The position numbers were made by a program, and so were the translations under genes. A stretch of DNA of 64,000 bases from Botryllus schlosseri (Eukaryota). Below the pieces are notes generated by a model that was given only the letters and a program-made list of their open reading frames with translations, did not search any database and had not been told where the DNA came from. Shown here piece by piece: positions 1 to 64,000 of the stretch; positions within the stretch are counted from its first letter, which is position 1; every line of letters begins with the position of its first letter. The stretch lies in assembly GCA_051294905.1 (NCBI GenBank), contig CM119372.1, positions 38,194,001-38,258,000 of the forward strand, in the 5' to 3' direction.

Positions 1-271
1 AAAAAGCATTTTTACAAATTAGGGATGTGGTCTTTAACTCGGAGGACTTGTACGTCAACTTGTTAGAGCACTCGAGTGTGAATGCTTTTGTAGCTTTGAT
101 TGAATATTTTCATAAGATTTTATGTCACGATGCTGTCATTATATGTTACTATCATCTTGATACTTTCAGGTGACTATCATGCCTGTAACACTGAAAAATG
201 TTTTCATTGTTAAAATTTCAGGATTGTTTGACATAAACTAATCTGAACTGTGAATTTCATCACTATTAGGG

Positions 272-651
272 CTGTGGTTCTCAAACTGGGGGACGTGAAA
301 GTATCTGAAAGGGGGTATGAAGTCGCCTGAGGGGCATGAAGTTTGTTGAACTCGGAATGAGTTTGATTAGCGCTGACGCTTCTAAGTCTCAAAAGCAGCA
401 ACGATCCTCATTATATTACAATTTGAAATGTATGCTGCGACATTTGCGATATACATCCAACTCATGACTATTGCTCCATGCGCAGTCTGAAAGTCGTATT
501 TGAGAGTTCTCTCGAAATGCTTAACTACGCGTTGGGATTGTAGACTTTCTGTTGATCCAGTTTAATGATTTTTTAGACATGACGATAAATGGAGCGCAAA
601 ATTTTTCACTGTCTTAAAGGGGGTGTGTCTAAAAAAGTTTGAGAACCACTG
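272..651. mobile_element. hAT (Charlie-like) MITE
   Basis: Termini CTGTGGTTCTCAAACT / AGTTTGAGAACCACTG. TSD not recognisable. Confidence 0.65.
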
Positions 652-863
652 GTTTTGAGAATGTAATAGATATTCCGTACTGTCGTTTGAAAAAAAGTAA
701 TTAACACATTACTATATTTGCACATAAATGTTATGTACCATGGAACTTGAATCTACATGAGGAAATCTATAGGACTTTCGTCAATCATGATACAATACAG
801 GAACTGTCAATGTTACCAATATGACCATAGGCGTAATTCTTTTCGTCTTACGTACTAGAAATA
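625..863 (+). repeat. ~240-bp segment duplicated at 2480-2715; copies lie upstream of TMEM186 and RMI2
   Basis: Shared blocks such as AATGTAATAGATATTCCGTAC, TAATTAACACATTACTA, TTTGCACATAAATGTTATGTAC and CGTACTAGA occur in the same order in both copies. Confidence 0.9.
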
Positions 864-977
864 GGCGAATTCCTGTGGAATGCCAATTTTTTTGTGCATT
901 ACAGATCAAATACTTTCTATTGCAGATTTCTATGTAGCGATATCTGACTATATTTTCACTAGTCACTCATTTCCGAG

Positions 978-1634
978 ATGTGTACAGTCTTGCTAAGATG
1001 CACAGCACGGATTACTGGTTACTATTCGTTACGACATAATGCCTTGAAAGCTACGATCAGGGCAAAGTCTGTGAAATCGTTAGAACGATACATCAAAGAA
1101 AAGCAGCTACCGGTTGGTGACCACGGTGAATACGTGACTATCTACAATTACAAATACATAAAGCCGATCGCTATGCTGTCCAGAATGAAAGTGTCGCAAA
1201 CCATACTGTTTACTATTGTGTGCGCTGGAGCATGGACTTGTAATATACTCGGAGACGGTTTCGGCCAAAATGCGATGATTTGCGTTTCAGTAGGTGCCGC
1301 TCTCTCAATCACAGTTCTTTTTATGATCGCCCATTTTTCGAGGAGGCTTATCGGCATCGTCTGGTACGATCGGACAAGCATGAACGTGAAAATTGCGCAT
1401 TTGACATTCTGGGGCCGTAGGAAAGACACGGTTCACCCGATCTTGTCTCTGTCCGAAGCCGGAGACTTCAAAGAGGACTCAAGAAATCTATTCTTGAAAA
1501 TTAAAGTGCGCGGCAGCGAGCGATATTACTACTACAGTGTGCGACGTGGCGCTGTCGTCGAGAAACCAAAAACGTTTGTGCATGTGTTCGGTAGAACTCC
1601 GTATAATTTATATAAATTGTACAATAATCTTTGA
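978..1634 (+). CDS. TMEM186: Transmembrane protein 186 (mitochondrial complex I assembly, TMEM70/186/223 family), intronless
   Basis: 218-aa ORF with a basic N-terminus. 'TIYNYKYIKPIAMLSRMKVSQT', two hydrophobic segments and 'SRRLIGIVW...VKIAHLTFWGRRKD' match TMEM186 motifs as recalled. AATAAA at 1948. Confidence 0.88.
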   Translation: MCTVLLRCTARITGYYSLRHNALKATIRAKSVKSLERYIKEKQLPVGDHGEYVTIYNYKYIKPIAMLSRMKVSQTILFTIVCAGAWTCNILGDGFGQNAMICVSVGAALSITVLFMIAHFSRRLIGIVWYDRTSMNVKIAHLTFWGRRKDTVHPILSLSEAGDFKEDSRNLFLKIKVRGSERYYYYSVRRGAVVEKPKTFVHVFGRTPYNLYKLYNNL

Positions 1635-2807
1635 TTCTCTGTAGAAGACAATTTGCATGTGATTGGTGCTGTTGGCATCAATCATTAAGTCTATTTCTGT
1701 TTCACACACAGCATCATGCTACCATGAACAGGTCAGAGGTCAGGGTTGGATTTATCTGCTATTTATAAATTTTTTCATATATTGATGATTTTTAATGGCC
1801 GTATTATTAGCGGTCGTACTTGAGCAGAAGTAGAAGTTACGTCGTAACTTTGTATTAGTTACAAGTAGAAGGCTTCGCAATTTCAAAGGCATGTACTTTA
1901 CTTTTAAAGTACTTATGAAATTGCAGGGTGCATGTTCGCGACTACGCAATAAATTGTAACCAACGGCACTACAAATGAGTGAAGCTTAATTTTTAGTAAT
2001 ATAACCAGAGTTACCATTCAATCAAGTGGCCATGTTATTCTACTGTGGTTGCCCTATTCTCGTGTCATCAGTCATGCGGTTCTATTTGCGGAGATGAATC
2101 TTTCAATTTTGGATGCAGCCGTCTGCTATCAACCACTTGAGTAGGCTACTTTTCAAACCTTTTATCTTCTGATTCCATTTGAAGTAGTTTTGTCATATCT
2201 TGCATATCACTCATACTTGTATTTAGTTGGAATTTTAGGCATTACTTCTACTCGAGTAGCTTCTACCTTGACAACATTGCTTTTACAATTACACTCATTG
2301 TAGTAGTGAATTTATTAACTCAAATTCTTTTCGTGTGCCCCTTGTCAAGAGTTAGCAGCACAATAACAAGCATACGGAAAGAGATTCAAACGGAAACCAA
2401 ATTGGCAAAGTATGACGTAATAATGCAATAATAGATACGGAGATGGTTCCTTATTCTCCCATGCACCATCCAGAGTGACGTGTCTAAAAAAGTTTTTGAA
2501 CCATTGATTTGGGGAATGTAATAGATATTCCGTACCGTGGTTAGAAAAAGATAATTAACACATTACTACATTTGCACATAAATGTTATGTACTATGGAAC
2601 TGGAATCTTCATGAGAAAATTGATAGAACTTTCGGCAAACATGATAGGATACAGGAACTTTCAGTGTTACCCGTGACCCTAGGCTTCACTCTGTTCGTCT
2701 TCCGTACTAGAGATATGCTAATTAATCTGTCGCGCGAGCCAGTTTTATCTTTTTGATTATCTGATGATTTACTTGCTCTTAGGTAATGGCAATTAAGCGT
2801 AAGCCTA

Positions 2808-3332
2808 ATGTCGGGTAAGGCGATACTTTCGTTACCAGCGTACAAAGTTCTGCTTTCCCAATTGAAGTCAGACGTGACCAAGGACGATGACGTGAAATAC
2901 AGTCGCTGGAACGTCACATTCTGTAGCAAAGCCAAGCACAAGGTGACTAACGTCTGGATCCAAGGCTACATCACCCCGTTCAAACCGAAGGATGGATACA
3001 ACGCAGACGATGAGGTGCTTGTAAATGACGGTACCGGATCCTGTTTGATCATCGGATTGTCGAAGATTCCCAAAGTCAAAGAAACACGCGAATTCAAACC
3101 GGGGAATCGAGTGTTAGTCATCGGATATCTATCACATGCGGGTCTGCAAGTGGAAGCTATCAAACGACAGTATCAGAATAACGAGATCATCGCGAAATTA
3201 AAGGCCATTAAACTGACGGAAGTTACTAAAAATCCGAACTGTGTGTTCGGTAGCGAATGGCAGAAGGAGGTCTTTGACGCGCAAGCCGCTGTTTTGGATT
3301 CAGTAACGGCTGATTCCAAGGACTGTCAGTAA
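2808..3332 (+). CDS. RMI2: RecQ-mediated genome instability protein 2 (OB-fold), intronless
   Basis: Motifs PAYKVLLSQL, VWIQG, NDGTG, PGNRVLVIG, LKAIKLTEV and WQKEV parallel RMI2 motifs (PLKVLAEQL, VWMQG, DPSG, PGKYVMVMG, LQAVKMTDL, WELEV). Confidence 0.88.
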   Translation: MSGKAILSLPAYKVLLSQLKSDVTKDDDVKYSRWNVTFCSKAKHKVTNVWIQGYITPFKPKDGYNADDEVLVNDGTGSCLIIGLSKIPKVKETREFKPGNRVLVIGYLSHAGLQVEAIKRQYQNNEIIAKLKAIKLTEVTKNPNCVFGSEWQKEVFDAQAAVLDSVTADSKDCQ

Positions 3333-4073
3333 TGAGTGCTGTGAATGGAAAGTGTCCTTAATCTGATATGAGGTTGCCTAAATGAAAACCGTCTGGTGTA
3401 CGCCACATTCCGTCTCCCCAATATGTTGGCAGGGGTAATCGGCATCAACTAGTAGAGATTTGTTTGTGCGGAAAATTACAGAGACGTCAGATTTTGCGTA
3501 GTCGGGAGAGGTCGTCCACACTGTCATTTGTGTGCCTTAAGAGTTGACTGGCCAACCAAGTTTGTGTCAACAGGAGGAATTTGTCTGCCATCTAAAAATA
3601 GTACATAGACCTTGAGCGTCTCGTCGATCCGGTTAATCGAGATTTCGTGCTGGTTATGTCATATTTTTTGATGCGAACTGTTGACAGACAACGTTCTTTC
3701 CTATTCTCTACCAGCTGCGGACGACGACCCCTGACGTGCGTCAGCCGAGAATATTTGGATGGTTCATATCAATACGAGTATACTATTCAAATGTATGGTG
3801 AAGTTCTGTGCTTCCAAGAAGCTCTTCTAATATACAATCTGAATTATATACCATAAAATGAACCAAGGATGAGTTGCATGTATTTTTACAGAGGTGGTCG
3901 GTAACGACGTACTTCTACTCATTTAGAGTAGGATTTGGCATTCACACAAACCTTGGATGAACACGCATTGCACTTTTCCAGCTTTAACATTTCGCCAGCA
4001 AGCTACCTGTATTATAGTAACAGTTTCTTATTCTTTTAGATAGTAGTTTGGTTTTGTGGTTTCTTCAACAGTT

Positions 4074-4274
4074 ATGTCTGCGAAAGGACACTCGGACGGC
4101 GTCAGCGCAGATCTCAACCTGAAAAAGCTGAAGGACGAAGAAGTCGCGTTGCTCGACGTGAAAATGAAATTGCAAGACCAGCTTCGAAGACTCCAAGTCG
4201 AGGAACTGGCCGTACGCAGTATGCTGTCATCTGAAAAACCGGAAGATAACAACTCGAAACGCAAATCTAACTAG
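4074..4274 (+). CDS. SNAPC5: snRNA-activating protein complex subunit 5 (SNAP19)
   Basis: LKKLKDEEVALLDVKMKLQDQLRRLQVEELAVRSMLSS resembles SNAPC5 LQELRKEEETLL...LHDQLNRLKVEELALQSMISS. ATG at 4074 follows a T-rich tract ending CAG. AATAAA at 4605. Confidence 0.85.
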   Translation: MSAKGHSDGVSADLNLKKLKDEEVALLDVKMKLQDQLRRLQVEELAVRSMLSSEKPEDNNSKRKSN

Positions 4275-5815
4275 GCGCAATTCGTACCTGGACTCCCAAG
4301 TGTCCAGGTGTCTGGTAAAAAAACCAGATAACCACCTTGAAATGTTCGTATTACGTACACGTAAAGGTGTCAGTATGTAACGATGATTGTGATCGATTCT
4401 CAGTAACATATCTCTGAACCCGCGTGCCGTGTAAAGTTGATTGTGCTTACTGCTTAGTGGAAGACATTTTTGTTAATGTTTTGGTGTTTTTTGTCATACG
4501 ATGCACATTGCACAATCCGTACACATAGTTGTTTAGGCATCCAGGCTATTCGGACATAGGGCGCGAGACGAGCGGCCTTGGTTTGCGTTGAGACGGGAAT
4601 TGCCAATAAATTGCCTTTGTCGTATTCAGTATCAGTTTATTAATATTTTCATCATTTCAAAACACCACAAAACTGGGATACAATGAAAAGACAGGAAGGT
4701 GTCGAAACGGCTTGGAGTATAGTATTTGAAATCGGACACCCGCACAGCCCAGATCGTTGATTGTGTGTACCCGGATGAGGGTTAGCTTAGTGGTTCGAGG
4801 TAAAGATAACGTTGTGTCTTGGCAGGAATTTCAAAAACAAGGTGCACGAAGCAGTCAAGCACTGCTGACAAAATGCGTAATCTTATCAAGCACAATTCAA
4901 TTCAAGTAAATATAAAATACAGAAAACTGAAATGGAACAGAAGTGTGAACCCCAATGTTACATAACCCGTCAAATGAGCGTTCATAACGTATATTAGTTG
5001 CAATGAAATAATTTTGTGCCAGCAACAACTTATTTCAATGCCAGGGTTGTCTACTTGTCATGCATAACGGGATACGTTTAAACAGGGTGACCATATTTTG
5101 TGATCCGCGAAAAAGGACACTTTTTACATCCTACATCAACATACACTGAATTGACAGAATTTTACAGGGATATCTAGTTTAAGATATCCCTGGAATTTTA
5201 CGGACAATTGTGATCCGCGTCGTGAATTGATTAAAAAAACTCATTTTTCAGAGCCGGTTTCTGAAAACTGGTGTCCGCGTTTGCTTATATAGTTGTCTCT
5301 ATGTCATCATTAGCTCGATCTTTTGACCTAATAAAACACGGAAGACTTTTCACTAAAAATTGAAATTTTGACGTCAAAAAACTAATTTTGACAAAATTGT
5401 GCCCTCAGCAATGTATGTATATTAGGCGTGTTCGAACATAATGTTAGAATAATTGTGATACTTTTCTTCATTTCTGGTTGGAAGTTTCTGTCCTTATACG
5501 AATTAAGTATAAGAATTATTATCCAGACTGTAGATTGTAGAGTCAAGCAGTGTACATGTCTGGTGCTGGTGCCATTTGTTGACTGAGCAATATATGCCCA
5601 AACACAGGGTTGTAACCAAGTCACATTGTTCCAAGTCACGAGTCAATCTTACTTTTGTGGTTTTGACTCGAGTCAAGTCGAGTCATATTCAATTCATCAC
5701 CGAGTCGAGTCCAAGTCTCGTATAAAGGCTCAAGTCCGAGTCGAGTCCAAGTCACAGTATTGAAGTCATGTTCAACTCATGTTTTCAATCCTGAATTAGC
5801 TTATAACTTGTAGAG

Positions 5816-6134
5816 CAGTGGTTCTCAACCTTTTTTTAGACACGCCCCCCTTTATGATAGTGAAAAATTTCGCGCCCCCCTTATCGTCATATCACAAAAT
5901 CCAACCGGGATGCTAGCAACCCCAACAGATTGTTTGATGGCATGGAAGCTTATAACTGTTGATGAGAGAATTTAAGAATATGAAATTCGGTCTATATATA
6001 GAGAAGCACACGTGAATTGGAGGTAAATCGCGCGTAGCTCGAAAACTTTTTTCAGTTGACCGCTTCTTCGCGCCCCCCTTCAGATGCTTTCACGCCCCCT
6101 AAGGGGGGCGCGCCCCCCAGGTTGAGAACCACTG
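5816..6134. mobile_element. hAT MITE with perfect 8-bp TSD
   Basis: TIR CAGTGGTTCTCAACC / GGTTGAGAACCACTG; TSD TTGTAGAG on both sides. Confidence 0.9.
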
Positions 6135-7383
6135 TTGTAGAGAATCAACGAATTCATTCTACATGCTATCTGATATAGAACCAACGAAATCACGTCTAGA
6201 TACCAGCTGATAGAGAATCAACAGATGCATGTTTTAATTGTTTATGTAGAAGTACAGTTTTTCTTTCACATTATCAGGTGGTTGACTACAAAAAGGTCAG
6301 CTTTCCTGCTTAGCCGCCGAAATAGCCGCCGGAGCGTTACTAATATGAGAGGAAATTTTGGATTAACTATACAAGTAGAGATTTTCGAATTTTACCGGCC
6401 ACCTCATAATATTGTTATATAGTGTAAAAATATGATTCATAGCAAATTTGGCTCAATTCCCACTAGAAAAAGCGAATTTATTAGAGTGGAATATTTTGGA
6501 TATGAAAAAATAGTCGGCTTACTACTAGCATATATAATTATATTATATGAAATAATTTCTCACCAAAAACACTCCCTTTATTTTCAAATATAAAATTTTC
6601 TCCTCTCATATCATTGATTCTACTTTTTAAAATTAAGCCAGATTCAGTTTTTTTTTATGCAATGTAACAATTTTACCAAGTAGCCACCCAGTAAAATAAA
6701 TAAGAAGTTATTTTTGAACAACCCTATTATACAAACATCATGCACCCAACATTAGCCATTCATTATTACTCACGTGCACAATGCACATACCTAACAAAAC
6801 GTCAAATGGACGGAGTGTATTGTGTGTTTTCACTGACAGCAGATCAAATCAATGATGAGTTACAATTCAAAAATACTAAAGTGGAAAGCAGATCATCATA
6901 TATGTTATCGTGGCATGGCCTAGAATAAATCCACATATACTGAGACACGTTCCACTATGGTGCACTAGATACAGGAATTGACAAGCATTTTGAACCACAT
7001 TGAAGGGCATTGGATACTAGGGATGGTGTGAACCTCTGAAAGGTTCAGGTTCGTGTGAACGCGAACCTTTTTGAAAGGTTCTGTGTGAACGCGAACGTGA
7101 ACCTCATGACGTCACGTGACGTCATATTGATAATTCCAACCCTATATTTCGATGAAGTGATAGCCTATATTAATGTACTTGTACGTACACGATAAATAGC
7201 GACGCATCGAGCCACATAAATTCCTCCATGAAGTAGGCCTACATATTGACGTTTTAAACGTCGCTAAATGCATCAACTGAGACAATCAAAGGATCCCATA
7301 AAATCAATATCGTCCGTCGCTTTGCCAACAATTTCGACGAGGACTTGCCAGGGAATATAAGCTTACGCCTTAACTGTCTAGTC

Positions 7384-8944
7384 CAGGGGTCGCCAACTCA
7401 AAATGGGTCGCGGGCCACTTTTCAAAATTCCTAGAGGCAGCGGGCCGCATTACTTCAATATCGAGATTAAAATAGGCAACGCAGTTTTACAACCACGTTT
7501 GCTCTACTTGCTACAATCCTGTGCTCTCTAACATTGGCGACGGGCATAGTCACCACAAAAGAAATAATATTTTATTGAAGAAGCACAAATACAACAAAAA
7601 TAACATGATAATCAATTTCATTATATTGTGAACTATGAGCTGCGCACGATACCTGACAACAGTCTGTACCAACTAAAACAGGGTTGGGCAATCCTTTTGC
7701 TGCACACAGCCACATTTCGATTACTAATGTAGCCAGCGGCCGCATTCCGGTGCATAGTCGTAATGAACTAACTGGGGCCCAATACCCACGTTAAACTGCC
7801 CATGTCCATTTCCGGTACACTCCATACTAATCTATTTAATCATATCGACTTACTATGCGACCGAAATGGTGAGTGGTCACTGGTCATGTTATGAAGAGAC
7901 ACTGGGATTCGTTCTGTTGTCGCGCGAAGCGCGAAAATTTTTTCATGTTCATGAGTGAATTTTGTCATTAAATATTAGTATACTTTCACATATTACTATC
8001 AAACATTTATCCTTTCTCGGCCAATGTGATCAGATTCACCGGTATAGTTGTTGCAGCGAGTGTCTTGGAAAAATTTAGGGAAGTTATTATAATGCTGTGC
8101 TGCATCTTTGGGTGGGTCAAGTCTTATTAAGTCCCCTTTGCTGCATGCAGTTATTTCTTGACCTCCCATCAGAATTGTCGGTGTAGTCGAAATATATTGG
8201 ATTCGCCCAAACGCAGGCCTACCAGAAAAAAATTCTTTCGTGATGAGGAGAACACGATTAAAAATTGGTATTTCTTTAGGGAGCGCATCATTTTCCTCTG
8301 CTGTTCGCATCTGTACTGTGGGACTTAGATTACAAAGGACACTACTATATTAAAATCAAAAATCAACTCGCATTGAACCGCGCTTCGCGCGAAGAAAATT
8401 TCAAGAATGATTCAAACCTCTCATTAATTAGGGAGTCATTTCGTAAATTCAATTTGCATATCGACGGCCGCCAACACATCGTAATTGAACTAAGTGTCGG
8501 AGGCCGCATAATTTTCTTTCTACTGTCGCAGATTGTCCAGCCCTGGTTTAAAGAATCGATATTGGGTTAGCTAGACACAGTAGCCTACTTGCTGGAAAAC
8601 AATCTCCACGTATAAAGTATGGTTTTTTGCAGAGCCCGAATTCGTTTTTAAACATCTAGGTCTTGGTGGTGGTGGGCCATTGCACGTCAAGGCAATTGGC
8701 CATTCACATCGGCAAATTCTTCCTCCATGGTATGATATTACCATGCCCAAGCGGTATCATCTAGTGAGGAATAGTGATATTGGGCACAGTAGAATGGATT
8801 AATCAGAACAGCACCAACAATGTGTTTACACTGAAATCAATTTCAGCATCTCAAAATGCTTTACGAAGCATTCTTTCGAAATTTCTCCAAATCAGGTCGC
8901 GGGCGCAAAACATGACCTCGCGGGCCGCGTGTTGGTGACCCCTG
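7384..8944. mobile_element. Non-autonomous hAT element containing a nested MITE (~7679-8545)
   Basis: TIR CAGGGGTCGCCAAC / GTTGGTGACCCCTG with GCGGGCC subterminal motifs. Inner TIR CAGGGTTGGGCAATC / GATTGTCCAGCCCTG. The left part is homologous to 41255-41520. Confidence 0.7.
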
Positions 8945-9899
8945 TTTTAGAGCAATTCCAACGTGTAAGTAATTCAATAATTCATAGCTTTGGCAGTAGC
9001 CTAAAACTCGGTGCGCTGGGTAGCTGTTGTTAATAGCTGGTGAACTGCACTACCTAAGACAGACTTGGATGCAATATAGGTTGCCCGGTTTCGCCCTCAA
9101 TTAGGCTACTATAAATCAGCACAATTTAATTCCATTCCAAAACTGATCAAATTTAGGATGGCAGTACAGAACGACGCCGTGCTCTCTGTAGTCACTACCA
9201 GCATTAGGATTAGTCTCAGTGCAACCTACCTTGAAGTTAATTGATGTCCTGTTCAATGTTTTTTTTGCTATTTTCAAATACGTTTGAGGAAATTTGTCAG
9301 AAATGTAAAACTTGGCCTAAGACATACCATATGTATACTATTAGATCAGGGATGGGCAACCTGTGGCCGTAGAAGGGAATTTGTGCGGCCGTTGACACCC
9401 AATTCAATTAGTATGTGTTGGCGCGGCTGTCGACGTGCAACTGGAAATTACGAATTCACTCCCAAACTTTTGAGAGATTTTAATTAATCCTCAAATTTTC
9501 TTCGCGCAATTCAACATAACTTAATTTTTCGATTTTAATATAGTAGCACCCTTTCCAATCTGAACCGGAATAGGAATCGTGTGCTCCTCGCGCAAGAAAA
9601 TTGTTGATGGTACATTTGGGCGATTTCAATATATTTCCACTATTTCCATAACGGATACAATCGACAATCCTTATGGAGGTCAAGAAATAACAGCATGCAA
9701 CAAAATGACTAATAACAATTGGCCCACCCGAAGATGCATTATTATCATTTATAACTTGTCATAAATTTTCGAAAGCACTCACTCCATGAACCCTACCGAT
9801 AAATATGTTCACGTGGGCTGAGAAAGGATAAATATTTGATAATAATATGTGATACTGCAGTAGTATATAGGATCGGTCGTGAGGTGGCAGGGGTTCTTA

Positions 9900-10222
9900 C
9901 GGGCGGGGTGGCATGCGGCTGGAAAACCGGGGGTGGCATGCGGCTCTTATTTCTTATGGCGGGGGTGGCATGCGGCTATTGTGTCTTATGGCGGGGGTGG
10001 CATGCGGCTCTTATTTCTTATGGCGGGGGTCGCAAGCGGCTGAGAAACCCGGGGTGGCAAGCGGCTGTTTTGTCTTATGGCGGGGGTGGCATGCGGCTAT
10101 TTCGTCTTATGGCGGGGGTGGCGAGCGGCTCTTATTTCTTATGGCGGGGGTCGCAAGCGGCTGAGAAACCCGGGGTGGCAAGCGGCTGTTTTGTCTTATG
10201 GCGGGGGTGGCAAGCGGCTATT
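9900..10222 (+). repeat. G-rich subterminal minisatellite (32-bp unit with 25-bp variants)
   Basis: Unit CTTATGGCGGGGGTGGCATGCGGCTCTTATTT, interleaved with GGGGTGGCAAGCGGCTGAGAAACCC. The same repeat family occurs at ~23770-24085. Confidence 0.92.
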
Positions 10223-13200
10223 GTGGTCGCACGGTAACCCTTTTCAGCATAGGGATCGGTTGCATGCTAATGTTTTTAGGTATACGTGCGGTGACATGCT
10301 AACGACGATAATGTGTCTGTCATGTATTCTTACGGGATCTCTGGTGATGTGCCAATGTTTCTTATGGGTGCGGTCGTGAATCGTACTTTTAGGTAGAGGC
10401 ATCTCTCGCACGTCGTACTTTCGCATGTCGTACTTTCGCGTATAGGCTGTGGTGGTGATTCGCCATGCGTTCTTATGGGTGCGCTCGCACGTCGTACTTT
10501 CAAGTATAGGTATCTCTCGCATGTCGTATTGGAAACTCGTGTTGGCTCGCTCACGCGGTGAAATTTTAGTAATCAGTTTGTCGCAGAACTTGATTTCACT
10601 CGTAAGATTTAATAAGTAACGAATAACAGACCGCCAGTGTCGGTAACTTGAATAGCGACAAATTGTCACTTATTTCCGCTCTAACCCTAATCCTTTGTGA
10701 AGTGAACGCTTATTCAAAAGGGTGTGATATAATTTTAAAATCCAACGACCACTCACCGGATAATGCCGCAGACATAGCAATCCCTCATGCCCGCTCACAA
10801 GGTAATATTTCGGTAATTAGTTTGTCACAGAACCGTCGCAGACGGTGATTCAAAACCAACAATTTGTCACTTGCCCGCGATCGCTATATGTTTTGACACT
10901 TCAGAAGAGTGGTTGACTTTAGTTGCGTGATACAAATCATGAGAATATTCAATCAATGCGTCAATTTGTCAACTTGAAATGAAACTCACTACACAAATCA
11001 AGTCGATTCGTATCTGAATGTTTTAAATCGGTACAACTCTAATCCTTTGACAAATCCCTTAACGCGTTTTTGTTGAACCGAACGTAACCCGAATATTACT
11101 GACGCCGACTTTCAGCCGCATCGAATTATTCGCACATTCCGCGCCACTGTTTTCACACTTATAGAATCAATACCAACTATAACTCTACAAGAATCAAGAA
11201 TCACAAGTATGTGCATTACACAGTTATTGTCTTTATTAACTTGAAATCAAACACTTAACAAAAACACGCAACTAATCATTTGGCAACTCTAGCATTACCA
11301 AAAAATTCCAGTATTGTTGATTGAAAATCCTTGAGTCATTATTATCAAAAATGTTATAGTACCGCATCGGAATCCATTCGCGTGGTGTACTAAAGTTAAA
11401 TCCAGATAATCCAAAATGAAATATTTGGACTTTGACAAACATGACTACCAACTTTGATCCAGTCACATTTCAAGATCATACTTTGAAACAATCCTTGAAA
11501 CTTACAACTCTATTCACGACTGAGTTTTCCGTTTATCAAATAGAGTTTCAGTAAATACTATCGCGATATTTTAATGTGTTACTACACACAATAGAATCAA
11601 TCAATGAAATAGCACCTGTTGTAAATATTTCTAACTTGACAACCACTTGTGCATACCGCGATCGACTTGCGACGCGATGAGTTAAATCGGAATATTTCAA
11701 TCTATTTGTCGAAACCTTGAACAAACTATCAGGTTATTTTTTGTTGTAATCGAGTGAACGGCAATAGTATTACGTCTCAACATTTTAACATCTTCCCATA
11801 AACAAAAGAGTAAAATACAAAAAAAAACCTTGTCAAGTCAATCCGTTTGTAACTTACCCAACAAAGCAAAAAGTATCCTTATGAAAAGTAGACAAGACTA
11901 CGCCAGTAATCACTACAATCCAAAATCCATAACAAGCTCGGTTGTATTCATATCCCTACGACGCGTCTTTTGTTTTTCAACTGTAAAAGTCGTTACTATT
12001 TTGCAAGACAAAGTAATTACTACTTGATATATTTTATAAACCAAAGTAAATACTACTCGGTGTGTGGTTTGAGATTAACATATTACATTTGAGTATACCG
12101 GATTTGAATGCCTGACCAACGTAGTTGAGAATTCATTTCTTACAATCAAACGCCGGTTTTACATTGAAAGGTATCATACTGTAAACATAAGGATTGACAC
12201 ATTGATTTGATATATGAGATTTTGTAATGCTCGACCACGACTTGATTATTAAATTATTCACGATAATTAGACCCGATGTTGTGGTAAAGGTTATTAGAAA
12301 ACATCACTTTTGGCATCGAGTACCAGTCGAAGTGGGTGAACAATAACACCGAAAATGATAAGTGTGTTTCGTGCTACTATTGATACAAGTTCATTTCTAT
12401 CAGGCGAAATAAACGCCATCACAAAACGCAGAGCATGCAAAGGTCTTGATTGATATGAATTTCGATTTGTGTCTTATGATACCGGCAAGCATTTTGGAAA
12501 TATTATGATTCGTTAAACCAATGTCGTATGTCCGATTATTAATTGATTGGAAACTTGATCACGTACCTCGATCATTACAGAGGAGTATAACACCATTGTC
12601 CGACAATCTTTTACAAAAGGATCGAAACCAAGTAACCCAAAGTCGTTGCCGTCGCATAAACAATTTGTACGACGTTTGCTAAATGTACCCTATACTTTGG
12701 TGTACTAGAGATATTTGTAAAACACACTCTGGTAAAGAAATCGAAAAGATATCCTACACCTAAATCTGATAAAACCATTTTGCACTTTTTGTTCGTCAGT
12801 AGTATCCATTTGAATTTTTCCATTTCCTCTCGTCAAAGTAGATGTAATCATAGTCGCTAAAGAACTTACTTGGATGTGTTTGAATTCTAGACATAGTTAT
12901 GATTTACTCAACGCAAGACCCAAGAACAACCGTAGTTAACAACCGTGCACACATATCCAAAATATCGCACACTCCGCTATTCCTAAAGTACAAACACCCG
13001 ATACAAAATATTACTTGTTGTGTTGTTGCGGCATCATCTTCACAATATCACCATTTTGTTTGTGTCAATTAGTTACTTTGTATGTTACTCCACAACTCGT
13101 ACAAAAGTACGAAGGATATTAACATCACACTAAGTAATTAACTTTACTTGATATTCTCGCATTACGAAACTAAAGAATGGTTGGTTAGACTCTACAAACT

Positions 13201-14419
13201 GTTTCGATATCACAAGAACTTTATTGTCTGAATGGGTGTTCATGTATCTTAATAATCAAATAGTTCAACACAGAACTAGTACTAACAGAAACATCAGAGT
13301 TGTTTACACAAAAGTTTGTATATGTGCACAGTATGCGAATACCATGTGTAAGTCCAGCACAATTGCGGTATCCATCCGAGTTTAGTTAACACAAATTTAT
13401 TACAACGGAGTCACGTAAACTTTCGTGAAAGAAAAGCATACTCACTCCTAGAGGGTTATGTCAATGCCATAGCAGTTCCCCAACAGCAAAGTACATATGT
13501 TTTCTAGTCACGGTCCTTACATCTTTCACATAGATCAATCTACTTTGCTAACGAAAAGTGCTGAGTCATCACATGATCGCTCTCACAACAAAACAGCTAG
13601 TAGATATTATCATTCAAAATATTCCTAACCCTTTACACACCAGTAACAAATCATACAACGAATATGTTTTGTGGGTCGAATTGTTGTTCAGTGTCAAGTC
13701 TACCTGTTGAAACGTACATTAAAACAACACAGTCACAATCAAATTAAAACCACGAATCTATTTTCATTTCCTCGCAAACTGTCACATACAGAAAAATAAA
13801 TTTAATTTCCCAAAACATACTTGTAACCAATCGCTTTCATTAAACATACAACACCATAATAGCATTTACTTTCTACAACATAGACATTCCGGTGTAGTCA
13901 AGAAATATTTTTAATAATCAAAATCATCGACTTCTGTTTACGGCGTTAGTGTGTGCATGTCATACACGTGGGTCCGTATTAAAATGGACACGACACGACT
14001 GACTGTAAGGAGATAGAAGTCTATCACATAGATTTACATGTGGTCTTCGCTACGGTTTCAAAAACGAATCATCTCTTTTGCATTGATCTAGACCGAGCAA
14101 GTTAGTTAATGACCATGATTGTGTTTGTCATATGCGAATGATAGGGTTACTGTCAAATCTACATACAGCAATCTTCTGACGATCATAATAGCAATTTCAT
14201 TTTCCGCCCCTTCATAATTGTACAACTCGGTAACTACGTTTAACAAGACCAATCACACTACCAGCGTTGAACACAAGATACCTACCCAAGTAAAAATATC
14301 ATTCTGGTTTGGACAACTGACGTTTACCTGTGTAAAATTATCATTTTCACTTGGAGGTCCACCGTCACCTAACTAAAATACCATTGTCCTTTGGAGATTT
14401 ATCGTTTACCCAGTGTAAC

Positions 14420-14810
14420 AATCCCCTTTTCACTTGGAAATATATTTTTTCTCTTGGTAACAAACCTTTTTCACTTGGAAATATATTTTTTCTCTGGGTA
14501 ACAAACCTTTTTCACTTGGAAATATATTTTTTCTCTTGGTAACAAACCTTTTTCACTTGGAAATATATTTTTTCTCTTGGTAACAAACCTTTTTCACTTG
14601 GAAATATATTTTTTCTCTTGGTAATAAACCTTTTTCACTTGGAAATATATTTTTTCTCTTGGTAACAAACCTTTTTCACTTGGAAATATATTTTTTCTCT
14701 TGGTAACAAACCTTTTTCACTTGGAAATATATTTTTTCTCTGGGTAACAAACCTTTTTTCACTTGGAAATATATTTTTTCCCCGAGCAACAAACCATTTT
14801 CACTTGGCGG
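14420..14810 (+). repeat. 41-bp tandem array (~10 copies)
   Basis: AACAAACCTTTTTCACTTGGAAATATATTTTTTCTCTTGGT, with CACTTGG at 14431, 14472, 14513, 14554 etc. Confidence 0.95.
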
Positions 14811-16754
14811 GTCGTCGTTTACCTTAGTAAAAATATCATTTTCCTTTGGAGATCCGGCGTTTACCTAGTGTAACAATAAATTTTCTCTTGGTCATCTAGC
14901 TTTTCCTAGAGTAACAAAACCATTTTCATTTTGAAATCTGACAAACACACCTGACAATTTGGTATTTGTTGTATTGACGATAGTTTGAAATAGATTACAA
15001 CGAACAGTGACGGAAATATACACGGACTACCGGTTACAGAGTATACCTCCATCAGTCATATCACATCAATATCATCGGTTAACCACATACAATATACTCT
15101 TGTACACAGAAATGTATGTTTCGGAAAATTGGACAATAGGCTTCGATAGTTCTGTGATGTCCGGGTTCGTGCTTTGGATTTTCCAGAGTCAAAATGTCTG
15201 AATAAAACACCTCCTCGACGATGGTTGGTATGCGGAAAACGGTTGGATTTATGTTACCCATCGCGATAACAACTCCAGGTCGAGTTTCCCCCCTGTATGT
15301 TTACTATATTGTGTCTTTATTGGTCAGTGTATGTCTCGACATTCAGTTTGAAATCGGAAACCCTGAGAAAGTACGTAACCGGATCCGGATATCAACTCTG
15401 AATCGATAAACCAATGAACAATATTCAAAGTAAACATGTTACACCCTGTGTTTCCACGAAAAAATACCATCCAGACATACGTCGCGCTTGTTTGCCCACA
15501 ACAGTATACGCGTAAATGGAGGTGTGTGACATTGCATGCAATGTGTTGGTATACAAACATCGGGGAGTAAGCCTTCGATCCACTGACATTATCATAGCCG
15601 GTAGTTTTGATGTAGATCGAATGTCATCACACCCGATAACAATGTCATACCAATAAGCCACATTGCAATGACTCCAAGGAAAAGAAATGTATCGATTTAT
15701 CGGTTTCGTACATATCCAACAAAAACCTGGGTATATGATTGTGCACGGTTCGCATATTTGACTGTGATCACAATATTGGTATGTACTGTACAGTTCACTT
15801 TCACTGTCGTGCGAATAACCCATGTTACGGTTCCATGTTTGTGTGTCTGTATGTCCTGCTTCAGATTGACTCAGAGTCATTGCAATGTGGCTTATTGGTA
15901 TGACATTGTTATCGGGTGTGCTTGATGACATTCGATCTGCATCAAAATTACCGGCTATGACAATGTCTGTGGATCGAAGGCTTACTCCCCGATGTTTGTA
16001 TACCAACACATTGCATGCAATGTCACACACCTCCATTTACGCGTATACTGGTGTGGGCAAACAAGCGCGACGTATGTCTGGATGGTATTTTTTCGTGGGA
16101 ACACAGGGTGTAACATGTTTAGTTTGAATATTGTTCATTGGTTTATCGATTCAGAGTTGATATCCGGATCTGGTTACATACTTATCAGGGTTTCCGATTT
16201 CAAACTGAATGTCGAGACATACATTGACCAATAAAGACACAATATAGTAAACATGCAGGGGAAAACTCGACCTGGAATTGTTATCGCGATTGGTGACATA
16301 AATCCAACCGTTTTCCGAACACCGTTATCCACATACCAACCATCGTCGAGGACGTGTTTTATTCAGACATTTTGACTCTGGAAAATCCAAAGCACGAACC
16401 CGGACATCACAGAACTATCGAAGCCTATTGTCCAATTTTCCAAAACATGCATTTCGGTGTACAAGAGCATACTGTATGTGGTTAACCGATGATATTGATG
16501 TGATACGACTGATGGGGGTATACTCTGAAACCGGTAGTCCGTGTATATTTCCGTCACTGTTCGTTGTAATCTATTTCAAACTATCGTCAATACAACAAAT
16601 ACCAAATTGTCAGGTGTGTTTGTCAGATTTCAAAATGAAAATGGTTTTGTTACTCTAGGAAAAGCTAGATGGCCAAGAGAAAATGTAATGTTACACTGGG
16701 TAAACGCCAGATCTCCAAAGGAAAATGATATTTTTACTCAGGTAAACGACGACC

Positions 16755-17060
16755 CACCAAGTGAAAATGGTTTGTTGCTCAGGGAAAAAATATATTTCCA
16801 AGTGAAAATGGTTTGTTGCTCAGGGAAAAAATATATTTCCAAGTGAAAAAGGTTTGTTGCTCAGGTAAAAAATATATTTCCAAGTGAAAAAGGTTTGTTG
16901 TTCCGGGAAAAAATATATTTCCAAGTGAAAAAGGTTTGTTGTTCAGGAAAAAAATATATTTCCAAGTGAAAAAGGTTTGTTACCCAGGGAAAAAATAGAT
17001 TTCCAAAGGAAAGGGGTTTGTTACCCAGGGACAAAATAGATTTCCAAAGGAAAAGGGGTT
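16755..17060 (-). repeat. Inverted counterpart of the 41-bp array
   Basis: Repeats of CCAAGTGAAAAAGGTTTGTTGCTCAGGGAAAAAATATATTT. Confidence 0.92.
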
Positions 17061-20000
17061 TGTTACTCTGGGAAACGATAGACCCCCAAGTGAAAATGTA
17101 TTGTTACTCCGAGTAAACGATAAATCTCCAAAGGACAATGGTATTTTTACTCAGGTAACGGTTAACCTCCAGGTGAAAATGGAAATTTTACTTGGGTAGG
17201 TATCGTATGTTTAGTGTCGTTGGTATTGTTAAACGTTGTCGCCGGTAGCCGTTGGTATACTATTACGAATGTGAAAAGGATTTGCACGCCCTGTGCTGAG
17301 TATCGCGATAGTGAACATATTTTTCGCGTGACGAAACAAGATCGCTGTTTAAATGTTAATGCGTGCATTTCGACCACTCAGTTGCTGAACACGATAGAAG
17401 AGCCTACAGTGAGACCATTCTGTATGCTTCGATTAAAACCGCAACGGAGACCACTTATGAATCGACTCGAAGTATTTCAACCCTCGTTGTATTTAGTCAA
17501 TTCGAACCAATTTTGATAAAAGTCTCTCAGTATGACTCACACACTAACACCGTACACAGAAGTCGAAGATTGTGATATGGATTATTGAAAATATCTCTCA
17601 ACTACATGTACAACTAAATGGGGGTTTTGATGTTGTAGAAAGTAAACAATTTTATTGAGTTGTGTGTTTGATGAAAGTGATTGGTTACAAGTATGTGTTG
17701 AGGAATGAAAATTTATTTTCTGTACGCGACAGTTTGTGTCAAAATGAAAATAGATTCGTGGTTACAATTGAATCGTGGTTGTGCTGTTCAAATGTACGGT
17801 TCAACACGAAGACTTGACGCTCAACAACAACTCGACAAAACATATCCATTGCACGATTTATCACTGGTGTGCTAAGGGTTAGGAACATTTTTATTACGGA
17901 TCCATCTACCAGTGGTTTTGTTGTGACGGCAATCATGTGATGACTCCGCACTTTTCGTTTGCAAAGTTGGTTGTTTTGTGTGTAAGATTTAGGGACGGTG
18001 ACTAGAAAACATATGTACTCTACTCTGTTGTTGGAGTAACTGGTTTATTGCTATGACATTGCCAGAACCCTCGAGTAGTGACTATGCTTATCTTCTACGA
18101 AAGTTTACGTGACCCGGTGTAATAGATGTGTGTTGACTAAACTAGGATAGATACCGTGGTTGTGCAGGACTCACGCATGGTATTCACATATTGTACATAG
18201 GGCTATACAAACTTTTGTGTAAACAACTCTGATATTTCTTTAAGTAATAGTAGTGTATCGAGCTATGTGAATAATAAGCTACGTTGGATCATTCATGTCA
18301 AAACAGTTTGTAAAGTCTGACTAAGCATTCTTTACTTTGAAAGCGTAGGTAATCATTCTTCAGTTTCGTAGTACCAAAAAATATCGAGTAAGGTCGAGTA
18401 CTTTGTGTGATGTAAATATCTTTCATACTTTTGTACGAGTCGAGGGGATTATCAGTCGTATCATACAAGTAACTATAGTTGACACAAACAAAATGCGCGT
18501 GTATCGTTTTCAAAAGTCAAGAAAGTGAAAATAGTTTTCTGTTACGCTAAAACGTTTGCTATACTAGCATATTTTGTATTCGACAAAACGATGCACGCCG
18601 TTGAAACGATATTGGTCAAAATCCATAATGCGACGAGTCAGTAAAATACACGTTAAGTTCGCTGTGATCTGATTTATTCTTGTGTCACGCAAAAAGCAAC
18701 AATGTACAGTGTGTGTAATTTTGTTGAAATGATTATGAAATAAATAGTAATGACCTGTGTCGGTTGTTACCGTCGATGCATTAGCTTTAATCAAGTAAGT
18801 GATATTCACAAATATGTGTGTCGTTTTGACAACTCAAAGATTTTAGGTCTTGTGACCAGAAAAACGACCCTATAGTTGTGCACGCGTAGAAAATGACTAG
18901 GAGTTCAATCTCAACTAGGAATCGTGTTAGCGGTTGCGTGTTTTTCTTTGATGGTGTGCGTTCTACAAATAATTCCTGTTTACCAATCTAGGATGTATTG
19001 AGCAAACATTCTGCAATATGCTTTTGATGACTTCCTGTGGTTTGGTTTTATGATTACAATTTTAGAAGATTCAAATGATAATTTATGATCACTACTATAA
19101 ACATTGAACATCAATGCAACCACATTTTGTAGTATTCGGAAGCATATGTTTCGATTTTATTAGTGTTAAGAGTTTTCTGTATTACTCAAGCCTAGTTGAA
19201 TAGGAGGTGTCTAGCAAACATATTCCAGTTTGTTTTTGTAATGATCAAAGTGTGTGAGAAATGGTGCGAACGGATTAAGCATTAATCAAGCGGCGGTATG
19301 CCAATTCACACATCTTGACACCGGGGTAATGCGGGTATGTGTTTCAGTTCTTCGTCGCAGATTCCGACAATGAAGTATTGTGCCGGTTTTTAATCAGCAA
19401 ACGAAATTGTTGTTTCATCTTTAGTCTTGGTTACTGGAAACAATTACGTTTGTAAAATATTTTCTGATATCCGCGATACGCAGAGTAATTTGTACCAAGG
19501 TGGAATAATTTTCCAATCAAGAACATTTCAGACACGCATAGTTTTACAACTCAATATGTTAATAACAATGGTACTGAAAAGTTTGTTGCTGTCATAATAA
19601 CCTTTACCACAGCATCGGGTTTAATTACCGTGGATAATTTAATAATCAAGTCTTGATCAACTATTACATATGTCAAATCACTGTGTCAATCCTTGTTTAC
19701 ATCATGATAATTTTCAATATAACGCCTGCGTTTGATCGTGAGAAATAAATTCTTAACTACGTTGGTCAGACTTTCAAATGTCGTATATTCTCAACATATG
19801 CCAATCTCAAGTTGCGTGCACCGAGTAGTAATTACTTTATGTTACACGGTATACCGAGTAGTAATTACTTTCACAGTTGAACAAAAAAGACGAGTTGGCG
19901 GTATATGACTACAACCGAACTTGCTATGGATTTTAGATTGTAGCGATTGTATGTACTTGCGTAATCTTGAGTACTTTCCATACGGATACTGTTGAGTTGA

Positions 20001-21809
20001 TTGGGTGAGTTACAATCGGATTTACGTGACAAGGTTTTTCCTTGTTGACTCTTTGGAGTATGGTAAGATGTTAAAATGTCGAGACGTAATACTATTTCCG
20101 TTAACTCAATTGCAACAAAAAAAAATAACCAGACAGCTTGTTCAAGGTTTCGACAAATAGATTGAAATATTCCGATTTAACTCATCGCGTCGCAACTAGA
20201 TCGTGGTATGCACAAGTGGTTGTCAAGTTCGAAATATTTACAACAGGCGGTATTTCATTGACTGACTCGGTTGTGTGTAGTAACACATTAAAATATCGCG
20301 ATAGTAATTACTGAAACTCTATTTGACAAACGGAAAACTCAGTCGTGAATAGAGTTGTAAGGTTTCATTACTTGTTTCAAATCTAATTCTAAATATGACT
20401 GGATTGAAAGTTGGTAGTCATGTTTGTCAATTTATTTCAATTCAGACTATGTCAAAGTCCAAATATTTCATTTTGGATTATCTGAATTTACCTTTAGTAC
20501 ATCCCGCGAATGGATTCCGACACCGCACTAGAACATTTTTGATATGGACTCAAGGATTTTCAATCAACAATGCCTGAATTTTTTTGGTAATGCTAGAGTT
20601 GGCAAATGATTAGTTGCGTGTTTTTGTTAAGCTTTTGATTTCTCAGTATTAAATACAATTATTGTATACTTGTTATTCCTGATTCTCATTGAGCTAGTTG
20701 GTATTGATGCTATAGGTGTGAAAACAGCGGTGCGGAATGTGTGAATAATCCGATGCGGGCGAATGTTGGCGTCAGTAATATTCAGGTTACGTTCGATTCA
20801 ACAGATCGCGTTAATAGGATTTGTCAAAGGATTTGAGTTGGGTCGAATCAATACATTCAAATACGATTCAACTTGATTTGTGTAGTGAGTTTCATTTCAA
20901 GTTGACAAACTAACGCATTGCTTGAATATTTTCATGGATCTTATCACGCAACTAAAGTCAGCCACTATTCCGGAGGCGTGAAACATATAGCGATCGCGGG
21001 CAAGTGACAAATTGTTGGTTTTCGAATCACCGTCTGCGACGGTTCTGTGACAAACTAATTACCGAAATATTACCTTGTGAGCGGGCATGAGGAATTGCTA
21101 TGTCTGAAGCATTATCCGGTGAGTGGTCGTTGGATTTTAAAATTATATCACACCCTTTTGAATAAGCGTTCACTTCACGAAGGATTAGGGTTAGAGCGGA
21201 AATAAGTGACAATTTGTCGCTATTCAAGTTACCGACACTGGCGGTCTGTTATTCGTTACTTATTAAATCTTACGAGTGAAATCAAGTTCTGTGCCAAACT
21301 GCTTACGAAAATTTCACCGCGTTAGTGATCGATATGCCTGTAACACCAAGTCGCTAAAGATGGTTATGTCCGAGACATAACTATTTCACACCTATTTGAA
21401 GTGTTAATTTGTGACCGTTGTTATTGTTGATATTCGAATCGCCGTCTACGCCGGCTCTGTGGTAAACTAATTACCCAAACATTATCATGCGAGTAATTCC
21501 TAGATTTTGCAAACTATTTTCACGCCTTTTTTGTTGAGAGTACGACATTCCACCTGCAGTCTATAACCGAAAGTACGAATCACCGCCGCGTCCGTAAGAA
21601 TAACGATATATTAAAGTCGCACTCAACGTTTTAAAGTCGCACTCACCGTAAACGTTGGGATAAACCCGAATCCGTCATACATAATAATTTTGAATATACA
21701 CATTAACTAAGGATCAATCACGTGATCAATATACTTCGTAATCAACATCACCTCATGACCGTGCAGCCTATACCAACAACATTAGTTCACTACGACACAA
21801 GAATCTGCG

Positions 21810-22140
21810 GGCACATCATCGCCACAGCATATATCTGAAAGGGTACCATCATCACCACATCGGCACATCATCACCACAGCCTATATCTGAAAGGGTACCA
21901 TCATCACCGCATCCATAAGAACACATAGCACCTCACCACCACAAGGGGGGTCAAAAAGGGTACCATCGCCACCACGAGTTTTCAGGCGCCTCACCGCCGC
22001 AACCTATACCCGAAAGGGTACCATCATCACCGCATCCATAAGAACACATGGCACCTCACCGCCGAGAGGGGGTCTAAAAGGGTGCCATCACCACCACGAG
22101 TTTTCAGGCCCCTCACCACCGCACCCATGAGAACCCCATG
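21810..22140 (-). repeat. Subterminal ~123-bp GC-rich repeats at the right end of element 1
   Basis: Reverse complement of the 123-bp unit at 23170-23600 (GGTACCATC.CCACCACGAGTTTTCAGG). Confidence 0.85.
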
Positions 22141-23169
22141 CAAAAATCACCAATGTGCCAGCGATCGTATATACTACTCACTATCTTTCGATCATGGCCA
22201 ATTATATTAAATTTCAGCGCTCTTGTCGCCAGATCTAGCACTGCAAATTATGCTACTTTGAGATTACTCAGCAAGAAGATACTGTTTGCCCATGCGTAAC
22301 CGCCTGGAGTTGCGTATCTACTATCTATCCGTAGCTTAGTAATCTATAATTATATATCATCGGAGGCCGCACTCTGGTGACCGGTATAGCCAATGCAGTC
22401 GTCGGCCAGAATGATATATATTGGTTGTTTTCGGTGAAAAATCGCTAAATAATCGGTAAATACTTTTTCAAGAATCGCTAGATTTAGCGCTAGGCGCTAG
22501 ATCCATATTTTTTGGCGCCAAACCGGATGAAAAATCGCTAGATCTAGCGCGAAAATCGCTAAATTGGCAACACTGGCCCGGTGCATCCTATCTCGAATGA
22601 TTTTAAGTCGTGACGCAGTGGCGCCAGTAAGTCAATGTCTCTGCAATCACGAATCGCAAAGTCACTTGATTTTAAAAGCACAAAATCCGCAACTAATGGT
22701 TTCAAATTGTAACATGTACCCTCAATGTAAATGTAACTTTCCATAATATTGCAATACGCCATGATTTCGCGGACCCTTTGAGCAAACCAAATAGCACTCT
22801 GGGTGTTGCAGTTTTACATACTCCAAAGATTCTAAACATTTCCTTACGGTAGAAAATGCAGTGTAATATCGAACCAAGAGCTACGTTAACAGCTTACCGT
22901 AGGGCTGATGTCGTTAACAATAACACAGGATCGTCACCGCAACATCTAATAAACAAATTGATCTTAAATATGCATATCACGTCGTGCCGTTTGTATATAC
23001 GAGGACAAAGCCACCAGAATTCAACCGGAAACTCCGTCGGAGGCCCTGTATATAGTATAGCATAGTTCGACAGTCAGTGACCGACTGTTGGCCTGCAAGA
23101 AATTGAAGTACTATTCACTTATCGTTAGTAGTATAGTAGATCGCACAACCGGTGGCAGGGGCTCTTATG

Positions 23170-23620
23170 GGCGCGGCAGTGATGTGCCTGAAAACCCGGG
23201 GTGGTGATGGTACCCTTTTTGACCCCCCTTGTGGTGGTGATGTGCCATGTGTTCTTATGGATGCGGTGATGATGGTACCCTTTCTGGTATAGGCTGCGGT
23301 GATGATGTGCCTGAAAACCCGGGGTGGTGATGGTACCCTTTTAGACCCCCCTTGTGGTGGTGATGTGCCATGCGTTCTTATGGGTGCGGTGATGATGGTA
23401 CCCTTTCAGATATAGGCTGCGGTGATGATGTGCCTGAAAACCCGGGGTGGTGATGGTACCCTTTTTGACCCCCCTTGCGGTGGTGATGTGCCATGTGTTC
23501 TTATGGATGCGGTGATGATGGTACCCTTTCTGGTATAGGCTGCGGTGATGATGTGCCTGAAAACCCGGGGTGGTGATGGTACCCTTTCAGACCCCCATGT
23601 GGTGATGATGTGCCTATGTG
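23170..23620 (+). repeat. 123-bp tandem repeat (~3.5 copies)
   Basis: CCTGAAAACCCGGGG recurs at 23187, 23310, 23433 and 23556. Confidence 0.93.
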
Positions 23621-23769
23621 GTGATGATGGTACACTTTCAGATATATGCTGTGGCGATGATGTGCCCACGGATTCTTGTGTCGTAGTGAACTAACGTTGT
23701 GGATATAGGCCGCGGCGATGATGTGCCTGTCATGTATTCTTACGGGATCTGTGGTGACTCGCCATGTGT

Positions 23770-24085
23770 TCTTATGGGTGCGGTGGCGAGCGGCTATTGC
23801 GTCTTATGGCGGGGGTGGCGAGCGGCTCTTATTTCTTATGGCGGGGGTGGCGAGCGGCTCTTATTTCTTACGACGGAGGTGGCAAGCGGCTCTTATGGGT
23901 GCGGTGGTGAGGTGCCTGAAAACTCGTGGTGGCGAGCGGCTCTTATGTCTTATGGGCGCGGTGGCGAGCGGCTATTGCGTCTTATGGCGGGGGTGGTGAG
24001 CGGCTCTTATGTCTTATGGGCGCGGTGGCGAGCGGCTATTGCGTCTTATGGCGGGGGTCGCAAGCGGCTCTTATGTCTTGTGGTG
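23770..24085 (+). repeat. 32-bp G-rich minisatellite
   Basis: CTTATGGCGGGGGTGGCGAGCGGCTCTTATTT-type units. Confidence 0.9.
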
Positions 24086-27000
24086 GCACGGTAAACCTTT
24101 TCAGTATAGTAATCGGTCGCATGCTAACGTTGTGGGTATAGGCTGCGGCGGGGACTCGTATTGAAAACTCTTGGTCGTGATTCACCCTTTCGGGTATAGG
24201 CTGCGGTGGTGACTCGTATGGAAAACTCGTGGTCGTGATTCGCCTTTTTTGCTATAGGCGGTGGCGGTGATTCGCCTGTCGTGTATTCTTACGGGATCTG
24301 TGGTGACTCGCCATGTGTTCTTATGGGTGCGGTCGTGATTCGCACTTTCAGGCATTTCTCGCGTGGTGTTGAATATGTACGAGTCACCAACAATAACCGC
24401 GCAGACGGAAACGCGGCCTGTTTGCAAGAGGATTACGCAGCGGGTGCGACCTATATTTCGAATGACCTGCGCGCTGAATTGTTTCCCATACAGCTGTGTG
24501 CTACTATCGATTATTACACTAATCCAGTCAGTGCGAAATAGTTTGCTAAATCTAGGAATCACTTCCAAGGTAATATTTTGGTAATTAGTTTACCGCAGAG
24601 CCGTCGTAGACGGCGATTCGAATATCAACGCGATCGCTCACAAGATAATACCTAAGACATAACCATCGCTCGCGACTCGCTGTTACACACATGCCGATCG
24701 TTGACAATGTAATATTTTGGTAATTAGTTTGTCACAGAGCCGGCGCAGACGGTGATTCGAATATCAACAATAGCCGCGTTCACAAACCAACACTTCAAAA
24801 ACGTGTAAAATAGGTTACAAATCCCACGATCGTTCACAAGATAACACCAAAGACATAGCCATTTCTCGCGTCTTGTCATTACATACATCCCAATCGCTAC
24901 AGTGTAATATGTCGATGGTTGTTACTATCAAGTAATAAGTAATGAATAACAGTACCAGCGCAGACCGTGATTCGAAAACCAACAATTTGACACTTGCACG
25001 CGATCGCTATATGTTTTGACACTTCGGAACAGTCGTTGACTTTGCGTGATACAAATCATGAAAATTTTAATCAGTGTGTCAATTTGTCAACTTGAAATGA
25101 AACTTACTACACAGCTCAAGTTGATTCGTATCTGAATGTGTTAATTCGGTACAATTCTAATTATTTTGAGTTATCTTTTTAACGCGATCTTTTGATTCGG
25201 CCGTAACCTGAATATTACTGACGCCAACATTCAGCCGCGTCGGATTATTCACACATTCCGCGCCGTCGTTTTCACAGCTATAAAATCAATACCAACTATA
25301 ACTCTACAAGAATCAAGAATCACAAGTATGTGCATTATACAGTTATTGTCTTTATCAACATGAAATCAAACGCTTAACAAAAACACACAACTCATCATTT
25401 GCCAACTCCAGCATCACCAAAAAATTCAGGTATTGTGGATTGAAAATCCTTGAGTCTTTATTATCAAAAATGTTATAGTGCGGTGTCGGAATCCATTCGC
25501 AGGATGTACTAAAGGTAAATTCAGATAATCCAAAATGAAATATCTCGACTTTGACATAGTCTGAATTGAAATAGGATTGACATACATGACTACTACCATC
25601 TTTCCAAGTGCCATTTCGAAATTATACGCACATTGATTTGAAACATGTAATGAAACATTACAACTCTATTCGCGATCTGGCTTTCCGTTTGCCAAAGAGA
25701 CATTTTACCATACTCAAAAGAATTATTCGCAACATTAACCGGTGTTACAAATCTAGTTTTCACTTACTTGATCATATCACTACAACTCACAAACTTGAAT
25801 TAATTCATCTGGCTGTATTCATATGACCGATAATTTTTATTCAACTGTAAAGGTCGTTGCTATTCTGTAAGACAAAGTATTTACTAATCGGTACATATAC
25901 GACTTGGCATAAACCTATTACATTTTGAGTATACGAGATTTGAATGTCTGAACAATAACTGAGAATTAAATTATCACAAGTGAATCCGTATATTACAGCG
26001 TAAAAGATATTGGAATGTCAGCAACTCTGTACGGTCATAGTTACTACCACATTACCTAATTTACCCGGCCAACTCGTCATGATCATCCCTGAAATCAACA
26101 CAACATGACCACTGACTTGAGTTAACCCAAAACATCATAAAGTTTTAAATCCATTTGTAGCTTACGTATTATTTGAATGCGTGTTATGTTTTATTGCAAT
26201 CGAGTTAACGGAAATAGTATTAAGGCTCGACATTTTAACGTTTTACCATACTCAGTCAATCAGGAAAACCTTGTCAAGTAAATCCGTTTGTAACTTACCC
26301 GACCAACTCAAACAGTATCAGTATGAAAAACAGCCAAGCATACACGAGTCCATACAATCACTAAATCCTAAAATCCATAACAAGTTCGGATTTACTCATA
26401 TCCCTACGACGCATCTTTTTTATTCAACTTTACAAGTCGTTTCTATTCTGTAAGATAGAGGAATTACTACGCGGTATATTCTACAAGACAAAGTAATTAT
26501 TACTCGATATATTTTGTAAGACAAAAGTAATTACCACTCGGTGCAGGTGACTTGAGATTAACATAATATGTTTGAGTATACGAGATTTGAAAGTCTGATC
26601 AACGTATAGTTGCGACTTCATTTCTTACAATCGAACGCTGGTGTTATATCTAACGTTACCATTCTGTAAACATAAGGATTGATACATTGATGCGCCATAT
26701 GTAATAGTTGATCATGACTTGATTATTAAATTATTCGTGTTAATTAGACCCGGTGTTGTGGTAAAGGTTATTATGACAACAACAATCTTTTCAGTACCGT
26801 TGTTATTAACATATCGAGTTGTAAAACTATGCGTGTCTGAAATGTTCATGTTTGAAAAATTATTCCACCTTGGTACATATCACTCTGCGTATCGCGGATA
26901 TCAGAAAATATTTTACAAAAGTAATTGTTTCCAGTAACCAAGACTAAATATGAAACAACAATTTCGTTTGCTGATTAACAGCCGTGCAATACTTTATTGT

Positions 27001-28824
27001 CAGAATCTTTGACAGTGAATTGAAACATACTCACCTTACACAGTACGAGTAAATCACTTTGGACTTGGGCGCGACCTTTAATCTGTGTTAAACTCTGTTC
27101 ACACTCTCCGTCGAATGCGTGAAATGTAAAACATTACGAGGTTACACTATAAGACTTTGATCAGCAGAGAAGCAATTTTGAATATCTTCACTGGTGCACC
27201 TTATTCTACTACACTTGGGTAATATACAAAAACTCATAGCAGTATGAAAATCGCAATAGGTGCTACACTGAAATTTACAAAATGTGTTTGTATTGTTGCT
27301 CAAAGTAGTGATCATGAATTATCATTTGAATCTTCTAAAGTAATTGTAATCGTAAAACCAAACTTGCGAAAGTCATTACCATAACAAAAGAATATTGTAG
27401 GTTGCTTGCTAAATGTATGCCGGAAATATTTGTAGAACGCTCACGACCAAAGAAATCGGAAATTGTCATTCATCAAAGTAAATGTCGTCACAATACTCTG
27501 CCACTAAAAGACCATACTTGTATGTGATTGAATCCCTAACAATTAACTATTTTTCAAACGAGTAAAATTTATTACTTGAGTTTCGCCGCTTACTATATGT
27601 ATATGTAAACTCAACCGTCTTTTAACATCACAAAGACATTGATAAAAAGTAGGCAATCAAACGCTACAAGTTTAACTTTTGTAGGTTGTGTATGATTACC
27701 CCACGCAACTCATTTCTTACCAAAGGTATATGAAATATATTCATGTTACACGAAAATACTCGATATTCCCAGAAACATCCGAGTTGTTTACACAAAAGTT
27801 TGTATGTGTACAGTATGCGAATACCATGTGTAAGTCCAGCACAATTGCAGTATCTATCCGAGTTTAGTTAACACAATTTACGACACCGAGGTCGCGTCAT
27901 TTTTCGTAAGAAAAACCAACCAACCAATCCTGTAGGATATGTCAATGTCATAGCAATAAATCAGCAACTACAACAACAGAGTACATATGTTTTCTAGTTA
28001 CGGTGCTTACATCTTACACACAAATCAATCTACTTTGCTAACGAAAAGTGCGGAGTCATCACATGGTTGTCCTCACAACAATACAACTAAAACATACTAT
28101 CATACGAAATGGTCGTTATAGTTTGCACACCAACGGTACATCATGCAAGTAACAAGTCTCGAGAATCCAGTTATTGAAAAAACGTGAAAGTGTTTCTCCT
28201 GCGCCAAGTCGTTATGTTGACGAAAGCGTATATTGTAATATCATGATCGATTTGCATTCGTTGGTCACAAAATGTCACTACTCTAAATAATTATTTTACA
28301 CTCAAACACAAAAGCATACTAGTCACCATTCGTTTTCATCAAGCACGAGTTCAAGAAACTTACTACGACATGAATTCTTATTTTTATTTTGTGTAAATAG
28401 TTAATAATTAATTTTAGTAACACTATATCAACATCATCGAGTTGTGTGAATAGATTTACATGCGGTCTTGTGGTTTTAATCGAAGTACACAGCACGGTCT
28501 AATGTAGAGCCATCTTTATTGTACAGCAACTCGGTAATCGAAATGCATTAACATTTAAACAACGATCTTGGTTCGTCACGCGAAAAATATCTTTACTGTC
28601 CCGACACTCTGATACTCTGCACAAGATGTGTAAATCATTTTCATGCTCGTAATATTACGCTAACGAGATACCGACGTCGAGCGAAAACGTTTAACAACAT
28701 CAATGACACTGAACATACGATACCTACCCGAGTAAAAATATCATTTCCGTTTGGACAACTGACGTTTACCTGTGTAATATTACCATTTTCCTTTGGAGAT
28801 CTGACGTTTACCTAGAGTAAGACA

Positions 28825-29280
28825 CTATTTTCACTTGGAAATATATTTTTCCCTCAGCAACAAACCATTTTCACTTGGAAATATATTTTTTCCCTGAGCA
28901 ACAAACCATTTTCATTTGGCGGTCCGTCGTTTACCTGAGTAAAAACATCACTTTCCTTTGGAGATCCATCGTTTACCCAGAGTAACAATACATTTTCACT
29001 TTGGGTTCTATCCTTTCCTAGAGTAACAAAACCATTTTCGTTTGGAAATAAATTTTTTCCCTGGGTAACAAACCCTTTTCACTTGGAAATATATTTTTTC
29101 CTAGGGTAACAAAACCATTTTCGTTTATAAATAAATTTTTTCACTTTCGTTTATAAATATATTTTTTCACTGAGTAACAAACCCCTTTCGTTTAGAAATA
29201 TATTTTTTCTCTGAGCAACGATACCGTTTCACTTGGAAATCTATTTTTTCCCTGAGTAACAATACCATTTTCGTTTAGAA
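28825..29280 (+). repeat. Degenerate 41-bp array in the element 2 loop
   Basis: Repeats of TTTTCACTTGGAAATATATTTTTTCCCTGAG(C/T)AACAAACCA. Confidence 0.85.
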
Positions 29281-32200
29281 ATCAGACAACCAATCCCGAC
29301 AATTTGATATTTTTGTATATTGTTTACAGTGGATAGTGGCAAAATATACACCAACAACGACCCCGATACATTTGTGTAATCACATATTCACTTGTTATGG
29401 TGCATCCCATCAAATTCGACGGTTAGTCACACACACACACACACAATAACAATGCGCAATTTCGATATGACTGCGATGTCCGGGTTCGTGCTTTAGATTT
29501 TCCAGAATCAATCCGTCTAAAGTTGTAATCCCCTCGACTTTGTTAACTGATTGATACACGGATAACAATCCGTGGAAAATGTAGGAACGCATGCTACCCA
29601 TCGAGCTAACGATTCTAGGTTACTTGTGATTAATTTTCTTGCTCACACTATACAGATTATAGGTACAGGGATATGTAGCGGTAATCGATTTGGTCAATGC
29701 ATATCGCCCCATTCAGTATGGAATTACAGACCCAATACAGGTCAGTTCCGGATATTCAACGCAAAGCGATAAAGCAGAACCAATGACCAAATGTAGATTC
29801 ATAACCCTTGATTTTTTCGTTAAAAATGACAATACATATCGAATATACTTTACGATTGTTCAACCCTACCAAGTATCCGCGTAAATGTAGTGGATGACAT
29901 TACATACAATGGGTCGGTGTACAAATGTTGGGTGTTTATGCACACATCGGTATGACCCATAGACAACATCATCATACCCTCCAGGACTTCGTTATTGCAT
30001 CGCGAGGTCAATAAAATCGATTTTGTGTACTCAATCGGTGGCATAGACGACGGAAGGCTTGGAGATCCAATGTAAAATACAGACAAACAAACGGGTATAT
30101 TTGTCCATCTTGGTTATTCACTCAACTACCATTGGTGCTCTCGATACAGCGAACGGTACAGTATGTAACGCATATCATTAGAGTGATATAACCACAGGTG
30201 CGTGGGGTAATCATACACAACCTACAAAAGTTAAACTTGTAGCGTTTGATTGCCTACTTTTTATCAATGTCTTTGTGATGTTAAAAGACGGTTGAGTTTA
30301 CATATACATATAGTAAGCGGCGAAACTCAAGTAATAAATTTTACTCGTTTGAAAAATAGTTAATTGTTAGGGATTCAATCACATACAAGTATGGTCTTTT
30401 AGTGGCAGAGTATTGTGACGACATTTACTTTGATGAATGACAATTTCCGATTTCTTTGGTCGTGAGCGTTCTACAAATATTTCCGGCATACATTTAGCAA
30501 GCAACCTACAATATTCTTTTGTTATGGTAATGACTTTCGCAAGTTTGGTTTTACGATTACAATTACTTTAGAAGATTCAAATGATAATTCATGATCACTA
30601 CTTTGAGCAACAATGCAAACACATTTTGTAAATTTCAGTGTAGCACCTATTGCGATTTTCATACTGCTATGAGTTTTTGTATATTACCAAAGTGTAGTAG
30701 AATAAGGTGCACCAGTGAAGATATTCAAAATTGCTTCTCTGCTGATCAAAGTCTTATAGTGTAACCTCGTAATGTTTTACATTTCACGCATTCGACAGAG
30801 AGTGTGAACAGAGTTTAACACGGATTAAAGGTCGCGCCCAAGTCCAAAGTGATTTACTCGTACTGTGTAAGGTGAGTATGTTTCAATTCACTGTCAAAGA
30901 TTCTGACAATAAAGTATTGCACGGCTGTTAATCAGCAAACGAAATTGTTGTTTCATATTTAGTCTTGGTTACTGGAAACAATTACATTTGTAAAATATTT
31001 TCTGATATCCGCGATACGCAGAGTGATATGTACCAAGGTGGAATAATTTTTCAATCATGAACATTTCAGACACGCATAGTTTTACAACTCGATATGTTAA
31101 TAACAACGGTACTGAAAAGATTGTTGTTGTCATAATAACCTTTACCACAACACCGGGTCTAATTAACACGAATAATTTAATAATCAAGCCATGATCAACT
31201 ATTACATATGGCGCATCAATGTATCAATCCTTATGTTTACAGAATGGTAACGTTAGATATAACACCAGCGTTCGATTGTAAGAAATGAAGTCGCAACTAT
31301 ACGTTGATCAGACTTTCAAATCTCGTATACTCAAACATATTATGTTAATCTCAAGTCACCTGCACCGAGTGGTAATTACTTTTGTCTTACAAAATATATC
31401 GAGTAATAATTACTTTGTCTTGTAGAATATACCGCGTAGTAATTCCTCTATCTTACAGAATAGAAACGACTTGTAAAGTTGAATAAAAAAGATGCGTCGT
31501 AGGGATATGAGTAAATCCGAACTTGTTATGGATTTTAGGATTTAGTGATTGTATGGACTCGTGTATGCTTGGCTGTTTTTCATACTGATACTGTTTGAGT
31601 TGGTCGGGTAAGTTACAAACGGATTTACTTGACAAGGTTTTCCTGATTGACTGAGTATGGTAAAATGTTAAAATGTCGAGCCTTAATACTATTTCCGTTA
31701 ACTCGATTGCAATAAAACATAACCCGCATTCAAATAATACGTAAGCTACAAGTGGATTTAAAACTTTATAATGTTTTGGGTTAACTCAAGTCAGTGGTCA
31801 TGTTGTGTTGATTTCAGGGATGATCATGACGAGTTGGCCGGGTAAATTAGGTAATGTGGTAGTAACTATGACCGTACAGAGTTGCTGACATTCCAATATC
31901 TTTTACGCTGTAATATACGGATTCACTTGTGATAATTTAATTCTCAGTTATTGTTCAGACATTCAAATCTCGTATACTCAAAATGTAATAGGTTTATGCC
32001 AAGTCGTATATGTACCGATTAGTAAATACTTTGTCTTACAGAATAGCAACGACCTTTACAGTTGAATAAAAATTATCGGTCATATGAATACAGCCAGATG
32101 AATTAATTCAAGTTTGTGAGTTGTAGTGATATGATCAAGTAAGTGAAAACTAGATTTGTAACACCGGTTAATGTTGCGAATAATTCTTTTGAGTATGGTA

Positions 32201-34342
32201 AAATGTCTCTTTGGCAAACGGAAAGTCAGATCGCGAATAGAGTTGTAATGTTTCATTACATGTTTCAAATCAATGTGCGTATAATTTCGAAATGGCACTT
32301 GGAAAGATGTTAGTAGTCATGTATGTCAATCAGACATGGGGTAATCGCGATCAGTAATCGTAATCGATTACGACGATTACAGCATTTTGAAGTAATCGTA
32401 ATTGCAATCGATTACATTCGAAAAAAATCCGAAGTAATCGTAATCGTAATCGACTATTTCCCATATCTAATCGATTTGTTTGTGAAAGAACGATTACTTT
32501 CTGTTTGTACAAGGACTATGACATAAACTGAATATTCGTGAACAAGAATGAGATAATATACTACGTTAGCGTTAGCACAAACGTCTGTTTTCAAACGCCA
32601 CTGACTCATTATTACGTCAGAAGTATTAGCTCCGCTCGTCATTGCGTAACAAGTATCCACACATAGTAAACAGACATGCGATGGGCATTGTAGTGTGATT
32701 GTAAGAACACCTCCCGTGGTGTATATCAGGTTATCAATACACTACAGAAGCCGCTACCTCGCAGCAGGATATTGATCGCCACTCTGCCTATAGTTTCGAA
32801 TAGTAACTTATGTATTAATGTTTGGTTGTGCTTAGTTAAACGCAGTTTACCATTGCTGCTTGGCGAGCAGGAGGCCTACGTACGCACGTGCACCTGACGA
32901 AGATTCGGAATTTTGTACTCGTCGAATAAGACATTGCAGTTTCCACAACGAAGCATTACAAATAAACAGCTGCTGATATATATCATAACCGAGCCGTGCT
33001 TAGCCGTTTCTCGTAACAGCAGCTCACTGTATATGTATTAAGTTGAAGGCAGAATTTTTATGTTAACCATATCTTATTCTCATATAACTACTTGAAACGG
33101 GCGTCAATCGTTATTTCACAGTTCGTTACTTAGCATTTGGACCTGCCGCCATAACCATCCGCTTATATAGCCTGACATGTTAGCGTGGGTTGTAGCTAGA
33201 ATCAGCAATTGAGCCAAAACAGCAATTCCCCAGTCCAACCGTTGGTCAATTTTCAAAAGTGAATTTCGTCAATAATATTGGTAATTGCATTATATTACTA
33301 TTCATTTATAACCTCTCTGAGCCCCGAGTGTCAGATTTACCTGTAAAGCTGGGGCACGTAATTCATATTCATAGCATCTGGTATGTTGTTATAATTACTG
33401 CATGTTGTTAATTCGCGACCTCCAGTCCGTTGTATAATCACAAGATATTGTACTCGCCCAAACGTAGCAGACTAAAAGAATATCTTTTGTGAGAAGCACA
33501 CACAAATTGTCATGGCTTTATTCTTTTGTGGATGCGCCGGGTGACATTTGCATTGTGGGCCCAGATTGGAAGCAGCACCGTAACTGCCGCACCCCAAACC
33601 CCCCAATTGGGGGGGGCCCGAGCTCGAAGGGGGCCCAAAATTATTTCGTGAATTAGCATAAATTAAAGAGTATTTTTTTAAAATTTATGCAACTTTTTCA
33701 AATTTTTTTCGCGCTGCGCGCGATGTCAACCTGCCAAACATCTTCAATATTTGTACTCTTCCTCCAAGAAAAAACACGCAAGATTTATAGAAATAGACAT
33801 ATCGGCGTTGGTCATTACAGCGCCACGACGCACCAAGACATATAACGATTTAGGACATATTACATGCGACTCCAAGAAGTGTGCCAGAACGATCGGCAGC
33901 GCGAAAACTTTGGCCGAAAAGGACTGCCCTTACGCTGTCCGAAAACTTCGTTATATATACAAAATACATATAGGTTTAATTGTCAATAGGCGCCTAAATG
34001 ACTGGCGCCAAATGTTCCTGTCTTGGCAATCTGAACCTCAGAAGACAAATACCATCCCGCAGGGAAGAATTATATGCCAGTGAAGAAATACCAATTTGAA
34101 ATCGTCTGCGTCTTTTAGTTTAGTACGTTTGGGCTATTCTATATTTTTTGATATAGCAGACAGGAGGTCACGTCACATCATGTAACGAAGTCATACCAAC
34201 GGGTCCGCCCGCCCGAAGATGTTTAATTATTATTTACGGGCGCTACAGTTTCCGGTAAATCTGATAACGTGAGCAGAGAGGACAAGAAATTGATAGCAAT
34301 ATATATGCAATTCCCGATCTTATTGGCCGCTTTTATCATGAA

Positions 34343-34861
34343 CAGGGCTGGGCACAATGATTCGAGTACTCGAATCAGAATCGAGTATTAATTTTAATGA
34401 TTCGAGTCGAGTAGTAAAGGACGATTTTTTTGAGTACTGAAATTGTACTCTTCTCGCCACTGAATGTTAATTTATCAACGAGAATTATAGTTTCGATACC
34501 AATTTTCACTGTAGAAGCCTTGGAACCTTGATTGGCTGTATCGTAGCATACGAAACATATGGTACAAAGCTACGAAGGTTACTGGATGTAGCACATTTCC
34601 GAAGTCATGATTATCCCACAACATCATCACCAAGTGAAATGAAGTCGGTATGGTCGAAAAAAAATACCAAAGTATCATTTATGAGACGGATAACAGGCAT
34701 TAAATTATTTGTGGTGACATAAGAGTTAGATATTTGAACTTTGACGTATTATATTAAGTCATGGCGTCATAATGGGTGATACTAGATTACTGGACTCGAC
34801 TCGAAGCATATTACGTGATTCAAAATCGAATCACTCCGGTACTCGATTTTGCCCAGTCCTA
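34343..34861. mobile_element. Nested hAT MITE
   Basis: TIR CAGGGCTGGGCA / TGCCCAGTCCTA; TSD ATCATGAA; TCGAGT subterminal motifs. Confidence 0.85.
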
Positions 34862-35552
34862 ATCATGAATTATCGAAAATTTTCGCGCTTGGCGCTGGCT
34901 CACTAGACAGTACGACTAATTTCGTGACAAAAGCGAACAATGTGATGGGGGAGGGGGCGGGTTATCACCCTATCGGAGCCAAAGACCCAATTTTTTTGAG
35001 CGGGCTGACGAAGTGCTGTTTCATTCCTACCAACGGGTGTACGCCCGATAATATTGACCGGTTCAATCATGAATTATATAAATTTTTCGCGCTTCGCGCG
35101 TCCAGGCGGGAATATCTGACTCCCTAAACGGACAGCCAACGTAGATGACAAGTAGCGGCAAAGATCGGATTGCCAGAGGGGGGTCTGGGGGGCGAAGCCC
35201 CCCAGAAGTTCGGTTTATCACCGTATGGGGGGCCCTAGACCAACGTTTTGGGGGGGGGCCTGACGAAGTGCTGTTACGGCCCTGATTGGAAGGACAGGAG
35301 TTATTAGTCCCGCCCACTCAGCGCGGCTATTGACAATGGACGAATACCCTAAGTTTCGGCCAGGGTATTTCTTTGGTATCACATCCCGTGGAGTTGCGTG
35401 TTGGCCGAAACTGCATATGCGTTTTGGTGTGTTGTGGGATCGTGGCGCGGTAATGACCGGCTGCGAAATGCCTGTTCCCATAAAATATAGCCTATGTATG
35501 TTTTTTCTTGAGGGGAAGAGGTATGCATTTCAAACCCAGCTATGTACTGGAG

Positions 35553-37646
35553 CAGGGGTCACCAACTGTTTTGAAACAAAAAGCTACTTCTTGTGTAGTG
35601 TGTACTGATTATTGTGACGACCGACGGGTTACCTCGTACTCCCGTCGTTTATCCATGTTCAGTTGGATTTCTTCACTTAGAGCAGTGGTTCCCAACGTGG
35701 GCGATATCGCCCCCCAGGGGGCGATTTGACGGTTTAGGGGGGGCGAAAACGGACGAAGGGGGCTATAGGGGGGCGAAAACGGACGAAGGGGGCGATAGGG
35801 GGCGAAAACAACGAAGGGAGCGATAGGGGTGATGGTGCTTTAAAACGGCTATATTGGAGTCGGGACCGTAACTATTGCATCCCGAACCCCCAATTGGGGT
35901 GGGGAGCCCGAAATCGAAGGAAGCCCAAAATTATTTGGTGAATTAACATGAATGATAGAGTAATTTTTTAGAAATTCATGCGACTTTCTCAGAAATTTTT
36001 AGCGCTGCGCGCGATTTAATATTTTCATTTATTTTGATGCTGGGGGCCCCGTCACATAACAAAAATACGTATGATTTAAAATGGGAGACTTCGGCGTCGG
36101 TCATTGCTGCGCCGCGACGCACCAAGACGTATGAAGTTAGAGGCCATGTAACATGCGACTCCGAGAAGTGTGCCAGAACGATCAGAAGCGAGAAGACCTT
36201 GGCCGAAAAGGAATGCCATTGTGCTGACCGAAAACTTCGATATATATACAATACACATATGTTTAATTGTCCATAGGCGCCTCAATGGCTGGCGTCGATT
36301 GTTCCTGTCCTGGCGACCTTAACGCTACAGGACAAATGCCATCCCGCAAGGAAAAAATTACTTGCCAGTAAAGAAATACCAATATGAAATCCTGTGCGTC
36401 GTTTAGTTTGGTACGTTTTGACGGTTTGCATATCTTCTGACATAGCAGATATAGGAGGTCATGAAATAGCATCATGTAAAGAAGTCAATATAACAATGAT
36501 TCCGCCCGAAGATGTTTAATTATTATTTAGGGGCCCTACCTTTTCCAACATACCACATCCACCATATTTACCGATTCAAACATGAATTATATAAATTTGT
36601 CGCGCTTCACGCGTTTTGGCGAAATACGGTGACTCACCAAACAGTACAGGGAATAGGGTATAGCTGATATGTAGCGACAAAAAGCCCACTGGCTGAGGGG
36701 GGTCAGGGGTCTGGGGCCAAATACCAACGTTTCTTTTTTGGGGGGGGGGCTGACGAAGTGCTGTTTTTCGGTTCCCAATATTTGGGGGGCGATGATCGGT
36801 GCGGAGCTTCAAAAGGGGGCGATGAGTCGAAAAAGGTTGGGAACCACTGACTGAGAGTAAGACAATCAGAGCACTGGGCCGGGTTTCCGCCCCTTACCAA
36901 GAAAAAAAACGCTCACTCGAAGGGACTCACACCAGCTCCTCCAAGCTCAGTTGCGTTGCTGCAGTGCGCGCAGAAGCGCCGATCTCCGCGTCTAGACTCT
37001 GGAATATTAACTATATAGATTCCCGTTGAGCCGCCGCGTGGGCGAAGGCAAGCAATGCCCCGAGCGACTGCGTTCGTATGTTCCTTGGCGTCGGCCGACC
37101 CATGTTCAACTGCTGCTCATATGAAACGAGCTTCAACTACCAAATCTCTCATTTGGACATTTGCTACAGCGCAGTGGTGGCCATACGAACGGAGGGGGGG
37201 GGGGCTGGACGAGACTTACCGGGGGCCCCCTATAAGTATCTATCCGTAACTTATGGGGGGCTTCGCCCCCCAGACCCCTCTTTCGCATCTGTTATTATTA
37301 TCTATCTATCAAGGTTCGGCCAGGTGCTGGATTCGGCCATGTCTATTTTTTCATGTGTGCACAGATACACGACATTAAAACTAAGTAATTCTACCGCATG
37401 CAGAGACGTGATGATTATCGGGATATGGTACTTTTCGACCAAAATGCAGAGATTTCATGATGATTGACACATCTGTACGGAATCCTATTCTTGCCTTACA
37501 CGGATTTCCATGTTTATTCGTTATTATCCTTGAAAAAGCGCATAATCCAAATAGGGGAGCCCTTCGGCCAGCCCCCCTGGCGACCGCCCACCTCGCCCAC
37601 CGCAAAAGCCGCGGGCGACTCATTTGGTCCGCGTTGGTGACCCCTG
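35553..37646. mobile_element. Nested hAT (Charlie-like) element
   Basis: TIR CAGGGGTCACCAAC / GTTGGTGACCCCTG; degenerate TSD. Confidence 0.7.
35683..36849. mobile_element. hAT MITE nested inside 35553-37646
   Basis: TIR CAGTGGTTCCCAAC / GTTGGGAACCACTG; TSD ACTTAGAG / ACTGAGAG (7/8); GGGGGCGA repeats; related to 60546-60863. Confidence 0.85.
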
Positions 37647-38776
37647 TTCTAGATATATTTGAATCGCAAAGCTCGAAAAACATTTACAGGAATTAATTAA
37701 ATTCTCGAAAATGCTCTATAATATATGTTTGTTTACAAAATAGTTTTGGGTCCCCTTCAAGCACGCTCCCCACTCTATTAAGGAATTTGGGGCGCGGCAG
37801 GTAAAGACCTGGCAATAATGCAAATCGTTGGATGCGATAAATCATCCACTATAAAGTTGGGCAATCGATATATTATGCCGTAATAAGCAAATGACGCATG
37901 ATGAAGAAAGTTGATATCTCATTAAGCCTTTTCATCGCAATCCTTGTATTTTCTTCCCATATATCATTTAAGATTATAGTCCTAAGCAAAACAAATGTAA
38001 TCGTGAGTAATCGTGATTACTTTTTCAATGTAATCGTAATCGTAATCGACTACTTCCTGAATTTGCTGTAATCGTAATCGTAATCGTAATCGCGTGATTC
38101 CGAAGTAATCGTAATCGCAATCGATTACATTCATAAAGTAATCACCCCATGTCTGATGTCAATCCTATTTCAATTCAGACTATGTCAAAGTCGAGATATT
38201 TCATTTTGGATTATCTGAATTTACCTTTAGTACATCCTGCGAATGGATTCCGACACCGCACTATAACATTTTTGATAATAAGGACTCAAGGATTTTCAAT
38301 CCACAATACCTGAATTTTTTGGTGATGCTAGAGTTGGCAAATGATGAGTTGTGTGTTTTTGTTAAGCGTTTGATTTCATGTTGATAAAGACAATAACTGT
38401 ATAATGCACATACTTGTGATTCTTGATTCTTGTAGAGTTATAGTTGGTATTGATTCTATAGCTGTGAAAACGACGGCGCGGAATGTGTGAATAATCCGAC
38501 GCGGCTGAATGTTGGCGTCAGTAATATTCAGGTTACGGCCGAATCAAAAGATCGCGTTAAAAAGATTACTCAAAATAATTAGAATTGTACCGAATTAACA
38601 CATTCAGATACGAATCAACTTGAGCTGTGTAGTAAGTTTCATTTCAAGTTGACAAATTGACACACTGATTAAAATTTTCATGATTTGTATCACGCAAAGT
38701 CAACGACTGTTCCGAAGTGTCAAAACATATAGCGATCGCGTGCAAGTGTCAAATTGTTGGTTTTCGAATCACGGTC

Positions 38777-40758
38777 CAGGCATCTGTGACAGACCTGTAA
38801 GTGTTTGGAGGTATCGAGCGTGCTTGTTTGAAAGGAGGCACAACATGGTGTGTTTCTCGAGAGCAGAAGCGGTTCAGCGATTGGAAGTCAACAACTCTCC
38901 TCGGGCTGCCATCTGCCTTGCGGACCCATATGGCCCTATGACACCAGGTCGTTGGCGTGTTCGGCTCCACTTTTTCAATCACCCCTAATTTTACGTCCGC
39001 CTCCAACTGCTTCTCAATTTCCTCTTTCCAATGAAGTGGAATGGGGGCCGGTGTGTGGACTGCAGTCGGTGTCGCTGACGGATCGATATGAATGGAAATA
39101 GGCGGCCCAGTCATGGTTGGTAGTGGGCTGTGTTTGCACTTGTTGAATGTGGATGATGCATACCTCTCAATTAACCACTGCTTCATTTTATCAACATTCT
39201 CCGCACAAGGCTGGAATGGCAGCTGCTGGGGGCGTGGAGGAGGCGTGGACCTCCGTGGGCAGCTACATGTTTGATGCGGGTTACCCTCAAGGGTTGACTC
39301 TCGTGTCGCGTGGAGTGCCGCTGCCCCAATTTGAGGAAAATCAGGCCCAGTGATGCCCAACTTCTGCATGGCATCTCGACTAAGGTAGAAGAGTTTCGTA
39401 GAATCCGTAATGTATACCATCTCAGCGGTTTCTATGACATCGCCAGACACTGCTGCACCCGAAAGTCGCAGAAACACAGCGCCCAAGATGTGGATACACT
39501 CATCATTAGCTGCAACCATGCGTTTCTTCACCGGGATGAGATGCTGGTCTTGGAAGCCGCATGCTCGAAACAGTTTCAATCCCATCAAGGATGATTGTGC
39601 ACCAGTGTCCGATATCGCCTTTATCTTCTTGGGCGATATTTTGGGACGCTGGATATTGAACTGAGCATAATCGGCTTGCCGGGTGGAGACCAAAAGATCA
39701 ATGGTCGGTTGTGCCTTGCAGTCTTTCAGCAACCAGCCGTATGTGCCATCGAATATGTGGTGGTCCAATATGACTTCCGAAGCATGAGACTCGACAGTGT
39801 TATTGGTACGGTTCGATACTGAAGCGATATCGATACCAGAAGCAGTGCCAGTACTAGGAGACGGCGTCTCCGATTGTTTGCTTTTTCGCCAGCAGGCTAG
39901 ACATTGTTTAAACTCGCGCGACCTCGGCTTACCAAACTTCCCATGCAAGAATTTATACTTCTTCATGACACTGCCACATTTGCTACATTTGACGACTTGG
40001 GAGAGATCGGGCGAAGGCGTGCCAGTTGACTTGCTGGCTGCGACACTAGAGTCATGCTGATTTCTCAACTGGGAGGAGGTGGCACGGAGCGCCAGTTCCT
40101 TGTTTTCAATAATCTGGACGGTTTCGTCTAGCGATTTTGCATCGATATTCGCAACACCAAGGACTTGCCGCCGAATCTCATCATCAGCCAGGCCAGCGAT
40201 GACAATATGCTTAACAATTCTATCAGAAAAGTCGTTGACTTGGGTGCAGTCATGCTTGGTACAAGTCATTTGGAATGAGCAAATTCTTGCAGACGATTTA
40301 ACTGCGGCCAGAAATGCACTAAAGGATTGCCCTTGATCCTGCTGGGCCGAAAATAGAGCAACGGTGCGCATGCTTGTGGCGATTTTGACAACTGCTAGAG
40401 ATTCGATAGCTTTCAGCATATCACCTTCACTGACCTGATTGAAGTCACCGACTTGTTTGAAGAGGTCGTTCGATAAAGTTATCTCACAGCATTGCCAAAG
40501 GTGGCTCTTGATTAGATCGTCGGGCATCTCGGTCCCTTTTTTAAAATCGTCCCATTTTCTGAGGAAGATTTGCCATTCCTCGGCAGTGGAGCCACGCGAA
40601 ATGACGGGTCGTTCCATGGCAGGGGGTCTCGAACGCGAGACAGGACGACCTGCTGTGTGGATTAGACCGTGGATCGCTAGCTGTGCGGCGGCGCCGGCCA
40701 CGTCTTCGGTTTCTGTCTCATACTCGCAGTCTTGGATTGGGCAAGAAAGCTTCGGCAT
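38777..40758 (-). pseudogene. Ty3/Gypsy LTR retrotransposon gag-pol, 3'-truncated within RT
   Basis: Gag (EEWQIFLRKWDDF), aspartic protease (AISDTGAQSSL) and RT N-terminus (WCHRAIWVRKADGSPRRVVDFQSLN...DAW). The ORF is cut before the YxDD motif; the last residues TVIRKPTI derive from the element 2 arm. Confidence 0.9.
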
Positions 40759-40783
40759 TTTTAATCCGTATTAAGTTTGATCA

Positions 40784-41024
40784 TGTGCAACTTTGCATTT
40801 ATTCATAGGTTAAATACCGTAATAAATGATCAAACTGAAATACAAAATAACAGTTGCATCGACTAGCCTAATCCCTATTGCTCCAACAACTCACAAGACG
40901 TGGGTGCCAATACATACATGCACGCACGTCGCACAATCACAACAACAAGAAGACGAGATCGCTCATGCGTTTAGGGAAACTATCAGAGAGAGAGAGAGAG
41001 ATAGTAGTAAGAGATAATCACACA
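40784..41024 (-). mobile_element. Putative 5' LTR of the Gypsy element
   Basis: On the minus strand it runs TG...AATAAA...CA just upstream of the gag ATG and contains a (CT)n tract. There is no second copy to confirm it. Confidence 0.45.
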
Positions 41025-41047
41025 GCAATAGTTTCACTCTCGCTTAC

Positions 41048-41218
41048 CTCTGTATGAACTCCAGAGTAGCTATGAGTTGTAGTGGGTATTCCATGTTGAA
41101 GACGTAGTATGCGGCAAACAGATAACTTAATGCAACGCAGAAGCTGTCGGTGGAAAATATTGCGGTTCTTTCTGAAGTGACCACAAATTCTTTTGGCAAA
41201 GTGTACACACCCCCGGGG
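41048..41218 (-). CDS. Exon of a SAMD3-like / CACTA(EnSpm)-associated protein
   Basis: Bounded by TTTTAG and GTAAGC. Translates PGGVYTLPKEFVVTSERTAIFSTDSFCVALSYLFAAYYVFNMEYPLQLIATLEFIQ; LFxxYYVFNxxYP...TLEFIQ is recalled from this family. Probable upstream small exon at 41698-41753. Confidence 0.65.
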
Positions 41219-41959
41219 CTAAAATGAATAGAATTGAGAGTGGTTAGTATAGACCAGGGGTCGCCAACTCAAAACGGGTCTCGGGCCACTTTTCGAATTT
41301 CGTAGCGGCCGTGGGCCGCATGAATTCAATATCGATATAGGCTAGGCAACCACGTTTTAAAACTCTACGTCAGTACTGCACTGTGCTACCTAACAGGCAA
41401 TGGTCATAGTGACCACAAAAGAAGTAATATTCTATTAAAAGGAATGCAAATACAACAAAAAATCATTGTCGTAAATTTCATTTTAATTTGAACTCTGAGC
41501 TGCATGTGCACAATACCTGGAAACACATTTCAGCGACTGAGGAATCGATACTGGGGCTAGCGAGATCATTACTAGCTGAAAGACCATCTCCGCGTAAAGC
41601 TAGGGTCAGTATTCTCATTAATGGTATGCGTGCCAGTCATTTAGAACCCAAAACACAAATGTGCAACTAGAACTAGATTGATCTGTTGCAAACTTACCGA
41701 CTACAATCAAAAATGGATGGTTCGGCACGTCTGGGTCTTGGACGGGATCTCCCCTGGATATAGGTACGACCGCCGGTTTTGTTATGTGCATTACACCTGC
41801 AGGTTTAGGGATATTGAATAAGATCGCGAATACGTATTTTGATCCCTAAAATCTGCAGAAGTGGTCAGGTTATTACTGGTTCTACCTGTTTTATTTTCAT
41901 TGTCCCATCACCAATAAGCTAGGCCGGCGTATCTATAGTCATATTGTATCCTCTCATGT

Positions 41960-42278
41960 CAGTGTTGGGATGACTTGAGTCATGACTTGACTCGTGTCTT
42001 GCAAGACTTGATTTGACTCGAGTACCTTTGCAACAATGACTTGAATTAACTCAACGTCTTCGAAATATGTATCGACTCGTGACCCGCAGCAACATTTATG
42101 AGCCAATTTCAAGTCATCATGTAGTCGTATCGACAAAAATTGCTGTTTCTTGCATTCGAGTGACTTAACTTGACTCGAGTTACCTATAAAAATCGATTGA
42201 CTTTACTTTACTCGAGTAAAATGTGCAATGACTCGAGAGTAGTTGTGACTCGAAGGTGGTGACTGGTTCCCAACACTC
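41960..42278. mobile_element. hAT MITE with GACTC/GAGTC subterminal motifs
   Basis: TIR CAGTGTTGGGA / TCCCAACACT; same family as 59558-60329. Confidence 0.75.
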
Positions 42279-42525
42279 GCTCCTGTTTTAGAGACTGAAG
42301 ACATACATGGCAGATAAGTCACCTGAATATGGTAGGCTATCGTATGGAATGGTAGAAGGGATAGCGAGTATATCAGCTAGAACAGGCTTAGAATGTCGAT
42401 CCGAAGTAAACGGAATATAGGGAGGCCGCGTTAGAGACATTTCGATGTCGTGAAAGGGGATGCGACAATTGTTGCAGTAAGCCGAAGACACTATAGACAC
42501 TATAACAAGGAGCTTACGCAGGCAT

Positions 42526-45118
42526 CAGTGATGAGCATCGGAGCGGAGTCGGAGTGTATCCGGAGCGGAGTTTTGCCAATTTTGTGATACTCGGAGTGGA
42601 CCCGGAGTTTACTACAGATATTTTTCTGGAGTTTACCGGAGTGTTGTAAGTTTTGCCCCCGGTATCTTTCGATAGCTCTGACCAGAAGACACTATTGATT
42701 ACAAACCAAAACACAGACAGTTGACACGTCTTGTAAAGTTGTAATATGACGGGTAACATGCAAAAATGATTGCCCAGTGCATAGCAATCAGCCATCTGCA
42801 CTGTAATTGGGGACTGGAGAGTAACATAGTGATCTAGCAAGGCATTTTCGTTGAGCAGTGTCTGTAGTTCACAAAATTAAAGGCGCCCAATATCATCCGC
42901 AGTGCATCATTTGCTCCCTGCCTTGAGATGCAGTCTTTGAATCCACAGCTGAATGTCACCATATCATGAGATAAGATCTCCAGAATCTTCAATGTTGCTG
43001 TCATTGCAGTCTTCTATAGTCACATTCCTCCTTGCGTATTTGTTTCGTGACTGATTTTCATGCTACCCGATTAATTGTGCGAAACATTTACAATCAGCAA
43101 CATACAACGGGGCTTCGGCTTCCCAATGGTACATTCTTTAGCTACCCTGATTCTTCCAGCAAGTTCATGATCATAACGGAATATATCCCATTATCCTGAT
43201 GACATTCAACGTAGTAATAGGTCCATTTTGTGAAAATGTATTCGCAACGTTGGTATCAGTTGAAACGAGATAATATGCGATACCACTTTTGTGAGAACTT
43301 TTCGCAACTTTCATCGTACTTTGCTACTTTACTACTCTGCAGTGAGAGATATCGATAATAAGTGTTACATCAATATTATATAGAAATATACGTACAACAA
43401 GCAAGTTTCTGGATTGAAACAATAATAACTTATACAATGTGTCATAATGATTGAATGACGTTGCGACGAATTTTCGCTAGTAAGATCCGCTTACAGGGGC
43501 ATACCAGCATCTAAGCCCGCTTCAAATATTTCAACAATACATAAATCACTAAGGTAAGCTGATCTTACCCAGTAAAAACAAAATATTCCGAATTTCTGAA
43601 CAGCCACACTAAATAACTACAACTGTCTGCTTTGCTCTGCTCGCAACTAGCATCAACTACGCTTCCTTCAATATTGACAGACGTAACCAGTCATCCAGAA
43701 CTCTTCTGAATTTGCGTCATGTAATGTTTGTTTTTATTGAGAAATGACTTTGATGTGATAAGAAAAATCAGCACCGCAAACAAGTTTCTGCTGCTGGTCT
43801 GTCTCAAACTCCAAATTCCAGATATCATGTAGCAGCTTTAAAATTGGAAGTCATAGTCATTTAGTCAACTCCAAGGAGCGGTGATCGGTGCGTCAGTGAT
43901 GCATCAAGTCTGTTTAGTGCAGCTCCATCAACTGTTTCATGGCGATGCGGAACTTAATTTACTGAAACCTGTGATGTGATCGTCGATGTAAGTGGTAGTT
44001 AGTTCGGACTGACTGGTTTTCCTCCGTCGTGGTCAAGTGGGTTACCCACAAAGAGGCAGAAAAAGAGTGACGTGTGGAAGGATTTCACTCTGATGCATGA
44101 TAATAATGGCCAGTATACTGGGTTTGCGAGATATCAAAATTGCAATGTTTACAAAAGTTGACAAGTGGTACGTCGCATCTTCGAAGACATGTCGAAGCGT
44201 GTAAGAAGAATGGATCGCAGTTGAAGATAAGTTCCTTTCTTTCTTCCAACAAAAAAGTAAGCGAGAAATCAAAGGAGAAGTGGCGTGGTGTTGTCTCCTT
44301 TGTATCCCATGATATCAGACCACTGAGCTCTGTTGAGGGGAAGGACCTCAAGCAGATGGCTGATGCCTTGATCGAAATTGGGGCAATGCATGGCAAAGTG
44401 AGTGCAGACGACGTTTTGCCATTCAGATTTACAGTGAAACCTAAGTTGGATGAGGAGGCTTCATCTTTGAAGCAGAAGCTGTCAGAGGAACTAAGAGTTG
44501 CTATCATTGGGATTCTTCGATTCTTCTTCTGGGTTTGCGAGATATCAAAATTGCAATGTTTACAAAAGTTGACAAGTGGTACGTCGCATCTTTGAAGACA
44601 TGTAGAAGCGTGTAAGAAGAATGGATCGCAGTTGAAGATAAGTTCCTTTCTTTCTTCCAACAAAAAAGTAAGCGAGAAATCAAAGGAGAAGTGGCGTGGT
44701 GTTGTCTCCTTTGTTTCCCATGATATCAGACCACTGAGCTCTGTTGAGGAGAAGGACCTCAAGCAGATGGCTGATGCCTTGATCGAAATTGGGGCAATGC
44801 ATGACAAAGTGAGTGCAGACGACGTTTTGCCATCCAGATTTACGGTGAAACCTAAGTTGGATGAGGAGGCTTCATCTTTGAAGCAGAAGCTGTCAGATGA
44901 ACTAAGAGTTGCTATCAAGAGTTGCTATCATTGGGATTCTTCGACAAGGTTTTGAATAGCTACCTCTACCGTTATGGATGTTTCGGAGACTGGACAAGAT
45001 TCTTCGGGTTATCTCGGAGTCTGGGATTGAGCTGCCCGGAGTCGGAGGGACTTTGCCTCACAGACCAAAGTTGTCGGAGGGACTCGGAGTCTGGAAAAGC
45101 AGACTCCGCTCATCACTG
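42526..45118 (+). mobile_element. Internally deleted hAT transposon
   Basis: TIR CAGTGATGAGC / GCTCATCACTG; perfect TSD GCAGGCAT; CGGAGT subterminal repeats; contains a transposase fragment. Confidence 0.92.
44040..44930 (+). pseudogene. hAT (Hermes/hobo-like) transposase N-terminal fragment, tandemly duplicated (411-bp period)
   Basis: KSDVWKDF and TSGTSHLRRH (BED finger remnant); DIRPLSSVEG...LIEIGAMHG...DVLP (Hermes-type DNA-binding domain). Copies start at 44119 and 44530; the second has a stop codon. Confidence 0.85.
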
Positions 45119-47971
45119 GCAGGCATGTATGACACTTGCACCGCATAAAAGGAATCGAACTTAATTCATTTTATACTGCGGCCACGTGGATTGGTTATAT
45201 ATCTCTTTAAATTCATTTTACATTTATGCGTGCGAAAGTTACCAGCAACAGCACACTGTCCACGTCATCAGAATACACAAACCGATAAAGACGACAATAC
45301 CAGCAGCACCGCGAGACCAGTTTTTAATGTAGTTGTATTGACTGGAGTATGGCGCTGAAAACGAAATACTGATCACGCATACCGTCCGTAAAATGCAACT
45401 AGTGAGTACTGACACATGTATTGCCGAATCTCATACCCCTCCATGTTCGAGTTGATAAAAAGCATCATACGTGTGCTAGGACACATTATGCCAGTACTTA
45501 GTCCTATATAGGGCCAGATTGAGATAAATCAAGGTCTTTTATTCTAATAACAATCACGGCGCCCAACTGTAAGCTATTCAATGCTCAATGTTAAAGTACG
45601 AAGTTGCTTGCTTATGCTTAAGTAGCATTATGACAGTAATAAAGGGGAAAGGGGCGCACCTGACGATGATTCCAGTTCTCAAATTTGACTATGGTCAGAG
45701 CGGAGTGCCGGTAGGGTATTTCTAGTCTATTTGTGAAATGTTTTTGTGCTATAATTTTACTTCTAATCTAATTTCTGATTTACCTGTAAATGCTACAGAA
45801 GAACTGTATATTGCGAAATGAGCCAAGCTTGCTGTACTAATATTTGCTATTTTCATACTTATCAGAATAAACTATGATTTAATGTAAGCTGAACTTGATT
45901 CAATGTCCAAGTTTTTGCGAGCTCAGTAATTGTAGTTTTTGTTTTCATTTGGAAAAATTGTACAGTTTTAATTCTAATTCTAATCCAACTTGGAAATAAA
46001 CTTAGTAGCTATACTTCTAATTCTACTATAATTTGCAAAAACGGTGAAGCTAGAATTAAAATTCTAATCTAATAGTGTAGGGCTGATTTTCTGGTGGCCC
46101 AAGTCTGGAAGGCGGTAATATTCAATCTAGTCGAGATTCTGGAAGCACTACGACAATTTCGGTATACATGGAAGAGTGATTTATACATACCGCAATGCAA
46201 TTTTATCAACGTACACGGAGTGATTCGAAGGCGCATCCCAGTCAACAAAAGTGTGTATATTCAATACCGAACCAGGCAAAGATAGTACAGGAGAGAAGTG
46301 AAGGCGTCCGTTTTGACACTATAGTGAGGCGGCACCTTTGATGTTTTCGCGAAACTGACCATCACTTTTCAAATTCATACCGTGACCTCACCGAGACTCG
46401 AATCTGGTCTGTTCCAGTTTAAAAGTGGGCGGAGTATAGCCCTCTACCGTTTCCGCCATCGATCGGCACCCCATGACATGTCTAGTTTTTTTTATAGGAC
46501 TAAATAAACAAAACTTTTCTCTAAAAAATCTCTCTCTCTATCTCATTTTCCAATGCATTCCCCCAGGATGGCGTCAGAGAGTTAAAAATGATGATTCAGT
46601 GCGTAGCCGCCGTTGCCAGGTTTCGAACAAGCCGTCAACCATGGCCGTTAACCGAACGGCTCTCCAGATATCGGAAAACCCAAAATACATGAAAAATTTA
46701 CATATGGGCGTGGTCAGTGAGTGGTCATAATGGTCAAGTTCAAGATAAATACCAAATCGGACCCCTAACGTCCAGTTTATTGCCTGAAACAACGCAGAAT
46801 ACTTTCTCTTGTCATACCCAACCATTTGCATCCATAGTAAACCAGTTTATGCCTCATATTCCGTCACAAACTTGGACTTGAAGTTGAATATGTTCTTGAA
46901 AATCACCGAAGCGTGACCACAATTACCAAACCCCCTCAGAAAACATCCCACAACAAGGTTTGATGTTTGAAACGGTGAAAAATTACACAGAATACCGTAC
47001 AAGTCCACTTCCGATGTTCTGGCAGAATTGCTGACTATATTCTCCACTCGGAAAATATCTGGAAATTTTGCGTGATAACCACTTTTTTATGCATGCGTAT
47101 TTTCCGCCGAACACCTCATGTAAGATCGTCGGTACGCGAAAATTGACATGTCTTATACCTTCGAATTAGGTATCATATAAATCAGAAGATTGCTAGCTTT
47201 TCGTACAGTCCAATATGAGGCCTCTAGGACGTATACGAGCCAAGATATGACCAGATGAAGTTGACCGAAGCCACCAGAGGCCCCAGATTTCAAAAGGGTT
47301 AAAAGATCGATAATAATTATTCTTCTTTTCATCGGTCGGCCGGCCAGATTGGTGTCAGCGGTAATTAACCAATCAAACTGCGCATGATTATCACGCGGCT
47401 TCACCATGACGTTTCTTCTGCCTAGTTTTGCCAGGTCCGTGAGCACTTGAGGGTGGAGTGATTGTGATGTCATAAGTCATGGGATGTTGATAACCGCTTC
47501 GCACTTAAAGTTTGAATTATATGCCGTCCGAACCGGGTAATTGTATTTTCGAGACTGTAGCTTTGGAAGGGAATATGAATGAAGTTCGTCGTTGAGACAA
47601 GTTGAGCAAGAGATAGTTCGGGCTGTTATTGAAACTTTTTACATGCTTGCTTAGATGAGTATTGGTAGTCAAATGTTGTTTTGAATAGCAGTTGGGTAGC
47701 ATTAATTTCTTGTTTACGTTAGGCTTCTAAAATAGGACTGGATATAAATGCTGACTTTGACTTTTCCGTGGCCTGAAATTTCAGGTTGGCGACAGTAGTC
47801 AACAGCGTGATACTTGTCAAGCATAATTAATGCTCTAAACGTAATGCGTACTACCGGTCCGTTGATATTTTAATGTTAAACCGCGGAAGAGTGTCGTTAC
47901 CCCTCACGAAGTCTTGAAGTGTTGCGGTTATGACTTTGACATCATTTGTTAGTACATTCATTAATGTAGGC

Positions 47972-49552
47972 CAGGGGTCGGCAACCTTTTGCTAGTCGCG
48001 GGCCAAATTTCAGGTGTACAACTTTTTGGCGGGCCGGAATTTTTCTTAGTACTATATTTTACGCTCACTTCGGTATATTATCCTACATTGCTGCAATCTC
48101 AATCATACCTATCAGAAGACACATGTATTTACACTTCAAGAACACAGAATAAATGTGACAATTGACGCAGCTTGCTTTGTGAACGGTTTTCAACTTCTGG
48201 TAACAAGTTAGATGAAACAGGAATCAGACTATATTCAAAATGGACGTCCGAAATACGTGATCTTAGCTTGCTCTTCATGAATTTCATTGTTCAAAACTAT
48301 TGTTCACGTGCGTACGTGCTTCCAAAAATCGATGCAATTTCTTTTGCATTGTTGGTCAAGCTGGGATAAAGACCAATTTCATGAACGTACTCTTTGTCAA
48401 AGTCATGCAGCGATATGCTCTTTGTAGGAAAGTAGTCATTCAATTAAACTGCATCGCATTTCAGAAAGGCCCATTTGAAATTTTCAGGTAATGGTATTGA
48501 TGTCCACATTAAACGGAGTACTGAATAGTCAGAAGTCATTTTGTAGAGAAGGAATGTCGGAAAAGCGGGCGAATATTCAGTAGTATCACAGTTACAAATG
48601 TAGTGTTGGTACTAGGTTTTCTATCCTCCAGTATAGGAAAGTGAGCATAATTTTCTTTGTACTGTTGACATTTCCAGAGTCACAGATTTGCTTTGAATGC
48701 GCCTCAACATCTCATGTATTTAGTTGTTTTCCCCCTGAAGCTGCAAATTCAATTTGTTCAGATGTGACGTACGTTAAATGAACCAGGAAAGCAAGATGAG
48801 ATACCCATTTTCGATTACAAGATTAGGAGTCGGCGATATTTGTGTTTTTGAGGAAAGTTGCTATTTCATTTCTCAGTTCATACAGTCGTGTAAGCATAGC
48901 TGCTCGACTTAATGCACGAACATGGCAGATATAGACCTACATGACATCGCCATATTGATTCTCTGCATCTAGTAATATCTGGCGTAACTGATTCAGTTAA
49001 AGAGACTAAAATCATATTAACAGTTTTCACCATTGTGGCCAAAACACTAATCAGGTTTGTTGTCTTGGCACACAAACACAATGCCTTCTGGAAAATTAAA
49101 CCATAGATAGGCTAACTAACATACGGAGGCTAGTTATCTCTAATTGAACAGTTTGAGATTCCGTCATTGCGTCTCAGATGTTCCAAGCGTTTTTGAAGCA
49201 AAGGAAGGACACCTTTACTGTCACACCCCATTAGAGTGGTAAACCCTTTAAAAAAGTATGGAACACCTTCGGTTGCGAGATACACCCGATTGATAAGCAC
49301 TGATCCAGTCTAGTCTATCTACATCTCCTACTTCAACCACCTTCGTTTTATGGCGTAACAATAGACTAATACGATGTAGGCTACTATTATATCGTTGCAA
49401 TGCATTTTTTCATGCAGTGCTGCACTGCAGATTGAAACTCAATATGAAACGGCGGGCCGTATTCTTGTGATAACTAATTATTATGTCGCGGGCCGGACGA
49501 TTTTGCTTGGCGGGCCGGATCCGGCCCGCGGGCCGTAGGTTGCCGACCCTTG
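47972..49552 (-). mobile_element. hAT Charlie/Buster element with a decayed transposase
   Basis: TIR CAGGGGTCGGCAACC / GGTTGCCGACCCTTG; perfect TSD ATGTAGGC. The minus strand near 48150-48370 reads YPSLTNNAKEIASIFGSTYAREQ*F*TMKFMKSKLRSRISDVHF...QLSH, a Buster/GTF2IRD2-type C-terminus. Confidence 0.9.
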
Positions 49553-51405
49553 ATGTAGGCTATGTATATTAACGAAACCTGGGATATGCTCAAACCATCT
49601 AATTGTGTCTGTATGCAATATCTGTGACTGAATTTACAATCATTGATGTTCGTTATAACGGTTGGCATTTCAATTGTTCAGCCAAATACTATATCATGTC
49701 GAATTATTTTGTTGCTATATTTAGCCTTCATTTTACGATGGAGACTGAAGCCATGAAGTGATTTCGATATGCCCAAATATCCGTATAAGTCTGATGGTGA
49801 ATCGAAAAGAATCCAGCGTTCGCGAAGGCAACAGTTCATAAAATTGGTTCAACCTGCAGCGACAATGTCCATGATCAGCCGATTACCACTTCGTTACTAA
49901 TAATATCTGGCTGACAGTACATGGCACGAATATGAGGGCAGTGGAATTACCGAGATATCAGAGACCACGCTATGGCGTGAATTTGGAAGAAATCATTCAC
50001 AATTTGGCTCTGAATGAAGCTAGCGTGCCACACAGTGAGTTGGCTGCTGATGGTAGCTTTGCGTTGCCTTGATCCTATTTTTCCGCCAAGGCACATACTT
50101 CTTTGATAAAGAAGATCGTGTTTGTGTTTCAATTCAAGAGCAGGAATAGTTGTATCAAATTTGTCCCGGAAAGAAGATCTCTCTGTATCTCGACTGAAAT
50201 CAATATGTTGTTTTTTGCCTTTTATATGACCGTCTGTCTGTATTTGACCGGTATTTTGAATTTATGCTCGAGATGGATTTTATTATAACTGACACGATAA
50301 TGGAAACATATTGTCAAATTGTGATGTCTTCCAACATAAAGTTAATTTATTCGCCAGAAAGCAACAATGATTCAGGTAGCGATGCAGTTATACTAGCGAT
50401 TGTAAGCTTCAGTAGCGAGCGGGTTAATGCACTGCAACAAAAGGGGTATAATGAGTCTGCAGCTGAATTGCGAAAATTGTTTTTTTTTTGAAGCATCATT
50501 TTAACATCGAATGCGCATGATACGCCGGGCGATCGCTTCCCATTTTATTGACTGGGTGGTAGACATGAATTTGTTCCAAACGCAAGTGGCGGTCTGATAT
50601 GCTGATAAGGTAGCAGGACAAGTGCTGCAAATTTCACGAGCAGTTTGGAAGTTCGTCGTTCCTAACGTCTATTGGCAGTATATATTACTTGTAGTCTGAA
50701 AATCGACCTATGCAAGCGAAAGTATTTCTAACTTTACATATTGTTTCAATATCATATGTCAATCTCTCCACACCCCATTGCCTCTATGTTAGATTCATAT
50801 CGCTGGAGAGCATTTGGTTAAATTCAACACAGCTTTCATGCAACAATGTAGTGTGTGGTTCTCAAGCGATGGTATTCGTGAAATCATTTAGTTCACTCAC
50901 AGTGAATGCATCTCTATTTAAGTAATATTATTATTACTGAAAATCCGAGCGGTGCTTATCGCCATTTATGGCCTTTTGGGCCACGGTTTTCGGGTAATTC
51001 AAATCTGGCGGTAGCTAAATGAACGTATTTCAACTTAATACGAACTCAGCAACGGTAAGTAAAATTATAGTTTTCACAACTCATCAATATGTTTTTTCTA
51101 TGTCAGAAATACTTTATGCGTCATTCGACTCAGTTACACCCCGCCTTGATCGGCTTGCGAAGAAGAAACAATTGTACCCACACATTAAATTTCGCCTTGA
51201 TGGTGTGTGTTAGCTCGTGGGATGCATTTGTCCTGAAATGTCGGGAATCAATAATTTGCTAGTCCGCTTATATTAACAATCCTATATACATTTGGGTTAG
51301 ATTTGAGTTTTGCGTTAATTTTTTGGTACACAGTAAAATCAAATAGAGCGTCAAGGTGGTACGCGGTACGAAAAAGGCTGACAACCACAGATGTAAAGTG
51401 TGAAC

Positions 51406-53372
51406 CAGTGGTTCTTAACCTTTTTTCCTCCAGCGCCCCTTTCCAAAATTATCGTGCTCTAGCGACCCCACCCCACCCCATATTGTAAGGACTGTAATAA
51501 AGACATTGGGTAAGAGGGAGTGTCGTAACAGCACTTCGCCAGTACCCCTAAAAAAACGATTGTCTTTGGCACCCATAGCGGTATAAACCAAACTTCTTGG
51601 AGCATCGCCCCAAAGAACCCCGTCGCGTGATTTCGATAGTCAGCAAAGTTTGTGAGGCCTGGTCGCCCTAGGCCCCAAAATTTTCTATAATACATCAATG
51701 GATAGGTGGTAATTGCATATATATGTCACTATAAACGTTTTATCTTCTCAGCCCACGTAATCACATTTACCAGTAGCGCTGACTTGGTTGTTGTCTTGGA
51801 AAATGAAGGCCAGGTGTTTAATAATTAAACATATTCGGGCGTGCCCGTTGGTACAAATTATTTCATTACATATTGTTATTTTGTTACCTCTTGTCCGCTA
51901 TATAGTCAAAAGATATTGAAACGTATTTAACTAGAGTAAGCAGACGGTTCAAAATTGGTATTTCTTCTCTAGCAAATAATTTTTCTCTGATAGATGTTAT
52001 TTGTCCTGTCGGGTGCAGATTGCGACGACATGATAATTCGGCAAGAGCGATTTAAGCACCTATGGACCATTAGACTTATGTACATCGACATTTACGGTCA
52101 ACGTAAGGGCAATCTTCTTCGGCTAAGATTTTCTCGCTGACGATCATTTTGGCACACTTCTCGGAGTCCCATATTAGCCGGAACTTCATATGTCTTCGTT
52201 CATCGTGGCGTGGTAATGTCCGACGCCGAAATGCCTATTTCTATTTTCTATAATTATGCGTATTTTTTTTGTCGTCAAAACATAATGTGTAATTTATGTT
52301 CATTCACCGAAATAATTTAGGGCATCCTTCGAGCTCACCCCCTCGATTGGTGGTGTGGGTTGCAGCAGTTTCGGTCCTGGTAAGAGGTCAAAGTCTTTTC
52401 GGGACGTTAGTATTGGAAATATTGCGCGCTTCCATCGCGCTCCAGGACCACTCGACTATAATAAACCACATAATAATTGTATGTGGTATATTCAGGATCA
52501 AACCAAGGTGGTTATAACAACAATCGGATATACAGTCCCATACCCTGTGGTTCGAACCAGATGTACACATCCAGAATTCAGATCTGCGATTAAAAATACG
52601 GGAGAAATTAACGGTATTGGATTTTGTTTTAGCGTTTTGTGTGATTAAGTAAGTAAACTGCGAATGGGATGCATATATCTGCTAACATTGAATTTAGTAC
52701 TGAGCCCAGTTAATAATTTTAACATGAATGTGTTCCAAACAAAGCAACTCATATTATATAACGTTCATGTGAGGTTGTGGACCACAACACTAGATAGTAT
52801 CATCCTTTATGATACGATGGAGAAAGACACTGACGACTTAATTTTGTAGCTCTCAAGTACAAGTATATTTAGTTATTCCTTTCGTGCACAAAGCATATTT
52901 ATGTACAAGGGGCTCTCACTCTCAAAAGTGATATACAGTGCCTCCTTCTTCGATTTCCACACGCTGTGCGGGATATAATACCTAGTTCGAAACACCTCGT
53001 TGAAAATAACCTTAGCAAGCGTGACGGTAGTGTTTTAACTGGAAATTGGCTATCGAAAAGTACGCGCACTCTGTTTTACACGAATTATAACAACCCAGTA
53101 CATTTATGAAAACATTTGTAGCAAACGTCGCAGCGTAGCGCGACCAAAAATTTCAAGATTTGACATGTTTTGTGGAATGCATATTTGCTCTGAATACTCA
53201 TTAAGGATATGTCCTACTACTACATCATCTACTGCGAAGCCATTTTTCTTCAGCGCCCCCCATATCGCCCCCTGAGCCCAGCGCCCCCAATATCGCCCCT
53301 GATCGTTTCCGCCCCCTTCAGAATCGCCAGAGCCCCCTAAGAGGGCGCTGGAGGCAAGGTTAAGAACCACTG
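51406..53372. mobile_element. Non-autonomous hAT element
   Basis: TIR CAGTGGTTCTTAACC / GGTTAAGAACCACTG; TSD GTGTGAAC / GTGTAAAC (7/8). Confidence 0.85.
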
Positions 53373-56300
53373 GTGTAAACGATTACCGTCGTAATGAGAT
53401 TCAGACATTTGAGTCAATACAGTCCCACTTACGAAGCTCTGAGAACAGGAATTGGAGCAGTTGAAATCCCCGTACGGAGTGCTAGTACTCGCGCATGCGA
53501 TGTAATCGCCGTCGAGACACAGAACGATTAACCAGATTGTTGACCCCGCAAGTGCCTGACAAATATGATTGAATCGATAATTGTGGCGAGACAAATGGCG
53601 TAGGGATTATATGCTAATGACAGTAATCCATTACGCTCGAACATAGGTTTTGACTATCAAACTCCACTGCGCGTGTAGTGCCTTCAAAAATCAGAGACGA
53701 AACTAAGCTTGAATTAGCTAGCAAAGCAAGGATGAAGACGGACGGACGTATAAGATGAGGCTGAAGAGCAGAAAATAGGCGCATAACTGTATTGAGTCAT
53801 TTCTGGCGATAAGCACCACTATTGCTCTAAGAATATTGATAATACCAATTATTTGTGAATCCGACGATATTTTCTAATGAATACGAAACGCGAGGGCAAT
53901 CCTACGTTGGACGCATTTGAACAGAAGAACCTGATAACGTTTCAGACAACATCTTACCCATAGTAGATCCTTCCAAAAAATTTCGCAGCAATCACTGTTA
54001 CATCCAGCAAATCCGTGGTAAACATATAACTGATGTTTCTTATCTCCACCTAAAATATCAAACCGCGCCTTCAAATACACCCATTGAAAGTTGAAGCATT
54101 CGATTTCCAGACGTATCTCCATACTAGTACTTTTTCGAAAGTTAATGTTACTTGTTCCATTTTGAGATAGGTCAAGATAAGAGTAGTACTTCCTTCGATT
54201 GATTTTATCCTAGTCTTGATATTTTAACGTTCTGACATTAGGCCTATACATTTGCCAACAAAGCAAGCAGTCTATCTATTTCAGTCATATTTACGAATAC
54301 CACCCAAAAACTACCACTGTAACCAATTAATGAGAATGAAAATATTGTTTTAATTCAATTTTGTTTTCCTGTCACTTCCCCGAATACCACATCAGATAAG
54401 ATAGTAGCACGTTAAAGTAATAAAACAATACTTCATCGCTGCCGAATGGCCAATCGCGTAGTTCGCATACAAAGTAAAGTAGTCTACTACAACCTTCGGA
54501 TCACATCCCGCCATGATCACCCCAGTATTCAATTTTTTTTAATTAAAAAATGCAAAAGGAATCGACCTGGTGAACAAGGCCATTGCTGCCGAGCACCATA
54601 ATTCAATACAACAACAACAGCAACAACGACAACTTACGGGATTTTGCGCCATAGATGAAAAGAATGAACAATAAATACCATTTCCAAAGTGACTGTATAA
54701 AATATGGTACGAAACGTCAAAAAATATTATCGAACAAAGTAGTGGCAATAAGATACAATTGTACGCTGTATGACAGGGTGCAGTAACCTTTCGTTTTAAA
54801 GAAGTGGTTTTCAACCGCCTGTTCGCGGACCGGTATCGGTCCGTGGCAAGTTACCTGCCAACTCACCAAATATATGTTGGAGGTTTATCTAGGATCCTCC
54901 TCGCTATATAACCCGCGTAAACTTAGAAGTGAGCCGTTCTACAAGTCGGCATATCGGTCTGGTGTAAATGACCATTGTAGTCGACAAACACCATGAATAC
55001 CACAAACAACAACAACCTGCCGATCCCCCAAATATATGAAGATTTTTTTAGCTCAACTCTAAAATACGAGGAGCTGGGTGATTTCTTCATTAATTAGAAA
55101 AATAAAATGTCAAGTTACAAATTGATTAAGAAGTTTGAATAGTATAATTCTGCATGTTGTCGTTATAGAGAGTTCACGGTCTACTTTGAGCGTACATTAA
55201 AATGGTGCAAGTGTTATACGCAATTGTTTAATAGTAGTCCACAACTTGTTTCGGACATGTTATATGATAAAACCACACAGACGTTTAAACAAACTTCGTT
55301 TAATTCTAACAGTGCAAGTCAGCGATTTGGCACTGTCACAGAGGCCATAACAAACAAAGGATTCCGAGCAGTCACAATCAACCTTATGGTATTTCAAAGG
55401 GACAGTTGAGAATTTTAGGAAAATGTTTATTTGTGTGTCGATGTTAATTTTGTTCTTTAAAATAGTCCTTCTGTAGATTCGGAAAAGAATCAGATGTACA
55501 CGCATTCATTTTGTCACTCCTCCTCAGCATTTCTTCATTTAGTAATCATATTGTGACTCGCGATTTTGCTCATTCTCGTGATTTTAGGTTTTTAGCGTAT
55601 AGTTTTTTTCTCAAGATGAAATGCCAGCGACCTTCAAACTTTGAACGTACCAAAATCAGCTAAATTCGCTGACATCTGAAAAAATAGAGCCAATTTGCAA
55701 AACGAATGGATTTTCAGAGATTAAAGTCGCTGAAGTATTCTACAATGGTTGTCATTGCGTATATTAAATAGACACACACATGGCTATAATATATCTAAGG
55801 TTTATAAAATGAAATATTCAATAAAATAATAACATGACGAAAAAGTGGAATTCATTCTTAAATCTGGAAGTAAGAAATTCAGTTCATTCAACAATGTCCC
55901 CGGTCAATGAACGCACCACAAAGTAAATCTTTTATTGTCCCCAGTGAAAAAATTGTGTCATTTAATTCAGGGATCTTCTACCGTACTCCCCAAGGTGTAC
56001 CAAAATTATAAAAGGGTGTACCACTCAGATGGGGTGTAGCGGGGTGTACCAGATCCGCAATAAAAATGGACCAATGACTAGCTATCACAATAAATAGGCG
56101 AGTTTATGCTTCGGAACGTGTTGAGCAGGTGTGCAATATCGTACAATGTCCATTGTTCATAGCAGCCGTACGGAGCTCGTAAATTACATTTTTTGTGATG
56201 TCATAAGCAAGTGCTTCTCATTATTTAAACGTTGGTAATGGGAGTTATTAGTTGATGTTGGAGTAGAATAGGATGGAGTTGACATGTGGTCACTTGCGAT

Positions 56301-56762
56301 GTCTGTCTTTAAAGGTTCTTGAGGAAATCGCCGCGAGAGCTCAGAAATTCTGAATTGGTACTTCCTCCTAGATGCTTATAAATAACGCACCGTAAATAAT
56401 TGCAGGGCGTAGCCAGGGGGTCGAGTTTGAGGACCACTGTGCTAGACTACTGGATGGTGGTCCGGTAGCCTCGAGCCGTGATTAGTATTTAGCACTTTCA
56501 ATGCGTTGGAGCTTTGTTCATACGTATTTTCGCAGGCCATACATTGTAAAAAATGAACATGGATTTTATCATGGAAATGACATGACTCGCTCCGTCTCAT
56601 GTTGATTCCATGAAAATACCGACATGGTTTTAAAATCTCATGTTCACATGACAAAAACTTCCATGTTGAGACATGATAAGGCATCCATGTCTATGGTTAT
56701 CAAGGGAGAGTATCACGTTGAGCTTCGATGATATCATCATAATTATCATCATCGTCGTCACT

Positions 56763-57077
56763 GAGAGAGAGGGAGAGAGAGAGAGACAGAGAGGAGGGAG
56801 AGAGAGAGAGGAGGGAGAGATAGAGAATAGAGCAGAAAGAAGAGAGGGGGGGGAGAAAGATGGGAAAGAGAGCATAGAGAACGGAGAGGGAGAGAGAGGG
56901 AAGAGGGGGAGGGGAGGAGAGAGATAGGGGAGAGAGAGAGGGGGAGAGATGGAGAATAGAGCAGAAAGAAGAGAGGGGGAGAAAGAAGGGAAAGGGAGCA
57001 TAGAGAAAGGGAAGCGAGAGAGAGAGGGGGAGGGAGAGGGGAGGAGAGAGATAGGGAAGAAAGAGAGGGGGAGAGAG
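56763..57077 (+). repeat. Purine-rich (GA) low-complexity tract with internal duplication
   Basis: Almost pure A/G; GAGAATAGAGCAGAAAGAAGAGAGGGGG occurs twice. Confidence 0.95.
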
Positions 57078-59557
57078 TTATCAGACTTATTCTCGTTTGC
57101 ACCATTGAGATGGTTTGACAATTGAGATGCGATAACCATGCTATCCCTGAATGCTGAACGTTGAGCCGGATAGCCACGGATACCAGATTTTTAGTGTTTG
57201 GTCTGACATGGCCGGGAATTGATCATACGACCAACCGATCAAGAAGCAGGACGCTTTACCATTTCACTATATCGCTATTACAGCTGAGTGACAAGTAAAC
57301 ATCGTTACATCCTCCCAGGATATATTGCAATACACAAACAAAGTGATTCGAAAATAGCTACATCATCGCACGCAAACATAGCCGTTCGGTTACGGAGCCA
57401 TAATGACTCCGGATTATCTGGTTACAAGACCAGTCATGCGTAAACTGTAGCGTTCAATTCAAAAGGATTGGGAAAAAGAGGAATTTGGTAGAGTTGGTCA
57501 TTTCATGGGTTGTCTTTGTCAAAGTTGCAAAGTTTATGGCTTGTTGCTGTATTAACCGTGGATTGGATGGTAAGTATTGATGTATTTATTATGCCTGCCT
57601 TCGTTGTAATATATCCGCCGAATCTATAATGCGTCACTGGGTATAGGCGAACCGGAAGCAACTTAGCGGTATTCAGTCAGATACCGGTATATAGCGAGAA
57701 CTGCCTAACGGCTGCAAATAGTGATCAAAGTTTACTGCGTATCCATTTGTATGTAGTTGTAGATCATGTGGGAGTTGGTAATGCGTTAGTAGTTCTAGAC
57801 GTTACACAAGTTCCCTTGCTTTAATTTTGTACCGTACTGGGCAATGTTAAATTGAAGTATTTATCCAACTGGAGGAATAGTAATCCTGAGGTGATTGAAA
57901 AAACTTCAGTTTTAAAAAATATGGGATATCATGCTATACTCGAGCCTTTGATTCAAGATTTGAAAACCCTAGAAACATAGGGAACTGATGTAAATTTGTA
58001 TTTTTACAGATATACATACTGCAGTTGTATGTAATATTACTCCTGTGATATTTGTGACATTGAAAATGAGCCTGCTGGAGATCATGAACGAGTGATTACA
58101 GTGGATCACAGATCTGAGATAGCTGAAACTCTGAGAACTGTATTTCGGAGTAATATCGGGGACAGTATATTCAACTTCTATATTACGACGAGGCATTTGC
58201 CTCGTATGATCTCTCGGCAATTCAAGATAAAGGAGTAATATGACTAATCTTGACAGAAGATGAAAGTAAGTAAATATTACCACAAATAAATTGGTAGGCT
58301 ACTATACTAGGATTACACTCATAACGCATATTGGAAGAGTTGTTTCGGGGTTCCGAAGGACACTGATTCCAAATATGACCTTGGTTTTATCAAATTGTCT
58401 CTGGTTTTGGTGATATCCCATGGGGTTATTTTGACTAACGTCACATTTCACTGTATGGTCCCGATAAAAAAACGGCTATGAAAGTAAATCTACTTGTTAT
58501 ACTGAACACTGTATTAAATCAAAATGCAGTAAAATGATTATATATAGGGTAATTGGATTTATCATAATTGGAGTTTTTTATAGATAATTTCTTGAGAGAC
58601 CACATCATGTTTAGAGTGGTGCCCCTTTAATTTCAACCTTGCAATCGATTTCTTACAAGCACGTTCATTTTTTTGTGCTGAAGAGATATTTCCATGGCTA
58701 AGCCAAGTATTATCGTGACTCTTCTATACTTGTGCAGAGAAAGCTGTTTGCAAAGTCAACACATCTACCCTTCCGAAGACGAACTTAGCGTCGACAAGCA
58801 CCAAAAGAAAATAAGTCAGAGTGGAAATAGAGGGTGCCAGATGAAGAGATGCTGCAAGATAGAATTAGAAGAACTTTTAAATCACGCCACCACAGTGTCG
58901 TAAACGGAACATCAGCAAGAATACTGATGGAGATTGAAGATATACCCAGTTTTGACCCATGCTCCCTTGGTAGGTACAGCCTAACGCAGTGGTTTCAAAC
59001 ACAACATTGCCATGATCGAGTCAACCTGCGACTTTGCAACAAACTCACAAAGAGTTCGTTTTTCAGAATGCTATGATAGTACAAAACAAACTACATATAT
59101 ATATTGCTGAAATAATTTACGATAGTTGTGACATCCCAGCAAACACGAAACAGCCCATTGAGGTTAAAAAAACGTATCTACAATGCTTAGGAACGTACAA
59201 TCGATGGTCAGAAAAACATCCTGAGATACTAACATCCCTGTATTCCCATATTTAGGCATACCTGAGGGTGGCTGCGGACACATACACGTATCACAGTACA
59301 CATTGCCTTTGATGAACTTATAATTCATACAGAAAACAGTGTCAACGAAAGTCAAAGAAAATAATTTAGAACGAAACGATGTCAAAGAAACGAATGAAAA
59401 AATAATCAAGCCAACTGATTATGTGTCTTCTTCATCTTCTGATGACGAGGATAAGACGCTGCTTTCTGCCTTTTTCCCCATAGAACCCTACAGACAAACA
59501 ACAACATTGAATGTTAAAGACATGCTCGATCCTGTTTAGATAGCTCTTAGTACTACG

Positions 59558-60329
59558 CAGTGTTGGGATGACTCGAGTCACTTTGCAAAAATGACTTGAC
59601 TCGACTCGGCGCTCCAGATATGTGGATTGACTCGTGTTTCGGAGTAAAATTCACGAGTCAATTTCAAGTAATCAAGTAAACGGTGTCAATTAAATCACCC
59701 TATATCTTATGTACGTTCGGATTTTTTGCGATATGCCGGTATCACTTGTGAGAGCAAACAGCCATTCACTGATCGCACCTTTCACTGATCCTGTTGTTAC
59801 ATCATAATTTAATTGACCGCAAACGAAACGGTCACAGCTTATGCTTGCGTTGTCGTCGCCGTAGTAGTTTATTCTGTTAGCAAGGTATCTTTGTTTCTCA
59901 GACAGCACAGTGGTTAAATTGCGCGGTGCTATCTTTTACCAACTCTCTTGTATAATTTAAATCGAACGAATATAGTCTATGCGTCCCTATTCTCAAGGAA
60001 GGGTAGTATATTGTACCTTATCAATTTATTGCAACTTCTCGAGGCTTCGTATTCGATCCTCTATTTTGGCTGATAATAGAACGTAGCGTGTAGCTATAAA
60101 GTTACTCACATATGCTATTAGCAGTTCTACGTGTGAGTGATAAAACGCCTTTTGCATTTATATTTAACTTTATATTATTTGATTGAAGATAAATGACCGA
60201 TTAATCCGTCTTTTACCCAGCAAAATGGAATGACTTTGCATCTTAATCACTCATACTCCGAAAACCGATTGACTTGACTCGAGTCCAAATCTGCAACGAC
60301 TCGAAGGTAATGACGTGATCCCAACACTG
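59558..60329. mobile_element. hAT MITE
   Basis: TIR CAGTGTTGGGAT / ATCCCAACACTG; perfect TSD GTACTACG. Confidence 0.9.
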
Positions 60330-60545
60330 GTACTACGCATCTAAATCAGTAACAATAATGTCATGAAAAGTCAATGTGCAATGTGCATTTATGTCTTGAC
60401 CAAGCTAAGCGCAAAAATTCATCAAAGTTAATTAATTCGGCGAAAAGCAGTGCTGCTTGCATATATTGTGGTAGCCTCTATATAACGTTGGGATTATTTG
60501 GCAAGGACAGGAGTATTCAGCACCTGGACGTATAAACATCTACAC

Positions 60546-60863
60546 CAGTGGTTCCCCCCATGGGCGATATTGCCCCCCAGGGGGCGATTTGGTGGTCTAG
60601 GGGGGGCGAAAATAGCGAAGGGGGCGATGACGGTTAAAACGGCTATTTTGGAGTCAAGTCGGAGAAATGACCTTCAACCCACGAAAATTCAGTTGCAAAC
60701 GTGTAAAATTTGACATCGAGGCGAAAAGTTGACCCTTTTATTAGTCAACCCGCCGTTGATCACAGATTGTGTACCGATTTTTCGGTTCACAAAATCTGGG
60801 GGGCGATGATCGGCGTTGAGCTTGAAAAGGGGGTGATGAGTCGAAAAAGGTTGGGAACCACTG
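60546..60863. mobile_element. hAT MITE
   Basis: TIR CAGTGGTTCCC / GGGAACCACTG; perfect TSD ATCTACAC. Confidence 0.9.
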
Positions 60864-61506
60864 ATCTACACTTTCGGCTAAGGCGCTTCCAAGTAATGTC
60901 CCCTACCGCAAATGTGTGGTGCTCACACGGTCTCTGCGCACAAAAAATCCTGGCTTCGTTAGTACATCAGCAATGATATTTTAGTCATTGACATCCCAAA
61001 TTTCTCGCTCAAGCAAATGCAATTGTTGGTCGGCGAATTCACAATAAATTACATTGGTAATAATTTTTAGGAAATATAACTAATTTCAAGAATTTCGTGG
61101 GCCACTCAAAACCTTCTCGCGGGTCACGGGTGGGCTGGCCTGTTATATGGCGACAAAAGTGTTAACAGAATATAGATACATCGCTCTGCAATTGTGTGTG
61201 CATAATTGGTTGATTGGTGAGTGAAGTCATATCACCCATGACTGTTAGAAGACGATTTTTACGGTCATTATTGGATATATTAGCGACTACGAATGTAGGC
61301 ATTCTACACTGTACAGTCGGTTTATAGATAACTAGTTATCTGTAGTTTGCTCAGGTTTGCTAAATCAACCGTTTTTTTAATCCTGAGGAATGCGATGATT
61401 GACTTGGTAGATCACCTAACTTTACTATCTCTGCCCAAGGACTGGGTACACTGTGAATCCGGCACTAACCCAGGGCCGGAAAAATCTGGCTTGCGAGAAG
61501 GTTTTC

Positions 61507-62993
61507 AGTGGCCCGCGAGGCAGTTCTCGAAATTAGTTATAATATCAACAGCAAATAAATTACCCAGGTAATTTAGCGTTAACTTGCAAGACCAACCGAA
61601 AATTTGATTAGCCTCACCGCGGACTTATTACCATAAAGTAGAATATCTCGTAAGAGATTTATTTGTCTTGATGTTTTTTAGCGCTGCGCTCGATTTATTG
61701 CCAATCGATTTTTTGCTTTTAGTATTGGTGCCTCCTCCTGAAACGTCTAATTTACGGAATTGAAATTAGCTATATTGGCAATTATGCGAGAACATGTCGT
61801 CCGACATGCGACTTCGCGTCTGCACTCGCGAAAAGATCGTCGGCGATGAAACCTTTGCACAAAGTGATAGACGCGCTTTCACTGAACTCTTTGATATTGA
61901 TATGTCCAAGAGTTGATTAATCATGTCCAGGCCAAATGAGCCCAGCGGTTTACAGCGACGACCCACAATATATGCAACTAACATTATTTTATCGCCCGAA
62001 TTCTTTCATTAACTTTGAAAAAATTGAAAAAGGTTGGTCACCCCAGCACAAACCATAATAGACTTGCAATGTTCAATTACATAACATTCTGTTGAATAAC
62101 ATTACATCGTATCGCATTTGATTAATTGAACCATGACACTGAATTGGTTAATCGGTTGAATAATGATTGACAAGAATTTTTTGATACCGTGCATCAGGGG
62201 TGGCCAGCCTTTTCGGCAAAAGGGCCACATGAGATTTCCGAACCATAGCGCGGGCCACTTGAATGTTGATGTGCTTTTTTAGTCGTTCAATGGGAGCGAA
62301 CCGGATTATAGGTAACGGTCAAAAAGGACTCGTATTACCACACATCAAAATGGTTAACAATTATGTCATGAAAACATGTCGTATTCGCGCAAAGCGCGAA
62401 AATTTTATTGAAGTTAATGAAAGAATTACGTCAATAAAATAATGTGAGTTGCATATATTGTGGGTCGTCGCTGTAAACCGCTGGGCTCATTTGGCCTGGA
62501 CATGATTAATCAACGCTTGGACATATCAATATCGAAGAGTTCAGTGAAAGTGCGTCTATCACTTTGTGCAAAGGTTTCATCGCCAACGATCTTTTCGCGA
62601 GTGCAGACGCGAAGTCGTATGTCGGACGACACGTTCTCGCATAGTTGCCAATATAGCTAACATCAATTCCGTAAATAAGACGTTTCAGGAGGAGACACCA
62701 ATACTAAAAGCAAGAGATCGATAGGCAATAAATCGAGCGCAGCGCTAAAAAATATCAAGACAAATAAATCTCTTACGAGATCTTCTACTTTATGGTCATA
62801 TACAAAGATCTACGAAAATGGCTCCTGGCTACGCCAACACGTCGGAACTGATATTTTAGTCATCAACAGCTCAAAGTCCGAGGTGAGGCTAATCAAATTT
62901 TCGGTTGGTCTTGCAAGTTAACGATAAATTACCTGGGTAATTTATTTGTTGTTGATATTATAACTAATTTCGAGAATTGCCTCGCGGGCCACT
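61507..62993. repeat. Inverted pair of related MITE copies (~61507-62010 vs ~62410-62993)
   Basis: ORFs 61766-61984(-) and 62460-62660(+) translate almost identically. TIR-like ends at ~62047 and 62195. Confidence 0.85.
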
Positions 62994-63099
62994 CAAAGCA
63001 GGCGGGCATGCCGTATTTGAGTGAATACCAGTCAAGCCTAAGAACTGTAATATCTCTGAAGTCCATGGACCACGTCAAGTATACATATTGAAATCATAC

Positions 63100-63209
63100 C
63101 TTCCATTGACATCCGCCTTTCTGATGAGGGAAGTGGCGCAGCGCCTCCATGACAACATGAATGTAAGATTTTTCGGTCAGAGCCCCACCATGGATCCTTT
63201 TACAAGCTC
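63100..63209 (-). CDS. Downstream exon of a DUF4806-like protein
   Basis: TTTTTAAG acceptor, in phase with the upstream exon: (R)ACKRIHGGALTEKSYIHVVMEALRHFPHQKGGCQWK. It is followed by GTATGA, which is either a donor or Val-stop. Confidence 0.7.
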
Positions 63210-63283
63210 CTTAAAAAGCGATATCACAAACATTACTGATACTATTTACAAATCAATAAATATTAATATTTAGTGTAAATCCT

Positions 63284-63623
63284 CAGCGGTTCTCAAACTG
63301 AGAGGTGTGAAAGCATCACAGGGCAGGCACGATGCCCATAGAGATATTCGATGTTTCTTGGCCTTCAAATGAGTTTCCCTATGTCAGTCTCATGCCAATA
63401 TAACATAACATTCGCACACACGGCAGTCCTGCTGTAGACGCGATATAGTTCAGGCTGGTAACGTAGTGTAGCGAGAACACCCTGCATGCTGCCAAACAAT
63501 GTGTTGGGGTCGCTAATATTCTGGCTGCTCGTTTTAACATTTTTGATATGAGGATAAAGGGGGTGGTGGCGAAAATTTTAGCTATTGTCAAGGTAGCGTG
63601 GCAAAAAAGTTTGAGAACCACTG
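63284..63623. mobile_element. hAT MITE in an intron
   Basis: TIR CAGCGGTTCTCAAACT / AGTTTGAGAACCACTG. Confidence 0.75.
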
Positions 63624-63708
63624 AGCTAGCTCAACATTTACATGGGTTGTAAGGTAGGCTACTGAACACATATAGATAAGTTCGAAGGTCAACATAAATG
63701 TTGCTCAC

Positions 63709-63868
63709 TATATATGATCTTGTACAACGCGAGCTCGTTAAAAGCCTCCTTCCCACACTTTCCAACACGGCTGTAACTGCTCCACACACGGGCAGTAGCG
63801 ACCTTTTTCATGATGGATCTGACAGATTGGCCAATTGTGTCGCCTCCAACTGAGCAGAATCCAGCTAC
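63709..63868 (-). CDS. Exon of a DUF4806-like protein
   Basis: TTTCAG...GTGAGC boundaries. VAGFCSVGGDTIGQSVRSIMKKVATARVWSSYSRVGKCGKEAFNELALYKIIY fits the recalled DUF4806 pattern (xGG...VRxIM...YS..G..GK..F..L). Confidence 0.7.
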
Positions 63869-64000
63869 CTGAAATCATAATATACAAACAGAATTATTCA
63901 AGTGCAACGATCATACCCGGCAAGGACTCCACAAAAAGACTTGGACAACTACAAATGTTTTAGCTTTTCCTGATTAGATTGGAATTAGATTTAAATTAGA

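Follow-up and report, generated by a model that had tools for sequence, protein, structure and literature searches.

A probable hybrid member of a large family of palindromic Polinton/Maverick derivatives in the Botryllus schlosseri genome

The stretch of Botryllus schlosseri DNA analysed here (64,000 nt, hereafter the window) contains an element at 9859-22178 bounded by 17-nt inverted termini (consensus AGTAGTATATA[G/C]GATCG) that are exact at 9859 and at 22178. The left terminus, AGTAGTATATAGGATCG (9859-9875, + strand), is a Polinton end of the (AGT)2 type, and the right terminus is AGTAGTATATACGATCG (22162-22178, - strand). Searching the window with up to two mismatches returned these two matches and no others (expectation 0.03), and two or more matches were obtained in none of 100 shuffles. 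The GC-rich subterminal arrays of the original prediction are present inside both ends, as a tandem array at 9894-10223 on the left (period 121/32, with sub-units of ~32 nt) and as arrays with 52-, 64- and 123-nt periods at 21810-22123 on the right (the 123/64 part at 21868-22123), but the left and right repeat units differ. The left arm (10547-15674, + strand) and the right arm (15874-21328, - strand) are related by three inverted alignments lying on one antidiagonal centred on 15675-15873 (199 bp): 10553-12296 with 19595-21322 (84.2%, bit score 1639), 13052-13965 with 17530-18495 (76.4%, bit score 457) and 14367-15674 with 15874-17197 (90.2%, bit score 1705). A 41-nt tandem array of 9.5 units in the inner left arm (14415-14807) has its mirror at 16757-17096. 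Past the 17-nt termini, the outermost 690 nt on the left and 850 nt on the right share no inverted alignment reaching 150 nt. Thus, the predicted palindrome is borne out in its exact inverted termini, its two arms and its 199-bp centre, but the arms are far from perfect copies, since ~3966 of the left arm's 5816 nt (68%) align with the right arm and do so at 76-90% identity.

The bases flanking this copy, TACTGC and CACTAT, agree at three of six positions, a level expected by chance in ~17% of cases, and we therefore recognise no 6-bp target-site duplication (TSD) here. A second, separate copy of the same family (element 2, 23126-38776) lies 947 nt downstream, with its left end, AGTAGTATAGTAGATCG, at 23126. 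Pieces of its arms are 99% identical (24963-25590 with 38151-38776, and 25575-27710 with 30196-32331); an interruption occupies 32.3-38.1 kb, and the window contains no right end for it. A 673-aa ORF at 38749-40770 matched no Pfam family.

Genome-wide, a pattern search with AGTAGTATANNNGATCG gave 410 forward and 421 reverse matches, or 831 termini, compared with 0 forward and 5 reverse matches for the reversed control. These termini are mostly paired at a distance of ~14 kb: the first 100 include 36 +/- pairs, whose median length is 14,189 nt, and 27 of these pairs measure 12.5-17.5 kb. Ten copies were taken as the best matches to the first 702 nt of the window copy, a choice that does not sample the 831 termini at random, and terminus pairs of 20-28 kb lay outside the sample. 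Fully palindromic copies elsewhere in the genome, which the original prediction proposed to count, make up the whole of this sample (10/10), with arms of ~6.5 kb whose main alignments are 94.2-99.97% identical (at least 98% in nine copies), far above the 76-90% seen in the window copy. Identity between copies is patchy, at 72-97%, and the window copy's right arm carries a rare variant at 17.3-19.1 kb whose identity to any sampled copy does not exceed 81%. Perfect 6-bp TSDs flank all eight copies that could be scored, two having been left out with a left end unmatched by the pattern. A normal member of the family has Polinton-type ends that start AGTAGT, followed by GC-rich arrays, and two near-identical, mostly non-coding arms of ~6.5 kb around a unique centre of ~0.9 kb. 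At the curated Pfam cut-off, none of 62 ORFs of one copy (L017) had a match, and the 63 arm and centre ORFs of two others (L019/L020 and L027/L028) gave a THAP domain, located in an enlarged centre, as their sole match; these three copies yielded no transposase-like ORF.

Nine of the ten sampled copies have in common a homologous centre with a 91-aa ORF; the length of the centre is 0.65-0.98 kb in seven copies and 1.3-3.9 kb in three. Across the nine, the ORF has an identical start and TGA stop position and no indels in the shared 91 codons, one copy's ORF extending two codons beyond them. Its dN/dS is 0.24-0.40 (about 0.3) at a dS of 0.65-1.1, and in a genome search it was stop-free in 143 of 150 scored matches (of 1168 candidates). 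Compared with Pfam at E values up to 1, the ORF gave only two single-member matches (E 0.08-0.11), while searching 1.84 billion representatives with a profile returned a single protein, unnamed and of 91 aa, and the AlphaFold model is all-beta with a mean pLDDT of 55.6. Descent from a packaging ATPase was considered and found unsupported (tblastn E 0.015 against a tiny database; hhalign probability 7.8%). The window copy retains ~195 nt of the family centre at 15675-15873, and the last 29 codons and stop of the ORF lie at 15672-15761 (+ strand). Stop codons are present upstream of this 29-codon remnant, so that the 91-aa gene is truncated in the window copy, where ~750 nt of centre sequence, and with it two thirds of the ORF, are missing.

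The Polinton-type ends that had been predicted hold up well: the (AGT)2//(ACT)2 motif is present, and the terminus and the arrays recur in a Polinton encoding pPolB and an integrase (L031/L032; C1:30838413-30854242, 15.83 kb). The first 32 nt of the window copy's right terminus are 94% identical to the L032 end, and arrays homologous to the left array at 9894-10223 are present in this Polinton's terminal inverted repeats (TIRs), which are 884 nt long and 99.3% identical, arrays included. It has the TSD CACGGG and encodes pPolB (PF03175, score 31.2 bits, cut-off 25.8, E 1.5e-7), an rve integrase with a chromodomain (PF00665, E 2.3e-16) and an ATPase 37% identical to the A32-type ATPase of another Polinton; neither a capsid nor a protease had a Pfam match by name. 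The idea that full-length relatives would carry Polinton genes and 6-bp TSDs is thus upheld for pPolB, integrase and ATPase, but not for the capsid, which Pfam left unmatched, and the TSDs are found at the scorable relatives and the coding partner but not at the window copy. A second terminus pair (C1:40818160-40833973) encloses an integrase match. In genome-wide Pfam searches with PF03175 and PF00770 neither targets nor controls were matched, so that these searches are uninformative. A Polinton on C11 (L029/L030), the single genome match to PF04665, was tried as a partner of the palindromic family and rejected because its termini differ.

For the Polinton sampled, homology between helper and family is confined to the outermost 0.1-1.3 kb of each arm. 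Positions 597-1868 of L031, including a 215-aa ORF, are 91.5% identical to both arms of L027/L028, and between ~2 and 6.5 kb from the end no homology of the arm to the two Polintons compared was detected. Loss of the core genes, also part of the original prediction, agrees with our tblastn results, which placed no Polinton core gene in the arms of the window copy or of the ten others. Polinton ORFs of at least 80 aa matched TIR-linked stretches and the 215-aa ORF only: pPolB (L031 query) and the rve integrase had no match in the window or the ten copies, and no further ORF matched that might correspond to ATPase, capsid or protease. We conclude from these sequence comparisons that the family is linked to Polinton/Maverick elements by shared ends, TSD length and partial homology. 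A foldback cut-and-paste transposon of another superfamily (Drosophila FB/MULE or the P-type Galileo) with merely Polinton-like ends would also have very long inverted arms, near-end tandem repeats and scant coding capacity. However, 6-bp TSDs in 8/8 copies, the 17-32 nt of end, the arrays and up to 1.3 kb held in common with an element encoding pPolB and integrase, and the lack of a transposase-like ORF in three copies leave such an origin hardly credible.

The element had originally been read as a snap-back (copy-back) genome, made by a template switch in one Polinton and then integrated. Polinton ends with arrays, the absence of core genes and the palindromic layout all speak for this account, as does the 1.3 kb of Polinton left end carried in both arms of L027/L028. 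However, a sporadic product resembling a defective-interfering (DI) genome is at odds with the single homologous centre and conserved 91-aa ORF of nine copies in ten, with at least 143 genomic copies open, whereas sporadic switches should give varied turn-round points. Since the remaining 4-5 kb of the arm gave no match to the two Polintons compared, duplication of one Polinton end would explain its outer part only, and the window copy departs from such a duplication in that its arms, which come from different sublineages, are not copies of each other and no TSD is present. We therefore regard a single sporadic snap-back event as very improbable. The palindromic layout is shared by an abundant family, and judging from the copies compared we conclude that it is a family trait rather than a one-off replication accident.

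In a tree of arm sequences, the two arms are sisters in each of nine sampled copies and likewise in element 2. The left arm of the window copy (10827-11437) instead groups with L019/L020 at 97% identity (support 100/99), and the right arm (20305-21048) with L023-L026 at 95% (support 100/100). A further left-arm segment shares 89% identity with L023 but only 76% with the right arm of its own copy. We reject an old palindrome that diverged in place, since arms from other copies resemble each window arm more closely (97% and 95%) than its partner does; the much-rearranged neighbouring element 2, whose arms remain 99% identical, also disfavours this reading. The tree points to the window copy being a hybrid with arms from two sublineages, most likely through rearrangement after integration. 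Two integrated copies may have been rearranged at their palindrome centres, by recombination or by break-and-join, and the intervening DNA lost; the left half would then derive from one sublineage and the right half from another, and the product would now be inert. Counts of TSD partners for the two presumed parents (11 against 9 in the control, and 10 against 85) were at chance level; the deletion would remove the partners in any case. Taken as a whole, the element at 9859-22178 is probably a degenerate hybrid belonging to a large family of ~14-kb palindromic, non-autonomous Polinton/Maverick derivatives, or satellites.

A hybrid could also have formed before integration, had the polymerase switched templates between two co-replicating members within the centre. 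Copy-choice is the usual behaviour of strand-displacing polymerases, and the unlike arms and the missing ~750 nt of centre would both follow from a single event whose one breakpoint lies at the arm/centre border. However, integration of such a molecule predicts a 6-bp TSD, and only three of the six flank bases agree, even though both window arms sit on end branches of only ~0.016; we consider this order of events unlikely. Alternatively, the 12.3-kb element might not be real, two family copies having been misjoined in the assembly at their similar centres. Arms of different sublineages and an absent TSD would be expected of such a join, long near-perfect palindromes are difficult to assemble, and in a read check of 4 of 24 public runs, served as contigs, the pieces listed (~80-270 nt) included none bridging the centre or the ends. 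Against this, the centre is unique and shortened, whereas collapse would be expected in the shared 0.9-kb sequence, and contigs from the four runs cover 30 of 30 bins at 97% or more, which is weak evidence; on balance an artefact seems quite unlikely. Among the 15 of 50 contig joints listed, none was an empty-site joint. One contig of run X19 connects 22180 back to 9809.

For the satellite family of which the window copy is probably a rearranged hybrid, we propose that co-resident Polintons sharing these termini would supply the integrase that inserts the satellites and makes the 6-bp duplications, and that the Polinton protein-primed polymerase could start at either satellite end on the repeated AGT triplet. 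The displaced single strand of a palindromic satellite would fold into a hairpin, and the arms could be kept identical within a lineage, while lineages drift apart, either by the correction of mismatches in this hairpin or by copying both arms afresh from a single template. It is possible, though we offer the idea tentatively, that the family is a true satellite replicon in which what is inherited is a single arm together with the centre, the arms are regenerated via snap-back, and the 91-aa protein is a satellite-specific factor diverting helper replication or packaging. Regeneration of the arms from one template would account for within-copy identities of up to 99.97% despite the 8-25% by which copies differ from one another. 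No Bcl-2 gene was found in the window or the ten sampled copies; the Bcl-2 matches in the genome lie in another family, a near-perfect palindrome with a different subterminal sequence. This second palindromic family suggests that the architecture may be a recurrent, selectable way to parasitise protein-primed, virus-like elements.

Polintons/Mavericks are thought to replicate as adenoviruses do, from protein-primed ends, a view that to our knowledge has hardly been tested. Hundreds of nearly gene-less palindromic hitch-hikers provide natural material for this question. As far as sequence can indicate, the family points to the terminus and the arrays as cis-sequences sufficient for propagation; it also suggests a hairpin intermediate and would add a satellite layer to Polinton biology. 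The window copy in turn suggests that such long palindromes are also subject to recombination or breakage at the centre, with hybrids that lack a TSD as the outcome, which would make these palindromes a likely source of chromosomal rearrangement.

Comparable architectures are known from several systems. Drosophila foldback (FB) elements have similar long inverted arms, consisting partly of tandem repeats and mostly non-coding, but their TSD is 9 bp rather than the 6 bp found here, and their ends and helper differ. Among protein-primed replicators, adenovirus is one in which Daniell reportedly described, in 1976, long inverted repetitions in defective molecules of incomplete particles. Those defective genomes are sporadic laboratory by-products, whereas the family described here is heritable, diversified and integrated and has a gene of its own. 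The copy-back or snap-back DI genomes of RNA viruses, as outlined in one account (PMC6140465), resemble the family in being hairpin-like, composed of one end and its complement, and helper-dependent; unlike the family, with its one shared turn-round region, they consist of RNA, form anew in every infection and are unintegrated. In titles and abstract openings, our literature search encountered no description of palindromic or high-copy non-autonomous Polinton derivatives, and one paper states that non-autonomous Polinton copies of this kind are absent in a lizard (PMC3014272). The motif 5'-(AGT)2//(ACT)2-3' has been described at the ends of vertebrate Mavericks (Barreat and Katzourakis 2021, PMC8097293). 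The family is like Polintons/Mavericks in its (AGT)2 ends, 6-bp TSDs and terminal inverted repeats. Unlike an autonomous Polinton/Maverick, however, it is without polymerase, integrase, ATPase and capsid genes, its inverted repeats are ~6.5 kb each and take up more than 90% of the element, compared with 884 nt in the coding partner, and it has a unique centre, a lineage-restricted 91-aa ORF and a copy number in the hundreds.

The palindromic feature at 9859-22178 belongs to an apparently undescribed family of palindromic satellites, in which it is a dead copy of hybrid make-up. Its 17-nt inverted termini (9859-9875, forward strand, and 22162-22178, reverse strand), located by pattern matching, are the sole matches in the 64-kb window, where 0.03 would be expected by chance and two were found in 0 of 100 shuffles. 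The original prediction was right about these ends. GC-rich tandem arrays lie directly internal to both termini. Three inverted alignments share a single antidiagonal, with a 199-nt centre (15675-15873) between the arms, and together span some 68% of the left arm. The element departs from its description in three ways. Its arms are far from alike, the alignments having identities of 84.2%, 76.4% and 90.2%; the outermost 690 and 850 nt have the terminus alone in common, with differing array units; and the flanking hexamers, TACTGC and CACTAT, form no duplication. Within the element there is no stop-to-stop frame of at least 150 aa except one across the centre, which has a sub-threshold RING-finger match in Pfam (E 0.0088, 16.3 bits, cut-off 27). 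RMI2 and TMEM70-family Pfam domains mark the flanks as animal genome.

We searched the 495.5-Mb assembly, in which the window lies on contig C2, for AGTAGTATANNNGATCG and found 410 forward and 421 reverse occurrences; the control pattern, reversed, gave 0 and 5. Of the first 100 places listed, 72 can be matched into 36 pairs that face inward and have a median length of 14.2 kb (27 of the 36 being 12.5-17.5 kb), and the other 28 are solo termini. Ten copies, each fetched as two half-loci, were picked from among the best matches to the first 702 nt of the window copy, a choice that biases the sample toward its relatives. All ten proved to be palindromic, with arms of about 6.5 kb, main arm alignments of 94.2-99.97% identity (at least 98% in nine) and central regions of 0.65-3.9 kb. 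Target-site duplications (TSDs) of 6 bp, without a mismatch, flank all eight copies with both ends located by pattern, two being left out of the scoring because their left end was not so located. CG occupies positions 3-4 in six of nine TSDs from L013-L028 and the coding Polinton L031/L032 (CACGTT, CGCGGT, CCCGAT, ATCGCA, AACGTA, CACGGG), a hint that some targets are preferred. Close to where contig C1 ends, three same-strand family termini spaced by about 9.5 kb (C1:41602688, 41612249 and 41621778) may represent partial elements arrayed in tandem.

Pfam-guided searches reached a Polinton on contig C11 that encodes an A32-type ATPase, an rve-chromodomain integrase and a caspase-domain protein (L030:6694-7464; PF00656, E 4.2e-13); it was rejected as the family's partner because its termini differ. 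With its integrase as a genome probe, 144 matches were scored among 770 candidates. They fall into several classes by identity, and two matches of the largest class lie inside terminus pairs (C1:30838413-30854242 and C1:40818160-40833973). The first of these, a 15.83-kb coding Polinton (L031/L032), was fetched. It has AGTAGTATAGTAGATCGCTGGCACATTGG at both start and end, the TSD CACGGG, and inverted repeats of 884 nt at 99.3% identity containing arrays that advance in steps of 33 nt. Its genes specify a protein-primed-type family B polymerase (PF03175, 31.2 bits, cut-off 25.8), an integrase with rve and chromodomain, and an ATPase with 37% identity to the C11 A32-type enzyme and Walker motifs recognised by eye. 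The right end of the window element is 94% identical to the end of this Polinton over the first 32 nt, and the arrays of the Polinton and the family are homologous. The Polinton affiliation proposed in the original prediction is thus supported by a terminus and arrays held in common with a relative that carries the polymerase, integrase and ATPase genes, and by the 6-bp TSDs of this relative and of the eight scored copies.

The extent of this kinship varies between copies. In copy L027/L028, each of the two arms matches the left part of the Polinton (L031:597-1868) at 91.5% identity, and a 215-aa left-end ORF of the Polinton without a Pfam family (L031:1137-1781, reverse strand) is open in both of those arms (L027:2091-2741 and L028:6870-7520) with 91% protein identity; therefore at least one sublineage took up more of the helper's left end. 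The other copies have only 125-220 nt of the same part in common with it. The expected loss of core genes is borne out, the polymerase, integrase, ATPase and other large ORFs of both Polintons being unmatched in the window and the ten copies. The curated Pfam cut-offs were exceeded by none of the 62 frames of L017, the 63 frames from the arms and centres of L019/L020 and L027/L028, or the 217-aa ORF of L027, with the sole exception of a THAP domain in one enlarged centre, probably a foreign insertion.

The centres are homologous among nine of the ten copies and can align either way round, as a symmetric element would predict. They contain an ORF of 91 codons that begins alike in all of them, has a common TGA stop and is free of indels across the shared codons (it is two codons longer in one copy), for which dN/dS is 0.24-0.40 across deep splits, at dS of 0.65-1.1. 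A genome search with this ORF gave 150 scored matches of 1168 candidates, at 86-100% identity; 143 of the 150 have no internal stop, and all seven checked lie at the midpoint of a terminus pair. The 91-aa protein has no Pfam family and a single relative, unnamed and also 91 aa long, among 1.84 billion cluster representatives; a low-confidence structure model predicts an all-beta fold. The original prediction had envisaged a sporadic snap-back product resembling a defective interfering genome. Repeated template-switch accidents of this kind are rejected by the common centre and its constrained gene, which mean instead that the family arose once and was then propagated as a palindrome. "Satellite" therefore fits the family better than "defective interfering genome".

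Arm identity between different copies is only 72-97%, and patchy. Arms that match within copies and differ between them need homogenisation or regeneration in each round. In our preferred mechanism, the displaced strand of the palindrome would fold into a hairpin during protein-primed replication, where inter-arm mismatches could be repaired; alternatively, the propagated unit might effectively be one arm plus the centre. Once integrated, the arms would drift. Sliding or jumping-back initiation is known from protein-primed replicators, and the repeated AGT triplet at the end would be compatible with such a start.

The window copy departs from this pattern. A maximum-likelihood tree was computed from a 0.3-0.77-kb arm segment in 22 rows, with L027/L028 and four second pieces excluded because the core common to the other rows is missing from them. 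Arms are sisters in each of nine copies and in the second family copy in the window. The window copy's left arm (10827-11437), however, clusters with L019/L020 (97% identity, support 100/99, end branch 0.016) and its right arm (20305-21048) with L023-L026 (95% identity, support 100/100, end branch 0.017). A second left-arm segment (13195-13595) reaches 89% identity with L023 against only 76% with its own partner, and this partner segment does not exceed 81% identity with any copy sampled. Of the centre, only some 195 nt are retained; they include the final 29 codons of the ORF, with stops upstream of them. Together with the unlike arrays and the absent TSD, these features point to two different family members having been joined. 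We rank first a rearrangement that involved two integrated copies and removed the intervening DNA, because the absent TSD fits it; a copy-choice recombinant formed before integration, ranked second, should have left a TSD, and misassembly ranks third. A search for the other TSD halves of the presumed parents gave chance-level counts, and would be uninformative if a deletion occurred. A single record in run X19, a contig of depth 17.6 with 32 letters on the shorter side, joins 22180, which follows the right terminus, back to 9809, which precedes the left terminus by 50 nt.

The second family copy (23126-38776) starts 947 nt downstream of the first. Its arm pieces still pair at 99% identity, part of one inner arm is absent, and it carries about 5.8 kb of foreign sequence at roughly 32.3-38.1 kb. 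In place of its missing right end stands other DNA, with a 673-aa open frame (38749-40770, reverse strand) that shows a DTGA motif by eye and has no Pfam family found; this looks like part of a retrotransposon gag-protease-polymerase. On the other side, an element at 7986-9852, enclosed between inverted repeats some 200-560 nt long at 76-79% identity, stops 6 nt short of the left terminus at 9859. A 400-nt inverted repeat (61626-62025 and 62401-62800; 93.75% identical, arms 375 nt apart) is probably another small transposon.

A second palindromic family in the genome carries Bcl-2-domain ORFs in both arms. PF00452 gave 150 scored matches of 290 candidates genome-wide, among which are 59 pairs that converge at distances of 2.8-20 kb, these spacings falling into discrete classes; none of the scored matches lies within the window or the ten satellite copies. 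One example (L033/L034, C1:28022600-28038600) has 7857-nt arms at 99.81% identity, a centre of about 33 nt and the ends AGTAGTAGGGTTTGATC, with no TSD seen. The flanks of the satellite copy on contig C9 (L015:1-1009 and L016:7004-7997) are 90-95% identical to inner parts of this example, and that copy thus seems to have inserted into a member of this second palindromic family.

A full-text literature search found palindromic or high-copy non-autonomous Polinton derivatives in no title or abstract start. Daniell is said to have described, in 1976, long inverted repetitions in the DNA of adenovirus incomplete particles. According to passages in PMC5033970 and PMC12090768, such particles contain left-end DNA and the packaging signal adjoins the left terminal repeat. 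A study of a lizard (PMC3014272) gives non-autonomous Polintons as apparently absent there. The family differs from an autonomous Polinton in having none of the gene features tested. The (AGT)2//(ACT)2 end-motif and 6-bp duplication, which PMC8097293 gives as hallmarks of vertebrate Mavericks, also occur in the family (the duplication in the eight scored copies, though not in the window copy), which is on these grounds a non-autonomous relative of Polintons.

Follow-up and report, generated by a model that had tools for sequence, protein, structure and literature searches.

The palindromic element at positions 23127..38776 of the window, by which we mean the whole 64,000-nucleotide stretch of DNA that was analysed, is probably a damaged member of a high-copy family of mobile elements that lack genes and are palindromes over their entire length around one inherited centre, and it would be a young insertion in which one arm later suffered losses. 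Direct support comes from the centre shared with a neighbouring family member (element 1), the near-identical arms, the left end of Maverick type and the high abundance of the family.

Results

Read along the forward strand, the element begins with AGTAGTATA at 23127..23135, which matches the Maverick (AGT)2 end motif, and the start assigned in the initial annotation is indeed the left terminus. It is followed by an outer left part of GC-rich tandem modules (23136..24962, forward strand) with 123-bp, 32/64-bp and 58-bp units, by a left arm of 2745 bp (24963..27707, forward strand) and by a loop of 2491 bp (27708..30198, forward strand), which is collinear with element 1 and represents the inner part of a family half, including a 41/42-bp array at 28725-29282 and about half of a homologue of the element 1 spacer. 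The interval 30180..30199 holds both the symmetry axis mapped from element 1 (about 30180) and junction 1 (30198/30199), as placed by axis mapping and a sibling contig. The right arm, on the reverse strand, consists of an inner part (30199..32330) and an outer part (38164..38776) that terminates at junction 2. For the outermost 1836 bp on the left (23127-24962) no mirror copy was found, nor any trace in 38777-64000. Tandem sub-repeats are present within the long inverted arms.

Alignment of 24963-27707 with the reverse complement of 30199-32330 plus 38164-38776 showed 99.4% identity over 2745 columns without any indel; of the 17 substitutions, 13 lie in the inner and 4 in the outer part of the right arm. 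This confirmed the near-identity with scattered substitutions that had been claimed for these arms. The divergence between left and right arm is 0.62% (95% interval 0.36-0.99%), and a hand count from the arm alignment yielded 11 transitions and 6 transversions.

Non-autonomous inserts of hAT-like type have short terminal inverted repeats and duplicate 8 bp of their target. The right arm is interrupted by a non-coding, hAT-like composite of 5825 bp (32331..38155) that contains smaller nested elements, has perfect 12-bp terminal inverted repeats and is bracketed by the 8-bp duplication ATGTCAAT, with copies at 32323-32330 and 38156-38163. The original designation of this insert as hAT is borne out by the duplication and the short inverted ends, but not by a transposase gene, since a six-frame Pfam scan of 32331-38155 found no hAT transposase and gave a single match at chance level (E 0.021). 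The left arm carries the empty site, and the contig joints listed (15 of 3173) include ones that bypass the insert and ones that bypass its nested parts. Being confined to the right arm, the insert arrived after one arm had last been copied onto the other, and the proposed dating of the insertion after the inversion holds in this sense.

Outside the palindrome, and marking its lost right end, lies a Gypsy-like gag-protease-RT reading frame on the reverse strand (38777..40758), which is broken off early in RT at junction 2. Its Atlas look-alikes carry RVT_1 and an aspartic protease (score 0.91) and weak Pfam protease matches were obtained; the whole frame had no Pfam family at E 0.001 and no PDB match. 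The Gypsy-like label also leans on motifs typical of such frames. Two contigs diverge from 38775 onward at junction 2, and the Gypsy-like part differs from its sibling contigs in 2 of 421 and 2 of 526 letters.

Contigs from 4 of 24 listed runs were compared with 27715-39300, the best run containing 62% of the sampled words, and the comparison draws on the 15 joints mentioned above, on 40 of 1285 differences and on 32 of about 259,000 pieces. Two abundant sibling contigs in run X5 differ from the element by 3.4-4.1%. Among the differences from sibling contigs that were listed, 15 of 17 are common to both arms, which argues that the arms have been re-copied in this lineage; at 9 of these 15, element 1 has the letter of the siblings on both of its arms. 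At the 10 sites where both element 1 arms agree with one arm, the derived change is on the left arm in 6 cases and on the right arm in 4. A recurrent mechanism had been suggested for this family, and it is the copying between arms that recurs. In run X5, contig 27 can be fitted to 29732-30199 and continues with 29 unfitted letters, its orientation being given by a 30-nt overlap with an adjacent contig. The arm substitutions, the one-arm insert with its target duplication and a sibling contig fit that ends at the junction make the palindrome look, on indirect evidence, like a genomic structure rather than a read chimera, as the initial annotation had argued. No contig bridging 30198/30199 is among the 32 pieces listed, an observation that weighs neither way.

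Element 1 (9859..22178) has a 199-bp spacer (15675-15873) with its axis at 15774. Its arms are a mosaic of 70-98% identity by 250-bp bin, the innermost 875 bp being 96% identical between arms. Over the 6 bp that a Maverick/Polinton target site duplication measures, the flanks of this mosaic copy differ (TACTGC and CACTAT), and they show no 8-bp match either. The loop part 27771-29932 aligns collinearly to element 1 18239-15988 (64.9%, 2348 columns), and the axis of element 1 falls at about 30180 in the present copy, with 18 bp between it and junction 1. The match between the loop end and the element 1 spacer was the best of 2532 window tiles and was reached by 2 of 3000 shuffles in reverse orientation, as compared with 1222 of 3000 in forward orientation. 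Against a shared centre it must be noted that the spacer match is short and gappy, that simpler scoring gives 20.0 with the next tile at 19.5, and that the linking stretch 29933-30070 by itself is non-significant (262 of 3000 shuffles). Protein-level comparison of the loop end with the frame in the element 1 centre gave no match. The midpoint of a second sibling contig maps to 30178, a post hoc and weak indication. Judged from sequence comparison, a single inherited centre most likely underlies both elements, with about 2.4 kb lost on one side of it in the present copy. The different loop and breakpoint had been taken as signs of a second, independent fold-back; this is unsupported, since the loop corresponds to the normal inner half of family members and runs collinearly into the element 1 spacer in a single orientation, and the element 1 axis falls this close to the junction. 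The element 1 spacer was also considered as a decayed palindrome in its own right, which was ruled out (1259 of 2000 shuffles locally, 122 of 2000 globally).

Maverick/Polinton elements end in a 5'-(AGT)2 motif according to Barreat and Katzourakis (2021, PMC8097293). Throughout the 64 kb, AGTAGTATA occurs three times (chance mean 0.53), each time as the outer terminus of a family half: the (AGT)2//(ACT)2 motif is found at 23127 and at both ends of element 1, the right end of the 23127..38776 copy having been lost. A six-frame Pfam scan of 23127-30202 for core Maverick genes (protein-primed polymerase, integrase, ATPase, protease and capsids) gave only one chance-level match (E 0.058), no open reading frame of at least 150 aa is present in the element, and no codon periodicity survived across 169 windows. 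The copy is not an autonomous Maverick/Polinton member. Pattern scans for the family or an autonomous partner gave no matches in viral contigs and none in metagenomes; four matches were discarded as chance, their likeness being limited to the 20-22 pattern letters. From the termini, mobilisation of the palindromic family by Maverick enzymes appears quite likely.

Discussion

The best explanation of these observations is that an autonomous Maverick/Polinton would copy and insert the palindromic elements in trans, and that their self-complementary template would cause the arms to be made identical at each copying round. If so, an arm divergence of 0.6% would date the insertion as young. The right arm would then have been damaged three times: breakage close to the axis and a repair that cost about 2.4 kb on one side would have left junction 1 and the 2.5-kb loop; the 5.8-kb hAT-like composite would have inserted; and a deletion would have removed the outermost 1.8 kb together with the right terminus, as well as the 3' part of the Gypsy-like neighbour, leaving junction 2. 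The undamaged element would have been about 14.1 kb long. Long palindromes usually decay by one-sided central deletion according to a review (PMC8701086), in which the palindromes described have absent or short spacers; the spacer of this family is about 200 bp. Against this explanation, three distinct lesions in the same arm are many for a divergence of 0.3% per arm, the 3.4-4.1% sibling difference equally fits an older copy re-copied in place, and element 1 is without matching flanks while the present copy has lost its right end.

The main rival, which is also closest to the idea of the initial annotation, is a single template-switch event in situ with an inherited centre and a right arm that is a fresh fold-back. 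An older copy would have stalled a fork or broken at its centre, and the new strand would have folded back as far as 27707, been extended on the left arm as template to 24963 and rejoined forward within the Gypsy-like element, replacing the right half. We consider this unlikely but deserving of serious attention, as one event would yield both junctions as well as the near-identical arms and would account for siblings being so much more distant than the two arms are from each other. The few differences between the Gypsy-like part and its siblings suggest an age similar to that of the arms, the letters shared at the junctions are very few (one at junction 1, two at junction 2), and PMC3907307 describes fold-back duplications with a single-copy spacer beside a deletion. 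Such an event is, however, unneeded if young family copies arise with identical arms, to which the well-matched innermost 875 bp of element 1 points. Furthermore, the loop boundary is without clear inverted microhomology (at junction 1, one shared letter and two more past a mismatch), and two ordinary deletions give identical junction sequences.

It is very improbable that a linear, non-palindromic element folded back independently in element 1 and in the present copy at a hotspot around 30180-30200, since both events would have to lie within some 20 bp of a single axis although a half measures 7 kb, and a longer linear form was not seen. This is so even though the element 1 spacer holds a weak RING-finger remnant (E 0.004, under the curated cut-off), as if derived from a longer sequence, and the public protein P0003 tracks the element 1 frame to the spacer edge and then departs, hinting at more junctions near the centre. 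Lower still is the probability of an assembly artefact, whether from a chimeric read that folds back or from two haplotypes wrongly joined. The absence of a bridging contig among the rows listed and the incomplete word coverage of the best run would fit it, but substitutions without indels between the arms, derived changes on both arms, a target-duplicated insert restricted to one arm and a sibling contig whose fit ends exactly at the junction do not. Double insertions are an established source of inverted pairs (PMC5932611); here a head-to-head insertion of two 7-kb elements is the least credible reading of all, the centre being without a terminal motif, AGTAGTATA lying at three outer ends only and rare letters being common to both arms.

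For the family as a whole there is an even chance that its members are gene-less DNA satellites of Mavericks of about 14 kb, replicating as hairpin-like palindromes with an axis that stays fixed while subfamilies drift to 65-85% and with arms re-copied in each lineage. Arm divergence would then be an insertion clock, and the elements would be the DNA analogue, in integrated form, of snap-back defective genomes, offering indirect evidence on Maverick replication, which to our knowledge is known from models and not from observation. Maverick particles are stated in PMC8097293 not to have been observed. A high-copy family with constant axis and co-evolving arms would preserve the trace of a self-complementary intermediate in replication and could be used for dating. 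What this locus adds is that neighbours 65-85% alike share an axis within about 20 bp, and that decay takes the form of one-sided loss at that axis. Since the copy is damaged and has no demonstrable target duplication or helper, the locus adds support for the family story but falls short of establishing it.

Foldback transposons (Drosophila FB and relatives) have long inverted arms with tandem sub-repeats and a variable loop, are non-coding and prone to rearrangement, and those of the FB/Mutator type make a 9-bp target duplication. Arms, sub-repeats, variable loop, lack of coding capacity and rearrangement are all shared by the present element, which is, however, larger, has a terminus of Maverick type and keeps its centre conserved between subfamilies 65-85% alike; a 9-bp duplication was not seen in element 1. 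Foldback transposons are mentioned in PMC6431247. In the literature titles and abstract openings that were searched, Repbase and subscription papers being outside this scope, no description of whole-element palindromic Maverick derivatives was found. The likeness to Mavericks/Polintons lies in the (AGT)2 end motif and in the predicted intact size of about 14 kb, within their reported range of 12.7-24.6 kb (PMC8097293; anole Polintons, PMC3014272). As described in these sources, their inverted repeats measure 46-1447 bp and flank eight genes, whereas here the repeat is about the whole element and no gene was recognised.

Snap-back or copy-back defective viral genomes (PMC6140465) are similarly gene-less, consist of one end and its mirror copy and depend on a helper, but that source covers RNA viruses, while the present element is integrated DNA for which the end motif is what suggests helper dependence. 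Fold-back inverted duplications (Hermetz et al. 2014, PMC3907307) resemble it in combining an inverted copy, a single-copy loop and an adjacent deletion, and palindrome deletions after a break at the centre (PMC8701086) in their asymmetric central loss. The events described there are one-off and chromosomal, whereas those considered here took place within a high-copy mobile element that has a neighbour with the same axis.

Arm identity and the right-arm insert

Alignment of the left arm (24963-27707) of the element at 23127..38776 with the reverse complement of its right arm (30199-32330 plus 38164-38776) yielded 17 substitutions and no indels over 2745 columns, a divergence of 0.62% (interval 0.36-0.99%), confirming the near-identical 2745-bp arms reported in the initial annotation. 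A 5825-bp insert (32331-38155) splits the right arm; its inverted ends are perfect over 12 bp, and it is flanked by an 8-bp target duplication. The site is empty in the left arm, and sibling contigs, that is, contigs of public sequencing runs aligned to the element, bypass the insert through the joints 32295 -> 38157 and 32299 -> 38157. A hAT insertion in one arm only had been proposed; its one-sidedness, duplication and empty left arm hold, but a six-frame Pfam scan found no transposase in the insert, so that "hAT-like" is a putative label, given for the 8-bp duplication and the short inverted ends. The insert is composite, with nested parts (34325-34861 and 35678-36854) bypassed by contigs and a segment of about 700 bp present twice at 77% (33565-34253, 35853-36546); short forms with both ends joined are common (joint 32387 -> 38103).

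Part of the studied stretch is present in 21 of 24 public runs, and contigs of four of these were compared with it. The 40 differences listed, of 1285 in total, include 17 that lie in the right arm. In 15 of the 17, left and right arm agree on a letter other than the commoner one in the contigs (51-100% of the depth in run X1); for nine of these, element 1, the neighbouring family member at 9859-22178, has the contig letter on both its arms. Since letters are common to both arms at 15 of 17 positions, the arms were copied from one another after the lineage split. Ten of the 17 differences between the arms were polarised by both element 1 arms, six being derived on the left and four on the right. 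In 25172-25596 the left arm is the derived one at all of five successive arm differences, which chance or a conversion tract might explain.

Abundance and the first junction

Abundance of the family is very high. From run X1, 346,198 records aligned to the studied stretch, and summed depth, which is not copy number, was 35,000-394,000 in the bins of the element and 2,900 in the Gypsy bin. In run X5, whose organism label differs from that of X1, contig 27 (length 523 letters, depth 144.5) fits 29732-30199 and carries a further 29 letters without a fit. A 30-letter overlap with contig 26 puts these past 30199; siblings therefore diverge exactly at the junction 30198/30199. No piece bridging this junction was present among the 32 of about 259,000 pieces and 15 of 3173 joints listed. 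Divergence from the loop is 4.1% (12/290) in one sibling contig and 3.4% (16/468) in another, compared with 0.6% between the arms.

A probable centre shared with element 1

Within the 2491-bp loop (27708-30198), 27771-29932 aligns to element 1 at 18239-15988 (64.9%, 2348 columns), which marks the loop as family sequence. The score of its last 140 bp against the 199-bp spacer of element 1 (15675-15873) was reached by 2 of 3000 dinucleotide shuffles in reverse orientation and by 1222 of 3000 in forward orientation, and the spacer was the best of 2532 window tiles. With simpler scoring it led the next tile by only 20.0 to 19.5, the linking stretch 29933-30070 alone was not significant (262/3000 shuffles), and the loop end had no protein-level match to the frame in the centre of element 1; the match is modest. 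On the alignment the element 1 axis (15774) maps to 30180, 18 bp from the junction, and an intact copy with its axis there would have a length of about 14.1 kb. In run X16, contig 10 has its midpoint at the equivalent of 30178, where it would be expected if the contig spanned a palindrome's loop symmetrically; seen post hoc among five loop contigs listed, this is a weak indication. These data argue moderately for a centre common to both elements.

The arms of element 1 are mosaic, at 70-98% by bin: identity is 98% at 10611-10860, falls to 70-83% in the middle and is 96% near the centre. No target duplication was found at its flanks either, and both features make element 1 a probable recombinant of several copies. 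Its ends carry different terminal repeat modules, both of which the studied element has. On its axis lies an 8-bp perfect palindrome (15771-15778), and two more, of 10 bp each, are found no further than 16 bp away; over its full length the spacer is not palindromic. A 122-codon open frame across the spacer (15671-16036, minus strand) has at its end the latter half of a RING finger of C3HC4 type (PF13920, at an E of 0.004, which is below the cut-off) and is matched in part by the public proteins P0002 and P0003, the latter diverging just inside the spacer edge.

Termini, coding content and surroundings

Three copies of AGTAGTATA are present in the window, at 9859 (+), 23127 (+) and 22178 (-), and each marks the outer end of one of the three family halves; the chance mean was 0.53, and three occurrences were reached in 1 of 100 shuffles. 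The end motif most often seen in vertebrate Mavericks is 5'-(AGT)2, and these elements have inverted repeats of 46-1447 bp, 6-bp target duplications and eight genes (PMC8097293). When the left half and the insert were scanned against Pfam in all six frames, the 12 frames yielded two hits, both at chance level, and no codon periodicity survived 169 windows (best p 0.003).

No trace of 23127-24962 was found in 38777-64000; the right terminus is lost. At 38776/38777 the right arm adjoins a 660-codon frame (38777..40758, minus strand) resembling LTR-retrotransposon gag-pol, with weak protease hits, no whole-ORF Pfam family at E 0.001 and no PDB match; judged by its motifs, it is cut off early in the reverse transcriptase. 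Two contigs of this Gypsy-like element are unlike the studied locus from 38775 onward, and its missing part is absent elsewhere in the window.

The window is repeat-rich eukaryotic DNA of 40% GC. Near its left end lie two host-type genes, each in a single frame: a TMEM70/186/223 family member (963-1634, +) and RMI2 (2787-3332, +). The two giant elements are 948 bp apart (22179-23126), which suggests local clustering of insertions. In a smaller inverted-repeat element (61503-62997), a spacer of about 375 bp separates arms that are about 520 bp long and 94-96% identical, and a 411-bp tandem duplication (97%) at 44118-44917 lies within a fragment carrying a Hermes-type transposase DNA-binding domain (PF10683).

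Discussion

The studied element is palindromic, its arms evolve in concert, its left end is of Maverick type, and it is abundant and devoid of recognisable genes. The account that we favour, and hold to be reasonably probable, is mobilisation in trans by an autonomous Maverick via a self-complementary template, which would reset arm identity, followed by three lesions of the right arm: a break near the axis would have removed about 2.4 kb on one side, and the 5825-bp insert and a terminal deletion would have come later. In mouse cells, long palindromes commonly suffer central symmetry-breaking deletions (93% of 118 rearrangements in one study cited in the review PMC8701086), though the palindromes concerned had no spacer, a feature that is stabilising; inverted repeats far apart can still pair in single-stranded DNA (PMC10164571).

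The main rival is a single in-situ fold-back with a template switch, by which the arm would have been copied anew and both junctions would have arisen at once. It has a precedent in fold-back duplications adjoining deletions (PMC3907307), and we consider it a rather unlikely but serious contender. Independent fold-backs of a linear element are quite improbable. The initial annotation's reading of the differing loop and breakpoint as signs of an independent fold-back is not supported, given the collinear loop and the nearby axis; its view that arm copying recurs and that the insert came later is retained. So is its dismissal of a read chimera: changes on both arms, the lack of indels and the one-sided insert argue against it and make an assembly artefact very improbable. 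A double insertion can be given hardly any credence.

For the family, a reading as gene-less Maverick satellites of about 14 kb that replicate as hairpin-like palindromes has, in our judgement, an even chance of being right. The literature searched, with Repbase and Kapitonov and Jurka 2006 outside its scope, held no description of a whole-element palindromic form of Maverick derivative. An autonomous Maverick is ruled out for the studied element, its core genes not being found. In how it works, the element resembles a non-autonomous Maverick derivative, for which it is a candidate, or a snap-back defective genome; in form it resembles a giant foldback transposon.
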